64,000 bases of DNA. Origin: Salinispira sp. Lineage in GTDB: Bacteria > Spirochaetota > Spirochaetia > DSM-27196 > Salinispiraceae. The stretch covers positions 1-64,000 of the forward strand of contig CBDDDG010000002.1 in assembly GCA_965226555.1 (NCBI GenBank), given 5' to 3'. Shown here one piece after another: positions 1 to 64,000 of this stretch. The translations under genes were made by a program, and so were the position numbers. The notes under the pieces are model-generated. The model saw only the letters and a list, made by a program, of their open reading frames with translations. It did no database searches and was not told the DNA's origin. Position 1 is the first letter of the stretch. The number at the start of each line of letters is the position of its first letter.

Positions 1-763
1 CTTCCTGCTGCAAGAGCTCCCGGGCATTCTTCACCGTGGTTTTCTTCTTCTTTTTTCGACCGCCTCCAAAGAGGTTGCCAAGATTTCCAAGGTTCAGATC
101 AATTTCTTCGAGATTCTGACCCGAGAAAATTTCGATTGACGGACGGAAGCCGCCGCGCTGAATCGCAATTTCTACTTCCTTTTCCTCAAAATGACCATCT
201 TTCAGTTTCTGACGGAATTTTTCCCGCGTGGCATTGGGAACTTCATCATCATCTTCCACATGTTCCAGCGGTAACATATTTGTATCGAATGATTTTTCAT
301 TGGCGGCAAAAAGTCCTTCGTTCTTGGATGGTGGTCTGCTGCCCGGGAGGAGGAGATCAAGAAGTTGATCTTCTACCCGATGCGCCGCTTCTTCCCGTAT
401 GTCTTCCTGAAATTCATCCTTAACCATGTTCACTGCAACCATCATGAGATCGCGGACCATGGATTCCACATCGCGGCCGACATAACCCACCTCGGTATAT
501 TTTGTCGCCTCAATTTTCAGAAAGGGGGCACCGGTAAGCCGTGAAAGCCGGCGGGCAATTTCGGTTTTTCCCACACCGGTGGGACCTATCATTATGATAT
601 TTTTGGGCGCAACTTCATCTATTAAATCTTCAGGCAGTTTCTGACGCCGAATTCTGTTGCGCAGGGCAATGGCAACGGCCTTCTTTGCCTTTTGCTGACC
701 GATAATGTATTTATCGAGTTCGGCAACAATCTGACTGGGAGTAAGGTCTTCAAGTTTTTTCAT
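1..763 (-). CDS. hslU: ATP-dependent protease ATPase subunit HslU (5' part, runs off the window)
   Basis: Minus-strand frame from ATG 763 reads [58 protein letters not shown]; directly downstream of hslV. Confidence 0.95.
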
Positions 764-1294
764 CTAATCAAGCTCCTCAACAATTATGCTATGGTTAGTA
801 TATATACAAATTTCTCCGGCAATTTCCAAGCTCCGCTTGGCAATTTCGCGGGCTGTGAGCGCGCTTTTATCCAGATAGGCTCGGGCAGCGGCATAGGCAT
901 AGGAACCGCCGCTGCCTATGGCAAGTGTTCCGGTTTCGGGCTCAATGACATCGCCGGTACCGGAAATAAGGAGAATTTTCTCCCGTGAGGCTACCAGCAG
1001 AAGAGCATCGAGCCTTCGAAGCGTGCGGTCTGTCCGCCAGAGCTTGGCAAGCTCAACCGCAGCCCGTGTAACATCGCCATTGTATTCCCGCAGGCTTTCT
1101 TCAAATTTATCGAAGAGGGTAAAGGCATCGGCCGTGGCGCCGGCGAAACCCGTAAGTACTTTTTCATCATAAATTTTACGTACCTTTTTCGCGTTTCCCT
1201 TTACGATGGCGTTACCCATTGTTACCTGCCCATCTCCTGCCATGGCTGTTTTACCGTCTTTTTGAACAGCAATAATAGTTGTACTGTGCATCAT
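764..1294 (-). CDS. hslV: ATP-dependent protease peptidase subunit HslV
   Basis: [33 protein letters not shown] motifs; ATG 1294 overlaps the xerC stop (ATGA). Confidence 0.95.
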
Positions 1295-2271
1295 TTCCCC
1301 CATTTTTTCTCCGTTGTTCGTGATGTTCGTGAACTTCGTGATGTTCGTGAACTGTGCGGATGTGAACACTCATAAATCTCCCGTAATTTTCCAAGACTTG
1401 TATGCGTATATATTCCCGTTGTGGAGAGGTTCCGATGTCCGAGCATTTCCTGAACAAACCGGATATCGGCACCGCCATTCATGAGATGTGTCGCAAAACT
1501 GTGTCGGAATTTATGTGGGTAAATATGATTTTTCATCATGTATCCTAATTTCTCAAGTATATACTGTATTCCCCGAATACTTAAAGCCTCTCGACGATTA
1601 TTGATAAAAAGATTTTTCAGATGATCCTGATTCTGCAGATAATCGCGGCGAAGCGGGAGATAGTTACGGAGGGCGGAAATGGCATGATCGTTGAGAAACA
1701 CAAACCGTTCCTTTCTTCCCTTTCCCGTAACGAGAATCCGCCGTCTTTTTTCCTGAATGTGAAAAAGCTGTATGCCCTGCAATTCACTGAGACGGCAACC
1801 GGTGGAATAAAAAAGCTCCATGATCAGATAGTTTCTGGCGCCCGCAAAGGAATGCGCCTGCATTTTCATTTCCCCCAGAATATTACTGATATCTGCTTCA
1901 AAAAAAAATTCCGGAAGGTTTCGGGAGGTTCTGACACCCTTTACCGAAAATATCTGAGTAGTATCTTCATTATTCTGTCTTCCCAGATAGCGATAGAATC
2001 CTTTTATTGCCGACAATGCCCGATTCATACTCCTCCCATTCATTCCCTTCTGTCCGAGAAAGGCCATATATGATCGGAGTTTTCGGGGATCAGCTCGGGA
2101 ACCGGCGGGCACATTGATATGCGGATCGGCGGGCACATCGTCCTCCGCTCTCCCATCTCCGAACCACTGCGCATAGGCGCTGAGATCATGAGTATAGGAC
2201 CTGATGCTCCGGGGAGAAAGTCCCCGAACAGTTGATAGATATTCAAGATACTTTCTCATTGCGTATTCCAT
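1291..2271 (-). CDS. xerC: Tyrosine recombinase XerC-like
   Basis: [37 protein letters not shown] motifs. Start placed at MEYAM; the upstream ORF extension runs through a palindromic repeat. Confidence 0.85.
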
Positions 2272-2319
2272 ACTATAACTGTCGGCATGAGAAGAGAACT
2301 GCCGTATTATCTTTACGAT

Positions 2320-2372
2320 AACTTTTGCTACTGGAAATTGCGCAAGCGCAATTTTCCAATGCAAAACTTTGT
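2320..2372. repeat. Solo nested palindrome of the dispersed element family
   Basis: AACTTTTGC-TACT-GGAAATTGCGC-AA-GCGCAATTTTCC-AAT-GCAAAACTTTGT; matches 5241-5300, 22719-22779 and 50550-50606. Confidence 0.9.
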
Positions 2373-2386
2373 TTACGAAAATTTGT

Positions 2387-3358
2387 TTACGCATAATCTC
2401 CACGCAGATAACGCAGAATTTCTACCGCATTATCCATGGCTGGAGCGCCGTGTTCATACAATTGTCTGCCGCCCTCATTTCTCCGTGAATTGAGTGTGTC
2501 AGGCATAACAAAAACATCCCTGCCCTGCTCAAGAGCAAAGTCGACCGTTATGAGCGCGCCGGATTTCTCAGGCGCCTCCACAAGCATCAAGCCCTCCGAC
2601 ATACCCGATATAATGCGGTTTCGCTCAGGGAAGCGGAAGGGTGCCGGTCGGGTTCCGGGAGGATATTCGCTTACCAATGCCCCTCCGTTCTGCAACATTT
2701 CGCATGCAAGATTAAAATGGGCGTGGGGATAGATATAATCGCAGCCATGACCGAGCACAGCAATAGTGCAGCCCCCAGTATCAATTGCGCCCCTGTGAGC
2801 AGCCGAATCTATGCCCCTGGCCAGCCCCGAAACGAGAACAATGCCCCTTTCGCTCAGCTCCCGGGAAACCCTTCGCGCGCAGGAGACGCCGACACCGCTG
2901 GGCTTGCGGGTACCGACCACCGCAAAGCACAGCCGGCCATTGAAAAGCTCGCGCGGTAATTCCGCAGAACCCGCAGGCGCAGGCTCGCCGGAATGCTCAC
3001 CCCCGCCGGAACCCGAACGCTCGCCGCCGGAGCCCCCGCCCCCCGTGTAGCGTACGTACAGAGCAAATGGCGGATCATAAACATTTCTCAATACATGAGG
3101 ATACGCAGGGCTCCAAATCGGAACAAAGAAACGCCCGGAACCCTCAAGCCAGGACCCATCGCTTCGCGCGCCCTCCAGCGCGGCGCGTGGGTCATATTTC
3201 CCTCCGCGGCCGGCGCCGCAAATTCCAAGGCGCCGTAAAACAGAGGTACTCATGCGGAGAAATTCCCTTTCTCCAGGTTTCATTCTCCAGAGGGCAAGCT
3301 TTTCGCTGGTACGGAGAAACGAAATTCGGTGAATGGCATATAAAAGTAGAGTTTTCAT
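2387..3358 (-). CDS. dprA: DNA-processing protein DprA/Smf
   Basis: AVVGTRKPS, VSGLARGIDSAAH, FPERNRIISG, EAPEKSGALIT motifs. Confidence 0.95.
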   Translation of the reverse strand: MKTLLLYAIHRISFLRTSEKLALWRMKPGEREFLRMSTSVLRRLGICGAGRGGKYDPRAALEGARSDGSWLEGSGRFFVPIWSPAYPHVLRNVYDPPFALYVRYTGGGGSGGERSGSGGGEHSGEPAPAGSAELPRELFNGRLCFAVVGTRKPSGVGVSCARRVSRELSERGIVLVSGLARGIDSAAHRGAIDTGGCTIAVLGHGCDYIYPHAHFNLACEMLQNGGALVSEYPPGTRPAPFRFPERNRIISGMSEGLMLVEAPEKSGALITVDFALEQGRDVFVMPDTLNSRRNEGGRQLYEHGAPAMDNAVEILRYLRGDYA

Positions 3359-3363
3359 CTACC

Positions 3364-4095
3364 CTAGTAACTGCCTAAAAGTTCCTCCCGATTGACTATT
3401 GCTGCATTTTTTTCACTTTCTCGGCTACTTTTTTCAATTATGCGGTCATAAATCTCTATTGCATCGTCTATCCGCTCTTCAAGAACCGCCGTTCTCGCCA
3501 GTAAAAACAGGAGGCGTATATCGTCGGGAAAGAGCGACAGAGCCCTGGTAATGATGGATTTGGCAGCCTCAATATCATCAAGCTCAAAAAGAAGAAGTAC
3601 CGCAAGGCCGAAATAGGGGTCGCGGTAAGCCGGATTAATATTAATTGCCCGTTCATAATAACGCCGCGCCCGTTCCATATAATTCTGCTGTTCCAACATA
3701 CCCGGAAGCGATAGGGCAGTTTGTCCCGCCGCAATACCGGCGCTGTTGAGTACTATGTGATTTGCCGGTTCAATGAGCAGCAGGTGCTCGTACTGTTCCA
3801 GCGCGAGATCAAACATGCCCAGTTTGCTATATTGCTCAGCAAGCAGGCGGTATACTGTTACCGCTCCTTCGGCGGCCTCCACCTTTTCACGGATAATGGA
3901 TTCATACACCTTCAGATCGCGTTTCAGTTCCTCAATGCTCTTGTCATCGTTCAGGCGGGCATTACCTGCCGCTCTCCGCGCGCGGGTTGGAAGCGCATCG
4001 CTCACTGCCTCCGTAAAGGTAGATCGATTATTTCCGCATGAAGACATAAGAATGATGCATACTATGAATATCCATAAAACGGGTTTTCTTCGCAT
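3364..4095 (-). CDS. Tetratricopeptide-repeat lipoprotein
   Basis: Lipobox-like LMSSC; TPR-like helices (YYERAININPAY, ALSLFPDD); lies upstream of dprA as in spirochaetes. Confidence 0.75.
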   Translation of the reverse strand: MRRKPVLWIFIVCIILMSSCGNNRSTFTEAVSDALPTRARRAAGNARLNDDKSIEELKRDLKVYESIIREKVEAAEGAVTVYRLLAEQYSKLGMFDLALEQYEHLLLIEPANHIVLNSAGIAAGQTALSLPGMLEQQNYMERARRYYERAININPAYRDPYFGLAVLLLFELDDIEAAKSIITRALSLFPDDIRLLFLLARTAVLEERIDDAIEIYDRIIEKSSRESEKNAAIVNREELLGSY

Positions 4096-4910
4096 TAATA
4101 CCCCGAGCTTCCCTCGTTACTTCGCCCTAAAATTACTCCGGTTGCAGATACTCCGAGCCGGTCAGCGCCCGCTCCGATAAGTTCCTCGGCAAAATCTCTG
4201 TTGCGAATGCCTCCGCTTGCCTTCACACCCAGAATGTCACCCGCGATATCCCGCATAATACGCACCGCCTCCACTGATGCCCCCCCGGACGCAAAGCCGG
4301 TGGATGTTTTTACAAACCAGGCGCCTGCCCACCCTGAAATGAGGGTCGCGGCAATAATTTCATCTTCACTGAGTTCGGCAGTTTCCAAAATAACCTTGAC
4401 CAGATGTCCATCGGCTGCGCGAACAACGGCTGCAATATCATCAAAAACTGCCGTATAATTACCATCCTTGAGAAATCCGACTGAAATGACCATGTCAATT
4501 TCATCGCAGCCCTGACTGACCGCCCAAGAAGTTTCAGCTGCCTTCGCTTCTGTAGGATTATACCCCCAGGGAAAACCGACAACCGTACAGGTTTTTACCG
4601 CAGAATTGCGCAGGCTCCTTACCGCAGCCGGAATTCGAACCGGCGGCACGCACACAGAAAAGGGCTCCCAACTACGCGCTTCCGCAAAGAGTTTTTCATA
4701 ATCTGCTGCTGATGCTGCCTGCTTCAGGAGCGTGTGATCAATATAACGATTCAATTCCTGTACCTTCCCCATGCCCTGCGGCACTGCTCTCTGTTGTGCC
4801 CGCTGAGGCACTGCTCTCTGTGGTACAGGGCAGGGAAATTGTTCGGGCAGGATTTTCCCATGTTCTGAAAAATACTCCCGCAGCATGCTTTCTGTTTTTT
4901 GTCTGTTCAT
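4095..4910 (-). CDS. deoC: Deoxyribose-phosphate aldolase
   Basis: YIDHTLLK, VVGFPWG, EIDMV, VKVILET, FVKTSTGF, VKASGGIR. Confidence 0.93.
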   Translation of the reverse strand: MNRQKTESMLREYFSEHGKILPEQFPCPVPQRAVPQRAQQRAVPQGMGKVQELNRYIDHTLLKQAASAADYEKLFAEARSWEPFSVCVPPVRIPAAVRSLRNSAVKTCTVVGFPWGYNPTEAKAAETSWAVSQGCDEIDMVISVGFLKDGNYTAVFDDIAAVVRAADGHLVKVILETAELSEDEIIAATLISGWAGAWFVKTSTGFASGGASVEAVRIMRDIAGDILGVKASGGIRNRDFAEELIGAGADRLGVSATGVILGRSNEGSSGY

Positions 4911-5240
4911 ACTGTTCCTCCGATAATATACGCTATCATTCCGAGAAATTTTTGCGGAAATTTCTCTTATTTTAGAGCGATCCGTTCTTCCCCGCTCCAT
5001 TCTGCACTGATCGAATTTCCTCATCGCTCAGCCCAGTAACCTTCCGAACGTCATCTGCTGAAAGTCCTATGGAAAACATACTGCGGGCGTTTTTTCTCCG
5101 CTCCTCAATATGCCCCTCAGCGCGGCCTGTTTGCAATCCTTCCTGCCGACCTTTCAGAATGCCTCTCTCCATGCCCTTCGCAATGCCTTCCCTTACGAAG
5201 GCGTTGGTCATGTTATATTGTCCGCATACTGTTTTCTCCT

Positions 5241-5472
5241 ACTGAAACTTTTGCATTGGAAAATTGTGCAGAGCACAATTTCCAGTAGCAAAAGTTTCAC
5301 ATTTGGCAGGCCTCGTTGCGCTTGGCATTCTCTCATTTTGTAGAAAGTTTTGCCACTGAAAAATTGTGCTCTGCACAATTTTTCAATGAGGATTCTCTCA
5401 TCTATACTCTTGATTCTCTCACGGTATAGAAAGTTTTGCCTCAGGCAAAACTTTGTTGCGGCAAAACTTTGT
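5241..5472. mobile_element. Compound palindromic element: 129-bp type II unit with a nested 103-bp type I unit
   Basis: Absent from the paralogue at 41180-41200. Removing it restores FP-R-GENS in frame; no target duplication. Confidence 0.85.
5355..5457. mobile_element. 103-bp type I palindromic element nested in a hairpin loop
   Basis: ACTGAAAAATTGTGC..GGCAAAACTTTGTT. Removing it restores the hairpin GTAGAAAGTTTTGCC-GC-GGCAAAACTTTGT. Confidence 0.85.
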
Positions 5473-5537
5473 CTAGGGAACAGTTCCCTGTCAATTTTCT
5501 CAAACTGTTCATACAGTTTTGGATCTAGATCTTTGAT

Positions 5538-5640
5538 ACCGAAAATTGTGCTCCGCACAATTTTCTAATCTGGATTCTCTCATCTCTATTCGTGATTCTC
5601 TCAAGATATAGAAAGTTTTGCCTGTGGCAAAACTTTTGTT
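5538..5640. mobile_element. 103-bp type I palindromic element
   Basis: ACCGAAAATTGTGC..GGCAAAACTTTTGTT. Removing it restores the Rpn codons GY|IKDL; no TSD. Confidence 0.88.
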
Positions 5641-5736
5641 ATAACCTAGCACACTCTCTGCTAGATCAGTAAAGTCTTGTGAAGACAGACCGTTCAGGAG
5701 CTGCGCAATCTCTTTCAGCCCCTCAGCATCCATCTC

Positions 5737-5839
5737 ACTGAAAATTGTGCTCTGCACAATTTTCAAATGAGGATTCTCTCATCTATACTCTTGATTCTCT
5801 CAAGGTATAGAAAGTTTTTCCTAAAGGAAAAACTTTGTT
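5737..5839. mobile_element. 103-bp type I palindromic element
   Basis: ACTGAAAATTGTGC..AAAACTTTGTT. Removing it gives GAGATAAT|GAGATG, as in the empty site at about 41028-41041. Confidence 0.9.
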
Positions 5840-6474
5840 ATTATCTCGCATTATATACCACAACGCAGTCGATGTATATCGTTTTTCATCGGAACGCCAT
5901 GCCAACTGCTTTTTGTCCATTCGCCCCAGATCGCGCACAATGCCTTCCGCTCGGGGTCTGACAGGAAGGGGGCGCTGACAACGAGATCGCAGTGAAGGTT
6001 CTTTTTTCCTGCAATGTAGCTGGGGGTTTCAATGCGGATTTTGTCCAGGTCCATCTTGGCAAGTGTTGTATCCTCACAGAACAGTCGCAGCAGGTCGGGA
6101 ACCATCAGGGGGTTTTTGTAAGCAATCTTGAAGGCTAGGTCGTGGATGTGGCCTGTGCTGTGGGATGATTTTTTCATAAACATTCCTCCTATATATATCA
6201 AACGGGAGAAATGCTATTTCTGAATATGTTTTCTGAAAAAAATTTATTTTTTTTCGGGATGGGGCAGGCGGGGGTTTCACATGTTTGAATTTTGAAGGTT
6301 GTGCATTAAAATACTGCCCAATCCCCTTTATTTTGTCAATTTTCGCCACCGGAAGGCGTAAATGATCCCAAATGTCAGATGGTGGAATTGCCGTGCAACG
6401 GTCTCTGTATGAGAAGACATTGATTACCTAACTTGTCGAGTTAACACTACCGGAGGATGCCAACATGCATGCTC

Positions 6475-6506
6475 ATGCGGGCGCCGAGTTGCATCGGCGC
6501 CCGTAT
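6475..6506. terminator. Strong GC hairpin downstream of the Fn3 gene (possible terminator)
   Basis: ATGCGGGCGCCGA-GTTGCA-TCGGCGCCCGTAT; no clear U-tract. Confidence 0.45.
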
Positions 6507-6532
6507 TATCCTATCCGCAGCGCTTCCGTGTT

Positions 6533-9500
6533 CTACCAGACTCCCGTTGGATCCACGGCAAACACAGAGAAACCATTATCTTCCTCTCCTGGTACAAACA
6601 AATAAGTAACGCCATTAACTACCGCGGTTGTTGCCCCGTACGCTCCGTTAAGTTCCAGAGTGGAATTATCGCTCACAAGATCGACAAGGGTAAGACTACC
6701 GTTACTATTCGCCGTAAATACATTGACACTGTCATCGTCCTTCGCTGTGACGAACAGATAGGTGGTACCGCCAATCTTCGCAGTCGTTAGACCGTTGGCT
6801 GTATCAAGCTTTGATCCCTGTGAGCCATCATTAATATTGAAGCGATTCGTGAGGTACCCCCCAATGGCAGTGTGTATATCAAATACACTAATACCGTCAT
6901 CAACAGCCCCCGCGACATATAAATAGGTTGTGTTGCCAACAACCGCAGTTGTTAGATCAGCAGCTCCATCAAGTTCCCATGTAGAGCTGTCGGAGTAATT
7001 TCTGCCCGGCAATCCCGCATCGCTGTTCCACCAGTCACCGTTATTATTTACTGCTTTAAAACCGCTGATACCGTCATCGTTATATCCTGCAATATACATG
7101 TAGAGGTTACTCCTAACCCAGACAGTCGTTATGGCATGAGCTCCGTCAAGATGCAAGCCGCCACCATCAGTTCTCCTGCCATCACCAGATATCTCCGTAA
7201 ATGTCAGATTCCCATTACCCGCTCTGCTTACCCTGAAGGTGCTGAAACCATCATCATCTACTCCAGCGACCACAACATAGGTGGTACTCCCAAGGACAAA
7301 GGTCTTTATATCAATTGCCCCATCAAGCTCCTTAGTGCCTCCCCTTCCGTCATGAGTAACACGGCCTTTATGAACAAGGTTCCCCGAACTGAGTACCTGA
7401 TACGCGCTGAAACCGTCATCGGTTCTCCCCGCAACAAACAGATAGGTGGTACCGCCAATAACAGCGGTTGTTAGACCGCTGGCTCCGCCAAGTTCCACGG
7501 TATCGCCACTGCCATAGTCTGCTCCGTCATCAACCTCATAGGTAACACGCGTGACTGTCCCTCCGCTGTTTACCCTGTACACCGTAACACCATCATCATC
7601 ATATCCTGCGACAAAAAGGTAGGTGGTACCGCCAACTACCGCAGTTGTTACTGCTCTGGCTCCAGCGAGCGGAATGGTGCTATTATCGCGGATGTTTACG
7701 GTATTTCTCAGTATGGATAGCGGCTGGGAGACAACAAGGTTCGAAAAAGCACTCCAGCCGATTGCATTTCTTGCCCGCACCTGAGCGGAGTAACTTCTGC
7801 CGTTTACCAGTCCGGTAATGGTGGAGCTGGTAGTTGTGGGTCCAGTGCTGATGTACGTGTAGCCTTGAAAGCCATGTGACCAATATCTCATATCATACCC
7901 CCGAATGGCGCTTCCGCCGTTACTCGGCGCCGTCCATGAAACTTTAAGCTTTCCGTTCCCCACTTTAACAGTCGGTGTATTCGGCTTGGCAGGAGTGGCG
8001 GCGGGGGTTGCTGTTGCGCTGTCCGACCATGCGCCATTGCCGCGCACATTCCGCGCGCGCACCTGTACGGAGTAGCCACTGCCGTTTATCAGTCCGGTAA
8101 TGATGTGGCTTGTGCCGCTGATACCGGAGTTAATTGGCGTCCATGCCCCGCTGCCTCTGCGATATTGCAGATCATACCCGGTAATGGCACTTCCGCCGTC
8201 GTTCGGCGCAGACCAGTTTACCGTAAGTCTTCTGTCACCCGGGGTAACCGTTGGGTCAGCAGGTTTGAGAGGAACCGTAGACGGAGTTGCTTTAGCTACC
8301 TGCGACCAATTACTCTCGCCGCGTGCGTTCTTTGCGCGAACATCCACCTCATATTCTTGACCGTTTGTTAAGCCGGTAATGGTATGGCTTGTGTTTGTGC
8401 CAATGCCGGAGGTGATATAGGTCCACGGGGTTGTACCAACCCGTCTATAGCTCAGGTGATACGCGGTAATGGGGCTCCCGCCATTGTTCGGCGCAGTCCA
8501 GCTTACCGTAAGTCTTCCGTTTCCCGGAACAAGGGTTGGCGCATTCGGCGTGGAAGGAGTTGTGGAAGGGGTTGCTATTACGCTGCCCGACCAGCCGCCT
8601 TCTCCTACCGCGTTCTTTGCGCGCACCTGTACGGAGTAGCTACTGCCATTTGTCAGTCCGTAGATAATACGGTTTGTGTTTGTGCCAATGCCGGAGGTGA
8701 TATATGACCACACTCCGCCTTTACGGTAGCGCAGATGATATGCGGTAATGGCGCTACCGCCGGTATCGGCCGGCGCAGTCAGCGCAGTCCATCGTACCGT
8801 AAGCCGGGCATTCCCCACGGTGAGCGTGGGAGCGCTCATGGTCTTCGGAACAGTAACAGGAATTGCCTCAGCAGCTAATGACCAGAGCCCCGGATCCACC
8901 GCGTTGACGGCGCGCACGCGTACGTAGTAGGTGGTGCCGTTTGTTAATCCGGTAATGGTGTGGCTTGTGCCGCTTATATCGGAATCAATTAACAACCAGT
9001 CTACGCCGTCATCACTATACTGGAGGTGATACTCGGTAATGGCGCTGCCGCCATCGTCATTCGGCGCAGTCCATGAAACTTCAAGCTCTCCGTTCCCCGC
9101 GGTAAGCGTTGGCTTGGCCGGCGCGCCGGGAACGGTCGCCGGGGTTGCTGTTGCGCTGCCCGACCATGCGCCCCTTCCTTGCGCGTTCTTGGCGCGCACC
9201 TGTACGGAATAGCTGTCGCCGTTGTCCAGTCCGGTAATGGGGTGGCTTGTGCCGCTGATGCCGGTGGTAATGGATGTCCATGCCCCGCTGTTGCCCTTGC
9301 GGTATTGCAGATCATATCCGGTAACTGCGCTGCCGCCATTGTTGGTCGGCGCAGACCAGGAAGCAGTGAGCTGAGTGTCATCTACTGCGAGCGTTGGCTT
9401 AGCCGGCGCGCCGGGAACGGTCGCCGGGGTTGCCGATGTGCTATCCGACCATGTGCCCTCGCCCTGTGCGTTCTTTGCGCGCACCTGCACGAAGTACGTG

Positions 9501-11020
9501 TTGCCGTTTGTTAATTGTCGTATGATATGGCTTGTACTGAGTCCGATACCGGAGTCGATTACCGTCCAGTTACTGCCGCCGCTTTCGCGATGCCGCAGAT
9601 GATACTCAACAACCGCGCTGCCGCCAGTGTCACTCGGCGCAGACCAGGAAACGGTAAGCTGAGTGTTCCCTTGTGTGATCGTGGGGGCATCCGGCGCTTC
9701 AGGTACTGCGGCGGGGGTTGCTGTCGCGCTGCCCGACCATGCGCCCCATCCTTGCGCGTTCTGTGCGCGCACCTGTACGGAATAGCTGTCGCCGTTGTCC
9801 AGTCCGGTAATGGGGTGGCTTGTGCCGCTGATGCCGGTGGTAATTTGCGTCCATGCCCCGCTGCCTCTGCGGTATTGCAGCTCATACCCGGTAACTGTGC
9901 TGCCGCCATTGTTGGTCGGCGCCGTCCATGCGGCTATAAGCCGACTGTTTCCCACGGTGAGCGTTGGTATGGCTGGCGCGGCAGGTACGGTTGCAGGGAT
10001 TGCTACGGCAGGTTCCGATGGGTTTCCCTCTCCCTGAGCATTGACAGCGTATACCTGTACTGCGTACTCGGTACCGTTTGTTAGGGGGGTGATAACATAA
10101 GATGTAGAGGTAATACCGGAAATGGTTTTTACCGTACTGTCTGTCCAGCTTCCTGCCGGAATGGCGGCGGTAACCGCGTGATATTGCAGTGCATAGGAGT
10201 CAACGGTACCGGACGGCGCAGTCCATGAGGCGGTAAGTTGCCCATTTCCCACTGCGAGCACGAGACCAGTCGGCACTAAGGGAACGTTAATGGGGGTTGC
10301 CGTGGTCGATGTTGACCATGCGCCAACTCCCGGGCCATTCCCCGCATCCTCAGTTACTGAATTCACGGCGCGCACCTGTACATAATATTCAATGCCGTTT
10401 GTTAGTTCCTCAATGGTGTGGCTTGTATCAGTAGCATCAGAATCGACAGACGGAGAAATCGTCCACTGTCCTTGCGGGCTGGAGGGGCGATACTGCACTT
10501 CATACCGAATAATAGCGTTTCCGCCATTGTCCGGCGCCGTCCATGTTGCGGTAAGTTGACTATTCCCCACTCTGAGGTCTGGAGCGCTCATCTTAGAGGG
10601 AACGGTGGCAGGGGTTATTCTTTCGCTCAATGGCGACCATTCACCCGCGCCATCGCTGTTCTCGGCGCGCACTTGCACGAAGTACGTGGCGCCGTTTGTT
10701 AATCCTCGTATAATATGGCGTGTATTGAGTCCGATACCGAAGTCAATGAGGGTCCATTTACTGGCGCCGTCCGCGCTATGGCGAAGGTGATACTCGGTAA
10801 TTGCGCTGCTGCCCGTATATTCCGGCGCAGCCCATGCAGCAGTTAGTTGCCCATTCCCCGCTTCAAGGGTTGGGGCAAGCATTACTCCTGGTGCGGTTTT
10901 TGTGGGGGGGGGGGGGGGGGGGGTGATATCATCTACGACCGGTATTGGACATCCGGCAAGTAATGCGATGAAAATTGTGCAGAATATGACAAGGCTTCCC
11001 TTACATAATTTGAAATTCAC
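6533..11020 (-). CDS. Large surface lipoprotein with 11 fibronectin type III domains and a C-terminal beta-propeller-like repeat region
   Basis: AGGAG RBS plus GTG at 11020; LLAGC lipobox; 11 copies of W.AP..GGS.IT.Y..GL.NG..Y.V.VRA.N..G; C-terminal repeats TTA.IGGTTYLFV.G..DDG. Confidence 0.9.
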   Translation of the reverse strand: MNFKLCKGSLVIFCTIFIALLAGCPIPVVDDITPPPPPPTKTAPGVMLAPTLEAGNGQLTAAWAAPEYTGSSAITEYHLRHSADGASKWTLIDFGIGLNTRHIIRGLTNGATYFVQVRAENSDGAGEWSPLSERITPATVPSKMSAPDLRVGNSQLTATWTAPDNGGNAIIRYEVQYRPSSPQGQWTISPSVDSDATDTSHTIEELTNGIEYYVQVRAVNSVTEDAGNGPGVGAWSTSTTATPINVPLVPTGLVLAVGNGQLTASWTAPSGTVDSYALQYHAVTAAIPAGSWTDSTVKTISGITSTSYVITPLTNGTEYAVQVYAVNAQGEGNPSEPAVAIPATVPAAPAIPTLTVGNSRLIAAWTAPTNNGGSTVTGYELQYRRGSGAWTQITTGISGTSHPITGLDNGDSYSVQVRAQNAQGWGAWSGSATATPAAVPEAPDAPTITQGNTQLTVSWSAPSDTGGSAVVEYHLRHRESGGSNWTVIDSGIGLSTSHIIRQLTNGNTYFVQVRAKNAQGEGTWSDSTSATPATVPGAPAKPTLAVDDTQLTASWSAPTNNGGSAVTGYDLQYRKGNSGAWTSITTGISGTSHPITGLDNGDSYSVQVRAKNAQGRGAWSGSATATPATVPGAPAKPTLTAGNGELEVSWTAPNDDGGSAITEYHLQYSDDGVDWLLIDSDISGTSHTITGLTNGTTYYVRVRAVNAVDPGLWSLAAEAIPVTVPKTMSAPTLTVGNARLTVRWTALTAPADTGGSAITAYHLRYRKGGVWSYITSGIGTNTNRIIYGLTNGSSYSVQVRAKNAVGEGGWSGSVIATPSTTPSTPNAPTLVPGNGRLTVSWTAPNNGGSPITAYHLSYRRVGTTPWTYITSGIGTNTSHTITGLTNGQEYEVDVRAKNARGESNWSQVAKATPSTVPLKPADPTVTPGDRRLTVNWSAPNDGGSAITGYDLQYRRGSGAWTPINSGISGTSHIITGLINGSGYSVQVRARNVRGNGAWSDSATATPAATPAKPNTPTVKVGNGKLKVSWTAPSNGGSAIRGYDMRYWSHGFQGYTYISTGPTTTSSTITGLVNGRSYSAQVRARNAIGWSAFSNLVVSQPLSILRNTVNIRDNSTIPLAGARAVTTAVVGGTTYLFVAGYDDDGVTVYRVNSGGTVTRVTYEVDDGADYGSGDTVELGGASGLTTAVIGGTTYLFVAGRTDDGFSAYQVLSSGNLVHKGRVTHDGRGGTKELDGAIDIKTFVLGSTTYVVVAGVDDDGFSTFRVSRAGNGNLTFTEISGDGRRTDGGGLHLDGAHAITTVWVRSNLYMYIAGYNDDGISGFKAVNNNGDWWNSDAGLPGRNYSDSSTWELDGAADLTTAVVGNTTYLYVAGAVDDGISVFDIHTAIGGYLTNRFNINDGSQGSKLDTANGLTTAKIGGTTYLFVTAKDDDSVNVFTANSNGSLTLVDLVSDNSTLELNGAYGATTAVVNGVTYLFVPGEEDNGFSVFAVDPTGVW
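10904..10923. repeat. G20 homopolymer inside the Fn3 gene (poly-Pro)
   Basis: 20 consecutive G, 8 codons after the lipobox Cys. Confidence 0.9.
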
Positions 11021-11087
11021 GATGTAACTCCTAACTGCCAGCATACCTATCTTATAACTGGAATAGTAATATATATTATAATAGAGC

Positions 11088-11160
11088 GTTTTGCAGAGCA
11101 AAATTTTATGTATGCAAAACATTCTATTAGTCCGAGATTGCTGCGCGGCAACAGTTCTCA
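11088..11160. repeat. Degenerate palindromic-family hairpins upstream of the Fn3 gene
   Basis: GTTTTGC-AGA-GCAAAATT and GAGATTGCTGC-GCG-GCAACAGTTCTC; the second resembles 23846-23872. Confidence 0.55.
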
Positions 11161-11224
11161 GAAAGTTTACGCATCATAGTAACACAGACAGAAAGACACT
11201 GTCAACAAAAAAAAGATAATTATC

Positions 11225-12476
11225 TGGGATATTAAGGTTTGAACAGACCCCACTTTGACCTATTATGCGATCATTTCTTCCGAGTGCCAAGCCCTCCATC
11301 GCTCAAGCGTCGGCCGTGTGAGCCGTTGCTCCATTATGATCGGCTTGAGCCGGAGAATATCACTATCCACATTGGTATTCCGCTGCCTCAAAAGATCCAG
11401 CGGAGTCCCTTTGCGGTAGGTGTTGAACCGCCGGTAATTGAAATCTATCTGATACTCCTCGGCTTCCTTAAGAAACTCATTGAGCTTTGGATTCATCACC
11501 TGACTGTAGAACTCATCCTCAATGAGCCGGTGCGAGGACTCGACAGAACTGTTCCATGTGCAATGCCCGGGCGGAATACGCCGATACTCGACACCCGCCT
11601 GTATGAGCGCCTGCTCAAACCCCGACGTTCGGGTCTTGCTCAGATGCCGAACGGTGAACTCTGCCCCGTTATCGGTCTGAACCGTTATGCCGTTGACAAG
11701 GTCTCCGCCGCGATTCCGCAGGTGCTCCAGCAGGTACTCGGCGAACAAGGTTGTTACCATACTGCTCTTCTCATTGGCGAAGGCGTACCACAGAGCCCCT
11801 GTCGCCCGATCCCGGGCGGTTATCTGGTACTTCGGAACGTCTAAACACTTCTGAGAAAACCGCATAGCGGGAATGTCCGTCAGATACTTGATATCAATCT
11901 GAATGCACTCGCCGAACTTCATCCTGTCGGTTACCTCCCGCAAATCTCTCTTGGGTAGCGCCTTCGGCTTCTTTGTTTTCCGCGCCCCTATCTGCTTTAG
12001 CGTCTTGATAATCGTCGGCAGGCTGTACTTCCCGCCAACTTCCGTCTGCAACTGCTTTTGCACCTGAGTTCCAATGATTTTGTTGTGATTCCGATTCTTG
12101 GTCTGGGCAAGACTCTCGAGATGACACCGGTGCCCGAATTTCATCTTCATCGGATGATTGGTCGTGCCCCGCTTTTTGTCTTCAAGCCCCTCGCCGGATT
12201 CAAAGCGCCGAACCCACCGCCGCACCGTGTTGCGCGACACCTCGAACTCCCGAGCAGCCGCCTTGATCGAATGCTCCTGGGCATACCGAACCATCCGCAA
12301 CCGCCAATCATACATCGAAGCCGCCTGATACTTCCGAGACTTGAGATGATACTGAGAATATGTGATACTACTGTTCACTGTTTCCCTCCTTTTATGTTTT
12401 ATACAACCCCCAGTGTATACGAATAACCTTCGTTTTACACTGGGGAGGAGGGGTCTGTCCAAAGGTTTATATCCCA
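11225..12476 (-). mobile_element. IS481-family insertion sequence
   Basis: Imperfect 27-bp TIRs TGGGATATTAAGGTTTGAACAGACCCC / TGGGATATAAACCTTTGGACAGACCCC; 15-bp direct repeat AAAAAGATAATTATC at 11210-11224 and 12477-12491. Confidence 0.88.
11263..12378 (-). CDS. IS481-like DDE transposase
   Basis: N-terminal HTH (IKAAAREFEVSRNTVRRW); QIDIK, QTDNGAEF and VESSHR DDE motifs; GTG start after AGGAGG. Confidence 0.9.
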   Translation of the reverse strand: MNSSITYSQYHLKSRKYQAASMYDWRLRMVRYAQEHSIKAAAREFEVSRNTVRRWVRRFESGEGLEDKKRGTTNHPMKMKFGHRCHLESLAQTKNRNHNKIIGTQVQKQLQTEVGGKYSLPTIIKTLKQIGARKTKKPKALPKRDLREVTDRMKFGECIQIDIKYLTDIPAMRFSQKCLDVPKYQITARDRATGALWYAFANEKSSMVTTLFAEYLLEHLRNRGGDLVNGITVQTDNGAEFTVRHLSKTRTSGFEQALIQAGVEYRRIPPGHCTWNSSVESSHRLIEDEFYSQVMNPKLNEFLKEAEEYQIDFNYRRFNTYRKGTPLDLLRQRNTNVDSDILRLKPIIMEQRLTRPTLERWRAWHSEEMIA

Positions 12477-12510
12477 AAAAAGATAATTATCGCTGCGCAA
12501 AGAGTACCAG

Positions 12511-13389
12511 TTAGCGGGGATGATATTTTTGGTGATATTGCTGTAAGGCATTCTTGTCGAGATGTGTGTAAATTTGCGTTGTGCTGATATCAGAATGTCC
12601 GAGAAGCGCCTGCACAGAACGGAGATCAGCCCCCCCTTCGAGGAGATGCGTGGCAAAACTATGCCTGAGTGTGTGAACCGTGGCAGACATTCCCGACTTT
12701 TCAATAAGTTCATGAAAGCGTTTCCACATTCCCTTGCGTGAAAGGCATCCGCCGAAGCGGTTCAAAAAAACACAACCGGCGCTGCGGGCAGGGTTATAGA
12801 GCTCCTTCCGACCTTCATTAAGGTAGCGTTCACACCAGTACAGGGCCTCGTCTCCCATGGGAACAATTCGTTCCTTGTTGCCCTTTCCCCGAATACGGAG
12901 CAGTTTTTCACTCATATACACCCGGTCAATGCTCAGGTCCACTGCCTCCGAAATACGCAGACCGCAGGAATATATGAGTTCAAACAGACATCGATCCCGC
13001 AGTCCAAGAGCCGAGTTCATATCTATGTGCTCAAAAATGAACTCAATTTCGTCAATGCCCAGCACTCCGGGCAGTCCATGGGAAATTTTAGGACTCTCCA
13101 GTGAAACACAGGGGTTGCCTGAGCACATATGTTCTTTTACAAGCCAGTCAAAAAATTGCCGCAGGGAACTAATAACTCGGGCAACTGTCCGTTCAGTAAT
13201 ACCAGCCTTCCGCCGAAAGAGAATGTAGTCCTGTATGCGCAGTTCATTGACCCGTGAAAGATCGGCGCCGTTCATCCACTCCAGAAACTGCCGAATTTCC
13301 CTGCCGTAGGTTGCTACCGTGCGGGCAGAAAGCTGAAGCTCATAGTGAAGATAACTGACAAACTGCTGTTCCCGATCTCCGTTATTCAT
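12511..13389 (-). CDS. xerD: Tyrosine recombinase XerD
   Basis: [56 protein letters not shown]. Confidence 0.92.
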   Translation of the reverse strand: MNNGDREQQFVSYLHYELQLSARTVATYGREIRQFLEWMNGADLSRVNELRIQDYILFRRKAGITERTVARVISSLRQFFDWLVKEHMCSGNPCVSLESPKISHGLPGVLGIDEIEFIFEHIDMNSALGLRDRCLFELIYSCGLRISEAVDLSIDRVYMSEKLLRIRGKGNKERIVPMGDEALYWCERYLNEGRKELYNPARSAGCVFLNRFGGCLSRKGMWKRFHELIEKSGMSATVHTLRHSFATHLLEGGADLRSVQALLGHSDISTTQIYTHLDKNALQQYHQKYHPR

Positions 13390-13395
13390 AGGGCC

Positions 13396-14610
13396 TTATT
13401 CATCGGTTTGCTTACGGCGGTAACGGTAATAGGCCGGTATATTCTGCTCGCTGCCCGGATAGGCATGTTCATCTCCCGAAAAACTAAACTCGCTCTGCTC
13501 GGCATCCGTTTGTCCCGACATTTTACTCCAATCGTTGAGGTTGATGTATGCGTTATCGTTTTTGCCCGGGGATCGTTCCGATTTGGGCTCAGGCTGATGC
13601 GATGGATGATCAAAACCGGTGGCAATGACTGTTACCCGGAGAGCGTCGCCAAGTTCATCGTTAACAGCCGTACCCGAAATAATCTGCGCATCTTCATCTG
13701 CATTCGCCGTTATAATACTCATAACCTCTTCAAACTCACTCAGAGCAAAATTACTGCCGCCGGTAACATTCACAAGCAGTCCCTTGGCTCCTTCAATGTT
13801 TGCATCTTCAAGCAGAGGATTGTTAATGGCATTCGTTGCGGCATCTACTGCCCTGTTCATGCCCGAACCGCTCCCGACACCCATAATAGCATCGCCGCGC
13901 CCCTTCATAATGGTGCGTACATCCGCAAAATCGATATTGATATCTCCTGATATGGTAATAAGATCGGATATTCCCTGCACCCCCTGACGAAGAACATCGT
14001 CGGCAACCAGAAAGGCTTCACGGATCGGCGTATCCTTTTCCACAATGTTCAGAAGATGCTGATTCGGAATGGTGATGAGCGTATCGACCTGCTTACGCAG
14101 TTTGCTAATTCCGTCTTCGGCCAGTTTCTGCTTCCGTTCTCCTTCAAAATTGAAGGGTTTGGTAACAACCGCAACGGTCAATATGCCGAGTTCCTTGGAT
14201 ATGGCTGCGGTAATGGGCGCAGCGCCGGTGCCCGTACCGCCTCCCATTCCTGCGGTTACAAAAACCATGTCGGAACCGGCGAGTAAGGCCTTTATTGCAT
14301 CGGCATCTTCCAGCGCCGCCTTCTCTCCCACATCCGGATTACCGCCCGCCCCCAGACCGCCGGTCAATTTTTTCCCAAGCGCTATACGCTCAGTCGCAAA
14401 ACTGTCCTGCAGAGCCTGCTGATCGGTATTCATGGCAATAAATTTGACATTCTGCAAACCACTGCTGATCATCCTGTTAACAGCGTTACTTCCTCCGCCT
14501 CCAACTCCCACAACAGTAATAACTGTAAGCGCTGTTGAATTCTGCGGGGCAGAATACCGTTCAGCCCGATCGGGATATTCGTCCTGTTCATCAATAATTC
14601 GAAGTTTCAT
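13396..14610 (-). CDS. ftsZ: Cell division protein FtsZ
   Basis: [19 protein letters not shown] and NIDFADV signatures. Confidence 0.98.
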
Positions 14611-14654
14611 GCCCCCTCCTTTTTTGGCTCGTTTTTTGGCTCGTTTTTTGGTCT

Positions 14655-14700
14655 ACTCGAAAATTGTGCTCTGCACAATTTCCAGTAGCAAAACTTTCTA
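14655..14700. repeat. Palindromic-family element overlapping the ftsA stop codon
   Basis: GAAAATTGTGC-TCT-GCACAATTTCC-AGTA-GCAAAACTTTCTA. Confidence 0.88.
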
Positions 14701-15930
14701 TTCGAAAAAATTCCGCAACCAATTTCTCACTTTTCCGGTTTTCTTTGTTCGCGGTTCTTTTGTTCTTTCAACCAATGTGTTTTCAGCTCCGCGCAGTACT
14801 AAGCCATAGGCTGCAGCCCGGTCGGGCCGACAGACCTCCTGGGTTAAACCCTTCACTCCCAGAGGTTCGGCAATTCTTCCCGAACTATGAAAAATCATCT
14901 GCGCCAGTTCGGCTGTACCCGGCAGCATGGCCCCTCCGCCGCAGAGAACCACTCCGCCCAGGGCCGGCCAGTTTCTGAAGCCGCCTTCATTTTCAACCCG
15001 ATGTTTAACAATTTCAAAAATCTCTGTCATCCGGGGTTCAATGTACGTGCACAGGGTCATCTGATCGGTAGCAACCGGAGGACGTCCGGCAATTCCGGGC
15101 ACAATAACCTGCGTATTCATCTCCCGCAGAACCGATGCGTGAGCAAATCCGTTGTGCATCTTAATTTGTTCAGCAAGCTCAAGAGATGTTTTAAGAATAA
15201 TGGACAGATCTGAGGTAACATCCCCTCCCCCCAGAGGAAGTACTGCTGTGTAGTGGGGAGCGCCGTTGAGATAGAGGATGACATCGGTCGTTCCGCCGCC
15301 AATGTTGATAAACAGGGTGCCAATTTCTTTTTCTTCAGGAGTCAATGCGGCTTCAACTGCGGCCAGACCCTCATACATCATCTCTGAAACCCTGAATCCT
15401 GCCCTGTTAATACACTTTACAAGATTCTGGGCTGCCGTTACCAGCGCTGTTATGAGATGCACCTCTGCCTCAAGCCGTACACCAATCATATCGCGGGGGT
15501 CTTTCACGCCGCGTTGATCATCTACCAGATATTCCTGCGGCAGGAGATGAATAATTTCCCGATCCATGGGAAGCACCACCGCCTGAGCAGCCTCCATTAC
15601 CCTATTAACATCGTTCTGGGTAATCTCCCTGCCCTTACTGTTTACTGCAACCACGCCCCGGGAGTTCAAACCCTCAATGTGGGTACCGGAAATACCGACA
15701 GTGGCTGTTTCCACCTTCCTGCCCGCCATCTGTTCGGCCTTTTCTATGGCCTCAAGAACCTTCTGTTGAGTAAGCTCAATGTTAATAACAACGCCCTTTC
15801 GCAGGCCGCTGGAGAAACTTTCTCCCACACCGAGAATTTCAATTTCGTTTCTATCATTCCGTTCACCGATCATGGCACATATCTGAGAAGTGCCAATGTC
15901 AAGACCGGTAATTATGTCACCGCGGGCCAT
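14698..15930 (-). CDS. ftsA: Cell division protein FtsA
   Basis: GLDIGTS, GLRKGVVINI, IGGGTTD, GVVLCGGG. Confidence 0.97.
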   Translation of the reverse strand: MARGDIITGLDIGTSQICAMIGERNDRNEIEILGVGESFSSGLRKGVVINIELTQQKVLEAIEKAEQMAGRKVETATVGISGTHIEGLNSRGVVAVNSKGREITQNDVNRVMEAAQAVVLPMDREIIHLLPQEYLVDDQRGVKDPRDMIGVRLEAEVHLITALVTAAQNLVKCINRAGFRVSEMMYEGLAAVEAALTPEEKEIGTLFINIGGGTTDVILYLNGAPHYTAVLPLGGGDVTSDLSIILKTSLELAEQIKMHNGFAHASVLREMNTQVIVPGIAGRPPVATDQMTLCTYIEPRMTEIFEIVKHRVENEGGFRNWPALGGVVLCGGGAMLPGTAELAQMIFHSSGRIAEPLGVKGLTQEVCRPDRAAAYGLVLRGAENTLVERTKEPRTKKTGKVRNWLRNFFE

Positions 15931-16786
15931 TCCCCCCCCCTCTGTTATATACTACATCACCGGCTCGAAAATCAATCTCTGTAATATCTTCCATTCCCTG
16001 TTCCTGCAACACCTCCAGTATCTTCAAAATATACAGCCCCTGCGCGCGGTCAAGACCGGCTGCCGCCCTCACCCGCACAGGAATGTGTATGGGAATAAGT
16101 ACCCATTCATACACTCCCTCGTATACCTCATCTATATAAAATTCCGAAAATGCGCGAAGGAGATCATCGCTGCTCAAACTGCGGATATCTTCCAACATGG
16201 GGGCATAGGATCTATGAACCTGCGCTCCGAGTTCCGGGGCATCGAAGGAAATACCCTGAACAATCGGAAGGTTCCAGTCATCAATTTCATAGCCGATCCG
16301 ATAAATAACTCCCTCATCATCTATAAGAACCGGAAAACGGACATCGCCGTAGGCGACCATGAGAATGCACAGAGGCTCCCGTCCATAGACGGTGATATTG
16401 AGGGTGTCGGGAAATACGCGGCGAACCGATGCGGCCTTAATGTCAGGATTGCCGATGAGATTTTTGTAAATGTCCTGCTCACGAACAAGATGAAACAACT
16501 CTCCAATGTGTATACCGCCGCGTTCCGTTATATCTGCGATAGTCAGATCCATGTCGGTCGTCAGTGTGATATGACGGAGAGCTATACGGGGCGCAATAAA
16601 AAAATAAAACAGGAGCTGCCCAATAAGAAGCAGAATGAGCCCCCCAATGAGAATAGAAATGCACAGGCGAATTACCTTCCCATGGTTTTTCTTCTGCCCC
16701 TCATTGAGACCTTCGTTGAGGTCCTCGTTAAAATGCTCGTTGAGGCGCGGCGAAATAACATGCTGATTTTCGAGTAATTCAGACAT
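15917..16786 (-). CDS. ftsQ: Cell division protein FtsQ/DivIB
   Basis: Single TM segment, POTRA motif VRRVFPDTLNI, C-terminal IDFR; between ftsW and ftsA. Confidence 0.85.
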   Translation of the reverse strand: MSELLENQHVISPRLNEHFNEDLNEGLNEGQKKNHGKVIRLCISILIGGLILLLIGQLLFYFFIAPRIALRHITLTTDMDLTIADITERGGIHIGELFHLVREQDIYKNLIGNPDIKAASVRRVFPDTLNITVYGREPLCILMVAYGDVRFPVLIDDEGVIYRIGYEIDDWNLPIVQGISFDAPELGAQVHRSYAPMLEDIRSLSSDDLLRAFSEFYIDEVYEGVYEWVLIPIHIPVRVRAAAGLDRAQGLYILKILEVLQEQGMEDITEIDFRAGDVVYNRGGGNGPR

Positions 16787-17984
16787 TGCTATTCCCTCCC
16801 GCATTTCCCGCATTTCCCGCATTTCTCTCAGTATCGGAATTGTCGGTGGAATCCGATGGGACTGTTGGGGGAGTGTTGCGGGAAACATTGACCAGCAGGC
16901 CGCAGAGAATCATGCTTATTAAAAGATGCGACCCCCCAGCCGCGAAAAACGGCATGGGAATGCCTGTTGCCGGAGCCATACCGGAAATTACCGCCATATT
17001 TATTCCCGCCTGCACCGTTAGCAGCGCGGTAATGCCGTAGGCCAGCAGACCGAAAAAGGTATTGCGCTGCCGGAGCGCAAGCGAAAACCCCCGCCATGCC
17101 AAAAGGACAAAGAGCGCCAGCACCCCCAAAATGCCGATAAACCCCAGTTCCTCACCCAGAACCGCAAAAACAAAATCCGACTGGGCCTCAGGCAGACCGC
17201 CGAGTTTCTGAACACCCTTGCCGATACCCATGCCCCAGAGCTTGCCATTCCGAAGAGCCGTGAGCGATGCAAGAACCTGATACCCGGCGCCGCTCGGATC
17301 CCTCCCCGGTTCCAGAAAGGAAATAACACGTATGACCCTATGCTCCCGGCTGAAAAGAAGAATGATACCAAGCGGAATAAGCACCGATGTGAGCGCTGCA
17401 AAGTACTTTATTTTCACTCCGGCAATAAAAAACATGCTAATGGTAATAAAACCGATGAGCACTGCGGAAGAAAAATCGTTCTGAAGATATATGAAGGAGA
17501 TAAAAACCATAACAACAATTGTTGCCGGCAGAAGATTGTTTAATATGTCATCCAGATTTTCCTGCTTTCTGTCCAGTATGTGCGCGAGATAGAGAATGAG
17601 CGCAAGCTTTGCAAACTCTGTTGGTTGAAAGGTATACCCGCCAAACTGTATTTGCCGGCGAGCGCCGAGATATTCAACCCCAATTCCCGGAATAAAGGTG
17701 AGAACCATCAGACAAAAGGAAAGCAACAGAAAGGGAGGAACACACTTCCGCAGATGCTCCAAGGGGAAAACGGCAGCCGCAGCGGCTATAAGAATCCCCA
17801 GCAGGGCATAGAGCACCTGGTTCCGCAGAAAATAGAAGGAGTCGGAAAAAAGGAGATCCGCACGGTAATAGGAGGCGGAGAAAAGCATAACAAGCCCCAT
17901 GCCAAGTAGGAGAATGAGAGTAAAAATTAGCATTTTGTCCGAATACTTCTGCTTCTTTGGCAGACTGCGAATCGCAAAACTCAT
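16779..17984 (-). CDS. ftsW: SEDS peptidoglycan polymerase FtsW
   Basis: FQPTEFAK, LPEAQSDFVFAVLGEELG, PATGIPMPF. Confidence 0.95.
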   Translation of the reverse strand: MSFAIRSLPKKQKYSDKMLIFTLILLLGMGLVMLFSASYYRADLLFSDSFYFLRNQVLYALLGILIAAAAAVFPLEHLRKCVPPFLLLSFCLMVLTFIPGIGVEYLGARRQIQFGGYTFQPTEFAKLALILYLAHILDRKQENLDDILNNLLPATIVVMVFISFIYLQNDFSSAVLIGFITISMFFIAGVKIKYFAALTSVLIPLGIILLFSREHRVIRVISFLEPGRDPSGAGYQVLASLTALRNGKLWGMGIGKGVQKLGGLPEAQSDFVFAVLGEELGFIGILGVLALFVLLAWRGFSLALRQRNTFFGLLAYGITALLTVQAGINMAVISGMAPATGIPMPFFAAGGSHLLISMILCGLLVNVSRNTPPTVPSDSTDNSDTERNAGNAGNAGGNSNV

Positions 17985-17991
17985 GTTCCCC

Positions 17992-19071
17992 CTATTGCAG
18001 CTTCAGCGTTGACAGACCGAGGATGGCAAAGAGCCCCCCCAGTATCCAGAAACGCTGTACCACCTTTGTTTCATTCCAGCCCTTCAATTCAAAATGATGA
18101 TGAAGGGGAGCCATAAGAAAGACCCGTTTCTGCCGCAGTTTATAGCTCAGAACCTGAACAATGACCGAAAGCGTCTCAAGCACAAAGACCCCGCCGACTA
18201 TGAGCAGCAGAAGTTCTTTTTTTATCATAATGGCAATAACGCCAATGGTTCCTCCCAGCATGAGGCTTCCGGTATCTCCCATAAATACCTCTGCGGGCCT
18301 GCTGTTATACCAGAGAAAGCCGATGCTTGCCCCGACCATGGCAAGCGCAAGTATGGTAATTTCTCCCGAGCCCGGCAGGTAGGGGATGGCTAAATACTGT
18401 GAAAAATCAATTCTTCCGGTGAGGTAGGCAATGCCGCCAAAGGTGAGACCTGCCATAATAATGAGCCCTGCGGCAAGACCATCTAAACCATCAGTTAAAT
18501 TAACCGCATTTGTGAATCCCATAAGCCAGAAAATTCCGAGCGGAATGAACAAGGCCCCCATGTCGAGGATCGGGGTTTTGATCATGGGAATGTACAAAAG
18601 GGTCGTAAATTCATTTCGGTTGATGTAAAGAATGATTATGATGGCTGTACTCACCAGAAACTGACCAGCCAGTTTTATATGAGTAGGCAAACCATTCTTT
18701 TTCCCTTGATACACTTTGATGTAATCATCAATAAACCCAACCGCGCCAAAACCGAGAATTGCCAACAGGCTCACCCAGGTATAGAGGTTCGCAGGATCCA
18801 TCCAGAGAAAGACCGAGAGCGCCGTGGAAAAGATAATGAGAATACCGCCCATGGTCGGTGTGCCCAATTTTTCGAGGTGAGATGGCGGGCCATCGCTGCG
18901 AATTCTCTCGCTAATGTGAAATTTGTTCAGCCAGGCAATAATGTGCTTACCGAATATGAAGGTAATGAGCATGCTGGTAACCGCCGCGTAGGCAGCCCGA
19001 AAAGTGAGGTACTGAAAAACATTGAATGGGGTAAAAACCTGCACATACCGGGCAAAAAATTCCTTAAGCAT
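17992..19071 (-). CDS. mraY: Phospho-N-acetylmuramoyl-pentapeptide transferase
   Basis: GTPTMGG, NAVNLTDGLDGL, FMGDTGS, MAPLHHHFE. Confidence 0.97.
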   Translation of the reverse strand: MLKEFFARYVQVFTPFNVFQYLTFRAAYAAVTSMLITFIFGKHIIAWLNKFHISERIRSDGPPSHLEKLGTPTMGGILIIFSTALSVFLWMDPANLYTWVSLLAILGFGAVGFIDDYIKVYQGKKNGLPTHIKLAGQFLVSTAIIIILYINRNEFTTLLYIPMIKTPILDMGALFIPLGIFWLMGFTNAVNLTDGLDGLAAGLIIMAGLTFGGIAYLTGRIDFSQYLAIPYLPGSGEITILALAMVGASIGFLWYNSRPAEVFMGDTGSLMLGGTIGVIAIMIKKELLLLIVGGVFVLETLSVIVQVLSYKLRQKRVFLMAPLHHHFELKGWNETKVVQRFWILGGLFAILGLSTLKLQ

Positions 19072-20554
19072 CGTCAGCGCCGCCTCTGTCCGTGCCGCCC
19101 ACACCGTCAGCGCCGCCTCTGTCCGCGCCGCCCACACCGTCCGCGCCGCCCACACCCGGAACATCGCCAATAAGCCGCTCAAGCCCCATACTCCGCGATG
19201 CCTTTATCAAAAACAGCATGCCCGAAGACGGCACTGTTTTCAGCCATGTTCGGAGTTCATTGATATGCGGAAATGTCCGCACCCTGCCCCGCTGTTTCCG
19301 TGAAAGGCGCTGGGACGCTGCCGGAAAATCATCGCCAATAAGAGCTATCTCGGCAGGATGATGATCGAGAGCCGCATCAAGAATGTCTCTGTGGATCATG
19401 AATTTCGTATCGCCAAGTTCCTTCATATCTCCCAGAATAAAGATGCATTGGAGATTTTCCCGATCGGCAATAGTTCGAGCCGAGGTAAAGGCAGCCCGCA
19501 TGGATTCGGGGTTCGCGTTGTATGAATCATCAATGAGAACAGAAGCTCCGCGGATAATGTTCCCCCTCCCCGGCTGAATTTTGAAGGAAGCGAAGCCCTC
19601 ATTAATTTGCTGCGGGCTAAGCCCAAGGGCGGTTGCCATGGTGATGACTCCAGCGGCATTGTGAAGCTGATGGTGCCCCCAAGCCGGAATGCGGTATGTG
19701 TGTCCGGCATAGCTGAAACGGCTGCCTTCGATATTTTCCTCCATGAATGAAAAGCCGAATTCATTCATGAGTCCATAGAACAGTACCCGGCAGTTCAGGG
19801 GGTGCTCGTTCAGGTAGCGGAGGGCGATGGAATCGGTTTTCGGAATAACGGCAATGCCGTTCTCGTTCATGGTGGAGAATATGCGGAATTTTTCTCTCAC
19901 AATGTGTTCAACGCTGCCAAGCCTGCCGAGGTGCGCGGTTCCAATACCGGTGAGCAGCGCATGATCGGGCATGATCATATCGTTCAGAACCTGCATTTCT
20001 CCCAACTCGCTTATGCCCATTTCCAATACGATATAATCGGTGTGCGCCGGAATGTGCGCAAGAACAATGGGTACACCAATGACCGAGTTATAGTTTCCTT
20101 CCGTATAATACACTGAGCCCACTGAACGCGCTAAGTGCGCTGCCGAAAGCGCGCAGGCAAGAATATCCTTTGTGGTGGTTTTTCCGCTGCTGCCCGTTAT
20201 ACCAATTTTTACGGTATCGTATTGTTTGAGGATCATGCTCCCCGCGCCCTGCAAACATGCGAGAACATTATCCACGGGAACCAGAGAAATTTTCCGCATT
20301 TTCGCTTCGTTGGTAAGGACATCTCTGTGAGAAGAAAACCAGAGGTTATTGAGCACAACAGCCTTCGCTCCACGCTTCATGGCATGGGAAATGTAGGAAT
20401 GACCATTGGAAAATTCTCCCCGAAGAGCAAAAAAAACCGCTCCCGGACGCAAGCTCCGGGTGTCAATAGTAAAGTCTCTCCAGCTATTATCCTCACGTAT
20501 CTTGTGAAAAAACTCTTCCTGTGACAGCTCAGACGGATGCATGCCCCCTCCCAT
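19064..20554 (-). CDS. murF: UDP-MurNAc-tripeptide:D-Ala-D-Ala ligase
   Basis: ITGSSGKTTTK, IDDSYNANPESM, LGDMKELG, KASRSMGLE. Confidence 0.95.
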   Translation of the reverse strand: MGGGMHPSELSQEEFFHKIREDNSWRDFTIDTRSLRPGAVFFALRGEFSNGHSYISHAMKRGAKAVVLNNLWFSSHRDVLTNEAKMRKISLVPVDNVLACLQGAGSMILKQYDTVKIGITGSSGKTTTKDILACALSAAHLARSVGSVYYTEGNYNSVIGVPIVLAHIPAHTDYIVLEMGISELGEMQVLNDMIMPDHALLTGIGTAHLGRLGSVEHIVREKFRIFSTMNENGIAVIPKTDSIALRYLNEHPLNCRVLFYGLMNEFGFSFMEENIEGSRFSYAGHTYRIPAWGHHQLHNAAGVITMATALGLSPQQINEGFASFKIQPGRGNIIRGASVLIDDSYNANPESMRAAFTSARTIADRENLQCIFILGDMKELGDTKFMIHRDILDAALDHHPAEIALIGDDFPAASQRLSRKQRGRVRTFPHINELRTWLKTVPSSGMLFLIKASRSMGLERLIGDVPGVGGADGVGGADRGGADGVGGTDRGGADDA

Positions 20555-20571
20555 TTTAATGCAAAAGTTTC

Positions 20572-20850
20572 TCAGAAATTATCTTCAACAGTAACAATCT
20601 GTTCTTTTTCGGGTATACTCATCCCCATTTCACGGGACTTCTCAATAATCCGCCCTGGAGAACGGAGTACCGATATTCCGGTAATTAAACGCTTATTGCG
20701 TTCAATCATTGTGGACTGCAATTCCTGCAGTTCATCTATCTCATTCTCCAATTCATAGGACTGAAACGTAAACAACACATGAGCAAATAGTAATAGCGGC
20801 AACATTACTGCGAGAAATCCTAAAAGTACCTGCACAACTCTTTTCATCAT
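20572..20850 (-). CDS. ftsL: Cell division protein FtsL-like
   Basis: Short TM plus coiled coil, SPGRI motif; follows rsmH. Confidence 0.75.
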   Translation of the reverse strand: MMKRVVQVLLGFLAVMLPLLLFAHVLFTFQSYELENEIDELQELQSTMIERNKRLITGISVLRSPGRIIEKSREMGMSIPEKEQIVTVEDNF

Positions 20851-21860
20851 ATACCACGCCTTGAATCCCGCAGTTTTTCAATAAGCCTGAATTTTGCGCT
20901 GCGGGAAGGGGGATTTTGTCTGACCTCATCTGCGCTCGCTGTGAGTATTCCAGACAGCGGCAAATATGCAAGAGGACTTCCCCCACATTCACACATCGGC
21001 AATTCCGGCGGACACATACAGGCTTTTGACAGTTCTTTGAATGTATGTTTCACAATTCTGTCTTCAAGACTGTGAAAACTGATAACAGCCATTCGTCCGC
21101 CAACTTCTAACTGAGCAAAGGCGCCGCGCAGTGCCGGCTGCAGGCGCTCAAGCTCTGCGTTAACATAAATCCTCAGTGCCTGAAACGTTCTCGTTGCCGG
21201 GTGTATTCTCCCCCGCCGATAATCGGCCGGCACCGCAGCCCGAACAACATCGCCAAGCTGGCTGGAAAATTCCAGCGCTTCCCCTTTTCCGGCTCCGCCT
21301 CGGGTAATGGCCGCTGCTATGCGCTTTGCATAGCGTTCTTCTCCAAATTCGGAAATTACTCGCGCAAGCTGCCGTTCCGAAAGGCTTTTCAGCAGTTCGG
21401 AAAGCGGCCTTCCCCGCTCGGCGTCCATTCTCATATCGAGGGGCTCATCTGCAAAAAACGAAAACCCCCGACCACTCTTTGTGTAATGAAAACGGGAAAT
21501 ACCAAGATCAAAAAGTATCCGATGACTTCGTTCCTTCAATGGATAGTCCGCGAAAAACTCGTCGAAGTACATATTGAAAAATTGAACCCGCGGAGCAAAT
21601 TCCTTCAGGCGAATTCGCGCCCGTTGTAAAATCTGCCTGTCGGCATCTATCCCCGCAATACGAATGTTCTCGCATGTTTTCAGGAATGCTTCTGAATGCC
21701 CGCCTTCTCCCAGAGTGCAATCGATAAAAACGCCATTACTGCGTTCAGGAGCGAGATAATGCAAAACCTCGTTCCGCATAACGGAAAAATGTTCTCCTTT
21801 AGCCCTTCTGGTTGAATGCGACGAGCCCTCCCAGTTCCTCAGCCGCTTCCCTGAATTCAT
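20847..21860 (-). CDS. rsmH: 16S rRNA m4C1402 methyltransferase (start uncertain)
   Basis: HFSVM, DCTLGEGGHS, PLDMRM, HPATRTFQALRI, ISFHSLEDRIVK. Confidence 0.95.
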   Translation of the reverse strand: MNSGKRLRNWEGSSHSTRRAKGEHFSVMRNEVLHYLAPERSNGVFIDCTLGEGGHSEAFLKTCENIRIAGIDADRQILQRARIRLKEFAPRVQFFNMYFDEFFADYPLKERSHRILFDLGISRFHYTKSGRGFSFFADEPLDMRMDAERGRPLSELLKSLSERQLARVISEFGEERYAKRIAAAITRGGAGKGEALEFSSQLGDVVRAAVPADYRRGRIHPATRTFQALRIYVNAELERLQPALRGAFAQLEVGGRMAVISFHSLEDRIVKHTFKELSKACMCPPELPMCECGGSPLAYLPLSGILTASADEVRQNPPSRSAKFRLIEKLRDSRRGI

Positions 21861-22251
21861 TTTCGGTTTCCTTAAAGTATCGTTGATATTCCCCCAAATC
21901 CCATATTTCGAGATATCGGCTAATGCCGAGCACCATGCATTCTTTCTGAAGGCCTGCCCAGCCGGCAAGAGTTGCGGGAATGTTAAACCTTCCCGACTTG
22001 TCCAGTTCAATTTCCTGAGCCGGAGCAATTATCCGCCGATTGATGATCCGAACTTTTTCCTGAAATGGATTCCCCGCCTCTATGATCCCCGAGACCACGG
22101 ACTTCCACTCCTCAGGAGGAAAAAGCCACAGGCATCTGTCAACACCTCGAGTAACAACAAGAGAATTGCCCGAAATGGCCGAGCGCAGACGGGCGGGAAT
22201 GAGAAGGCGTCCTTTTTCATCGAGACTATTTCTATATTCCCCCGTAAGCAT
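21799..22251 (-). CDS. mraZ: Transcriptional regulator MraZ
   Basis: GEYRNSLDEKGRLLIPA, LDKSGRFNIP, LEIWD. Confidence 0.96.
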   Translation of the reverse strand: MLTGEYRNSLDEKGRLLIPARLRSAISGNSLVVTRGVDRCLWLFPPEEWKSVVSGIIEAGNPFQEKVRIINRRIIAPAQEIELDKSGRFNIPATLAGWAGLQKECMVLGISRYLEIWDLGEYQRYFKETENEFREAAEELGGLVAFNQKG

Positions 22252-22447
22252 ACCACTTCACCACTTTTTCCCTTATTATTCCACTTTCTCCCACATTACA
22301 GCATAGAAAACCATGTGTCAACCTGAAACCGAAGAAAGTTTTAGAAATTTCATGGATGGGAGTAGATGATGATTGAATTCGTCTGATGGATGAGTAAAAT
22401 ATTGACAACAAAATACATCTATACGATACTTACAATGTGGTTCGGCT

Positions 22448-22657
22448 ATGAAGCGTAATATCGTTACCGATATTGAAAAGATTATCCATTCAGATAATTC
22501 TGACAAAGAATCTGAAACAGTCAGGAACTTTGAAGAAGGCATAAAAATGATGGAAGGTCTCAGAAAGCAGGGGCTAATTAAACCCAAGGAAAACCGGCTG
22601 TTAGACGCGGAAGAAAAATTCAGACAAAAACGGGCTGTAATCGGCCAGATGTATTAA
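22448..22657 (+). CDS. Small hypothetical protein
   Basis: 69-aa ORF preceded by a TTGACA..TACAAT promoter-like pair (22403-22437). Confidence 0.5.
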   Translation: MKRNIVTDIEKIIHSDNSDKESETVRNFEEGIKMMEGLRKQGLIKPKENRLLDAEEKFRQKRAVIGQMY

Positions 22658-22718
22658 TTAGCGACACAGTAGCCGATGTATGGTACTGTCAAAGAAAAGA
22701 CCTGCCAACAACATAATA

Positions 22719-22779
22719 ACTGAAACTTTTGCTACTGGAAATTGCGCTTGCGCAATTTTCCAATGGGAAAGTTTCACAT
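22719..22779. repeat. Palindromic-family element (type II half)
   Basis: ACTGAAACTTTTGCTACTGGAAATTGCGC-TT-GCGCAATTTTCCAATGGGAAAGTTTCACAT. Confidence 0.88.
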
Positions 22780-22824
22780 AGAATGACAGTCGGCGGTCGA
22801 GAACGGAGGAGGCGTTAAGAATTT

Positions 22825-23337
22825 ATGGAAGTAAATTTTATCGAATTATTCATTTTTTTGGTTGGTGTTATCATTGTTAATATAGTAGTTGGGAAAATTA
22901 TTGCCCCATCAAAAAAACAATTCGATGAGCACTATGAAAAATTTGAAAATAAATTGGGGAATGAAATTCAACAGGTTGACAATAGAATTCAACAGGTTGA
23001 AAGTAAATTAGGGAATGAAATTCAACAGGTTGAAAGTAAATTAGGGAATGAAATTCAACAGGTTGAAAGTAAATTAGGGAATGAAATTCAACAGGTTGAA
23101 AGTAAATTAGGGAATGAAATTCAACAGGTTGAAAGTAAATTAGGGAATGAAATTCAACAGGTTGAAAATAAATTGGAAAATAGAATTCAGCAGGTGAAGA
23201 CTGAGATAATAGCACAGATACAGTACACACATACGCGATTAGACCAAATCATTAATTATCTTATGAATCAGGAGAATCAAGAAAATCAAAAAAGATCACA
23301 TCTCAGTGAATCAGAAAGTCCAAAAAAAATGGCATAA
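22825..23337 (+). CDS. Membrane-anchored coiled-coil protein with 11-aa tandem repeats
   Basis: GGAGG RBS; N-terminal TM; five exact 33-bp repeats encoding ESKLGNEIQQV. Confidence 0.8.
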   Translation: MEVNFIELFIFLVGVIIVNIVVGKIIAPSKKQFDEHYEKFENKLGNEIQQVDNRIQQVESKLGNEIQQVESKLGNEIQQVESKLGNEIQQVESKLGNEIQQVESKLGNEIQQVENKLENRIQQVKTEIIAQIQYTHTRLDQIINYLMNQENQENQKRSHLSESESPKKMA

Positions 23338-23392
23338 TCAACGACAAAGCCATTCACAACCAATCTGCGCATGTATGGTTGAATTCACCGCA

Positions 23393-23836
23393 CTAATTCA
23401 GAATAGTAACCTCAACGCGCCGATTCTGCGCGCGCCCCTGCTCTGTCGAATTGTCGGCAACAGGCTTTGTTGCGCCCCGACCCTCATGGCTGATTGAACC
23501 GGACGGAATGCCCCCCGCAATTAAGCGCTCCGCAATACTGGCAGCGCGTTCCTCAGAAAGTTTCTGCTGCCCCTCGGGACGCCCAACATCGGCACTGTAC
23601 CCAATTATGAGAAAACTGCCTTCGCCAGCCTGTTTGAGCATGCCGATTAGCTCCAATACCCGCTCATCTTCTCCTTCCGTCAGTTCGGTACTGTCTGGCT
23701 TAAACAGAATGATTGGCAAGTTACTTTCAATCTCGGGATCATCATCAATACTGACATTCGTAGTAGTGGGGCAGCCAGAAAATCCTACAATAATCAATAG
23801 AAACAGAGTTACTATCCCAACAATATATTTATTCAT
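23393..23836 (-). CDS. OmpA-family peptidoglycan-binding lipoprotein
   Basis: FSGC lipobox; LSEERA..GRG..P..N...GRAQNRRVE. Confidence 0.9.
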   Translation of the reverse strand: MNKYIVGIVTLFLLIIVGFSGCPTTTNVSIDDDPEIESNLPIILFKPDSTELTEGEDERVLELIGMLKQAGEGSFLIIGYSADVGRPEGQQKLSEERAASIAERLIAGGIPSGSISHEGRGATKPVADNSTEQGRAQNRRVEVTILN

Positions 23837-23845
23837 ATTTCCTCC

Positions 23846-23872
23846 TGAGATTGTTGCGCGGCAACAATTTCA
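23846..23872. repeat. Palindrome variant next to the OmpA-family RBS
   Basis: TGAGATTGTTGC-GCG-GCAACAATTTCA. Confidence 0.6.
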
Positions 23873-24161
23873 TCTGCAATAGAGAATACCATTCATTCAT
23901 TGAGAATGTCAAACCCCCATATGAACCTTCCTGCTACTGTTCAAAATGCTTCTGTTGGGAATGTGGAATGATCTTCATTTTTCCACCTGTACGGGATTTA
24001 TCATTTCCCTGATATTCAGTTTACTCATTATAATAAGTTGGATATTGATAATCGAGAGGATATTGCCTATAGTGATATTCCAAAACCGCTTGGCGAAATT
24101 GTTTTGACACTAATACCAGCTGTATTGTATATTCTGATATTGAAGCATAAGGAAATATGGA

Positions 24162-26846
24162 ATGAAACTTCATTTTCGCAAATTTAAGTTGTACAAAACA
24201 GGAATGGCAGTGCTCGCTGTGTTGCTGATGCTCAGCGGGTGCCCCGATCCTATGGGTGATGAACCGCCTCCGCAGACTGTGCCGGATGATGCGCCAGCGA
24301 ATATTCCGGGTGATGAATCGGATGCGCAGGCGCACATTGCGGTCGATAACAGAACAGATAATTCCATGTATCTCTACGCGGGTTCAAGTCTGCTCAAGAC
24401 CATTGGAGCCCGGAGCAAAATAGCGGTAAGGGTGGAAAACGAGGGTCGGCCGGTTCCGCTGAACATGTGGAAAACCTCCGATGTGCCCGATACCGCCAAT
24501 CCCGATTTGCTCCTGCTCTTCCGCAGCTGGTCGCCGGTGCTCTCGCCCGAAGACCGGGCGGCTTATTCCTGCCTTACAGACTGCCCCCTGTGGGTCATTG
24601 AAAAGGACACCGACAAAGAGGCGGGAAGCGTGAACCTGAACTATGCCGCTGAAACAGCAGCAGGGCATGAGAACATCTACAACGCCGACATCTACCTGAA
24701 CGGACGGAACGGCAGCCACCTTGTGTCGTTGTCTCCGGGTACCGAAGGACGGCTTATTTCCCTTCCCTACGGCGTGCAGACCCTGTCGTACCGCTACTGG
24801 TACGATGACCCGGGAGACAGTAAGCCCAGTGAAGAGGCCGGCTGGTTAGAAAACCACACCGCTCTTGTTCTGAATGCCGTATTGACTCAGCACACTGTTG
24901 TTGTGCCGGTGTACACGGGCAGCTCGGTCGGCCGCTCGGGGAGCATCAACATTGAAAACGACACGGCAGAAAGCATTATCTCCATTGGCGCCAACGGGTA
25001 TTCCATAGAAGATATTGTTACCTCATCGGGAAACAGCACGGGGCTTTCCTTCATACCGCAGGGTGTGAACATTGACTACGAGTTGCTTGAGGGCTGGTAC
25101 ACCTTTACCGCAGAAACCACGGGGGGAACACACCTGAAACAACACACGGCGTACATAACCCACCTACACCAGTACAAGTGGAATGTGAACGACAGCATAC
25201 ATACACTGCGCATTCAGAATGATACGACAGAAACAGTGCTGCTGCACAATGCCGCTGACAAGCGCTACCTCGGCGTTTTGCTGAAGCCGAAAGAAGAACG
25301 AACCGTTGAGGTGGCAGGGAATGTTGCTGAGTTCCATGTTCTGGACAGCGATGGCAATACCCTTTCCATACCCTTCACGCTGACCGACTACAACGAAAAC
25401 ACCCCATTGTTCCTGCCGGTGCTGGCACCAGCGCCGCCCGTACTCTCCGCAGGCGGCGCGCCGCTTAGCGATGGCGGAACATACCCGGTGAACACGCAAC
25501 TGAGCATAACATCCGCCGACACATCAGCGAAAATCTACTACACCCTGCTGAACGGGGACGAGCCGACCACCGCAGCAGCGCTGTACACTGCACCTGTTAA
25601 TCTCGGAAGCAGTCCCGGGTCGGTAACCATAAAGGCCATAGCGGTGAAACACGGCATGGTTTCTAATGTTGTTACGGCCGTAGTGAACCTACTGGGGCCG
25701 AGCAAACTGACTGCGTCTGACGGGGCTTCGGGTGATCAGTTTGGAAGCAGTGTTGCCATAGATGGAGATACGGCGATAGTCGGCGCGTATTGGGATGATG
25801 ATAATGGCAACAATTCCGGTAGCGCGTACATTTTTACCCGAAGCGGGAGTACATGGACTCAACAGGCTAAACTGCTGGCGTCTGACAGAGCTGTGGGTGA
25901 TTATTTTGGACGGAGTGTTGCCATGGATGGAGATACGGCGATAGTCGGCGCGAATGGTGATAGGGCCAATACCAATGGCTACGATTCCGGCAGCGCATAC
26001 ATTTTTACCCGAAGCGGTACGAACTGGACTCAACAAACCAAACTGCTGGCGCCTGACGGAGATTCGTATGATTATTTTGGAACCAGTGTTGCCATAGATG
26101 GAGATACGGCGATAGTCGGCGTGCATGGTGATGATGATGATGGCACCAATTCCGGCAGCGCATACATTTTTACCCGAAGCGGTGCGAACTGGACTCAGCA
26201 GGCTAAACTGCTTGCCTCTGACGGGGCTGTGGGTGATCAGTTTGGAGTTACGGTTGCCATAGATGGAAATACGGCGATAGTCGGCACGTTTGATGATGAT
26301 AATGGCGACTCTTCCGGTAGCGCGTACATTTTTACCCGAAGCGGGAGTACATGGACTCAACAGGCTAAACTGCTGGCGTCTGACGGAGATTCGTATGATT
26401 ATTTTGGAACCAGTGTTGCCATAGATGGAGATACGGCGATAGTCGGCGCGAATGAGGATAATAATACCAATGGCGACTCTTCCGGTAGCGCGTACATTTT
26501 TACCCGAAGCGGGAGTACATGGACTCAGCAGGCCAAACTGCTGGCATCTGACGGAGCTTCGTATGATAAATTTGGACGGAGTATTGCCATAGATGGAGAT
26601 ACGGCAATAGTCGGCGCGAATGAGGATAATAATACCAATGGCAATGGTTCCGGCAGCGCGTACATTTTTACCCGAAGCGGTACGAACTGGACTCAGCAGG
26701 ATAAACTGCTTGCATCTGACGGTACTGCGGGTGATTATTTTGGAACCAGTGTTGCCATGGATGGAGATACGGCGATAGTCGGCGCGTATGGGGATAATGG
26801 CGCCTATTCCGGCTGCGCGTATATTTTTTACCTGAAGCGGGAGTAG
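24162..26846 (+). CDS. Surface lipoprotein with a chitobiase-C/Fn3-associated-like domain and 7 FG-GAP repeats
   Basis: LSGC lipobox; KIYYT..G.EPT motif; seven FG.SVA.DGDTAIVGA..SGSAYIF repeats. Confidence 0.88.
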   Translation: MKLHFRKFKLYKTGMAVLAVLLMLSGCPDPMGDEPPPQTVPDDAPANIPGDESDAQAHIAVDNRTDNSMYLYAGSSLLKTIGARSKIAVRVENEGRPVPLNMWKTSDVPDTANPDLLLLFRSWSPVLSPEDRAAYSCLTDCPLWVIEKDTDKEAGSVNLNYAAETAAGHENIYNADIYLNGRNGSHLVSLSPGTEGRLISLPYGVQTLSYRYWYDDPGDSKPSEEAGWLENHTALVLNAVLTQHTVVVPVYTGSSVGRSGSINIENDTAESIISIGANGYSIEDIVTSSGNSTGLSFIPQGVNIDYELLEGWYTFTAETTGGTHLKQHTAYITHLHQYKWNVNDSIHTLRIQNDTTETVLLHNAADKRYLGVLLKPKEERTVEVAGNVAEFHVLDSDGNTLSIPFTLTDYNENTPLFLPVLAPAPPVLSAGGAPLSDGGTYPVNTQLSITSADTSAKIYYTLLNGDEPTTAAALYTAPVNLGSSPGSVTIKAIAVKHGMVSNVVTAVVNLLGPSKLTASDGASGDQFGSSVAIDGDTAIVGAYWDDDNGNNSGSAYIFTRSGSTWTQQAKLLASDRAVGDYFGRSVAMDGDTAIVGANGDRANTNGYDSGSAYIFTRSGTNWTQQTKLLAPDGDSYDYFGTSVAIDGDTAIVGVHGDDDDGTNSGSAYIFTRSGANWTQQAKLLASDGAVGDQFGVTVAIDGNTAIVGTFDDDNGDSSGSAYIFTRSGSTWTQQAKLLASDGDSYDYFGTSVAIDGDTAIVGANEDNNTNGDSSGSAYIFTRSGSTWTQQAKLLASDGASYDKFGRSIAIDGDTAIVGANEDNNTNGNGSGSAYIFTRSGTNWTQQDKLLASDGTAGDYFGTSVAMDGDTAIVGAYGDNGAYSGCAYIFYLKRE

Positions 26847-26868
26847 TTGGGAGTCTATACTGGAATAA

Positions 26869-27729
26869 TTCAGGGGGAATCCTACATTCACCCGAAGCGG
26901 GAGTACATGGACTCAACAGGCTAAACTGCTGGCATCTGACGGAGCTTTGTATGATCGTTTTGGATACAGTGTTGCCATAGATGGAGATACGGCGATAGTC
27001 GGCGCGTATTCCGGCAGCGCGTACATTTTTACCCGAAGCGGGAGTACATGGACTCAACAGGCTAAACTGCTGGCATCTGACAGATATTCGAAGAGATATT
27101 CAAAGTATTTTTTTGGAACCAGTGTTGCCATGGATGGAGATACGGCGATAGTCGGCGCGTTTGATGATGATGATAATGGCGACTATTCCGGCAGCGCGTA
27201 CATTTTTACCCGAAGCGGGAGCACATGGACTCAACAGGCTAAACTGCTGGCATCTGACGGCGCTGCGGGTGATGGTTTTGGACGGAGTATTGCCATAGAT
27301 GGAGATACGGCGATAGTCAACGCGAATGGTGATGATGATAATGGCGAATCTTCCGGCAGCGCGTACATTTTTACCCGAAGCGGGAGTACATGGACTCAAC
27401 AGGATAAACTGCTTGCATCTGACGGAGCTTCGTATGATTATTTTGGACGGAGTATTGCCATAGATACAGATACGGCGATAGTCGGCGCGAATTATGATAG
27501 TGGTAATGGCAGGAATTTCGGTAGCGCGTACATATTCACCCGAAACGGTACGAACTGGACTCAACAAACTAAACTGCTGGCATCTGACGGCGCTAGGGAT
27601 AATTATTTTGGAACCAGTGTTGCCATGGATGGAGATACGGCGATAGTCGGCGCGTACAGGGATGATGATACTGGTACTGATTCCGGCAGCGCGTACATTT
27701 TTACCCGAAGCGGGAGTAGTTGGGAGTAA
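26869..27729 (+). pseudogene. Start-less block of 5 further FG-GAP repeats
   Basis: Frame open from 26869 without a signal peptide or an ATG before the repeats; same DNA scaffold as the upstream gene; ends FTRSGSSWE*. Confidence 0.7.
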
Positions 27730-27731
27730 TC

Positions 27732-28760
27732 TTAATTGCTTGGATCGGAGTCTACCTCCCAACTGATTGTGCTGTCGGCAGTAAGCGTGAACTCCTTACT
27801 GTCCACAACTTCGGTGGTAACAAGATCGCGTGCTTGAATGAGATACGCCTGTTCAGTAACCTGCAGGAGAAAATCGGCGCTGCCGCCGCTTGCAGGTATG
27901 GTCGAAAGGTTATCGACAGGTTTATCGGTGTAAATAACATCTTCAATAGGCTGCCCATTCGCATAAATTACCACGGGAACACTCAGGGTGTTGCGTACAT
28001 TCAGGGTGGCATATTGGTTGCCGGTATTTTCAACATTGTTCCAGTGCGGAACAGTCTGAGTTTGCTTGACCCTGTTGCTGTTGAGTATTGCATAGATAGG
28101 CACTTCGTTACCGCCAACAGTTTCTACCTCAACCCAACCGAGTTCCGTAACGCCATCGGCGCTGTTGGGGTCGGAATACCAGTAACGGTACAGCAGGGTG
28201 TAGTTTCCATAAGCTAGACCAAAGGTACGGCTGTTTGTCCCCGGACGCAACACCCCTATTTTAGCGCCAGTTTTGTTGTTCAGGTAAACATCGACATTGT
28301 TGTTTGTTCCGCCGACATAATTGAAAACCAGTGCTCCGGTTGTCGACTTAGTTGTTGAACTGTCGATCACCCAAGTAACCTGATTATAAATCTCGGTATC
28401 TTTTGAGAGAACAACAACAAAACGCTTGAACGCTTCAGAGGGCGGTTGCTGCGGGTTGTCAATATTGCCTGTAACAAAAAGACGAAGGTCAACATCTCCC
28501 TCATCGGAGTTTTCAATGTTGATCCTATAATCTTCAATACTGTTAGGAATGATCCGAAGCGGATTCTGTCCCCGATAGAGAAACAACTCACTTCCTGAAT
28601 TGTTCTTTATGACCAGATTACCCTCGGCGTCTTGATCCTGCCGGTATTCATCAAAATCCATTCCGTTACCCGGATCATCATCGCCAGTCATAAACGGATC
28701 ACATCCAATAAGTATAACGGCAAAAATCACCAGCATTACTGGTATAAACATACGTTTCAT
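27732..28760 (-). CDS. Lipoprotein paralogous to the N-terminal region of the 24162 protein
   Basis: GGAGG RBS, LIGC lipobox; DVYLN..LAYGNYTLLYRYWYSDP aligns with DIYLN..LPYGVQTLSYRYWYDDP. Confidence 0.85.
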   Translation of the reverse strand: MKRMFIPVMLVIFAVILIGCDPFMTGDDDPGNGMDFDEYRQDQDAEGNLVIKNNSGSELFLYRGQNPLRIIPNSIEDYRINIENSDEGDVDLRLFVTGNIDNPQQPPSEAFKRFVVVLSKDTEIYNQVTWVIDSSTTKSTTGALVFNYVGGTNNNVDVYLNNKTGAKIGVLRPGTNSRTFGLAYGNYTLLYRYWYSDPNSADGVTELGWVEVETVGGNEVPIYAILNSNRVKQTQTVPHWNNVENTGNQYATLNVRNTLSVPVVIYANGQPIEDVIYTDKPVDNLSTIPASGGSADFLLQVTEQAYLIQARDLVTTEVVDSKEFTLTADSTISWEVDSDPSN

Positions 28761-29024
28761 TTTTTCTTCCTCCTGATAAAACACTATTGGGAAGCTCTGA
28801 AAACACGGATACTTCACACTGCATCGCGAAAATAGCGTTTTCAGGCACCCCTGTACTCCATTATCACCAAAAAATAATTTATGTCAAACCCTACTGCAAT
28901 TTTCCAGTGGAATTTAAACCTTTGAGCTTCCCTTCCCCAAAACCTTTGTATCATGTGTGTTCGCACTGGAGAAATATGGTGTATACTAAAGATGCAATTT
29001 GAATACTTAGGGTCATCATAAAGT

Positions 29025-29768
29025 ATGAAATATACGAAAGCGCCAATATCAGAAGTCGTATTTGGAATTACATTTCGTCAACCGATTCCAGATCAATCTG
29101 AAATTCATAAATTCTATGTTTCAGAATTATCAGATACTTATCCAATTTCAGAACTAGCAAATCCGCTTGTACATGTAACGGTTTCACCAGAAGGTGAACT
29201 TCAACCTCAGCTTAATCAGTCTTTAACAGGCCCTGCGTCGTATAACTACCGGACATCGGATCGGAAGTACCTCATTCAAGTTCAACAGAATAAGCTCTAT
29301 TTTAATTGGATCAGAAACGACCATGCGCCTACAGGGGAGTATCCGGGATACTCAACATTACGCGAAAAATTTCAAAAAATAGTAGATACTTTTATTACGT
29401 ATCATAAATTTGACGAAAGCAATATGCAGTACTGCTCCCTATTGTATCAGGATCGTTTCAAACCCGAGGAGAACTTCGGCGAACACCCCTTTTCATTGTT
29501 TAAAAGTACGTTCCCAACCTGTGGAGATACATTACTTAACTTTTCTCACACAACAAATGAGATTATTCGCGAAATTAATTCTTTAACCTTCAGAACAATT
29601 GAAACAATATTCACAGATAATGCAAAATTAATTCGCTTTTCAAACGTCATTCAATCACTTGATACATTGAATATGTCCTACAATAAGTGGTTTGATTCTG
29701 CTCACAAGTTTCAAATAGCATCATTCGAAAATACATTTAGTTCTGAGGTATTATCAACATGGATGTAA
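29025..29768 (+). CDS. TIGR04255-family protein
   Basis: Y.KAPISEVVFGITF start, IQVQQNKLYFNW..YPGY, L.YQDRF, WF..AH and F....W end pattern. Confidence 0.75.
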   Translation: MKYTKAPISEVVFGITFRQPIPDQSEIHKFYVSELSDTYPISELANPLVHVTVSPEGELQPQLNQSLTGPASYNYRTSDRKYLIQVQQNKLYFNWIRNDHAPTGEYPGYSTLREKFQKIVDTFITYHKFDESNMQYCSLLYQDRFKPEENFGEHPFSLFKSTFPTCGDTLLNFSHTTNEIIREINSLTFRTIETIFTDNAKLIRFSNVIQSLDTLNMSYNKWFDSAHKFQIASFENTFSSEVLSTWM

Positions 29769-30277
29769 TGCTCCGAAACAATGACAGAATGCCTAATGAT
29801 CTTGAGCAGATGAGTTCCTTCAGCAATAAGTCTGCTTCAAATTATTTTCAAAAAACGAGAATTGCTATGGAATCCGCATCAGATTTCACACCTGAAAAAC
29901 AGTTCCGACAACTCATTGCAAACCGGCATGCGTATTTGGATTCCTTGAAGAAACTCCCGGACAATTGGATAAATGGCAATTCAAAGGCGCCAACTCATAA
30001 AATCCTCAAAATATGTCATGAAATTCTCAATGAATTAGAGTGTTTTACAATTGCTAATAAATTACTACCCAATGCGAAAATTATTATGTCGCCTTCTCCC
30101 GATGGAAGTTTTGTTTATGAATTTACCGTTTCAAGTAATCAGCTGTTTATTACCGTAGGTGAGCATGAGATTCACCTTGAGCTCTGCAAGAACGATTATT
30201 ACTCAGACCTGCCGGATATAGATCCCCATTCCATTATCCAAATTCAGCAACAATTAGGCATTTTGTTGAATGGGTAA
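29759..30277 (+). CDS. Hypothetical protein (L..L..NW..G...AP / PSPDGS..EF type)
   Basis: Overlaps both neighbours; AT-rich. Confidence 0.7.
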   Translation: MDVMLRNNDRMPNDLEQMSSFSNKSASNYFQKTRIAMESASDFTPEKQFRQLIANRHAYLDSLKKLPDNWINGNSKAPTHKILKICHEILNELECFTIANKLLPNAKIIMSPSPDGSFVYEFTVSSNQLFITVGEHEIHLELCKNDYYSDLPDIDPHSIIQIQQQLGILLNG

Positions 30278-30674
30278 GGGCGACATTATCTCCGATGGAG
30301 AAATTCTATTCCGGTATGTAAACCCAGATGCTTTCCCTTGTGAACAACAAGAGATACCCCTTGGAATTTTTAACGATATGGAACTCTCTTGCGACTGGAA
30401 AAAATATAGACCGGATCCTAACACCTCGTACCATTTGTCTGAGGGAAAGACAAGAATTATTTCAATAACTATTTGTGAGGAAATAAGAAACCCTCGAAAT
30501 CCCAAACGGGCAGGTGAAATAGTAGATGCGTGGAAACAGGATATTATTCATGATCCGGTTACTATGAATGAAGACAAAAAAGATAAGGAGAATCCAGCCC
30601 ATTCCTTAATAAGGGGCAGGAAAAGAGGGGCGGTACAAAAGGCAATAGCGTCACATTCCGCAGTGCTGCAATAA
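30270..30674 (+). CDS. Hypothetical protein, possible ADP-ribosyltransferase-like fold
   Basis: EILFRY, ELSCDW, HDP and NPAHSLI motifs. Confidence 0.6.
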   Translation: MGKGDIISDGEILFRYVNPDAFPCEQQEIPLGIFNDMELSCDWKKYRPDPNTSYHLSEGKTRIISITICEEIRNPRNPKRAGEIVDAWKQDIIHDPVTMNEDKKDKENPAHSLIRGRKRGAVQKAIASHSAVLQ

Positions 30675-30716
30675 CGGTTTTTATCCATTCCATCTGTCCT
30701 CCCATCAATCTCACCC

Positions 30717-31697
30717 CTACCCCCCATCCAACGGAAAGCAGATAACACTATCAATGTTCTTTATGCCGGTGAGGATCATGAGGAGGCGGTCAATGCCGAG
30801 GGCTGTTCCGCTGCAGGGCGGAAGATTGGAGATTTTTTCCGTGTAGGTATTATCGGCAATTGTTGGATACTCGTTTCCATAGTGCTTCGCGCTGTTGTGC
30901 ATGTCCTCCGATTCTTCCTGAAAGAAACGGGTAATTTCGGCGGAATTGGTTTCTTCGGTGAAACAGTTTGCCAGTTCCAGCCCATGCCAGTAGAGTTCCC
31001 ACCGTTCTGTCCAAGGGGTGCCGATCTTGTTTCGGGAGAGGCTGCGGAGCATACGCGGGTAATCGTAAAGAAAAATGGGGTTCTCAGCTCCGAACAATGT
31101 GAGTTCCGGTTCAATGAAGTTCAGAAATATACGGTTAAAAAGTACTTCACGGGTATCATCGGTATTCCATGAAAGTCCGAGCTGTCCGCAGGCCTCCCGC
31201 AGGCGCGCTTCAGTCGGCTCCGTATCGGCGCAGAGATCGGCAAGGTTTAGTCCGGCATATTTCATGAAGGCCTCCGCCATGCTTATGCGGGAAAAGCGGG
31301 GGATCATTCCCAGAAAAGCGCGGGCAAGCGGCGTGAGGAGCTGCTCGGTCAGTTCCATGCTCTGCATGTAGTTATGATCGAGCCAGTAAAATTCCAGCAT
31401 GGTGAATTCAGGATTGTGCGCGGAGCCCTTCGTGTCGTATCGGCGGAAGCTCCTCGCAAATTGGAAGATACTGCCCCAGCCTCTGGCAATGAGCTGTTTC
31501 ATATAGTATTCCGGTGACGGGAGAAGTTGGAGAACGGCGCCCTCCCTGCTTCGGGTTTTGAACAGCGGAATGTGCGATTCGGGGATCGCCGCAGGCGCAA
31601 GGATGGGGGTGGTTACTTCAAGAAAGCCGGCGGCGTTGAGCCTGTTGCGGATGCTCTCGATAATAGACAGATGTTTCCGGTGGAGCTCTTTGTTCAT
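30717..31697 (-). CDS. epmA: EF-P lysine ligase EpmA/GenX
   Basis: Class II LysRS catalytic domain without an anticodon domain: SPEYYMK, HNPEFTMLE, ELANCFTE, GTALGIDRL. Confidence 0.88.
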   Translation of the reverse strand: MNKELHRKHLSIIESIRNRLNAAGFLEVTTPILAPAAIPESHIPLFKTRSREGAVLQLLPSPEYYMKQLIARGWGSIFQFARSFRRYDTKGSAHNPEFTMLEFYWLDHNYMQSMELTEQLLTPLARAFLGMIPRFSRISMAEAFMKYAGLNLADLCADTEPTEARLREACGQLGLSWNTDDTREVLFNRIFLNFIEPELTLFGAENPIFLYDYPRMLRSLSRNKIGTPWTERWELYWHGLELANCFTEETNSAEITRFFQEESEDMHNSAKHYGNEYPTIADNTYTEKISNLPPCSGTALGIDRLLMILTGIKNIDSVICFPLDGG

Positions 31698-31787
31698 TAC
31701 GGCATCAGTTCATTGCAGCGGCGCGAATGTCGGCAGGCACATGGGCGCAGGTATGGGTGCGAATGTGGGCAGGCATATGGGCGCAGG

Positions 31788-32753
31788 TTATTCCCGATCG
31801 GCAAGGTAGCGTTCTGCCTCAAGGGCTGCCATGCAGCCGGAGCCTGCTGCCGTTACTGCCTGCCGGTAGACCTTGTCCTTTACATCGCCGCAGGCAAAAA
31901 CACCGGGAATGGCTGTTGCGCTTGAATCGGGCTGCGCTATCAGATACCCGCTGCCATCTGTCTCAAGCTGCCCCTGAAGAAATGCGGTGTTCGGAACATG
32001 GCCAATGGCAAAAAACAGACCGCTTGCCGGAATTATCTCTTCCTCACCGCTCACATTACTGCAAATCTTTACCTTTCCCAGCACAGGCTGTCCGTTAAGC
32101 TCTTCGGGAATTGCTTCCAGGGCATTGGTATTCCAATGAATGTGTATTTTGGGATTGTGGAGAATGCGCTTCTGCATGGTCTTGCTCGCCCGCAGGACAT
32201 TGCGCCGTACCAGCACATGAACGATACTTCCAAATTTCGTAAGGTAGGTGGATTCTTCACAGGCAGAATCGCCGCCGCCGATAACAACAAGCGGTTTGTC
32301 CCGAAAAATGGGCAGGGCGCCATCGCAGACCGCGCAGGCAGATATGCCCTTCTGCCAGAGTTCCTCTCCGCCGATAATATCGAGCTTCTTTGCCGTTGCT
32401 CCGGTGGCAATGATAATTGTTTCGGCACAATACTCTTCGTCATCGACAATTACCTTCTTCGGTTCAGCGGTAAGATCGACACTGGTCACTGTTTCGGTAA
32501 GAATTCGGGCGCCGTAGCGGACACTCTGCGCGCGCATCGCATCCATAAGATTCGGGCCGGAAATGCTTTCGGGAAATCCGGGGAAATTTTCAACATCGGT
32601 TGTCGTTGTGAGCTGTCCGCCGGCGGCAACTCCCCCCGCCAGAAAGCCCTCAAACATGAGCGGTTCAAGATTCGCGCGCGCCGCGTAGATCGCCGCAGTG
32701 TGTCCTGCCGGACCGCTCCCGATAATTATGACCTTTTCATGTGTATCGCTCAT
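31788..32753 (-). CDS. trxB: Thioredoxin reductase
   Basis: [27 protein letters not shown]. Confidence 0.97.
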
Positions 32754-33367
32754 GTTTCTCCCCCCACTTCAGCCTGATGAGCAATGATAAAATCAATAAG
32801 CTCATTCAGCTCAACATTGATGCGCTCAGAAGAATCTTCAATATCCGCTCGATTCACCTGCGCGGCAAACCTCTTATCTTTGAGCTTTTTCCTGACCGAC
32901 TGCGCCTTCATGCCACCGTATCCTTCAGGACGCACCAAACTTACCGCATGAATAAAGCCGCTGAGTTCATCGAAGGCGTAGAGCATTTTATCCATATCGT
33001 TCTGCGGCTCAACACCGAAGAAGGCCGGAGAATGAGATGCAATGGCATGGAGAATTTCAGCATCCACTTCCTCTTTCTCAAGATATTCGATAATCCGGCG
33101 GCAATGCTCATTCGGCCATTGATCCCAGTCGGCATCGTGAAGAAGTCCGGAAATCTTCCATTTGAGAACATCTGCGTCTCCAAGACCACGCTTTTCCTTC
33201 GCCCACGCAGCCATAAGACTCCCAACCTGTACACAGTGAAGCCGGAGGCGGGGGTTTTTGACCCACTCTGCAAGAAGGGCCCGCGCCCATTTTTCGGAGG
33301 GAACAGCGCCGTTTTCCGATCTAAAGGTTTGTCTACCAAGATTATGCGATAATTGTTGTTCGTTCAT
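32750..33367 (-). CDS. HD-domain hydrolase
   Basis: [27 protein letters not shown]. Confidence 0.85.
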
Positions 33368-33425
33368 GTGATGTAGTATACCGGAAATGGAAGTGTTGTG
33401 CCAGCGCCAGCTCCATGCCACGCGC

Positions 33426-34151
33426 TCAGCTTTTCTGCTTCTGCATCTGCTTCTGCTTCTTCCTCGCATTCTTCACAATTTCCCGAACAATATGTCCATG
33501 GGTGTTCAGGGCTCTCCTGCCTTCCGGAGAAAGAGCGTAGCGCCCCCGCGCCGGATGAATAAACCAGCCGTAAACATTACGTGAAAGTATGGTGCCTGTG
33601 CGGGGAGGCAGGCCCTGTTCACGGAGATGAGCCGGAGAACTTTCCCCCAAGTCCGCAAGCATGTGGACAATATACAGGGACTGCTGCTTATACGCGGTAA
33701 TTCTTTCCGTTTTAATCACTTCTCCAGATTTGTTGAATTCAGCGTAGCGGCCGTCAATTTCACGGATAATTGACTGGCGCATGGACGGGCGCTGCCGGGC
33801 ATAGATATCGCCGGGATGCAGGGCAATTTCAACACGGGTTCTGGTCTTGAGAAAGCGCACAAATATCAACCCGAGCCCAAGCCTCCGGAGAAGACGCTTT
33901 ATTGCCGTAAAATCGGCAGGATAGCTCCGCGACTTTCGGAGCGCAACGGCCATGTACACTGCATTACAAACCTCCTGACGCCCCACCGATTGCAGCAAAA
34001 GCCGAAGGCTCAGGCGCAGTTTTGTTTCAACAATTATCATTTCAGCGCCCTTTCGGGCAACAAGATCACAGTTTCGAACCTCGCCGTGCACAGAATACCC
34101 CTGTCCTTCCAGCCATTTTTTTATGGGGTGAAAAAGTTCTGTTTCCTTCAT
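33426..34151 (-). CDS. DUF2161-like putative PD-(D/E)XK protein
   Basis: MKETELF.P.K..LE.QGY.V.GEV..CD..VETK; TAYKQ; NVYGWF. Confidence 0.8.
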   Translation of the reverse strand: MKETELFHPIKKWLEGQGYSVHGEVRNCDLVARKGAEMIIVETKLRLSLRLLLQSVGRQEVCNAVYMAVALRKSRSYPADFTAIKRLLRRLGLGLIFVRFLKTRTRVEIALHPGDIYARQRPSMRQSIIREIDGRYAEFNKSGEVIKTERITAYKQQSLYIVHMLADLGESSPAHLREQGLPPRTGTILSRNVYGWFIHPARGRYALSPEGRRALNTHGHIVREIVKNARKKQKQMQKQKS

Positions 34152-34238
34152 GCTTCTTGTACTCCGACTCCTGTTTATTGTATCATATCGGATTCTGATC
34201 CCCCGGGGAACACGTATGGAGATATTTACATAATCAAC

Positions 34239-34838
34239 ATGGCAAAAAAAAGGAACAAAAAACTGGCAGACAAACAGCCGCCGACCCTCAAAAAAATTAT
34301 TATTCAGACCCTTCTCTTTTTTCTGGCAACATTTCTTGTATACATTCTGATCATCATTTTCTTTCCTGAAGAAATACAACGGCTTGGAAGCTGGGCCATA
34401 GACAATTTCGGGCTGGTCGGTGTCTTTTTATTTATATACACCGTTGATACCTTCATTGTACCCGCCTCCGGCGACCTCATTTTTCCCTTTACCATGGGCT
34501 GGGATCCCATACCGCTCCTACTGACCATCTGTTTGGCTTCAATAATAGGCGGAATAAGCGGTTTTTTCATCGCACGAAAACTCTCACATCTGAAATCCAT
34601 TCAGGGCAGCGTGAAATACTATCGGGAACAGGGAGAATTTCTTATCAAAAAATATGGTATATGGGCAGTTGTCATAGCGGGGCTCACTCCAATACCCTAT
34701 TCCACCGTGAGCTGGATTGCGGGAATAATGGATATGCCCATACAGCAGTATCTTCTTGCCTCTCTCAGCCGCATTCCCCGCTTTGTTGTCGTCTATCTGC
34801 TTATACAGGGAGGGTTTAGCCTCGCCCAAGGCAGTTAG
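34239..34838 (+). CDS. YqaA/DedA (VTT domain) membrane protein
   Basis: KYGIWAVVIAGLTPIPY..SRIPRF. Confidence 0.85.
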   Translation: MAKKRNKKLADKQPPTLKKIIIQTLLFFLATFLVYILIIIFFPEEIQRLGSWAIDNFGLVGVFLFIYTVDTFIVPASGDLIFPFTMGWDPIPLLLTICLASIIGGISGFFIARKLSHLKSIQGSVKYYREQGEFLIKKYGIWAVVIAGLTPIPYSTVSWIAGIMDMPIQQYLLASLSRIPRFVVVYLLIQGGFSLAQGS

Positions 34839-34850
34839 TACAGCGGGCAG

Positions 34851-35573
34851 TTAGAATAGCCGGTAAGGGGTTACGACATCTGTATCGATAACAATGTTCA
34901 CTGTGGTGTATATGAGCCCGCTTTCAGGATATGACCTCGGCATGGAAAGCAGGGCGAGCCTGCCGCGTATAGACCGCGGCTTGTTCAATATGATGGCGCG
35001 GAAATGGCTGCGGAGCGCTTCTTTTACTGCCATTTCAAGGCTCTCCAAGCGGCTACGCAGATTTGCCCGATCGGGGCTGGCTGCCCCTCCGCTGCTGTTC
35101 GGGAAACGCGTGCTTCGCCATCCTTTCAAACGCGCAATTTCATAATCTTTTGTCAGATAACGGAAGGACATCTCAATTCTCCCATCGTTTTCAATATGTC
35201 CGATATATTTCAGACCGCTGTCGCCCCAGGGAATCTGATGAATTGGCTCCAGACTGAATATCTCCTCAACCTGCCGGAGATTATCCGATGGCTGATAATA
35301 AAAATTGAACCCATAGATCATGCCGGAAAACATCCGCCGGCTCAGCTCCAGAAGAATGAGAACGGACTCCTCAGTAGTCATCTCATCCGGAATCTGCTCA
35401 ATGAAGGGGGCATCGTAGGAACTCAGACGGCTCCGCTCAACCCAGAATTCTCCCTGAACCTGCGAAAAATCGGGGTACAGAGCCTCCTGGGCAGCAATTT
35501 CAACACGAAAACCGAGGAGAAGCAACCATGGGAGAAGGCAACGGAAAAATCCATCACGCCATCTCATCAGCAC
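34851..35573 (-). CDS. Exported hypothetical protein
   Basis: Signal peptide; GMIYGFNF.Y.PSD..R.V.E. Confidence 0.7.
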   Translation of the reverse strand: MLMRWRDGFFRCLLPWLLLLGFRVEIAAQEALYPDFSQVQGEFWVERSRLSSYDAPFIEQIPDEMTTEESVLILLELSRRMFSGMIYGFNFYYQPSDNLRQVEEIFSLEPIHQIPWGDSGLKYIGHIENDGRIEMSFRYLTKDYEIARLKGWRSTRFPNSSGGAASPDRANLRSRLESLEMAVKEALRSHFRAIILNKPRSIRGRLALLSMPRSYPESGLIYTTVNIVIDTDVVTPYRLF

Positions 35574-35589
35574 AATCCATCACGCCATC

Positions 35590-36219
35590 TCATCGGCGCC
35601 ATTTATGTAAGGGATTGATCCCAAGGCGGATGATGAAGTACAGAAATGCAAACAACAGGCCGGCAAGATGCGTCATGTGGGCTACCGAACCATTCAGCCC
35701 GGTAATTTGATTGAATATGGCAAATACGGTAAAGATGATCACAAGCGTTACCGAGCGTACGGGAATGAGACCGAGTATAAACACCCGGGCATTCGGGTAG
35801 TAGGTCGCAAAGGCAAGCATAACTCCGTACAAAGCACCGCTCGCGCCCACAAGAAGTATATAGTACTGGCCTGAAGCCACATACACAACATATGAAAATA
35901 CTCCGGCGAGTACACCGGTAATGAGATAAAAGAAAAGAAATTCCCAACTTCCCATTTCCTGCTCGATCTGGCTCCCAAAGATAAAAAGCCCAACCATATT
36001 GAACAAAATGTGACCAGCGCTCGCATGGACAAACATATAACTCAGAAATGTCCAGACAAACCCCTTGTTCACCAGCAGAGGCCGCATGGCAAGGTATGCG
36101 ATGGCATTTTGCGAAATGCTTGTTATGAGAAATACAACAAGGTTTATAATGATGAGAATAACCGTAAAATTATATTGAACATATGAAAACGGTCTCTGAA
36201 TTGTTTGTTTTATGTCCAT
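35590..36219 (-). CDS. Rhomboid intramembrane protease
   Basis: HILFNM, GASG, AHMTHLAG. Confidence 0.93.
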   Translation of the reverse strand: MDIKQTIQRPFSYVQYNFTVILIIINLVVFLITSISQNAIAYLAMRPLLVNKGFVWTFLSYMFVHASAGHILFNMVGLFIFGSQIEQEMGSWEFLFFYLITGVLAGVFSYVVYVASGQYYILLVGASGALYGVMLAFATYYPNARVFILGLIPVRSVTLVIIFTVFAIFNQITGLNGSVAHMTHLAGLLFAFLYFIIRLGINPLHKWRR

Positions 36220-36254
36220 GTATTCACCACAGCTCCCTGAAAGAATTACCGACA

Positions 36255-36438
36255 GAAATTTTTGCATTGATAAAATTTTGCCCGTGGCAAAACTTTCCGA
36301 CAGTAAGAGTAAAGGATAACGAGTTATGGAACATTGGTCAAGAGACGGTTTCAGATATCTGCGAATTCACCTTTTGGTATGGACATTTGTTTCTGAATGA
36401 TTACACTAAAAGAAACTTTCTTTTGCTACTGGAAATTG
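36255..36438. repeat. Two degenerate palindromic-family pieces (36255-36298, 36411-36438)
   Basis: AAAATTTTGCC-CGT-GGCAAAACTTT and CTTTTGCTACTGGAAATTG. Confidence 0.7.
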
Positions 36439-37995
36439 ATGTTTACATTCTTCTGCAATGTCGATATTATGTGCTATACTCTAAGAAAGACTTCAATTGG
36501 AGGTAATGTATGCAGATTGTAAGCATTAACCAAAAAACAAGAAACCTTTCTACGCCCTCTGTGCTGTGGGGTTTTCTTATCATACTGACAGTGCTCATAG
36601 CGGCCTGCCCAATGCCGGAACCGGAACCAATTACGGAACCGGAGCCCATGGACATGGATACATCGCCCTTAATAGGCGTGTGGACCGCGGATGGTTATAC
36701 CATAGAATTCACCGCCACAACGTACATAGACAAGTTTTCGGGTTTGACCTGTGATTACACGGATAACGGAAACTCAATTACGTTCAGTAATTGTATGGGA
36801 TTAGAAGGAGCGGAAAACCTTAATGGGGCAACGGTAGAGTATACCATTGATGGAGATACCTTAACATTTGATGGCACTGCCTATACCCGGCAGAATTCAG
36901 ATGTACCTGAACCAACCGTGCCGGGCACCATGGCTGCTCCAACCTTTGAAGTGGGGAATAAGCAACTAACGGTTAACTGGACTCCGCCGGAAGAAACCGG
37001 CGATAGTGAAATTACCGCGTACCATGTGCAGCACAAACAAAGCAACGGAGAATGGCCAGCGGACGACACCGCCGCTATTACTCCTCCTACCTCACGCTCC
37101 ACCATCATTACAGGGCTGACAAACGGCAACCCCTACGATGTGCGGCTGCGCGCGGTCAATGCGCAGGGTTCGGGGAACTGGTCGGAATCTTCCACAGAAA
37201 CCCCTATTACCGTTTCCTTGGCGCCGACTGCGTTCATGCTCACAGCGGGAAATACGACAATTACCGCAACATGGGCTGCACCGACCGATACTGGCGACAG
37301 CGCCATTATTCGCTATGAACTGCAACATCGCGAAGTTGGAACAAGCACGTGGGAAGCTACTGTTTCTATTGCTGTGTATGCCAACCACACCTACACCCAC
37401 CTCATCCCCAACCTGACAAACGGCACCGAGTACGAGGTGCGGGTCTACGCTGTCAATACAGAGGGCAATGGCAACCCAGCGACTGGCACCGCAACCCCCG
37501 AAATCCCCGCTACCGTTCCCAGCGCTCCGAATGCTCCTACGCTCACAGCCGGAAACACCGAACTTGAGGTAGCATGGACAGCGCCCGATGATGACGGTGG
37601 CAGCGCCATTACCGGGTACAAAGTGCAACACAGAGTAAACACCGCCAGCGAATGGTTAACGTCCGACACAGCGAACATCGACACTATTACTGATGGTACT
37701 GCTACAAGCTCCACCATTACCGGGCTGACAAACGGCAATAGTTACGATGTACGGGTGCGCGCCGTCAACGCTGTGGGTGATGGCGGCTGGTCGGTATCTG
37801 CCACTCTAACCCTTTCTACTGCTCCCGCCGCTCCAACCGGTCTGACGCTCGTACCAGTGCACCAATCTATTACAGCCGCATGGACAGCGCCGAATAACAA
37901 CGGCGGCAGTGCCATTACCGGGTATGACCTGCAGTTTCGCGTATCCGCAGCAGCTCTGGTAGAGGGCGACTGGCAGACCGAAACTACTACTAATA

Positions 37996-39335
37996 GAAAC
38001 CTTTGAATAACTCCATTATATCTGCCGGTAGTCTTTTTTCCACGCAGAAAAAATTATTCATCGTTTTTCACGTTATTCTCTTCAGCATCCTCCGTCTTTT
38101 TTCGGCGCGATACGCGCTATATTCGTTCTTTTTTTCATCTTTTTTCAGTATTTCCCTCATTTCCGGCAGCAGTACCGCCATAAGGGCACAGCTATCCTGT
38201 TGTTATGCCGCAACCGCAGAGTTTTCCGGCGCCATGTTCCCCATTCGCCGTTTCATGCCGATCATCTGTTTCAGATTATACATAATCGCCATACACATAA
38301 ACCGACTCTGATTCCTCTGAACTCCCATATACCGCGCCTTTCTTGCGCCGCAATGGAGTTTGCTCAGCCCAAAAAACCGCTCCACCGTATTCCTTACGCG
38401 CGACCGCCCGTAATTCGCCTGCTTCTGCTCATCGGTTAACGGTGTGTTCCGATACGCCCGCTCATGTATTTGATTCTCTATGCCCATCTCCTCAAGCATC
38501 GCAGCAATCGCTTTACTCCGGTACGCGGCATCCGCGTACACCACCGTCTCATTTCCCATAATCAATTCGCCAAATAGTTTGCTGTCATGAATATTGGCCG
38601 CAGTCACCAGCAGTTTCTTCGCCCGTCCCTTCTCATTTACCGTCACGTGTATCTTGAAACCGTAGGTTGTTCGTACCGTTCCATCGCCTCCCTTCTTACT
38701 CGCGTAGGCCGCTTCAGGATCCTGTGTCGATTCTCCTGCGTCATTTTTTTTCTTCCGATGCCGCGAAGCCTGTATGACACTCGCATCAATTATGCTGACT
38801 GTGCCCCGGTGCACTTCACAATCCTGCGTGTCCAACTGCGCATTCACCGTGTCCAAGAGCGCACTGAGAATATTCTTACGGGTCAGTTGTTCCCGAAACC
38901 GCCATATCGTGGAATGATCGGGAGTATCATCGAGAACATTGAGCCCCACAAAACGCTTGTATGCCAAGTCGCAGGCAAGCGCATTTTCCATGCCTTCATC
39001 GCTGAGATTCTGCCACGATTGCAGCAACAGCACTTTGAACATCATAACCGGATGATATCCTTTCGCGCCCATCGATTTGTTGTTGATAGCACAGAGCATC
39101 TCCCCAATTTCCTTCCAATTGATCAGTTCATACAGGCTATCGAAGCGTTTCAGCGCTTTACTTTCCTGAATACCCTGATTGATCAGCGATCCATGATGTT
39201 CTTTCCAATTATTTCCCATTGTGTTCTCCTGTTTCAGCGCCGGACAGCGCGCAATACAACCCGATTGCTCATTCCCAGCTCTCTGTGTGAATTTTCTTCA
39301 AAATACCATTATTCCCGATGATGTGCAAAGGTTTC
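37996..39335 (-). mobile_element. IS5-family insertion sequence
   Basis: Terminal IR GAAACCTTTG / CAAAGGTTTC around a transposase gene. Confidence 0.88.
38203..39219 (-). CDS. IS5-family transposase
   Basis: PDHSTIWRFR, IIDAS, YGFKIH, YADAAY, RNTVERFF. Confidence 0.93.
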   Translation of the reverse strand: MGNNWKEHHGSLINQGIQESKALKRFDSLYELINWKEIGEMLCAINNKSMGAKGYHPVMMFKVLLLQSWQNLSDEGMENALACDLAYKRFVGLNVLDDTPDHSTIWRFREQLTRKNILSALLDTVNAQLDTQDCEVHRGTVSIIDASVIQASRHRKKKNDAGESTQDPEAAYASKKGGDGTVRTTYGFKIHVTVNEKGRAKKLLVTAANIHDSKLFGELIMGNETVVYADAAYRSKAIAAMLEEMGIENQIHERAYRNTPLTDEQKQANYGRSRVRNTVERFFGLSKLHCGARKARYMGVQRNQSRFMCMAIMYNLKQMIGMKRRMGNMAPENSAVAA

Positions 39336-39826
39336 AAGTAATACAAGCTACCGCATTACGGCATTGAAAGACAGTACCGCGCTGGCAAACGGCACCGCGT
39401 ATAATGTGGAAGTATGGGTTCGCGCACAGAACGCGGCGGGCGATGGCGCGTGGCTGAAATCGACTCCTTCTGCCTCGGTAACTCCTGCTGATGTTGTTCC
39501 CAACAAGCCCGCACCTCCAACACTTACATTAGATAGTACGGGTGGATTTACTATTGCATGGACAGCGCCGACCGACAATGGCGGCAGTGCCATTACCGCG
39601 TATCAACTGCGATTGAGCGTAAATGATGCAGACTGGACTGAAAGTGCTATTTTGAACGTTATCTTGAGCACATATAATGCTTCAAGCAATACTAACTCAG
39701 GCGACACATACGTGATGCAAGTACGTGCCATTAACGCTACGGGTAATAGTGAGTGGTCGGAATCGTCTAATACGCTTACTATTCCATAACTGCACGCTGT
39801 AGACGCCGGCGCGGTACATGAGTGAG

Positions 39827-39910
39827 CGCGCCGGCTGGTCGGAGGCTCGCGCCTCCTGGGCTGGTCGCGCTTCCGCGCTGCTCGCCCGGGCATCCGGCTT
39901 GCCATGCGGC
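39827..39910. repeat. GC-rich hairpin repeat (second family)
   Basis: GGCTGGTCGGAGGC-TCGC-GCCTCC..GCTCGCCCGGGCATCCGG shared with 41505-41700. Confidence 0.8.
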
Positions 39911-40069
39911 TGTTGCTGTGGTGCTGGCAAATTGAATTGAACACAGGAGTTGCAGCGCGAAAACCCGCGTTGCAGCTCCTGTATGTATGCGGGCAGCGCA
40001 AACTGCAAAAATTCTGCAAAATTTTCTCAGTACATCATTCACCATGCGCGCATACCCCGTTTATGTGGT

Positions 40070-40250
40070 ATGAGCGAAAAATATATAGGCATGGTGCACG
40101 ATCAAAGCTGGAAATATGCTTTTGAAAATCCTCAGATATTCCGGGATTTCATCCATTCATACTTCAACAAGGACCTCGCGCGGAGGATTTTCCCCGGGGG
40201 CGTGGAGCGTATCGACACAGAGCATACCAGCCCCCATTCCCGACTCCCCG
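40070..40250 (+). pseudogene. Rpn-like N-terminal stub
   Basis: MSEKYIGMVHDQSWKYAFENPQIFRDF..; near-identical stub at 50746-50921. Confidence 0.75.
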
Positions 40251-40327
40251 AAAAAAATCACAACATTCTTTCAAAAAACATAGTCAAAAATGACATTTTA
40301 CCCGTCACAGATGTAGGAGGAAAATGT

Positions 40328-41482
40328 ATGAAAAAATCATCCCACAGCACAGGCCACATCCACGACATAGCCTTCAAGATCGCCTACAAAAACCCCCGGA
40401 TGATTCCCGACCTACTGCGGCTGTTCTGTGAGGATACAACGCTTACCAAGCTGGACATGGACAAAATCCGCATTGAAACCCCCAGCTACATTGCAGGAAA
40501 AAAGAACCTTCACTGCGATCTCGTTGTCAGCGCCCCCTTCCTGTCAGACCCCGACCGGAAAGCCCTTTTTATTACTGAAAATTTTGCTCCGCAAAATTTT
40601 CCAATGAGGATTCTCTTATCTATACTCTTGATTCTCTCACGGTATAGAAAGTTTTGCCTTGGAAAATTGTGCAAGCACAATTTCCAGTAGCAAAACTTTC
40701 GTATTGAACACAAAAGCTACCAGCACAAACATGCGCTCACTCAGATTGATAATTATCAGCATGCCCTCAGAAACAGCAATGTGTATAATGAAAATGATGC
40801 TATCTATATACTTCTGTTCTACCACGGAAAAAAGGAATGGAACCTCCCACGCTCATTTTACAGTTCACATGGAAATCCAACCTCCGAATCCCTTACCGAA
40901 GGCACGGTGGATGTCAAGGTGAAAGTGTCGTACATTGTGCGCGATCTGAGGCGAATGGACAAGAAGCAGTTGGCATTGCGCTCCGATGAAAAACGATATA
41001 CATCGACTGCATTGTGGTATATTATGAGAGATAATGAGATGGACACTGAGGGGCTGAAAGAGATTGCGCAGCTCCTGAACGGTCTGTCATCACAAGACTT
41101 TACTGATCTGGCAGAAAGTGTGTTAGGCTATCTAAAAGATTTGGGACTGTATGAACAGTTTGAGAAAATTAACAGGGAACTGTACCCTGAAGGAGAAAAC
41201 AGTATGCGGACATATAACATGACCAACGCCTTCGTCAGGGAAGGCATTGCGAAGGGCCGGATTGAGGGTCTTGAACAGGGAATGGAGAAAGGTATTCTGA
41301 AAGGCCTTGAGCAAGGACAAGCTGAGAACCAGCGTGAGATTGCATTCAAAATGCTCAGGAAGGGTATGTCGATGGATATTATTCATGAGTTAACCGAGCT
41401 CAGCGAAGATGAAATTCGAGCATTTCAGAAAAACGGCCAGAAAAATGGCAGGGGAAACGGTAGGAAAAACGATAAAGAGTAG
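40328..41482 (+). pseudogene. Rpn/YhgA-like nuclease, locus 2, with one 129-bp insertion
   Basis: AGGAGG RBS; HDIAFK..CD..KALFI|IEHKS..LFYHGKKEW..EG-rich tail; in-frame TAG inside the insert. Confidence 0.9.
40574..40702. mobile_element. 129-bp type I palindromic element variant
   Basis: Same spacer as the 103-bp units, with an extra hairpin nested in the right arm. Confidence 0.88.
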
Positions 41483-41504
41483 CAACGCAGCCACGTCGGC
41501 GTTG

Positions 41505-41700
41505 CGCCTCCTGGGCTGGTCGGAGGCTTGCGCCTCCTGCTCGCCATGCGTCCGGGCTGGTCGGAGGCTTGCGCCTCCTGCTCGCCATGCGTCCGGGCTG
41601 GTCGGAGGCTTGCGCCTCCTGCTCGCCATGCGTCCGGGCTGGTCGCGCTCCGCGCTGCTCGCCCGGGCATCCGGTTCGCCATGCATCCGGGGCTGGTCGG
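41505..41700. repeat. Three tandem 41-bp GC-rich hairpin units plus a flanking module
   Basis: CGGAGGCTTGCGCCTCCTGCTCGCCATGCGTCCGGGCTGGT at 41521, 41562 and 41603. Confidence 0.92.
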
Positions 41701-41725
41701 GGTAGATTAAAAAGTAATATTCCAT

Positions 41726-42457
41726 TCAATGACCCAGAGCTGAATCGGCATTAATGACGGCGCCGTTTATTGCGGCCGACTTATCGGAAATGAGGAATTC
41801 AACAATATCGGCTATTGTTTCGGGATCCTGCAGCAGGCCTCGGTTCTGCAGAATGTTCAGCGTTGTTTCGCTGTAATACTCGGTTTTCACGTATCCCGGG
41901 CATATGAGGTTTACCGTTACGCCCTGTTTCCCGAATTCGATGCCTGCCGAGCGCACCAAGCTGTTCAGGGCATATTTTGCGGCGCTGTAGGCTGCAATGC
42001 GCCGATACGAACCGTGCCGATCGGTACCGGTGCCGCCAAAAATTACTATTCTCCCCCAATTCCGTTCGGCCATGCGGGGAGCCAGCGCGGTTACAAGAAT
42101 AGAGGGTAAAAGTACATTCATATCGAACAGGTATTCATACTGCGTATGACTCATATCAGCAAGACTCGCCTCCAAAAAGGGTCCGAAACCAATAACGGCA
42201 ATATCAATCTGATCTTCATACACACGGATCATATTGATAAGCTCATAAATATCGGAACGGTTCATAAGCTCCTTTGTTATTTTTATGGTGCCGCTGCCAA
42301 GATGCTTTACCAATGCGTTGAGCTTCGTTTCGCTTTTTCCGTGAACAAACAGCCGGTACCCTCGGGAAGATATCCGCATACTTACCTCACGTCCAATTCC
42401 GCCGCTCGCGCCGATAATAAGGCATCCTTTCCTATCCATGTAATTCCCCAATACCAA
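41726..42457 (-). CDS. SDR-family oxidoreductase
   Basis: GASGGIG, YSAAK, VNLICPG. Confidence 0.92.
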   Translation of the reverse strand: MVLGNYMDRKGCLIIGASGGIGREVSMRISSRGYRLFVHGKSETKLNALVKHLGSGTIKITKELMNRSDIYELINMIRVYEDQIDIAVIGFGPFLEASLADMSHTQYEYLFDMNVLLPSILVTALAPRMAERNWGRIVIFGGTGTDRHGSYRRIAAYSAAKYALNSLVRSAGIEFGKQGVTVNLICPGYVKTEYYSETTLNILQNRGLLQDPETIADIVEFLISDKSAAINGAVINADSALGH

Positions 42458-42500
42458 TGGCTTTCTTCTTGACCATTCACTGTACGGATTTTATCATGAG

Positions 42501-42974
42501 ATGAGCGGAGGCACAGCACATATGCGCGGTATTACACTCATTTTTCTGAATGCTCTCGGCATGAGCGGTTTGCTGAATTTCATAGCCGGAATTCTTATAG
42601 TTGGTTTTATTCTTCTTGCAGACAGCGTTTTGCTCCTTATTCTCTCCACCTACACCGGCGGCATTATTGCCCTCAGCATTAATGCCGGCAGTTCTCTGCT
42701 GGGAGCGCTATTCGCGGGCAGCAGCTTCAGAAAATATAGTATTTCAGCCATTGGAAAAATTCATGTTGGTATATATCCGGAAAAGGAGTTTATTCACCTT
42801 GGTTCCCTGTTCATAAGCCTTACCGCAGCAACACTTCCGGGGTTGTTTAGTTTATTAATTAGTATTGTACTGTACATTCCCTTCATTCGAAAAACCGCCG
42901 GATGGCTACTCCACCGGAAATTCAGTAAAGAATTTGGAGAAGTATATAATTACTGCCGAATGGCAGAAGAATGA
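42501..42974 (+). CDS. FxsA-like membrane protein
   Basis: Hydrophobic; LPGLFS..IPFIR pattern. Confidence 0.6.
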   Translation: MSGGTAHMRGITLIFLNALGMSGLLNFIAGILIVGFILLADSVLLLILSTYTGGIIALSINAGSSLLGALFAGSSFRKYSISAIGKIHVGIYPEKEFIHLGSLFISLTAATLPGLFSLLISIVLYIPFIRKTAGWLLHRKFSKEFGEVYNYCRMAEE

Positions 42975-44425
42975 CCGACAATATCTCTATTCTCAATAAT
43001 GGATTCAACCTGATTTTCCCGGATCAGGTTCACAGCTTCCTGAAGAAGTACGTCATATTCCAGATCAAAAACCGATATCGTACTGAGCCGTGTTTCGATC
43101 CTCATGGTGATGAGCCGTTTTAATGCGCGATCATTAACGGTAAATTCTTCCGCGCGAAGATCTGTTATAAAGGAATTTATCTGACCTGCAGTCGGATCAT
43201 TATTGACCCCGTCAAGAAATTCATCAATTTTTCCTTCTCCCTGAATGGCAAAAATAGATTTTTCTTCATCTTCACTGAGTTCATATTCTTTAACAACGAT
43301 ATCCGGTGAAATACCAACATCATCAATGAAAATTCTGTCGGGAGTATAGTATTTTGCCATGGTGAGCCTGAACCCCCCGTCTCCTATTCTTCTGATCTGC
43401 TGAACCGATCCCTTTCCGAAGCTGGTTTCACCAACAAGAGCGGCCTTATCTCTGTCTTTAAGAGCTCCCGCAAGAATTTCGGCAGCGCTGGCTGTTCCCG
43501 CATTGATCAGCACCACAAGCTGCGCATCATCTTCCACACTCGTGCCCTGTTTGGCATGGAAGGTCTGATTTTCATCTTCAATTCTGCCGGCGGTACCAAC
43601 AACCAGTCCATCATCAAAGAAAAGATCGGCAGTATCTATGGCCGCAGTGAGTAGTCCGCCCGGATTTGTTCGGAGATCAATGATCATGTTCCGATATCCC
43701 TGAGATCGCAAATCCTGAATTGCCGCGTCAACCTTTTCTGCCGTAAGCGGAGTAAATTGTATAATTCGCAGATACGCAATGTCATCCTGCACACCGCCGT
43801 AGCGGACTGTGGGAATTTCAATAATGGCCCGTTCTACATTGATCTCGAAAGTATTTTTCAGATTACGCAGAATAGTAATGTGCACCACCGTCCCGGGGAC
43901 TCCCCGCAGCCTGTTTACGACCTCATCAATGCTCAAATCTACCGTCGGCTCATCTTCTATCGCGATAATAAAATCGCGGGGACGGAGCCCCGCCCTGAAG
44001 GCCGGAGTTCCCTCAATAGGTGAAACAACCTCAACCCATTCCTGAATTTCCGGCCGATCATCTGTCGGTATCGCCTTATTAATATACAATCCAACACCGC
44101 CGAACTCACCGCTTGTTGTATCGGTCAGAGAGCGTAAATCTATCTCATCAAGATAGGCAGAATAGGGGTCTTCAAGACTCTTAAACATTCCTTTCAAAGC
44201 GCCTTCAATGAGTACTTCAGGCTCTATTTCATCAACGTAGTTATCCTGAATAAATTCAAAAACCTGACGAAATGAATCCAGAAGCTCATTACTTTCAACA
44301 TCAGCCGAACCCTTCGCATAAATAAGCGGCGAAAAAAAGAACAAAGCACTTAATACCAGAACTGCAATAATTGAACAGAGCACATAAAATTTATTATTCC
44401 AAGACGATTCCATACATACCACCAA
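42950..44425 (-). CDS. S41 carboxy-terminal processing protease
   Basis: DPYSAY, PDZ domain, DLRTNPGG, TASAAEI, GKGSVQ. Confidence 0.93.
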   Translation of the reverse strand: MVVCMESSWNNKFYVLCSIIAVLVLSALFFFSPLIYAKGSADVESNELLDSFRQVFEFIQDNYVDEIEPEVLIEGALKGMFKSLEDPYSAYLDEIDLRSLTDTTSGEFGGVGLYINKAIPTDDRPEIQEWVEVVSPIEGTPAFRAGLRPRDFIIAIEDEPTVDLSIDEVVNRLRGVPGTVVHITILRNLKNTFEINVERAIIEIPTVRYGGVQDDIAYLRIIQFTPLTAEKVDAAIQDLRSQGYRNMIIDLRTNPGGLLTAAIDTADLFFDDGLVVGTAGRIEDENQTFHAKQGTSVEDDAQLVVLINAGTASAAEILAGALKDRDKAALVGETSFGKGSVQQIRRIGDGGFRLTMAKYYTPDRIFIDDVGISPDIVVKEYELSEDEEKSIFAIQGEGKIDEFLDGVNNDPTAGQINSFITDLRAEEFTVNDRALKRLITMRIETRLSTISVFDLEYDVLLQEAVNLIRENQVESIIENRDIVGHSSAIRQ

Positions 44426-44539
44426 TATGTTAATATACTAAAATATAGGAGAAAGTTTTGCAACAATTAAAACTTTCGAATGGAAGAATAGCACACATTG
44501 TGCCATACTACCAATAAACACACTCCAGAGGATGACACT

Positions 44540-45469
44540 ATGCCCCTTTATGTACATTACCCCACATGGATACAGCCGCAGATAATACCGGGTATTCCGG
44601 TGTACTGGTACGGATTCATGTACATTGCCGCGTTCATTACTACCTATCTTCTCTTTACGTATCAGGTAAAGCAGGGAGATTTGCAGGCTGATAAGGACGA
44701 TGTACTCATTATGTTTCTCTGGATTGTTATTCCCGCCCTTCTCATGGCGCGAATATTTGCAACAACCATTTATGATCCGACAGGGAAATTCCTCCGTATG
44801 CCATGGCTTATTTTCTGGCCCTTCGACAATGAAATGAATTTTACCGGATTCCAAGGAATGAGTTTCTTTGGGGGGCTTACCGGAGGAATTATCGGTGCCC
44901 TTCTCTGGCAACGGAAGTATAAGAAAGATGTGCTCACATGGAGCGATGCCTTTGTTCAGGGTTTGCCGCTCGGCTATACCTTCGGACGGCTGGGAAATTT
45001 CATTAACGCGGAATTATATGGAAGAATTACCAGTTCTCCCATCGGCATGCTCTTTCCAAACGCTCATCAGGTTCCAGTCGATGATCCCACTGCTCAGCAG
45101 ATCATTCAGGAACTGAACATTCCACTGGCCATAGGACAGTTTACGGTCAATTTGCCGCGTCATCCAAGCCAGCTTTATGAAGCATTCGCAGAGGGAATTC
45201 TTCTCTGGATAATTCTCTGGTTTATTGTACGGCCGAGAAAGCCCTTTAAGGGTTTCAGCACTGCCTGTTATATTATTGGGTATAGTGTTGCGCGCTTTGT
45301 GGTAGAATTTTTCAGAGAGCTTGATGAAGGTTTCGGGTTTTACACAGCCTTTAATTTGAGTCTTGGGCAGATATTTTGTCTTCTGGGCATTCTTGCCGGT
45401 ATTGTTCTCATGATTATCGCCGGCAACATTCACAAAAAGCGGCCGAAGGTAAAAACCTTCAGTAGCTGA
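44540..45469 (+). CDS. lgt: Prolipoprotein diacylglyceryl transferase
   Basis: WYGFMY, GRLGNFINAELYGR, RHPSQLYE. Confidence 0.96.
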   Translation: MPLYVHYPTWIQPQIIPGIPVYWYGFMYIAAFITTYLLFTYQVKQGDLQADKDDVLIMFLWIVIPALLMARIFATTIYDPTGKFLRMPWLIFWPFDNEMNFTGFQGMSFFGGLTGGIIGALLWQRKYKKDVLTWSDAFVQGLPLGYTFGRLGNFINAELYGRITSSPIGMLFPNAHQVPVDDPTAQQIIQELNIPLAIGQFTVNLPRHPSQLYEAFAEGILLWIILWFIVRPRKPFKGFSTACYIIGYSVARFVVEFFRELDEGFGFYTAFNLSLGQIFCLLGILAGIVLMIIAGNIHKKRPKVKTFSS

Positions 45470-47763
45470 TATATCCCCATGAAAAGAAACAGAGAAAGTG
45501 CGAGAAAAACAATATAATAATCGCCAAAGCGTGTGTACAGGGTAGTACCCGCATTCCGATTCACGGGAATGTCTGCCGCAACAGCAGCCGGAACATATGC
45601 GGGGAGTTCAACAATAACCCGGCCCATGGGGTCTACGACTGCCGTCATACCGCTGGCCGTACTCCTGAGTACATAGCGGCGGTTCTCCACCGACCTGAAC
45701 AAGGCCGCCGCAAAATGCTGCTTTGCTGCGACTTCAGTAAGGCTCCAGTAATCGTTACTCATGTTCAAAATGACTTCTGTACCGGCGAGAACAAACCTGC
45801 GCACTTCATCGGGAAAACTGTCTTCAAAACATATGGGAGTTGAAAAGCTCAATTTAGGGTGCTCAAAAACGACCCTCTCAATACCCGGCTCCCAGAAATG
45901 AACATCAAATTCTTTGAGCAGATTATATACACTAGGCAGTATCTCCCGATAGGGAAAATACTCAGTAAACGGCACAAGCTTTATTTTGTGGTACGTTTCG
46001 GTTCGCTCTCCCTCCGGGGAAAAGAGAATGGCCGCGTTGTAGCTCCGTCTTTCTTCACGGCCATCTTCATTGATATGTATGCGGTAATCATCGTTGCCGG
46101 TGAGAAGCCAGTTATTCATATTCTTTTGATAGTCGAGCATTCGCTGAACCACCCCTACCAATCGATGATTCGGATCCTGACCTTCTGCCCCCCAGCGGGC
46201 AATGTTCGGCACAAATGCCGTTTCACTCCATGCCACAAGATCAACATCGGGCACGGTCGATATAATTCCATCGCTCAGGGCAATGAGATTATCCAGAGTT
46301 TGTTCATAATCGTGCTTGTGGGGATCAGAATTCTGCTGTACAAGGGCAACGCGGACAGTATTTTCAGGAACAGCAGCGCTGGGCATGGCGCTGGGCGCGG
46401 CGCTGGGAGCGACATTGGGCGCGGCGCTGGGCGCGGCGCTGGGCGGATAGTGGGTAATAATGCCGGCATCGGGTTTCAGCTCAATGACGGCCTGCTGCTC
46501 TGCTTCGCGGGGGTTATTCAGCAGGAATATCAATCCCATAATATGTATGAGAGCCGTTATTCCGAAAATGAAAACTGCGGGAATTTTCCAGACCCTTCTG
46601 AAAGGAGATGGAAAACAGAAAAATGCGCTCACTATTCCATTAACCAGATATAAGAGATGGCTCATACCCCACATGCCGGTAATAGAACCTATTTGTATAA
46701 ATGCAAGATTGCGCCACTGACTATGCGCCATCAGCGTCCATGGGTAGGCGGCAAAGCCCTGAGTTTTTACCCAGTCGAAGATGGTCCATACCGCGCCGTA
46801 CACGAGTACAAAAAACACTATGTGGAGTGCCGGTTTGTCGGGATATTTCAGCTCGAAACGTCGGAGCCCCCATTCAAAAAACCAGAGAATAAGAAAAAAC
46901 AGCAGTCCGTACACTGCCATAAAAATTATCAGTACCTGAAGACTCACAAGACTGAAGGTTCCCAGCCAATAATTCCGGATAAGCAGTGAAAGAAACATCC
47001 AGAGCAGACCGTAAAAAAGGAATCGCTTAAAGCTGCTCTTTCTCAGAACAAAAAACAATGGCACCAGACTGATCCACGCAAGCGCCCCGAAACCATTCGC
47101 GCTCAGTACCGAGGGAAAGCTGAAGGCATGCATAAGAGCTGAACCAACAACAAGACCCATATGCCTGAGTATCCGCCCGCAGGCCCTTCGCTTCCGGCCC
47201 CTGTCTACAACAGTGAGCAGGGAAAGCGCCGCGGGAAATACCAGCAGGTACAGACCATACTGCAGTAAAACCTCAATCCGCTCCGTTCGTGTATCTATAG
47301 CAAGGTTGAGGTTTCCACTGCTGGCGATAAAGCGCTGAACATAGTCCATATTTGCCGCCAGTGCAAAAATATAGAAAAACAGGAAAACAATGAGCGAAAA
47401 TGCAAATAGCAGCTCACATATGAAAAAGGGCTGCCCCTGCGCATCATCGGAAAACTGCTCTGCTTCTCTGCTTGTTTTTCTGCTTTTTTCTCTGGTTATT
47501 CTTCTGATTTTTTTGCTGATTTTTCTTTTCCAACGTTTGCGAATGTTCTCTGCCATGCGCGCAGCGTTTGTAACGGCATACGTATTTCCGTTTATCTGCT
47601 TTCTGGATGTGAACAGAAAAAACATACCGGCTGCACTATGCAGCGCAGCAAGGAGAAAAACCATAATGTCGCCTGAGGCAAGGTTCACCGGCATTCCCTG
47701 CACAAGAAGGAAGAGTGAAAGAGAAAAAAGAGCTGTGCCTATGTAAAGAAATGACAGTATCAT
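45430..47763 (-). CDS. lnt: Apolipoprotein N-acyltransferase with an N-terminal membrane extension
   Basis: WSETAF, KIKLVPFTEY, PICFED, SND.W, RSVENRR. Confidence 0.92.
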   Translation of the reverse strand: MILSFLYIGTALFSLSLFLLVQGMPVNLASGDIMVFLLAALHSAAGMFFLFTSRKQINGNTYAVTNAARMAENIRKRWKRKISKKIRRITREKSRKTSREAEQFSDDAQGQPFFICELLFAFSLIVFLFFYIFALAANMDYVQRFIASSGNLNLAIDTRTERIEVLLQYGLYLLVFPAALSLLTVVDRGRKRRACGRILRHMGLVVGSALMHAFSFPSVLSANGFGALAWISLVPLFFVLRKSSFKRFLFYGLLWMFLSLLIRNYWLGTFSLVSLQVLIIFMAVYGLLFFLILWFFEWGLRRFELKYPDKPALHIVFFVLVYGAVWTIFDWVKTQGFAAYPWTLMAHSQWRNLAFIQIGSITGMWGMSHLLYLVNGIVSAFFCFPSPFRRVWKIPAVFIFGITALIHIMGLIFLLNNPREAEQQAVIELKPDAGIITHYPPSAAPSAAPNVAPSAAPSAMPSAAVPENTVRVALVQQNSDPHKHDYEQTLDNLIALSDGIISTVPDVDLVAWSETAFVPNIARWGAEGQDPNHRLVGVVQRMLDYQKNMNNWLLTGNDDYRIHINEDGREERRSYNAAILFSPEGERTETYHKIKLVPFTEYFPYREILPSVYNLLKEFDVHFWEPGIERVVFEHPKLSFSTPICFEDSFPDEVRRFVLAGTEVILNMSNDYWSLTEVAAKQHFAAALFRSVENRRYVLRSTASGMTAVVDPMGRVIVELPAYVPAAVAADIPVNRNAGTTLYTRFGDYYIVFLALSLFLFMGIYQLLKVFTFGRFL

Positions 47764-47766
47764 GTA

Positions 47767-49623
47767 CTAGAGAATTTTACGCAACTCTTCAAGTCCCTCA
47801 TCGTTCATAACACTGTCAATGATCTTTCGTCCCAGCGGATCAAGTTCAGGCCTGAGGTACTGCTCCAGTTCCTTTTTAAAGAAGGCTGTGAGAATTTTTG
47901 CGCCTGCATCGTATCCTGCCTTTCCAACTTCTATCTGATCCTGCACCTGAAGAAGTGTATGGGGCAAAAATTGACCGTTTACTCTCAATGAGGGAAGAGT
48001 ATAGCCGAGAAGAGGACAGCGGCTTTCAATTACCTGCTGCTTTCGAAAATTCAATGAACCGCGGCGGGCAACGTATTCCCGGACAATCCATTCGGGTTTA
48101 AAACCAACATAATACGCGCCGATGTATTGGTTGGGTATGAGAATATGCTTAGTATTAGGGGTATTCTTTATAATTTCAAGCAGTATGTTTGCATGATTTA
48201 CCCGCTTTCCTGTTGCAAATGGCCAGTATGAACCAACACCCTCACTCATCAGCCCCTTACTTCCAACAATACTTGGATTCGCATGACCACGGGGTGCGAC
48301 AAGCCGCCAAAGCCAGCTGAGGGCAGACGGAAGAATGTGTATCATTCCGATAATGCCGTAGTTCGGCTGATCTTCGGTAGTTGGCGGTGTTCTCACACCG
48401 AAGCTTCGGACATCCACCCGAACCTTGCCGTTGACCGTGTTTGGAACATACTCCCGGGGCATGATAACACGGGGATTCGGACAGGGCTTACCGGGTCCAT
48501 CCATCGTATGTTCCCAGATCAGAGCGGTTGCTCCGGGATTCCCATCAATGTTAAGAAAAATGAGAGGATGCGGGGGACTTATGCAGAGTTTTTCCAGCTG
48601 CGGTTCCTTACCGTATTCATTCAAATGGTCGACCCGAAGAAACCAGGCATTTTCCGCATCTGAAATGACAAGCTTACCGTTCTTCGGCGGGTGGGCTATG
48701 GCCATATCATCTGCGATGGGATGCAGCTCGCAGGTATCGCTGAGTTCAATATAAAAGTCATCTCTGGTAATGATATTACGGGCAACAAGAATTCTCACAT
48801 CGGTCTCTCTGTGGAGTTCCTGAATCATCTCACTTTTTCCGCCTCCGCTTGCTCCTTCATGAAGAATAACAAATTCATTATCATAGGGAGTAATTAAACG
48901 GACTGCCGAGCTGTGAAGAGTTGTCCATCCCTCTGCCTCGCCGACGGTGAGCAATACCCCATACACACCCTTTTTTGCGCTCGGCCCGGGATACAGGTTA
49001 TAGCAAAACAGTTCATGGCAGGTATCCAAACGATTATGTACGACAACCTGTTTTCCATCAAAATGAGTATGTCTGAACGGCGGAGCAACAAATAATATGG
49101 CGCGGGGAGTAAAATTTTCAGTGACCTCCGATGCCGGAATAAAGCCCTGAAGATCGGCAAGAGCGGTTACAAAAAACCCCGCGTTGGATGGCGCAATAAG
49201 TAATGAGGGATAACTTGAATCTGCCGTACCGCTGTTAAAGGGCAAAAGAATAAGTTCGTCGAAATTCCTGAGCCAGTCCAGCGTTTCCTGCCGGGTCTCG
49301 GTAAATTCCTTGTGAAAACGTTCTCTGAAGCGGACCTTATCTGTCGGCTTATCGTCGGCAATGACCATTGCGTCAGGATCACGCCTGCGCATATATTTCT
49401 CGGTATAATTGACAGAAGCTCCGTTCTTGCAGCGGGTTACCGTTGCTTCTGGAACCCTCCCCATATTGGGGATATCGTATGCAACTTCAAAGACATCTGA
49501 ACGCCCCTGAAAGGTTAATTCAAGAAGCTGCTGCCGTGTTTCAGGAACAATAACGTTATTTTCAGTAAGAATTCTCCGAATGTCATCTGAGAGGTTTAAT
49601 TTCGATATACAATTATGATTCAT
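47767..49623 (-). CDS. DUF4914-like (PEPCK-like P-loop) protein
   Basis: MRRRDPD, YPGPSAKKG, HEGASGGGKSEM. Confidence 0.8.
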   Translation of the reverse strand: MNHNCISKLNLSDDIRRILTENNVIVPETRQQLLELTFQGRSDVFEVAYDIPNMGRVPEATVTRCKNGASVNYTEKYMRRRDPDAMVIADDKPTDKVRFRERFHKEFTETRQETLDWLRNFDELILLPFNSGTADSSYPSLLIAPSNAGFFVTALADLQGFIPASEVTENFTPRAILFVAPPFRHTHFDGKQVVVHNRLDTCHELFCYNLYPGPSAKKGVYGVLLTVGEAEGWTTLHSSAVRLITPYDNEFVILHEGASGGGKSEMIQELHRETDVRILVARNIITRDDFYIELSDTCELHPIADDMAIAHPPKNGKLVISDAENAWFLRVDHLNEYGKEPQLEKLCISPPHPLIFLNIDGNPGATALIWEHTMDGPGKPCPNPRVIMPREYVPNTVNGKVRVDVRSFGVRTPPTTEDQPNYGIIGMIHILPSALSWLWRLVAPRGHANPSIVGSKGLMSEGVGSYWPFATGKRVNHANILLEIIKNTPNTKHILIPNQYIGAYYVGFKPEWIVREYVARRGSLNFRKQQVIESRCPLLGYTLPSLRVNGQFLPHTLLQVQDQIEVGKAGYDAGAKILTAFFKKELEQYLRPELDPLGRKIIDSVMNDEGLEELRKIL

Positions 49624-49714
49624 AGTGATTCCTCCCGTATTATATCAGACTAAAGGTTCTTTGTGTACCATGGGGTGGCTTAGTCGGCGCTGCGCGCAGG
49701 CCGAGCGGCGATAA

Positions 49715-49981
49715 TTAATGCGATCCGTTCCGCACTGTCCGCATTTCCTCATCGCTCAGCCCGGTAATCCTCTGAACAGCCTCAGTTGACAAGCCTTCCG
49801 AAAACATACTGCGGGCCGTTTCTCGAATGCCTCTCGCCATTCCCAGCTCAAGACCTTCAACCTTGCCTCTCTCCATTCCTTCCGCAAGACCTTCAACCTT
49901 GCCTCTCTCCATTCCTTCCGCAAGACCTTCAACCCGTCCTTGGTTGACAAACCAATCACTCATCTGAACTTTTTTCATCAT
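49715..49981 (-). CDS. Putative RpnS-like C-terminal small protein (88 aa)
   Basis: AGGAG upstream of ATG 49981; intact frame with (VEGLAEGMERGK) repeats and a C-terminal ITGLS.EE motif. Confidence 0.6.
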   Translation of the reverse strand: MMKKVQMSDWFVNQGRVEGLAEGMERGKVEGLAEGMERGKVEGLELGMARGIRETARSMFSEGLSTEAVQRITGLSDEEMRTVRNGSH

Positions 49982-49994
49982 AACCCTTTCTCCT

Positions 49995-50124
49995 CCAGAA
50001 ACTTTTGCATTGGAAAATTGTGCAGAGCACAATTTCCAGTAGCAAAAGTTTCACATTTGGATAACTCTATGTGCTTAGCATTCTCGCATTTTGTAGAAAG
50101 TTTTGCCTGTGGCAAAACTTTGTT
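49995..50124. mobile_element. 130-bp type II palindromic element
   Basis: Removing it restores N-P-E-G-E-R in frame; no TSD. Confidence 0.88.
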
Positions 50125-50549
50125 TCGGGATTAATTTCCCTGTTGATTTTTTCAAAGCGTGTATCCAGTTTCAAGTCTTCATCGCCTGTCTTACTGACTT
50201 TCCGCATAATATAGCACAGGGCTCCCCCTGTCAACACAACCCCATCTGACCCACGGGTAAACTCCTCCTCACTCATCCTATTCACATCGACCATAACAGG
50301 CCTATTGAGAACCTTTGGCCTCGCAAGGTATTTTTTCATCATTGTGTACAATTTTTCCGGTATGTGTGTATGCACATCCCCTGAACTGTAGAAACTGAGA
50401 TCTCCTTCCCATAGTGCTTCGCCATGATACCATAGAACCAGAACAAGAAGGTCGGTCTGCGCCTGAAATGTCCTGCTGTTTATGAGGGCTTTCTGGTATT
50501 TATCGAACTGTTCGCTGACCTTCGGATCAAACATGCTTTTGTGCTCAAT

Positions 50550-50606
50550 ACGAAAGTTTTGCTACTGGAAATTGTGCTTGCACAATTTTCCAAGGCAAAA
50601 CTTTGT
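50550..50606. mobile_element. 57-bp nested palindrome replacing about 70 Rpn codons
   Basis: Reverse complement matches 40649-40702; joins HDIAFK directly to IEHKS. Confidence 0.85.
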
Positions 50607-50745
50607 CTTAAACGCAATATCATGGATATTGTATCCGGCATTACTCATACATACCTCCTGTTATATCTATAACGGGTAAACTGTCATTTTTAACTATGTT
50701 TTTTGAGAAAATTTGAAAGAATTTTGCAAAATGTGTGAATTTTTT

Positions 50746-50921
50746 TCAGGGAGACAGGAATGGGGGGCTGATGTGCTCTGAGTCGATGCGCTCTATGCTC
50801 CCGTGGACAATGTTCAGCGCGAGGTCTTTGTTGAAGTATGAATGGATGAAGTCCCGGAATATCTGAGGATTTTCGAAGGCATATTTCCAGCGTGTACCAT
50901 ATCGATATATTTTTCGCTCAT
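50746..50921 (-). pseudogene. Rpn-like N-terminal stub, frameshifted
   Basis: Copy of the 40070 stub with a 7-bp deletion. Confidence 0.75.
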
Positions 50922-50995
50922 ACCATATAGACGGGTTACATATGAACGGTGAATATGAGAAATTTTTGTAATTATTTTTATTATTTTGAGATATT

Positions 50996-51095
50996 ACAAA
51001 GTTTTGCATTGAAAATTGTGCTTGCACAATTTCCAGGAGCAAAACTTTCTATGAAATAGGAGAATGCTAAGCACAAAGACAGCATTCCAAATGGG
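50996..51095. repeat. Type II element half in the opposite orientation
   Basis: ACAAAGTTTTGC..GCAAAACTTTCTA..GAGAATGCTAAGCAC..CCAAATG matches the reverse complement of 50055-50124. Confidence 0.85.
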
Positions 51096-51210
51096 ATATT
51101 AGCCTGATCCTGCCGCATGGCGAGCCGGGCGACATGAGGGCAAGAGCGAGCAGCCCCGCGCCTGCCTGAGTTGACTTGCCATTTTTCAATAACTACTGCG
51201 GGTTATGAAA

Positions 51211-52929
51211 CTACTCTACAAACCATGACGGAATCAGATCACCTGTTACGCCGGAACCTGCGAACATATTTGTTTTGATTCCGGTATATGTGCCATTGTT
51301 CCAGTTAGCATTGTTCCAGTAAACCGCAGGATCAACCGAGTTATTCCATGCCCACTTCTCAAGATCTTGATTGAATGCGCTTGCGTTCTGGAACATCGTT
51401 CTCATACTCGTTACATTACTGACATCCCAGCCGGAGATATCGCCATTGAATGAGCTTGCGTTCTGGAACACAAATCGCATATCCGTTACCGAACTGACAT
51501 CCCAACCCGAAATATCGCCATTGAATGCGCTTGAAAAAGCGAACATAGTGCTCATAGTCATTACCTTACTGACATCCCAACCGGAAATGTTGCCATTGAA
51601 TGCGGATGCAAATACGAACATCCCCGCCATATCCTCTACCGAACTGACATCCCAGCGTGAAATATCGCCATTGAATGCGCTTGCAGCATCGAACATCCGA
51701 TGCATAATCGTTACCGCGCCAGTATCCCAGAGTGAGATATCGCCATTGAATGCGGTTGCGTCCTTGAACACATTGGACATAATCGTTACTGCCGAGGTAA
51801 TAATGTAGTTGAGATCGGCAGTATTGCCCCAAGCTGTTATTCCCGCAGTTACCGCGGCGTCCAGTGCAGCGTTATCAGCAGGACTCACGGTAACGTAAAA
51901 ATACTCGGCAAACAGTATGTCTGTGCCTCCAGATTCAGTGCCATATACCAGATATGTTCCGGCTGTTGTACCCGCAGCAACCGTAACAACTCCGGTACTC
52001 GCACTAACTGCCGGAATGGTAACCCCATCGGGTGCAGTTGCGGAGGTTACCGTAATGACTCCTGATCCACTAACAGCGAGAGTGTCCGGTTGCACCGTGG
52101 TCAATGAAACGGTTGGGATCTGAGCAGCAATAATGGTCATAGCGGCAGCCGAAAGGTTTACCGTCGCTGCCGTACCCGCGGGAGTCTGTTTCGATGAAAT
52201 TATCACCAGCGTTGCCGTTGCTGGTGTAGACCAGCCGCCATTGCCCACAGCGTTAACAGCGCGCACCCGTACTTGGTAGGATGTACCGTTTGTCAGCCCG
52301 GTAATGGTGTAGCTCGTGGTACCGTCATTAATAGTGGCGATGTTATCTGTATCAGCCGTTGACCATGTGCCGGAGGCGCTTGTTCTGTGCCACACATGGT
52401 ACCCGGTAATTGCGCTGCCGCCGTTATCGGTTGGCGCAGTCCATGTGGCAATGAGCAACCCATTCCCCACTTCAAGGGTTGGAGCAGCCATGGTACCCGG
52501 CGCGGCAGGGGGCGCAGTTGACGGTGCAATAGGTGTTGCCGTGGAAGATGCCGACCAGCCGCCAGTGCCGATAGCGTTGACAGCGCGTACCTGCACGGCA
52601 TAGCTGACGCCGTTTGTCAGCTCGGTAATGGTATGGCTTGTGCCGATAATACCGGAGTTAATCCCGTCCCAGATCTCGCTGTCGACTTGTCGATAGCGCA
52701 GGTCATACGAGGTAATATCGTTGTCCGTGTTGTTCTCCTTCCACCCCCAATTCCATGTCGTAGGATCAACCCATGATGCGGTAAGTTGTCCGTTCCCTGC
52801 TTCGAGAGTTGGAACAAATATGGCAGGCGGCACTGTTATCATTGAACATCCCGAAATCAATGCAATAAAAATTGAGCAGAAAATGAAAAGGGCTACCCCC
52901 CCCCCCCAACTGTATGACGTAATTTTCAT
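51211..52929 (-). CDS. Surface lipoprotein with 2 Fn3 domains and BspA-like/DUF285 repeats
   Basis: ISGC lipobox; Fn3 motifs; 25-aa repeats [19 protein letters not shown]. Confidence 0.9.
52896..52907. repeat. C12 homopolymer in the signal-peptide coding region
   Basis: 12 C; encodes WGGGV on the minus strand. Confidence 0.9.
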
Positions 52930-53199
52930 TATTTTGCCTCCTTCAGCTAAAATAAGTAGTAGCTGAAAGCAGTATACATGATCATACTCTTTTTTGCACG
53001 CAAAATGAGCAAAATCTCCCCAAAATATGCTGTCAAAATCCCGTCAAAAAAAATTTCTGGGAAGTTCTGTTTGCAAAAATCTCATAGTTGACAAATGTCC
53101 GTCATTCCTTTAGAATGATGTAATTGGGAATTTTTACGTGTGCCTTCGTGTATGCAAAAATTTCATACAGGTATATCTGTGAGAGGGAGAATGTGAACA

Positions 53200-53790
53200 A
53201 TGCCGATAACCTTTAAGGTGTCTCAAAAGGTTGTGTACCCAACCCATGGTGTTGGCACAGTAACTGAAATTCAAAAACGGGATTTTAATGGCAATGCCGT
53301 TCCCTACTATACCATTCATATTGAAACAAACGATATGACCATTATGATTCCCGTAGACAGGGCGGAAGATCGAGGTATTCGGGCAATTGTTTCCCAGAAA
53401 GAAGCCATGTCGGCTCTTGATCTGATGGAGGGAGAAGCTGAGGCAATTCCGTCCGACTGGAAAATGCGGTATGAGCAAAATCGTCAGCATCTCCTGAAAG
53501 GCGATGTGAAAGATGTCGCCCGGGTTATTCAGACCCTCTACAATCGATCCAAAATAAAGGAACTTCCTATTCTGGAACGGAAACTCTACGATTCTGCCAT
53601 TAAACTTTTGGTTGATGAGTTGAGTATTTCTCTGAAAAAGACCCCGATCGAGGTGGAAGAGCTTATTTTTGAACGCCTTGAATCTGAAAAGCATGTCGTT
53701 CCGCCGGAGACTGAAAAGGCGGTTCCTGTAGTAGATGATTTTGATGCCGGAGTTGATGAAGATGATTTGGAGATTAACAAGGAAGCCTGA
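53200..53790 (+). CDS. carD: CarD-family transcription factor
   Basis: FKVSQKVVYPTHGVG..IMIPV..GIR. Confidence 0.92.
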   Translation: MPITFKVSQKVVYPTHGVGTVTEIQKRDFNGNAVPYYTIHIETNDMTIMIPVDRAEDRGIRAIVSQKEAMSALDLMEGEAEAIPSDWKMRYEQNRQHLLKGDVKDVARVIQTLYNRSKIKELPILERKLYDSAIKLLVDELSISLKKTPIEVEELIFERLESEKHVVPPETEKAVPVVDDFDAGVDEDDLEINKEA

Positions 53791-53828
53791 ATTCTTTCAG
53801 GGGTTTTCTTTGGGGCTCTCGCTGGAGA

Positions 53829-54812
53829 ATGATTTTGCCTGATCCTGTACGCTGGGGAATTGTTGCTCCGGGGCATATAGCGGAGCAGTTTGCTTCGGCA
53901 ATGACGGTTGTTAAAGACTCAGAACTTCTGGCGCTGGCATCGCGCAGTAAAAAACGAGCCCGGGAATTTTCCCGCAAATTTTCAATTCCGCGCATTCATG
54001 AAACATATGAGGATCTGGCTGAGGATCCCGACATAGATGCCGTATATGTTGCATCTCCGCATCCATTCCATGCCGAACAAACTATTCTTTGTCTGAGAAA
54101 TAACACGGCTGTTCTTTGTGAGAAACCGCTCGCGGTTAATGCCGGGCAGGTACGCATGATAATAGATTCTGCTCGAAAACATAATACCTTTTTTATGGAG
54201 GCCATGTGGACCCGCTTTTTACCGATTATGAAGGCTGTTAGATCGCATGGAGATGAAATTGGAAAAATTCAGCGCGTGCATGCCGATTTTTCTTATTCAG
54301 TCGATTTTTCTGATGAACATCGGTGTATGAACCCCGAACTTGCGGGAGGATCGCTCCTAGATGTTGGGGTATATGTGTTGAATTTTGCGCGTATGTTCAC
54401 AAAGGACTGGCCTGAAGAATCGTTCAGTGCCGTCCGAATGAGCCGAACAGGGGTTGACCTTCAGGCTGTGATGATTCAGCGTTATCGCAGCGGTGCGCTT
54501 GCTCAGTTAAGCTGCGGTATACAGGTTCCGGGGCCCTGTACGGCTTCAATTTATGGGAGCAGGGGGACTATTGAGTTTCCCCGCGGTTTTCACGCAGCTC
54601 AAAGTGCTGTTATCAGGAATGATATGGGTGAGAGAGTGATAAAAAAGCCCTTTCTCAAAAATGGTTTTGAATATGAAATAGAGGAAGTAAACGCCTGTAT
54701 CCGAAAGGGTCAGCTTGAAAGTGCCGGTATGCCTTGGAGCGAATCGCTTGCCATTGTTGAGCACATGGATGCCCTTCGGGCTCAATGGGGGCTGCAATAT
54801 CCCTTTGAATAA
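53829..54812 (+). CDS. Gfo/Idh/MocA oxidoreductase
   Basis: VYVASPH, LCEKP, MEAMWTRF, GGSLLDVGVY. Confidence 0.93.
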   Translation: MILPDPVRWGIVAPGHIAEQFASAMTVVKDSELLALASRSKKRAREFSRKFSIPRIHETYEDLAEDPDIDAVYVASPHPFHAEQTILCLRNNTAVLCEKPLAVNAGQVRMIIDSARKHNTFFMEAMWTRFLPIMKAVRSHGDEIGKIQRVHADFSYSVDFSDEHRCMNPELAGGSLLDVGVYVLNFARMFTKDWPEESFSAVRMSRTGVDLQAVMIQRYRSGALAQLSCGIQVPGPCTASIYGSRGTIEFPRGFHAAQSAVIRNDMGERVIKKPFLKNGFEYEIEEVNACIRKGQLESAGMPWSESLAIVEHMDALRAQWGLQYPFE

Positions 54813-54845
54813 TACAAAATGCGAGAATGATGGCAGGAGGCAACA

Positions 54846-55322
54846 ATGAAAAAAATACCATCTTTTGTAATTGATCATAATAAGCTGCTCCGTGGAATTT
54901 ATGTTTCGAGAATAGATACTGTTGGGGATGATTGTGTTACGACCTTCGATATCCGCATGAAGGAACCAAACCGTGAACCGGTCATTGACATTCCCGCGCT
55001 TCACACAATTGAGCATTTGGGCGCGACATATCTGCGTAATGACGGGCAGTGGAAGGATGATGTTGTGTATTTCGGCCCCATGGGTTGCCGGACAGGCTGT
55101 TATCTGCTGTTGAAAGGCCGCCTCGAAAGCGGTGAAATTGTGGAGCTCGTCAAAGGTCTTTACCGTTTCATGAGTATGTATGAAGGTGATGTGCCGGGGG
55201 CGGCTGCGGTTGAGTGCGGAAATTATCTGAATCATGACCTTGTTATGGCACGGTGGGAGTCGGAAAAATTTTATCGGGAAGTGCTTGAACACATTGCTGA
55301 AAAAAATTTGGTGTATCCCTGA
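54846..55322 (+). CDS. luxS: S-ribosylhomocysteine lyase
   Basis: HTIEH, GPMGCRTG, CGNY. Confidence 0.97.
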   Translation: MKKIPSFVIDHNKLLRGIYVSRIDTVGDDCVTTFDIRMKEPNREPVIDIPALHTIEHLGATYLRNDGQWKDDVVYFGPMGCRTGCYLLLKGRLESGEIVELVKGLYRFMSMYEGDVPGAAAVECGNYLNHDLVMARWESEKFYREVLEHIAEKNLVYP

Positions 55323-55405
55323 GCCGATGGCGGCGCTGTGCGGGCGCAGTGCGATAACGCAGAGGGCAGTGCGGCGGCGGCGCGGCGGCGGCGCGGATAA
55401 AGAGA

Positions 55406-56089
55406 ATGAAAAAATATGTGTATGCCATAATTCCGTTTCTTTGTTTTGCCGGACCCTTCGCAATGAGTTTTGACAGGCGGGTGTACTTCATTCAGTACAT
55501 TCCGGCAATTCTTGTTGCCGTTTTCAGTGTGGGCGCGCTGTACATTTTCTGGGATGTCATTGTTACCCGCAGGGGGCACTGGAGTTTTAACGATGAGTTT
55601 GTCGGTTCCTTCCGTGTGCTTCATCTCCCCGTGGGAGAGTGGCTGTTTTTTCTTCTCATTCCCTATTGCTGCCTCTTTTTATTCGAGGTGGTCGCTGCCT
55701 ATTGGGGAATTGGTACCATGCTGCCGCAGCTCAGCTGGCTCCAATATGCGCTGGGGGGGCTATGCGCTATACTTGCCGTTTGGCGGCGCAGGCAGGGGTA
55801 TACCTTCATGGCTCTGTTATCGGTGGGTCTTTTTTTTACTGCCGGTGCCCTGCTGACGCCGGGAAGTATTTTTGCCCCCGGCTATATATTCACCTTTTTT
55901 CTCATTTTTCTTGTATTTTTACTTATCGATGGTATATACACCCGCCTTCCAACAATTCACTACAATGAAAATGAGATATGGAGCATTCGCCTTGGGACCA
56001 TTCCATTGGAAGATTTTCTTTATAACCTGAGCTATATCGGCATGGTGCTTACCGTGTATCTGTTCGCAAAGCAGCGTATGGGTTTCTAA
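55406..56089 (+). CDS. Membrane lycopene-cyclase-domain protein (two repeats)
   Basis: WD..G.W.F..LPVGEWLFF and IPLEDFLY. Confidence 0.8.
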   Translation: MKKYVYAIIPFLCFAGPFAMSFDRRVYFIQYIPAILVAVFSVGALYIFWDVIVTRRGHWSFNDEFVGSFRVLHLPVGEWLFFLLIPYCCLFLFEVVAAYWGIGTMLPQLSWLQYALGGLCAILAVWRRRQGYTFMALLSVGLFFTAGALLTPGSIFAPGYIFTFFLIFLVFLLIDGIYTRLPTIHYNENEIWSIRLGTIPLEDFLYNLSYIGMVLTVYLFAKQRMGF

Positions 56090-56248
56090 GGCAGATGTAT
56101 TGAGGAAATTGCGCGTTAATTTTGCGCATTCAATGCCGTGGGATGGTTGCAAGCCATTCCTGAGATGTATATAATACCCGCATATCAACGAAATATGATT
56201 TAATTCTGAGTACTATCAAAATATCAGATACATTCTAATTCTAAAAGA

Positions 56249-56288
56249 ACGTTTTGCTCCTGAAAATTTTGCTCTGCAAAAGTTTCTA
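56249..56288. repeat. Degenerate palindromic-family element
   Basis: GTTTTGCTCCTGAAAATTTTGC-TCT-GCAAAAGTTTC. Confidence 0.7.
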
Positions 56289-56322
56289 AATTGTATTTCC
56301 TGAAAAAATATCAGGAGGAATT

Positions 56323-57126
56323 ATGAAAAATTTCTTTATTATTACATTATCACTTGTTGTTCTTTTACCGCTTGCGGCGGGAGGAAACAGTGAATCGGAT
56401 ACCCTTGTTGTTGCCATGGAGCTGCAATATCCGCCGTTTGAAACGACAGATACCGCAGGCAATCCAACAGGTATTTCTGTCGACATGGCGCAGGCGCTGG
56501 GAGAATATGTGGGCAAAGATGTCGAAATTCGCAACACTGCTTGGGTTGGGCTCATTCCGTCACTTCAAAGCGGTGAGGCCGATATCGTCATTTCATCTAT
56601 GACCATTACCGAGGAACGCTCCCAAACTGTCGATTTTTCAATTCCCTACGCTCAGTCGGGTCTTACCCTTCTCATAGCGGAGGATAGTCCGGCGCAGAGT
56701 TTCAGTGATCTGAACAGCGATGGAATTGTGATTGCAGTTAAATCGGGCACAACGGGGGCAATTGTTGCTCAGAATGACCTTCCCAATGCTGAAATTCGTC
56801 AGCTTGAAGAAGTGGCAGCCTGTATACTCGAAGTTGCGCAGGGCAAGGCTGATGCCTTTATCTACGATGCTCTCACGGTCTACGAGAGTCATCTGAATCA
56901 TAAGGATACAACCCGAATCAACATTGCAAACATTCCCAACACTGCGGGCTCTTGGGGCGCCGCCGTCAAGAAAGATAATGCCGAATTGCTTAATCAGGTA
57001 AATGCCTTTATCCGTGAGTATCGGGCCAACGGAGGGTTTTCCGCTCTTGGTGAAAAATATCTTTCAGGTATTAAATCTGTTTTCGATAGTGAGGGAATTC
57101 CGTTTTTCTTCGATATTGATAGCTAA
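56323..57126 (+). CDS. Polar amino-acid ABC transporter substrate-binding protein
   Basis: YPPFE, G..VD, SSMTITEER..VDFS.PY. Confidence 0.93.
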   Translation: MKNFFIITLSLVVLLPLAAGGNSESDTLVVAMELQYPPFETTDTAGNPTGISVDMAQALGEYVGKDVEIRNTAWVGLIPSLQSGEADIVISSMTITEERSQTVDFSIPYAQSGLTLLIAEDSPAQSFSDLNSDGIVIAVKSGTTGAIVAQNDLPNAEIRQLEEVAACILEVAQGKADAFIYDALTVYESHLNHKDTTRINIANIPNTAGSWGAAVKKDNAELLNQVNAFIREYRANGGFSALGEKYLSGIKSVFDSEGIPFFFDIDS

Positions 57127-57137
57127 ATAGGACCTGC

Positions 57138-57941
57138 TTGGAGTTGAAAACAGTGGAGCCGCTCTCGTTATTTTTTACATCTGAAACATCTCAGAAGGTA
57201 ACACGATTGCAGCAGGGAATAAGCTTCCTGCTGCTTTTTGTTATTTTTTCCCTGTTTGTTGTATTCTTTTATCAGAGCCTGAATTATGAACTGCGCTGGG
57301 ATCAGGTGTGGAAGTACCGGAATCTTTTTCTGCAGGGGTTTTTCACGACAGTGTTGATATCGGCTGTGAGTATGGTGCTGAGCCTGATAATTGGTATTTT
57401 CATGGGATTAGGGCAGCGAAGCCATTTTATTCCGCTGCGGATGTTTGCCAAGTTTTACATTGAGCTGATCCGCGGAACTCCGTTGTTAGTTCAGATTCTC
57501 GTGTTTTTCTATGTTGTTGCCAATGCCTTCGGAATTACCGAACGGTATGCGGTGGGAATAATTATTATGTCGATGTTCTCGGGGGCATATACTGCTGAAA
57601 TTATCCGTTCGGGAGTAGAGGGTGTTGCCTCCAGTCAGCTGGAGTCGGCCCGTTCTGTCGGCCTGTCGCGCAGCCAGACCTACCGTTACATTATTGTTCC
57701 GCAGGTTATTACCCGAATTACTCCCCCGCTGACCGGGCAGTTTGCCAATCTTATTAAGGATTCAAGCCTCCTGTCGGTCATTGCCATTCGGGAATTTACC
57801 ATGGTTGCCCGCGAGGTAAATGCCAACACCTTTTCCACGCTGGAAAGTTACATTCCCCTTGCTATTGGGTACCTAGTGCTCACCCTTCCTATCAGCCTCG
57901 TTTCGCGCTATCTGGAACGAAATTTCAGCTATGATGTGTAG
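57138..57941 (+). CDS. Polar amino-acid ABC transporter permease
   Basis: RGTPLLVQ, AYTAEIIR, LIKDSSL. Confidence 0.93.
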   Translation: MELKTVEPLSLFFTSETSQKVTRLQQGISFLLLFVIFSLFVVFFYQSLNYELRWDQVWKYRNLFLQGFFTTVLISAVSMVLSLIIGIFMGLGQRSHFIPLRMFAKFYIELIRGTPLLVQILVFFYVVANAFGITERYAVGIIIMSMFSGAYTAEIIRSGVEGVASSQLESARSVGLSRSQTYRYIIVPQVITRITPPLTGQFANLIKDSSLLSVIAIREFTMVAREVNANTFSTLESYIPLAIGYLVLTLPISLVSRYLERNFSYDV

Positions 57942-57966
57942 CGGCCGCAGAAGGGTTTATTAGATC

Positions 57967-58209
57967 GCGCGACACCTCGAACTCCCTGACGGCCGCCTTG
58001 ATCGAATGCTCCTGGGCATACCGAACTATCCGCAACCGCCAATCATACATCGCAGCCTGATACTTCCGAGACTTGCGATGATACTGAGAATATGTGATAC
58101 TGCTGTTCACTGTTTCCCTCCTTTTATGGTTTTCATTAACCCCCAGTGTATACGAATAACCTTCGTTTTACACTGGGGAGGAGGGGTCTGTCCAAAGGTT
58201 TATTTCCCA
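57967..58209 (-). mobile_element. Truncated copy of the IS481 element (transposase 5' end)
   Basis: Near-identical to about 12232-12476, including the TIR. Confidence 0.9.
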
Positions 58210-58300
58210 ATTCGCCCGCGCCCTGCGCGTTGATGGCGCGCACCTGTAGTTGGTAGTTGGCGCCGTCTGTTGTAATGCTGTGAATTGTGTAGGGAGAGTA
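58210..58300 (-). pseudogene. Relic of an Fn3 gene
   Basis: YTIHSITTDGANYQLQVRAINAQGAGE abutting the IS end. Confidence 0.7.
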
Positions 58301-58372
58301 CGATGAGAAGGAAAAATGACAGACTTCTGCCTGCCGCATACTCACTTTGAAAGTTTCTGATATACTACGGGG

Positions 58373-59092
58373 ATGATTGTTATACTCGGTGCAATGGACA
58401 TCGAAATTACTGCCTTCCTCGAAAACATAGCAGAACCAAAAAAACACCACATCCTCCGTGACCTAACCATCCACGAAGGAAAGCTTGGAGACGCGCAGGT
58501 TGCCATTGCCAAAACCGGAGTCGGAAAAACCATGACCGCAATAAGCTGTCAGTGCATCATCGATTTTCTGAAACACAGCGGACACGCGCCCGAGTACATA
58601 CTGTTCACCGGCATTGCCGGCGCCATTAATCCGCATATGCGAATTGGCGACACCCTTGTTGCGGCCGACTGCATTCAGCACGATTTAGACACAACTGCGC
58701 TCGGCATTCCCCGAGGAACGGTTCCCGACACTGAATATCGATTTCTGAAAGCCGACGCAGCCCTTTTCGAAATTGCCATGAGCTATGAGCCGGAGGAAGG
58801 ACATGTTCACAGCGGACGCATTCTTACCGGCGATCAGTTTATTGACAATTACCATTCCGACCAATACTCCTACATGATTAATGAACTGACAGGCGATGGG
58901 GTAGAAATGGAGGGTGCTTCTGCCGCGCTCTGCGCAGCAGTGAACGGCATACCGTTTTTAATTATCCGAACAATTTCAGATAACGCTAATCAGAAAGCAC
59001 CTATGAATTTTCGTGAATTCGTACCGAAGGCAAGCTACAATAACTTCAAAGCTGTACAGCATATCATACAGCGGCTGAACATTCTTCCGTAA
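58373..59092 (+). CDS. mtnN: MTA/SAH nucleosidase
   Basis: ILGAM..E, GVGK, TGIAG, TGDQF, EMEGA, RTISD. Confidence 0.95.
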   Translation: MIVILGAMDIEITAFLENIAEPKKHHILRDLTIHEGKLGDAQVAIAKTGVGKTMTAISCQCIIDFLKHSGHAPEYILFTGIAGAINPHMRIGDTLVAADCIQHDLDTTALGIPRGTVPDTEYRFLKADAALFEIAMSYEPEEGHVHSGRILTGDQFIDNYHSDQYSYMINELTGDGVEMEGASAALCAAVNGIPFLIIRTISDNANQKAPMNFREFVPKASYNNFKAVQHIIQRLNILP

Positions 59093-59139
59093 TGAACATT
59101 ATGTACAGTTACCATATAAGCATCGACTTGATTATATAA

Positions 59140-60399
59140 TTAACCTTTGAATTTTTTCAACACAATAGTTGAATTATGCCCGCCAAATCCAAAGCTGTTG
59201 GAAAGCGCTATATCAACGTCTTTTTCACGCGCCGATGTATTGATTGTCTCCTGTTTCAATGCAACCTCGGGATCGAAGTCATCAATGTTGATGTTCGGCG
59301 GAATAATTCCGTTGTTAATAACGTTTACACAGATAATTGCCTCAAGCGCGGCAGTAGCCCCCAGTAAATGTCCGTGCATACCCTTGGTTGAACCAACCGT
59401 TACGTTCTCTTCATTACCGCCCAGAAGATTGTAGACAGCTTTGCTCTCGGCAATATCGCCAAGCGGAGTCGATGTTCCGTGCGTGTTAATATACTGAATA
59501 TCCCCGGTATGTATTTCAGCCTGCTTCACTGCCATTTCCATGGAGCGCAGGGCGCCGATCCCCTCGGGATGCGGAACAACAATATCGTATGCATCTCCGC
59601 TCATACCGACCGATAACAATTCAGCAAAAATATGCGCGCCGCGCGCCTTGGCATGTTCCAGTTCTTCCAGAACGAGTACTCCGGCACCTTCGGATATGAC
59701 AAACCCGTCTCGTCCGCGATCATAGGGCCGGCTTGCCCGCTGCGGTTCATCATTATATGCGGTGGAGAGTGCCTGCATACGGGAAAATCCGGCTACGCCA
59801 ATTTCCACAATTGAGTTCTCGGTACCGCCTGCGAGAGCGCTGTGGCAGTAGCCCTGCCTGATCATCATAAATGCGACAGCGAAGGCATGGTTCGCAGTCG
59901 CGCAGGCAGTTTGCGTAGCCATGTTCGGCCCCTGTATGCCCAATTCCATACTCACCACACCTGCGGCAATGTTTCCGATGGTGGCGGGAATGTACAGCGG
60001 ACTTACTCCCCTCATACCCCGCGCCGCAAGACTTGCTCCGTTTTTTTGCTGAGTCGGCAGGCCGCCAATACCCGAACCAATAACAACAGCAGTTCCGAAA
60101 GGATCTGCGCCGATGTTCAAGCCCGATTGCCCCAGCGCCTCTCTGCCCGCTGCCATAGCAAAATGCGTAAACTCATCGAGCCGCTTTGCCTGTCGGCGGA
60201 AATTGTCACTGTAAAATGAGGCTCCATCAAAATCCCGAACTTCACCGGCAATTTGAGAGTTAAGATCGCTTGGATCAAAGCGGGAAATACGTTGTATACC
60301 GCTTTCCCCATTTCGTATTTTCTCCCATGTATCGGAAACATTATGTCCGAGGGAATTTATCGTTCCCATACCGGTAATAACCACACGTTTTTTCATCAT
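59140..60399 (-). CDS. fabF: Beta-ketoacyl-ACP synthase II
   Basis: TACAT, HGTST, GHLLGA, SNSFGFGGHN. Confidence 0.96.
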   Translation of the reverse strand: MMKKRVVITGMGTINSLGHNVSDTWEKIRNGESGIQRISRFDPSDLNSQIAGEVRDFDGASFYSDNFRRQAKRLDEFTHFAMAAGREALGQSGLNIGADPFGTAVVIGSGIGGLPTQQKNGASLAARGMRGVSPLYIPATIGNIAAGVVSMELGIQGPNMATQTACATANHAFAVAFMMIRQGYCHSALAGGTENSIVEIGVAGFSRMQALSTAYNDEPQRASRPYDRGRDGFVISEGAGVLVLEELEHAKARGAHIFAELLSVGMSGDAYDIVVPHPEGIGALRSMEMAVKQAEIHTGDIQYINTHGTSTPLGDIAESKAVYNLLGGNEENVTVGSTKGMHGHLLGATAALEAIICVNVINNGIIPPNINIDDFDPEVALKQETINTSAREKDVDIALSNSFGFGGHNSTIVLKKFKG

Positions 60400-60531
60400 A
60401 TCGTCAATACTCCGTAGATCCGTAGAAATTAACCATTACATAAAATAATAGATTCTTGAAGATATTTCAAGATAGTTTTTAGAAATGTATTGCATGTTGA
60501 TATTTTATATTCCTTCAGATAGTATGGTGAT

Positions 60532-61545
60532 ATGAAAGTAGCAGTTTTTAGTACAAAGGCCTGGGTCAAAGAAGCATTTGACCGGGCAAATATGAGTAAA
60601 CATTTCAATTTACACTATCTTGAGGCAAAACTTGATAGTACTACCCTCTCCCTTGCGCGGGAACATGAGGCTGTGTGTGTATTTGTGAATGATATCCTCG
60701 ACACTCCAGTTATCAATGGGCTGGCAGAAGCCGGAATCCGTACAATTGCGCTGCGCTGCGCAGGGTTTAACAATGTCGATTTAAAACAGGCATATACGCG
60801 CGGCATACATGTTGTTCGGGTTCCCGCCTACAGCCCCTATGCGGTGGCGGAGCACGCGCTCGGTCTTATCCTTGCCCTCAATCGCCGGTATCATCGCGCC
60901 TATAACCGCGTTCGGGAAGGAAATTTCAGCATTGACGGACTCCTCGGTTACGACATTCACGGCAAAACAATTGGAGTTATCGGTACCGGAAAAATTGGGC
61001 AGGTTTTCTGCAGAATTATGAAGGGTTTCGGCGTCCGCATTCTCGCCTACGATGTTTTTCCCAACGAAGAACTGAAAAACGAAGGTGTTGAGTATGTTAC
61101 CCTGAAGAAACTCTATGCCAATGCAGATATCATCAGTCTTCACTGTCCTTTTAATCGCGAAACCTTTCATATGATCAACGATCATGCAATACAGGAAATG
61201 AAACCGGGCATGACCATTATCAATACCAGCAGGGGGCCGCTCATCGATTCTCTCGCTGTTATTAAGGGCTTAAAAAGCGGAAAAATCGGCTATTTGGGGC
61301 TCGATGTGTACGAAGAGGAGGCCGATCTTTTCTTTGAGGATCTTTCTGACCGGGTTATTCAGGACGATACCTTTGTGCGTCTCCAGACCTTCCCCAATGT
61401 GATCATTACTTCTCATCAGGCATTTTTTACCCGGGAAGCTGTGGATAACATTGCGAATACTACTCTCAAGAATCTACAGGATATTGCCCAAACAGGCACG
61501 AGCGAGAACGCTGTTCTTCCCGAGGGAGCCTATGCCGGCACATAA
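60532..61545 (+). CDS. ldhA: D-lactate / 2-hydroxyacid dehydrogenase
   Basis: RCAGFNNVD, VPAYSPYAVAEH, GTGKIG, LDVYEEE, HQAFFT. Confidence 0.9.
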   Translation: MKVAVFSTKAWVKEAFDRANMSKHFNLHYLEAKLDSTTLSLAREHEAVCVFVNDILDTPVINGLAEAGIRTIALRCAGFNNVDLKQAYTRGIHVVRVPAYSPYAVAEHALGLILALNRRYHRAYNRVREGNFSIDGLLGYDIHGKTIGVIGTGKIGQVFCRIMKGFGVRILAYDVFPNEELKNEGVEYVTLKKLYANADIISLHCPFNRETFHMINDHAIQEMKPGMTIINTSRGPLIDSLAVIKGLKSGKIGYLGLDVYEEEADLFFEDLSDRVIQDDTFVRLQTFPNVIITSHQAFFTREAVDNIANTTLKNLQDIAQTGTSENAVLPEGAYAGT

Positions 61546-61558
61546 CAGAGAGGCGCCT

Positions 61559-62170
61559 ATGAACAGCCCAAAGAACGATTCAAAGAACAGCCGCAAGAAT
61601 AGTCCGAAAAACAGCAATTTTTCCAAAATAAATTCCAACATAAGTATGTATCCCTATAATGATTGTTTTCCTGAAATTGCCGACACGGTATTCCTTGCGG
61701 ACGGTGTGCGAATTATCGGCGATGTTAAAATCGAAACGGACTGCGGAATCTGGTACAATACCGTTATCCGCGGCGATGTTCATTACATACGAATTGCCGA
61801 GCGGACGAACATTCAGGATAACTGCCTCCTTCACGTTACCCACGATACTGCGCCTCTTCTCGTTGGGAGGGGGGTTACGGTTGGTCATCAGGCAATTTTG
61901 CATAGCTGCACGGTTGGCGATTACAGCCTCATCGGCATGGGGGCTATTGTGCTCGATAAGGCCGTTATTGAGGAATACTCATTTGTTGCCGCTGGAGCTG
62001 TTGTCAAACCCGGCTTTGTCGTCCCATCCGGCACACTGGCTGCCGGCATTCCTGCCCGTATTGTGCGTGATCTCCGCCCTGAAGAGATGGAAGACCTCCC
62101 CGCAAGCGCCGATCGTTATTTTGACTATGCCGCTCTTTCACGACGTGGTATGGGCGGGCAGACCACATAA
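61559..62170 (+). CDS. Gamma carbonic anhydrase family protein
   Basis: IRGDV, TNIQD..LH, TVGH..LH hexapeptide repeats. Confidence 0.92.
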   Translation: MNSPKNDSKNSRKNSPKNSNFSKINSNISMYPYNDCFPEIADTVFLADGVRIIGDVKIETDCGIWYNTVIRGDVHYIRIAERTNIQDNCLLHVTHDTAPLLVGRGVTVGHQAILHSCTVGDYSLIGMGAIVLDKAVIEEYSFVAAGAVVKPGFVVPSGTLAAGIPARIVRDLRPEEMEDLPASADRYFDYAALSRRGMGGQTT

Positions 62171-62220
62171 TTTTTGCTGCGCCTGTGGGATTATCGCCGG
62201 AAAATTCCAGATAATGACGA

Positions 62221-62973
62221 TTAAAAATCCGTTGAAAAAACAGTTTTATTGCCTGCAGAGTTAAATTCTACTAATTTATTCCAATTTATGGTGCCATTAG
62301 TCAGGCAAAAATGGTTTGTGAATTCCTTGGTAAACAAATTAATCATTGCTGCATATAATTTTTGAAAATCATCATTTCTTTCCTTTGCCTTATAACCTAA
62401 GGGCTGAATAATTTTTGTATATAAATTCTCATCTCCTGAAATAAATTCCCAAAATTGTTGTCCGCAGAATTTGTAGTAGTCTCCTTTGTCAGGACGGTTA
62501 TCTTTTCCGTAGCAACATCCATTTACGGGCTTTATATACAATTTTGAGTTACCTGTACGCAAGGTTCTTATTGCAGTCGTAAAATCGGACTTCATTTTAG
62601 CGATCTGACTGCTGTTTCCCCAGTTAGGACCAGATTTAATAGCCACAATGTAGCGAATTTTATCTTTCTCAAATTCAAGATCAATGCCTGTTATTCCCGA
62701 TTTCCATCCTTCATAAACCTTCTTATTAATAAAGATAGCGAGTCCTTCAAGCCAGTCGCCAAATATTGTTTCTTCATTTGAAGAAAGGAAAGCGTCTGAA
62801 ATGCTTCTGATAATTTGCTCAGCAGTAAGCAAATATTTAGCCCTGAAAAGATACGGATTTTTTTTGCTTAATACAGTTTGAAGACGTAAGGATTGAAGTC
62901 GGGCCACTCGTTTGTCGTGAAACCTCCCTATGTTTTCTTCAACGTACTGCAACACATCATCAATTTTTAACAC
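62221..62973 (-). CDS. Putative type II restriction endonuclease (PmeII-like)
   Basis: KNPYLF, ET.FG..LE, GIDLEF..IKSGPNWGN; overlaps the methyltransferase gene. Confidence 0.75.
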   Translation of the reverse strand: MLKIDDVLQYVEENIGRFHDKRVARLQSLRLQTVLSKKNPYLFRAKYLLTAEQIIRSISDAFLSSNEETIFGDWLEGLAIFINKKVYEGWKSGITGIDLEFEKDKIRYIVAIKSGPNWGNSSQIAKMKSDFTTAIRTLRTGNSKLYIKPVNGCCYGKDNRPDKGDYYKFCGQQFWEFISGDENLYTKIIQPLGYKAKERNDDFQKLYAAMINLFTKEFTNHFCLTNGTINWNKLVEFNSAGNKTVFSTDF

Positions 62974-63874
62974 TATTGAAAATCTCCGCTGGCTTTTCGA
63001 AAAGATATAATTCCACAGACTCCGTCTTATTTCTCACCATTTTATAATATTCCGGCACAATGTCAATTCCAACTGAATGCCTGAGCATTTTGCCGGCAGC
63101 AATATTTGTTGTACCGCTGCCCATAAAGGGGTCAAGCACCGTATCGTATTCCTTTGTAAAAAGTTTAATAAACCACCGCGGCAGTTCTTCTGGAAAGGCT
63201 GCGCTGTGGTTTTTGTTGGCGCACTCTGTTGCAAGGTGAAGTACGTTTGCGGGATATGCCATGTCTCTTGTGAGCCAGTTGGAAATGTTTTTTCCAAACC
63301 CGCTTCCGACATGGGATTCATCCCGAATTTTGTCGGTGGCACTCAGATTTTTCAGCCGGTTTTTTGCCCAGGCGCCCATTGGAACCATGACTGCTTCCTG
63401 ATACATGTTGAATTTTTTTGATTTATTAAACTGCAGAAGCCGTTCCCATGCATCCCGAAATCGATTGGGCCACTTTCCGGGATAACAGTTTTTCTTGTGC
63501 CATATAAATTCCTCAGTCCAGAGCCACCCCTGTTTTTTCATTTCGAGAATCAGTTCTATGACATAGGTACTGCGCTCTCCGTTTGTAACTTTTTCTTTAA
63601 TATTTAATACAAACGTTCCCGTTGGTTTCAAAACCCGTAAAAATTGCTCTGTTTTCGGCAGGAACCACTCAACATATTTTGCCGGATGAATACCGCCATA
63701 TGTCTTTTTTCTCTGGTCGGCATAAGGAGGCGATGTAAAAATAAGGTCAATACTGTTTGCGGGAATACTCTTTAATATTTCACCGCAATCGCCAAGAAAA
63801 CAGTCTGTTCTGATTTCAGGGCTTGTTTGTCCCTGAAAATTCTGATTGGGCGCTTGAATACCATCGGCTTTCAT
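62960..63874 (-). CDS. Beta-class DNA methyltransferase (likely N4-cytosine)
   Basis: TSPPY precedes DPFMGSGTT. Confidence 0.92.
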   Translation of the reverse strand: MKADGIQAPNQNFQGQTSPEIRTDCFLGDCGEILKSIPANSIDLIFTSPPYADQRKKTYGGIHPAKYVEWFLPKTEQFLRVLKPTGTFVLNIKEKVTNGERSTYVIELILEMKKQGWLWTEEFIWHKKNCYPGKWPNRFRDAWERLLQFNKSKKFNMYQEAVMVPMGAWAKNRLKNLSATDKIRDESHVGSGFGKNISNWLTRDMAYPANVLHLATECANKNHSAAFPEELPRWFIKLFTKEYDTVLDPFMGSGTTNIAAGKMLRHSVGIDIVPEYYKMVRNKTESVELYLFEKPAEIFNSVKN

Positions 63875-64000
63875 AAAGATAATGTAGCATCTGTTCGTAC
63901 CGATGGCAATAAAACACCGTCCTTATTGCGCGGCCTTACTGACAACAGAAAAAAGCGCCTCTCATTGAATTCGCCCGTTGGGGAAGTTCTGGAAATTTTC

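Follow-up and report, generated by a model that had tools for sequence, protein, structure and literature searches.

A self-nesting family of small hairpin-ended elements in a Salinispira genome and its probable IS5-family partner

REP/RAYT systems, REPINs and IS200/IS605-derived PATEs are short palindromic sequences with hairpins near their ends, which leave no target duplications and need a Y1 enzyme. Other miniature elements (MITEs) have been paired with DDE insertion sequences by their ends. In Porphyromonas gingivalis, the non-coding MITEs BrickBuilt and MITEPgRS/MITE464 have ISPg1/ISPg9/ISPg4-type ends and were assigned to IS5-family partners by 12-bp GAGAC(C/T)(A/T/G)TTGCA ends; they are present in about 10–20 copies and have modular interiors with tandem direct repeats (PMC4596501, PMC2575886). 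ISNme1 of the IS1106 group is the proposed parent of the Neisseria MITE ATR, which has about 19 copies and for which the available part of the source describes no hairpin ends (PMC4596501). ISAba23, an autonomous element of 1249 bp, has ends GAAACCTTTGCA and GAGACCTTTGCA and 5-bp TA-N-(T/G)A repeats.

Here we describe a hairpin-unit family in a Salinispira sp. assembly of 2.98 Mb (26 contigs, 93.5% complete), starting from a 64,000-nucleotide window, the first 64 kb of contig C2. An initial annotation of this window had reported modular, self-nesting palindromic elements that insert without target duplication, and had likened them to HUH/Y1 systems. Much of its anatomy is borne out: the three 103-bp stretches are present with both hairpins at the positions given, and the second unit type occurs both at 5241-5472 (232 bp, comprising a 129-bp unit and a nested 103-bp unit) and, as described, at 49995-50124. 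Nesting is also real, with one unit in the hairpin loop of another and hairpin A within hairpin B, and further copies are spread over the window, which holds 15 family blocks from 2320 to 56297. Redrawn to the conserved arms, the window units have cores of 98 and 125-126 bp. The features of the window are as follows.

2320-2376, no strand assigned: solo nested hairpin of the 54-bp type, left arm degenerate
4993-6177, minus strand: disrupted Rpn/YhgA-like (Transposase_31) gene, with three insertions and a deletion of ~240 bp
5244-5471, plus strand: 126-bp type unit (A-in-B nested hairpin, spacer, hairpin B) with a second unit in its right loop
5358-5455, plus strand: 98-bp unit (hairpin A, spacer, hairpin B) in the loop of the host unit's hairpin B
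5541-5638, plus strand: 98-bp unit, flanks ATACC/TTATA, bases next to the core foreign
5740-5837, plus strand: 98-bp unit, flanks TCACT/TTATT compared with empty TCATT
14659-14698, plus strand: 40-bp collapsed unit, flanks TACTC/TATTC
22722-22775, no strand assigned: solo nested hairpin, right arm degenerate
36255-36297, plus strand: 43-bp unit with exact 5-bp direct repeat CGACA/CGACA
37996-39335, minus strand: ISa, an IS5-family element of 1340 bp with terminal repeats GAAACCTTTGAA / GAAACCTTTGCA, candidate autonomous partner
38203-39219, minus strand: IS5-family DDE transposase of 338 aa, NF033581 match, D145/D230/E280
40577-40700, plus strand: 124-bp unit (hairpin A, spacer, nested hairpin), flanks TTACT/GTATT compared with empty TTATT
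49998-50122, plus strand: 125-bp unit inside an Rpn-like gene, flanks CTCCA/TTTCG compared with empty CTTCG
50552-50605, plus strand: solo 54-bp nested hairpin
50995-51096, no strand assigned: partial unit (nested hairpin and part of a spacer)
56247-56297, no strand assigned: degenerate solo hairpin

The Rpn/YhgA-like gene at 4993-6177 is a target and no part of the element. The unit at 5244-5471 lies inside this broken gene with flanks CTACT/TCTAG and occurs as the same insertion in 16 paralogous copies; the net gain of the unit in its loop is 4 bp beyond the core. The insertion at 5740-5837 is shared by 18 paralogues, and the unit at 40577-40700 truncates another Rpn-like gene, the remainder of which is at 40781-41482. 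The units are not an assembly artefact, as contigs from public sequencing runs carry both the units and junctions that skip them: the junction 5736->5840, which skips 103 bases, was found in contigs of all four public runs compared (three studies), although such empty junctions may stem from paralogues.

Genome-wide, the family comprises 647 blocks covering 49,784 bp (1.7% of the assembly), of which 265 have an arm bounding both ends. Hairpins A and B have 199 and 187 matches, respectively, when at most two substitutions are allowed, and strict hairpins number 12 in the window compared with none in each of 50 mononucleotide shuffles. Cores start with GAAA(C/G/A)TT(T/G)TGC and end in the inverse of the same sequence, with arms of 11-12 bp; both ends carry terminal inverted repeats GAAA(C/G)TTTTGC(A). 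Two arms pair into a hairpin at each end, which is of type B (27 bp), type A (24-25 bp) or a nested form with A inside B (54 bp). A full unit has two of these ends separated by a ~45-bp spacer, of which there are two kinds, and measures 97-99 or 123-127 bp; shorter solo and collapsed copies are frequent, at 25-27, 39-43 and 54-56 bp. All units are short, gene-less and multicopy, with cores of 25-127 bp. As DNA, the two unit types fold far better than shuffled sequences (z = -9.5 and -6.9). The orientation of hairpin loops varies, and does so even between copies of a single insertion: in the right loop of the 18 copies of the 5740-5837 insertion, 12 read CTAAAG and 6 CTTTAG (12:6), a loop inversion after insertion, and the loop pairs CACAG/CTGTG, CTCAG/CTGAG and TCT/AGA occur across the family.

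This genome has 413 occurrences of the 12-base end motif, whereas no more than four were counted in any of 98 other genomes from the order (range 0-4). We found no match to the hairpin pattern in seven genomes of the host family or in viral contigs, and none to an IS-type variant of the pattern in genome contigs. An Rfam search of positions 5200-5900 returned no family at gathering score; its five weak matches were all far below. Ribosome-binding-site motifs lie within 25 bp of 32/174 sites compared with 6.6% of random positions, a comparison uncontrolled for intergenic location.

Exact 5-bp target duplications recur in many members of the family. Exact 5-bp direct repeats ending at the arms flank 64 of 397 bounded clusters, whereas exact repeats of 4 and 6 bp flank 5 and 2 clusters, respectively. 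With paralogous copies merged, exact repeats remain at 52 of 174 independent sites and comprise 35 distinct sequences, whereas permuting the flank pairing 1,000 times gave a mean of 1.4 and a maximum of 7. The other 122 sites have no exact 5-bp repeat, some of them being mis-bounded or truncated blocks. Pairs of filled and empty sites (n = 170) point to the same length, with gains of 5 bp in 111, 4 bp in 44, 6 bp in 8 and 3 bp in 7, and the commonest spacing of tail-to-head tandem units is 5 bp (16/29 strand counts). The target consensus of the units is T-A-N-T-A-like. Even solo hairpins of 24-28 bp have exact repeats at 8/34 sites. Among full-length sites, those with A at position 12 of both ends, as in ISa, have exact repeats in 16/27 cases and the rest in 3/21 (P = 0.003), a better end match going with exact duplication.

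These data revise the earlier view of the junctions. What had been read as 103-bp units inserted without duplication are 98-bp cores plus a 5-bp gain; at 5740-5837, the empty TCATT and filled TCACT/TTATT describe a 5-bp duplication in which each copy has one base altered, and within the window itself the unit at 36255-36297 has the exact repeat CGACA. No duplication had been seen because all full-length units in the window belong to a class with altered duplications. The clean junctions of the initial annotation therefore stand as a real, non-random subclass, but the absence of duplication does not extend to the family. Nor do the ends it proposed, ACYG and GTT, hold up family-wide: ACY precedes 9 and TT follows 15 of the 64 full-length sites. 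A fixed foot is likewise lacking, with (G/A)TA at 16/64 of these sites, and the 'GTAG-like foot' that had been taken as an HUH trait is most simply the T-A-N-T-A target consensus followed by the first G of the terminal repeat.

We characterized the altered duplications at 21 of 60 site groups, selected for a 5-bp gain, a close empty allele (at most 3 differences in the 50 outer bases) and no nesting, and thus leaving out gains of 4, 6 and 3 bp as well as nested sites; 18 of the 21 were flagged near Rpn genes in an unmasked pass, so the sample is biased towards these genes. Relative to the empty allele, 4 sites are exact, 8 are altered on one side and 9 on both. Mismatches number 18, 18, 3, 2 and 0 with increasing distance from the core, that is, 36 in the inner two bases compared with 2 in the outer two (P = 5e-9), and 35 compared with 3 when the most favourable empty allele is used; background divergence of the outer flanks is 2%. 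The pattern is symmetric (2+1+2), with the central base kept. C stands two bases before the core at 22/39 non-exact full-length sites compared with 5/52 exact sites, and replaces T, A or G of the target. In nested donors, the linker and loop bases preceding arm A are matched by the foreign bases CT and CA. Paralogous copies of an insertion share the same flanks (17/18, 8/9, 9/10 and 5/5) while their loops flip. Sharing of inner flanks rises with the likeness of the cores (P = 0.028), whereas sharing of outer flanks does not (P = 0.35). Non-exact units are also more diverged than exact ones (median 7.5 versus 3, P = 0.019), and foreign inner bases occur mostly in units with poorer ends.

Rpn proteins have been reported to be toxic anti-phage nucleases. 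The genome has 140 matches to the Transposase_31 (Rpn/YhgA-like) profile, often in tandem and many of them broken by units; Rpn coding DNA with 200-bp margins makes up ~8% of the genome. Counted on the MITE-masked genome (60 merged sites, of which two or three at Rpn genes are probably double-counted), 22 non-exact and 1 exact site lie at Rpn genes, compared with 16 and 21 elsewhere (P = 2.5e-5). C-type units are near Rpn genes in 19/29 cases, compared with 4/31 for A/A units. Rpn-like loci in the window are at 4993-6177, 40781-41482 and ~49715-50534, and such genes have C-terminal short repeats resembling those described for the tails of the RpnS antitoxin. Downstream of Rpn-like and fn3 genes, at 41485-41700 and 39810-39900, is a GC-rich array of tandem ~40-bp units that include GGGCTGGTCGG; sequence like this array flanks several MITE copies elsewhere in the genome. 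A protein family with fibronectin-III/DUF285 domains, typical of host-associated surface proteins, is also expanded (window 6533-11122, 36510-38006 and 51211-52929), with 124 ORFs in one cluster.

To find a mobilizer, we compared the genome with itself and catalogued its repeated IS elements together with their termini. The commonest left end of the MITEs matches ISa (12-bp ends GAAAC(C/T)TTTGAA and GAAACCTTTGCA) at 11/12 positions, ISb at 8-9/12 and the other seven IS families compared at 2-7; the G-variant end matches ISa at 10/12 and any other IS at no more than 9. At the right end, 2-4 of the 12 positions are unlike ISa, and the interiors of MITEs and ISa have nothing in common beyond a chance 10-mer. 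T at position 1 and A at position 5 are found in 93% of ISa targets and 70% of MITE targets. The ISa transposase matches the IS5 model NF033581 with 229.3 bits (cut-off, 140), residues D145, D230 and E280 are invariant among 10 aligned sequences, and identity among seven full-length 338-aa copies is 98.8% or higher. Exact 5-bp repeats, mostly beginning with TA, flank 7 of the 10 long ISa copies. The other three, including the window copy, have rearranged flanks; we considered that they might be hybrids, a reading rejected by empty-site checks that show rearrangement. The window copy, inside an fn3-repeat gene, has lost its duplication (flanks TAATA/AAGTA); alignment with empty paralogues suggests that it inserted and that 6 adjacent bp were then deleted. 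Two other public runs have contigs that lack ISa at this site.

The closest named transposase is that of ISAba23 (46% identity over 94% of the query), from which ISa is distinct as an element of 1340 bp. ISAba23-like relatives on three plasmids have the ISAba23 ends GAAACCTTTGCA/GAGACCTTTGCA, and two of the three are flanked by exact 5-bp repeats (TATGA and TACTA). The ISNme1 end, GAGACCTTTGCAAAA, is 1-2 bases from that of ISa (PMC4596501); the comparison with ATR covers the ends. Whereas the initial annotation had seen no mobilizer in the window, ISa at 37996-39335 is thus a candidate. ISb (contig C1 57373-58825 and relatives), a second IS5-like element with ends GAGACCATTGCA/GAGATCATTGCA, has exact 5-bp repeats in 5/5 full copies and, at an end match of 8-9/12, would be a weaker candidate than ISa; many short end fragments of ISb are also present, one at window 23847-23974. 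ISc, a third IS5-like element (contig C21 309807-311294 and window ~28784-28887), is ruled out by its GGGAAGCTCTGG ends, next to which it has a 4-bp TATA repeat, and six further IS families are ruled out by their ends. Many repeats of ~110-125 bp are derived from ISc ends and probably form a second MITE family.

Other classes of enzyme were sought with profiles. Neither Y1/RAYT transposases (PF01797) nor IS110 transposases (PF01548) had a match in the 93.5%-complete assembly, with each control matching in 6 of 14 genomes, and a serine recombinase profile with a working control had none; a Y2 (IS91) profile also had no match in the assembly, but its control matched nowhere either. Tyrosine recombinases comprise a XerC-like protein, a XerD-like protein and one weak fragment, only the first two being full. 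The XerC-like gene (window 1291-2403, beside dprA) and the XerD-like gene (window 12511-13389, after ftsA-ftsZ) have housekeeping contexts, and the small fragment (contig C12 19338-19715, a weak PF00589 match) lies beside an IS481-like end. An IS481-like transposase at window 11263-12477 scores 112 of 224 bits, below the family cut-off; this element has TGGGAT ends, ~17 or more copies and long direct repeats (>10 bp) in several of them. No long autonomous element bounded by the hairpins was found, the 22 candidates proving to be host loci duplicated in tandem, and no intact Rpn gene had both bounding arms and an empty site that would make it the autonomous element.

We conclude that the units are probably a MITE family moved in trans by a resident IS5-family DDE transposase. 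ISa is proposed as the partner because its ends match, its 5-bp repeat is of equal length and its target consensus is similar, features that make it the putative mover. In the respects that can be tested, the units are an IS5-partnered MITE and do not behave as REP/RAYT, PATE or IS110-type elements: they differ from REP/RAYT systems, REPINs and PATEs in having exact duplications and no detected Y1 enzyme, and from IS110/IS1111-derived MITEs in that exact duplications are common and PF01548 has no match. Modular interiors are shared with the P. gingivalis MITEs (PMC4596501, PMC2575886), which are longer and far fewer; the units here have two-arm hairpin ends, lengths of 25-127 bp, hundreds of copies, self-nesting and a class of altered duplications. 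The two-arm hairpin ends, self-nesting, small size and altered-duplication class are new as far as a literature search, with most subscription journals outside it, can show, as it returned no paper describing any of them.

Mechanistically, the target would be cleaved by an IS5-family transposase at positions 5 bases apart on the two strands, and any outward-facing pair of arms could probably act as ends; this would account for the modular build, for nesting and for inner hairpin A serving as a left end. Solo hairpins of 27 and 54 bp are likely to be collapse products of deletion between directly repeated arms, because several combine the left arm of the left module with the remainder of the right hairpin. 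Those with exact repeats are also most simply deletions, although they may have moved independently. For the foreign inner bases we tentatively prefer carry-over from the donor at insertion, in which cleavage at poorer or inner arms would leave ~2 donor bases attached to the non-transferred strand; filling of the 5-base gaps would then retain these bases at the target. PIF/Harbinger is probably kin to IS5. The transposases of mPing and PIF-Harbinger make staggered cuts within the flanking duplication, leaving 5' overhangs (PMC4561436), and piggyBac is reported to mutate non-canonical sites (work cited in PMC4786924), but these enzymes are eukaryotic; what they offer is a precedent for cuts within the flanking duplication. 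In the literature searched, we found no report of flank carry-over by a bacterial IS5 element.

Several explanations of the altered flanks compete with donor carry-over, which fits the symmetric pattern and the uniform flanks among paralogues but has difficulties of its own. None of seven unrearranged ISa and none of five ISb copies has foreign inner bases, and 9/21 sites are altered on both sides, which plain heteroduplex replication would not give and which would need repair towards the carried strand; nor does carry-over predict the higher divergence of the non-exact units and their clustering at Rpn genes. One rival is a history in which the same MITE and transposase made perfect 5-bp duplications and gene conversion later overwrote 1-3 bases beyond the arms, with conversion from empty paralogues keeping the outer bases equal to the target. 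That history is possible but rather unlikely: it agrees with young IS copies all being exact where unrearranged, with non-exact units being more diverged and lying in a multicopy gene family, and with the foreign bases (CT, CA, CC; TT, GT, TC) being common flanks of abundant copies, yet flanks are uniform in up to 18 paralogous copies of one insertion despite loop inversion, the commonest context before arm A (TTG, 273, versus ACT, 91) is never the foreign flank among the 21 sites, and separate events would be needed for each side at many sites. Inversion of a unit or hairpin gave no fit as the source of foreign bases at the few sites checked by hand.

A division of labour, in which exact insertions are made by the IS5 enzyme and C-type units enter by a crossover at the centre of the 5-base spacer in a circle or tandem-dimer junction, would give the 2+1+2 symmetry with its kept central base and would produce two-sided alterations naturally. 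Its second reaction might occur at breaks made by Rpn nucleases (PMC5350276, PMC10400941) or through XerC/D, and Rpn proteins are described as promoting RecA-independent recombination (PMC5350276), which would suit the excess of C-type units near Rpn genes (19/29 versus 4/31) and the 140 Transposase_31 matches. We nevertheless think it improbable. Sites with a hybrid look are found in IS copies and within other units as well, RpnA is reported to be sequence-nonspecific (PMC5350276), and the surplus at Rpn genes may come from old insertions having been tolerated and duplicated. Searches for IS110 and serine recombinases were negative, and the only full tyrosine recombinases are XerC- and XerD-like, with dif sites that the arms presumably do not resemble. 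Least credible by far is the origin first suggested for the units, a single-strand HUH system (Y1/RAYT/IS91) inserting hairpin units without duplication. Strong terminal hairpins speak for it, and a duplication-free drawing of the junctions is possible at the Rpn sites of the window; but 52 sites have exact 5-bp repeats of 35 sequences, the terminal ACY and TT are not conserved, and Y1_Tnp is absent with a working control and an assembly that is 93.5% complete. Target duplications occur at other sites and the ends match both a resident IS5-family element and a described IS group, so the HUH/Y1 assignment is not upheld, while the description of a recently active, non-autonomous, modular and self-nesting family is.

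The wider lesson is that an HUH system should not be deduced from hairpin ends combined with a seeming lack of duplication. The units provide a compact substrate, with a matching intact transposase, for the ISAba23/ISNme1/ISPg1-like subgroup of IS5, for which we found no paper on strand-cleavage chemistry in a search with most subscription journals outside it; the 36-to-2 bias of foreign bases makes the question of cleavage in this subgroup directly testable. A more specific and doubtful proposal, building on donor carry-over, is that a transposase of the IS5/ISAba23 group, working on MITE ends doubled as hairpins, brings ~2 bases of donor flank into either side of the new 5-bp duplication, that units down to 27 bp may be mobile by themselves and that the altered class may be channelled to the ~140 Rpn loci. 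If this were true, the element would write point mutations into its target and carry a short record of its previous site. In this organism, the unit family represents a lineage-restricted burst that has repeatedly broken genes of a greatly expanded Rpn family.

Follow-up and report, generated by a model that had tools for sequence, protein, structure and literature searches.

A census of prokaryotic MITEs relates them to IS630, IS5/IS1106 and IS110, records many in Spirochaetes and places about 90% of them in intergenic DNA (PMC11602168, available in part). The element analysed here agrees with these MITEs in being short and non-coding, in having inverted ends and a target duplication, and in occurring in hundreds of mostly intergenic copies; a partner insertion sequence (IS) with matching ends is likewise found in the same genome. 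It differs in that both ends are themselves hairpins, in that it appears from its sequence to be a new family, and in that about a quarter of its clusters (114 of 427) touch one gene family, with which it has multiplied.

The genes of that family encode Rpn proteins (YhgA-like, PF04754), which have been described with a PD-(D/E)XK-type motif, an internal ribosome-binding site, a small C-terminal ORF with four-residue repeats and arrays arising from tandem duplication (PMC10400941, PMC5350276; both available in part). All of these features recur here. However, at least 67 intact full-length genes and 158 ORFs with the tail were counted, whereas 26 copies are given as a high example in the available part of PMC10400941, and in the present genome leaders and tails are shared across subfamilies, with near-free reassortment within them. 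Exchange between diverged sequences by means of an anchor and a few matching bases is known from ectopic gene conversion and homology-facilitated illegitimate recombination (HFIR), the latter concerning transforming DNA and proceeding at low efficiency (PMC6382021, available in part). The exchange proposed below is similar, but would take place within one genome, between paralogues that are 33% identical as proteins, and would move a 130-nt insert.

The element also resembles REP/RAYT and IS200/IS605 palindrome elements in being a short hairpin-rich repeat, but a 5-bp duplication is present and their Y1 transposase (PF01797) gave 0 matches in the 93.5% complete genome. Mobile introns and inteins insert at conserved catalytic motifs of diverged homologues and are copied into empty alleles by homing. 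Here too an insert lies at a conserved catalytic motif in diverged homologues; unlike introns and inteins, it encodes no endonuclease, breaks the gene and gives no sign of drive in the single genome analysed. The element is of an ordinary mobile kind and the recombination of a known kind, and what is unusual is the large, finely shuffled Rpn family. A full-text search, largely of papers outside subscription and of main texts without supplements, found no published description of such a system.

The window, i.e. the whole stretch of 64,000 nucleotides that was analysed (G000:C2:1-64000), belongs to a 2.98-Mb genome in 26 contigs (bin completeness 93.5%, contamination 6.7%).

Interrupted Rpn loci in the window

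The features of locus 3 are as follows.

49715..50648, minus strand: locus 3, a broken Rpn gene of subfamily B (start 50648, stop 49715) with two element insertions
50552..50605, no strand assigned: 52-nt hairpin remnant immediately before the IE-H-K-S codons
49998..50122, minus strand: 125-nt MITE at P-x-G-E, site B753 (25-nt hairpin, spacer type 1, 52-nt hairpin)
49715..49994, minus strand: internal AGGAG (49994-49990) and intact C-terminal ORF (49981-49715, 88 aa)
50206..50234, minus strand: sigma-70 promoter-like site within the gene, near-consensus (11/12, consensus match only)
50997..51049, plus strand: hairpin of a further element copy in the upstream leader

Codons ~15-80 of locus 3 are deleted, and its middle part matches PF04754 at E 0.003, under the cut-off. 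The hairpin remnant is the leftover of a deletion that fused the codon-14 element (site B43) to the IE-site element (B241), with loss of ~198 nt of the gene; its left junction comes from the former, and the hairpin and right junction come from the latter. The undeleted two-element form of this allele is intact at G000:C26:16160-17766. The B753 MITE, the DNA fold of which is -32.4 kcal/mol (z -6.95), abuts the internal ribosome-binding site of the gene. By analogy with the system in the available part of PMC10400941, the 88-aa ORF is the predicted RpnS antitoxin, and the sigma-70-like site is a candidate RpnS promoter.

Loci 1 and 2 belong to subfamily A, and an IS5-family copy lies between them.

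4972..6177, minus strand: locus 1, an Rpn gene with a ~240-nt deletion (junction 5942/5941) and three element insertions
5244..5471, minus strand: nested composite element at P-x-G-E of locus 1, against AGGAG 5240 (site A738)
5541..5637, minus strand: type-2 element, site A678, locus 1
5740..5837, minus strand: type-2 element, site A582, locus 1
37996..39335, minus strand: IS5-family insertion sequence, 1,340 bp, transposase ORF 38203-39219, ends matching those of the MITE
40328..41482, plus strand: locus 2, an Rpn gene with one interruption (PF04754 25.5 bits, cut-off 21)
40577..40700, minus strand: 124-nt MITE, spacer type 2, at the IE site (A249) of locus 2

A preliminary description of the window had reported an identical palindrome ending just before the IEHKS codons of loci 2 and 3, and this holds: a 52-nt hairpin ends two bases upstream in both (ATT at 40703; ATT at 50549, minus strand), and the arms 40648-40717 and 50535-50604 are complementary at 99% over 70 nt. 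The element that it had placed at the P-x-G-E codons does abut the internal AGGAG in locus 1 (5240) and locus 3 (49994), but the insert in locus 1 is composite and nested, with a length of 228 nt; where this site holds a single element, it differs from that of locus 3 by at least 8 of ~124 nt. The deletion in locus 1 is also present, although it begins 10 nt before the IE site rather than about 9 bp from it, and its junction occurs once genome-wide. As had been stated, no housekeeping gene in the window holds an element; however, the IS5 copy splits an accessory fibronectin-type surface-protein gene (36510-39789), intact junction versions of which occur on C1 and C21.

The locus 2 piece scores under the family cut-off against TIGR01784. 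Its net insert at the IE site is 129 nt, which is in frame with a single amber stop; an insert of this length, with the frame kept, is found in 14/14 A copies with an element at this site (40577-40705 in locus 2). Other repeats were observed in the window. A GC-rich second short repeat family flanks many Rpn genes (39830-39910, 41490-41700 and 51110-51170), forms tandem runs and also occurs within an IS5-type gene. An IS481-like element of 1,252 bp, labelled from the look of its protein and not by a family scan, lies at 11225-12482 and in ~20 other places, with copies about 97.5-98% identical and unusually long target duplications of roughly 12-16 bp. A small ORF at 22825-23337 contains at least eight tandem 33-nt (11-residue) repeats.

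The element and its probable partner insertion sequence

The element is a non-coding hairpin MITE of ~125 bp with 5-bp target duplications. Genome-wide, 427 clusters with at least two hairpin motifs were found, and 157 full elements, which consist of two hairpins and one of two spacers. The cores span 97-127 nt, contain stops in the gene frames examined and revealed no ORF, and the terminal inverted repeats are 11 nt long with one or two mismatches. Of the unique copies that lie outside Rpn genes and retain both ends (144), 40 carry a perfect 5-bp duplication, compared with a mean of 2.0 and a maximum of 7 after shuffling; enrichment of this order is seen at none of the other duplication lengths between 3 and 9. 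The target consensus is T-A-n-T-A in AT-rich DNA. A 2-bp TA duplication was rejected (25/144, against 23 after shuffling). No copy of the element was found in 40 relatives, and the hairpin pattern gave 0 exact matches in any genome of the species collection.

The resident IS5-family element matches NF033581 with 229.3 bits (cut-off 140). One of its ends agrees with the right end of the MITE at 11 of 12 nt, and 7 of the 10 copies with both ends have 5-bp duplications of the same kind as those of the MITE. Its transposase is therefore a candidate mobiliser, and on this sequence evidence it likely moves the MITE. A second IS5-type family also makes 5-bp duplications, but with a poorer end match. 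Searches of the 93.5% complete genome with PF13358 (IS630-type DDE), PF00239 (serine resolvase), PF01548 (IS110) and PF00078 (reverse transcriptase) gave no match; three tyrosine recombinases are present, and no link between them and the element was seen.

Two other accounts of the insert were considered and rejected. Rpn itself could act as a transposase with the hairpins as its ends, but the upstream boundaries are very variable and many copies have no hairpins; the available part of PMC10400941 reports no defined ends for Rpn. A coding insert maintained in frame is suggested by insert lengths of 129 and 102 nt, which are divisible by three, yet those examined contain stops; all in-gene inserts examined introduce stops or a frameshift.

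Over the whole genome, 33 of 126 elements lie beside ribosome-binding sites, compared with 7% of intergenic controls, on crude gene calls. Interrupted non-Rpn genes numbered 31 candidates among 424 clusters; since the control gave 35 false positives in 182, no rate can be derived from this figure, and only IS transposases and one ATPase-like gene look real among the candidates.

Expansion, reassortment and coinciding insertion sites

The genome contains 90 matches to PF04754 above the cut-off, against 0-4 in each of 20 relatives, and a scan of metagenomes for close relatives of these Rpn genes returned 33 distant loci (24-62% over short parts). DNA similarity assigns loci or fragments to subfamilies A (82), C (52), F (22), E (17) and B (12), plus two others. 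Rpn coding DNA amounts to about 174 kb, or 5.8% of the genome. Protein identity is 33% between subfamilies A and B and 17% between A and F; tail types are common to A, B, C and E, and the 5' leader of A, B and C resembles the start of an F gene (a decayed F-type start). An element-free chimera was also observed at G000:C14:203011 (minus strand), in which the first 14 B codons pass into an A body across 7 nt of exact identity; the join coincides in position with element site B43. In RpnA, residues E82 and Q84 matter for activity (Kingston et al., PMC5350276, available in part), and these presumably correspond to the E-x-K/Q motif of the present Rpns.

Linkage was analysed in 62 near-complete A copies (mean identity 91.7%, 140 SNPs). 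The r2 value falls from 0.33 at up to 3 nt to 0.12 at up to 10 nt and 0.046 at up to 20 nt, and is ~0.03 beyond; the 49 copies of subfamily C behave similarly. Many crossovers follow from such a decay, whereas short tracts do not follow from it alone. Identical tracts of at least 150 nt occur in 28 of 1,891 A pairs, compared with 0 after shuffling, and A SNPs favour third codon positions (72:28:28). The elements reassort in the same manner. No element is present in 33 of the 62 copies, each site is filled in 4-16 (6-26%), and four gametes are found at 10/10 pairs of A element sites. The IE-site element is unlinked from the SNP at -4 (7/7 filled, 26/22 empty) and from the SNP at +5 (9/5 filled, 27/21 empty). 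Both recA and mutS are present; loss of mismatch repair was rejected owing to the presence of mutS, the one mismatch-repair gene covered by the search. A usable SNP set was obtained for 5 of 12 non-Rpn families, four of which are ~80% identical and decay fast; decay is slower in the IS481-like family (97.5%). In the large accessory fn3 and DUF285 families, linkage is at background beyond 10-20 nt; none of these genes was among the MITE-interrupted genes found.

The distinct in-gene sites number 19 (five in A, three in B, two in C, two in E and seven in F, one F position being approximate). The preliminary description had suggested mapping insertion codons on a protein alignment; this alignment places A249, B241 and F256 at one position, immediately ahead of the Glu in the E-x-K/Q motif, and A738 and B753 at another, immediately ahead of the internal ribosome-binding site (RBS). 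A coincidence test was applied to the 19 sites of the five subfamilies, with target weighting by the measured 13-bp preference. Four exact cross-subfamily pairs were observed where uniform placement predicts 0.17 (p 0.0002) and weighting 0.58 (p 0.002), which bears out the earlier view that the shared sites are not random. Near matches within 15 nt are not above chance (7, against 5.0-6.3 expected). This excess is genuine provided that each event may be treated as an independent one.

The earlier proposal that Rpn genes are targeted was not supported. Independent sites number at least 245, and 19 of them fall in Rpn genes (7.8%), which make up 5.8% of the genome (p 0.22); the 226 other sites are a lower bound in which one cluster of 63 was merged. 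Rpn genes also hold ten insertions of five ordinary IS families (12 of 131 IS ends). The proposed spread of the element among Rpn copies was, in turn, borne out: since independent sites are not enriched, the large share of clusters in Rpn genes reflects the multiplication of a few alleles. At 17 of the 19 sites the element points with the gene (p 0.0007), the exceptions being the IE-site elements of A and B. Of 29 insertions belonging to four element types, including MITE, IS1182 and a 314-aa IS, 7 lie within ~60 nt of the internal RBS in A, B, C and E (Poisson p about 0.01, for a test chosen after the data had been seen).

In-gene junctions are mostly imperfect, with a perfect duplication in only 4 of 34 flank types. 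The net insert equals the element plus 5 nt at 10 of the 14 in-gene sites measured and plus 4 nt at the other four, and perfect and altered duplications occur at one site, so the imperfect junctions probably reflect later editing. A G at +2 is found in 9/9 in-gene right flanks and in 56/259 elsewhere; this base, too, may stem from later editing. At F site 655 (C14:105031, C10:561282, C16:90807 and C21:387681) the same junctions enclose type 1, type 2 or bare-hairpin interiors, which indicates that element interiors are swapped in place. Near codon 70 of F (C10:404476; C14:199800 and 201518), some copies carry the IS5 element and others a MITE at an identical or almost identical position.

All in-gene inserts are located upstream of where the antitoxin is predicted to start; with base composition taken into account, their absence from the antitoxin part does not reach significance (p 0.10). 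The small antitoxin frame, read from sequence only, is open over 64-118 codons in 27/27 copies with an element upstream, one of which has an aberrant tail end. It is plausible that silenced toxin copies are tolerated, or selected for, as had been surmised; tolerance in a redundant family is enough to account for the broken copies, and positive selection need not be assumed. Null alleles other than those with elements also occur: in subfamily C, a 153-nt deletion (codons ~41-92, in the catalytic region) is present in 7 of 49 copies on different contigs, having spread in the same manner as the element alleles.

Origin of the shared sites

The elements at the sites shared by A and B are best explained, with a probability of about 0.7, by one insertion per site and subsequent copying from paralogue to paralogue by short-homology gene conversion, including across subfamilies. 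Among the 157 full elements, the nearest whole-element neighbour of B241 is A249 (7 differences, against at least 15), and that of B753 is A738 (8-12 differences, against at least 12 for other groups). Of 29 type-2 elements, 15 have a hairpin orientation that the other 14 lack, and these 15 all occupy the IE site (14 in A, one in B). An altered right junction at the IE site is common to A, B and F. Furthermore, the right junction of B at the RBS site is not the usual target of B but equals the allele in 17 of 48 empty A copies. Local A-B identity is 18/20 at both shared sites (top 5%), compared with ranks of 0.18-0.47 at the four unshared A/B sites, and the IE site falls within the longest word, of 17 nt, that A and B share exactly over their first 790 nt. 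Inheritance from a common ancestor of A and B was rejected, as the proteins are 33% alike, the elements ~94% alike and the element was not found in 40 relatives. The reading is built on the 5-bp duplications, the matching IS ends, the reassortment of elements and SNPs, the features shared by A and B and the peak in A-B identity. The preliminary description had set against its own proposal the case of duplication or gene conversion of long identical flanks; gene conversion is indeed favoured by the data, but the flanks are short (17 nt exact at the IE site), not long.

Several observations count against copying between subfamilies. The spacer of B241 is identical to that of an intergenic copy and 4 nt from that of A249, while the spacer of B753 is 1-2 nt from that of B43 and 7-8 nt from that of A738. 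The IE-site element of F is of a different type and runs in the opposite direction, B copies are B-type in sequence right up to the two junctions, and no chimera of A and B with a crossover at either shared site was found. The scarcity of perfect duplications at in-gene junctions and the constant G at +2 likewise speak against the reading. The genome-wide enrichment beside ribosome-binding sites could alone favour the second shared site, and the orientation bias at 17 of 19 sites is left unexplained by conversion. In addition, the A/B homologies (7-17 nt) are shorter than the minimum of 25-35 bp quoted for RecA, although anchor-assisted exchange with 3-10 bp has been described in the same source (PMC6382021, available in part).

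Under the preferred reading, a MITE, likely moved by the resident IS5-family transposase, would have landed once at each of the two sites and would then have been copied between paralogues, also across subfamilies, by gene conversion on short shared DNA. Each transfer would have combined a long homologous anchor (element, leader or tail) with a 7-17-nt match at the other end, and later B-to-B conversion would have trimmed the donor flanks. Broken copies would persist owing to the redundancy of the family and the surviving antitoxin. The IE-site element of F may have been transferred and had its interior swapped afterwards, or it may have been inserted separately. Transfer across the 33% identity gap is likely.

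Alternatively, the transposase may prefer two motifs, or DNA just upstream of the RBS, and have hit A, B and F separately, with selection keeping toxin-silencing alleles and conversion spreading them solely within subfamilies. The deviating type and direction of the F element, the A/B spacer mismatches, the intact B flanks and the enrichment on the RBS side, including the insertions clustered near internal RBSs, would all agree with this. It is nevertheless rather unlikely, as the 13-bp preference leaves four exact matches improbable (p 0.002; under sharper weighting it does not exceed 0.008), that preference gives low scores to the IE sites of B and F and to the RBS site of B, and the nearest-neighbour result, the private hairpin orientation and the shared junction bases are left unexplained. 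An artefact, through mis-assembly or mis-polishing of ~190 similar loci or through mixed strains in the bin, is the least credible account and was given hardly any weight. The bin statistics leave room for it, and Rpn haplotypes per locus rest on one assembly, as Rpn DNA collapses to short contigs in short-read data, which did not confirm them. However, six public runs contain the window stretch (none recorded as RNA), and in the contigs compared from four of them both filled and empty alleles and the SNP alleles were found. Unique window DNA shows 0 differences in 8,104 nt from the contigs of run X1, possibly the source sample, and run X4, from a separate study of a ~97% identical strain, has the same depth pile-up over Rpn and the element. 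The long identical tracts and the codon-position bias of the SNPs also argue against an artefact, and polishing neither adds nor removes 130-nt inserts. Some contig joints bypass the element, but their depth is that expected from empty paralogues, so they do not point to excision.

Homing driven by Rpn itself, as the preliminary description had proposed, would have active Rpn cut family members and repair switch template, with element-bearing, nuclease-dead alleles acting as donors. At least 67 intact Rpn genes are available for this, the observed exchanges need very short homology, and RpnA increases recombination that does not depend on RecA, and the ends it produces can serve as primers for template switching (PMC5350276, available in part). 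Yet the same source describes RpnA as having little if any sequence specificity, which speaks against a site-specific role, and filled alleles remain unfixed at 6-26% (just 4-16 of 62 copies) in A. Linkage also reaches background within 10-20 nt in five non-Rpn repeat families (~80% identical, a weak control), and recA and mutS are present, so that this account is very unlikely. A wider proposal treats the family as a self-shuffling repertoire, in which breaks by its own nucleases and template switching with fewer than 20 matching bases reassort ~190 loci on the scale of codons, and MITE inserts act as copyable, removable off-switches that cross subfamilies at the catalytic motif and the antitoxin start; this is distinctly doubtful. 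A role of Rpn in the shuffling is conceivable, although site-specific targeting and Rpn-driven homing are unsupported.

The findings caution that no targeting enzyme is needed for inserts to coincide at one conserved motif in distant paralogues: only at such motifs do these genes still have enough DNA in common to recombine. They also describe an extreme Rpn expansion, with copies near linkage equilibrium at 10-20 nt. This genome therefore provides a natural system for asking how little homology moves a 130-nt insert, and whether the reported promotion of recombination by Rpn shapes genomes in vivo.
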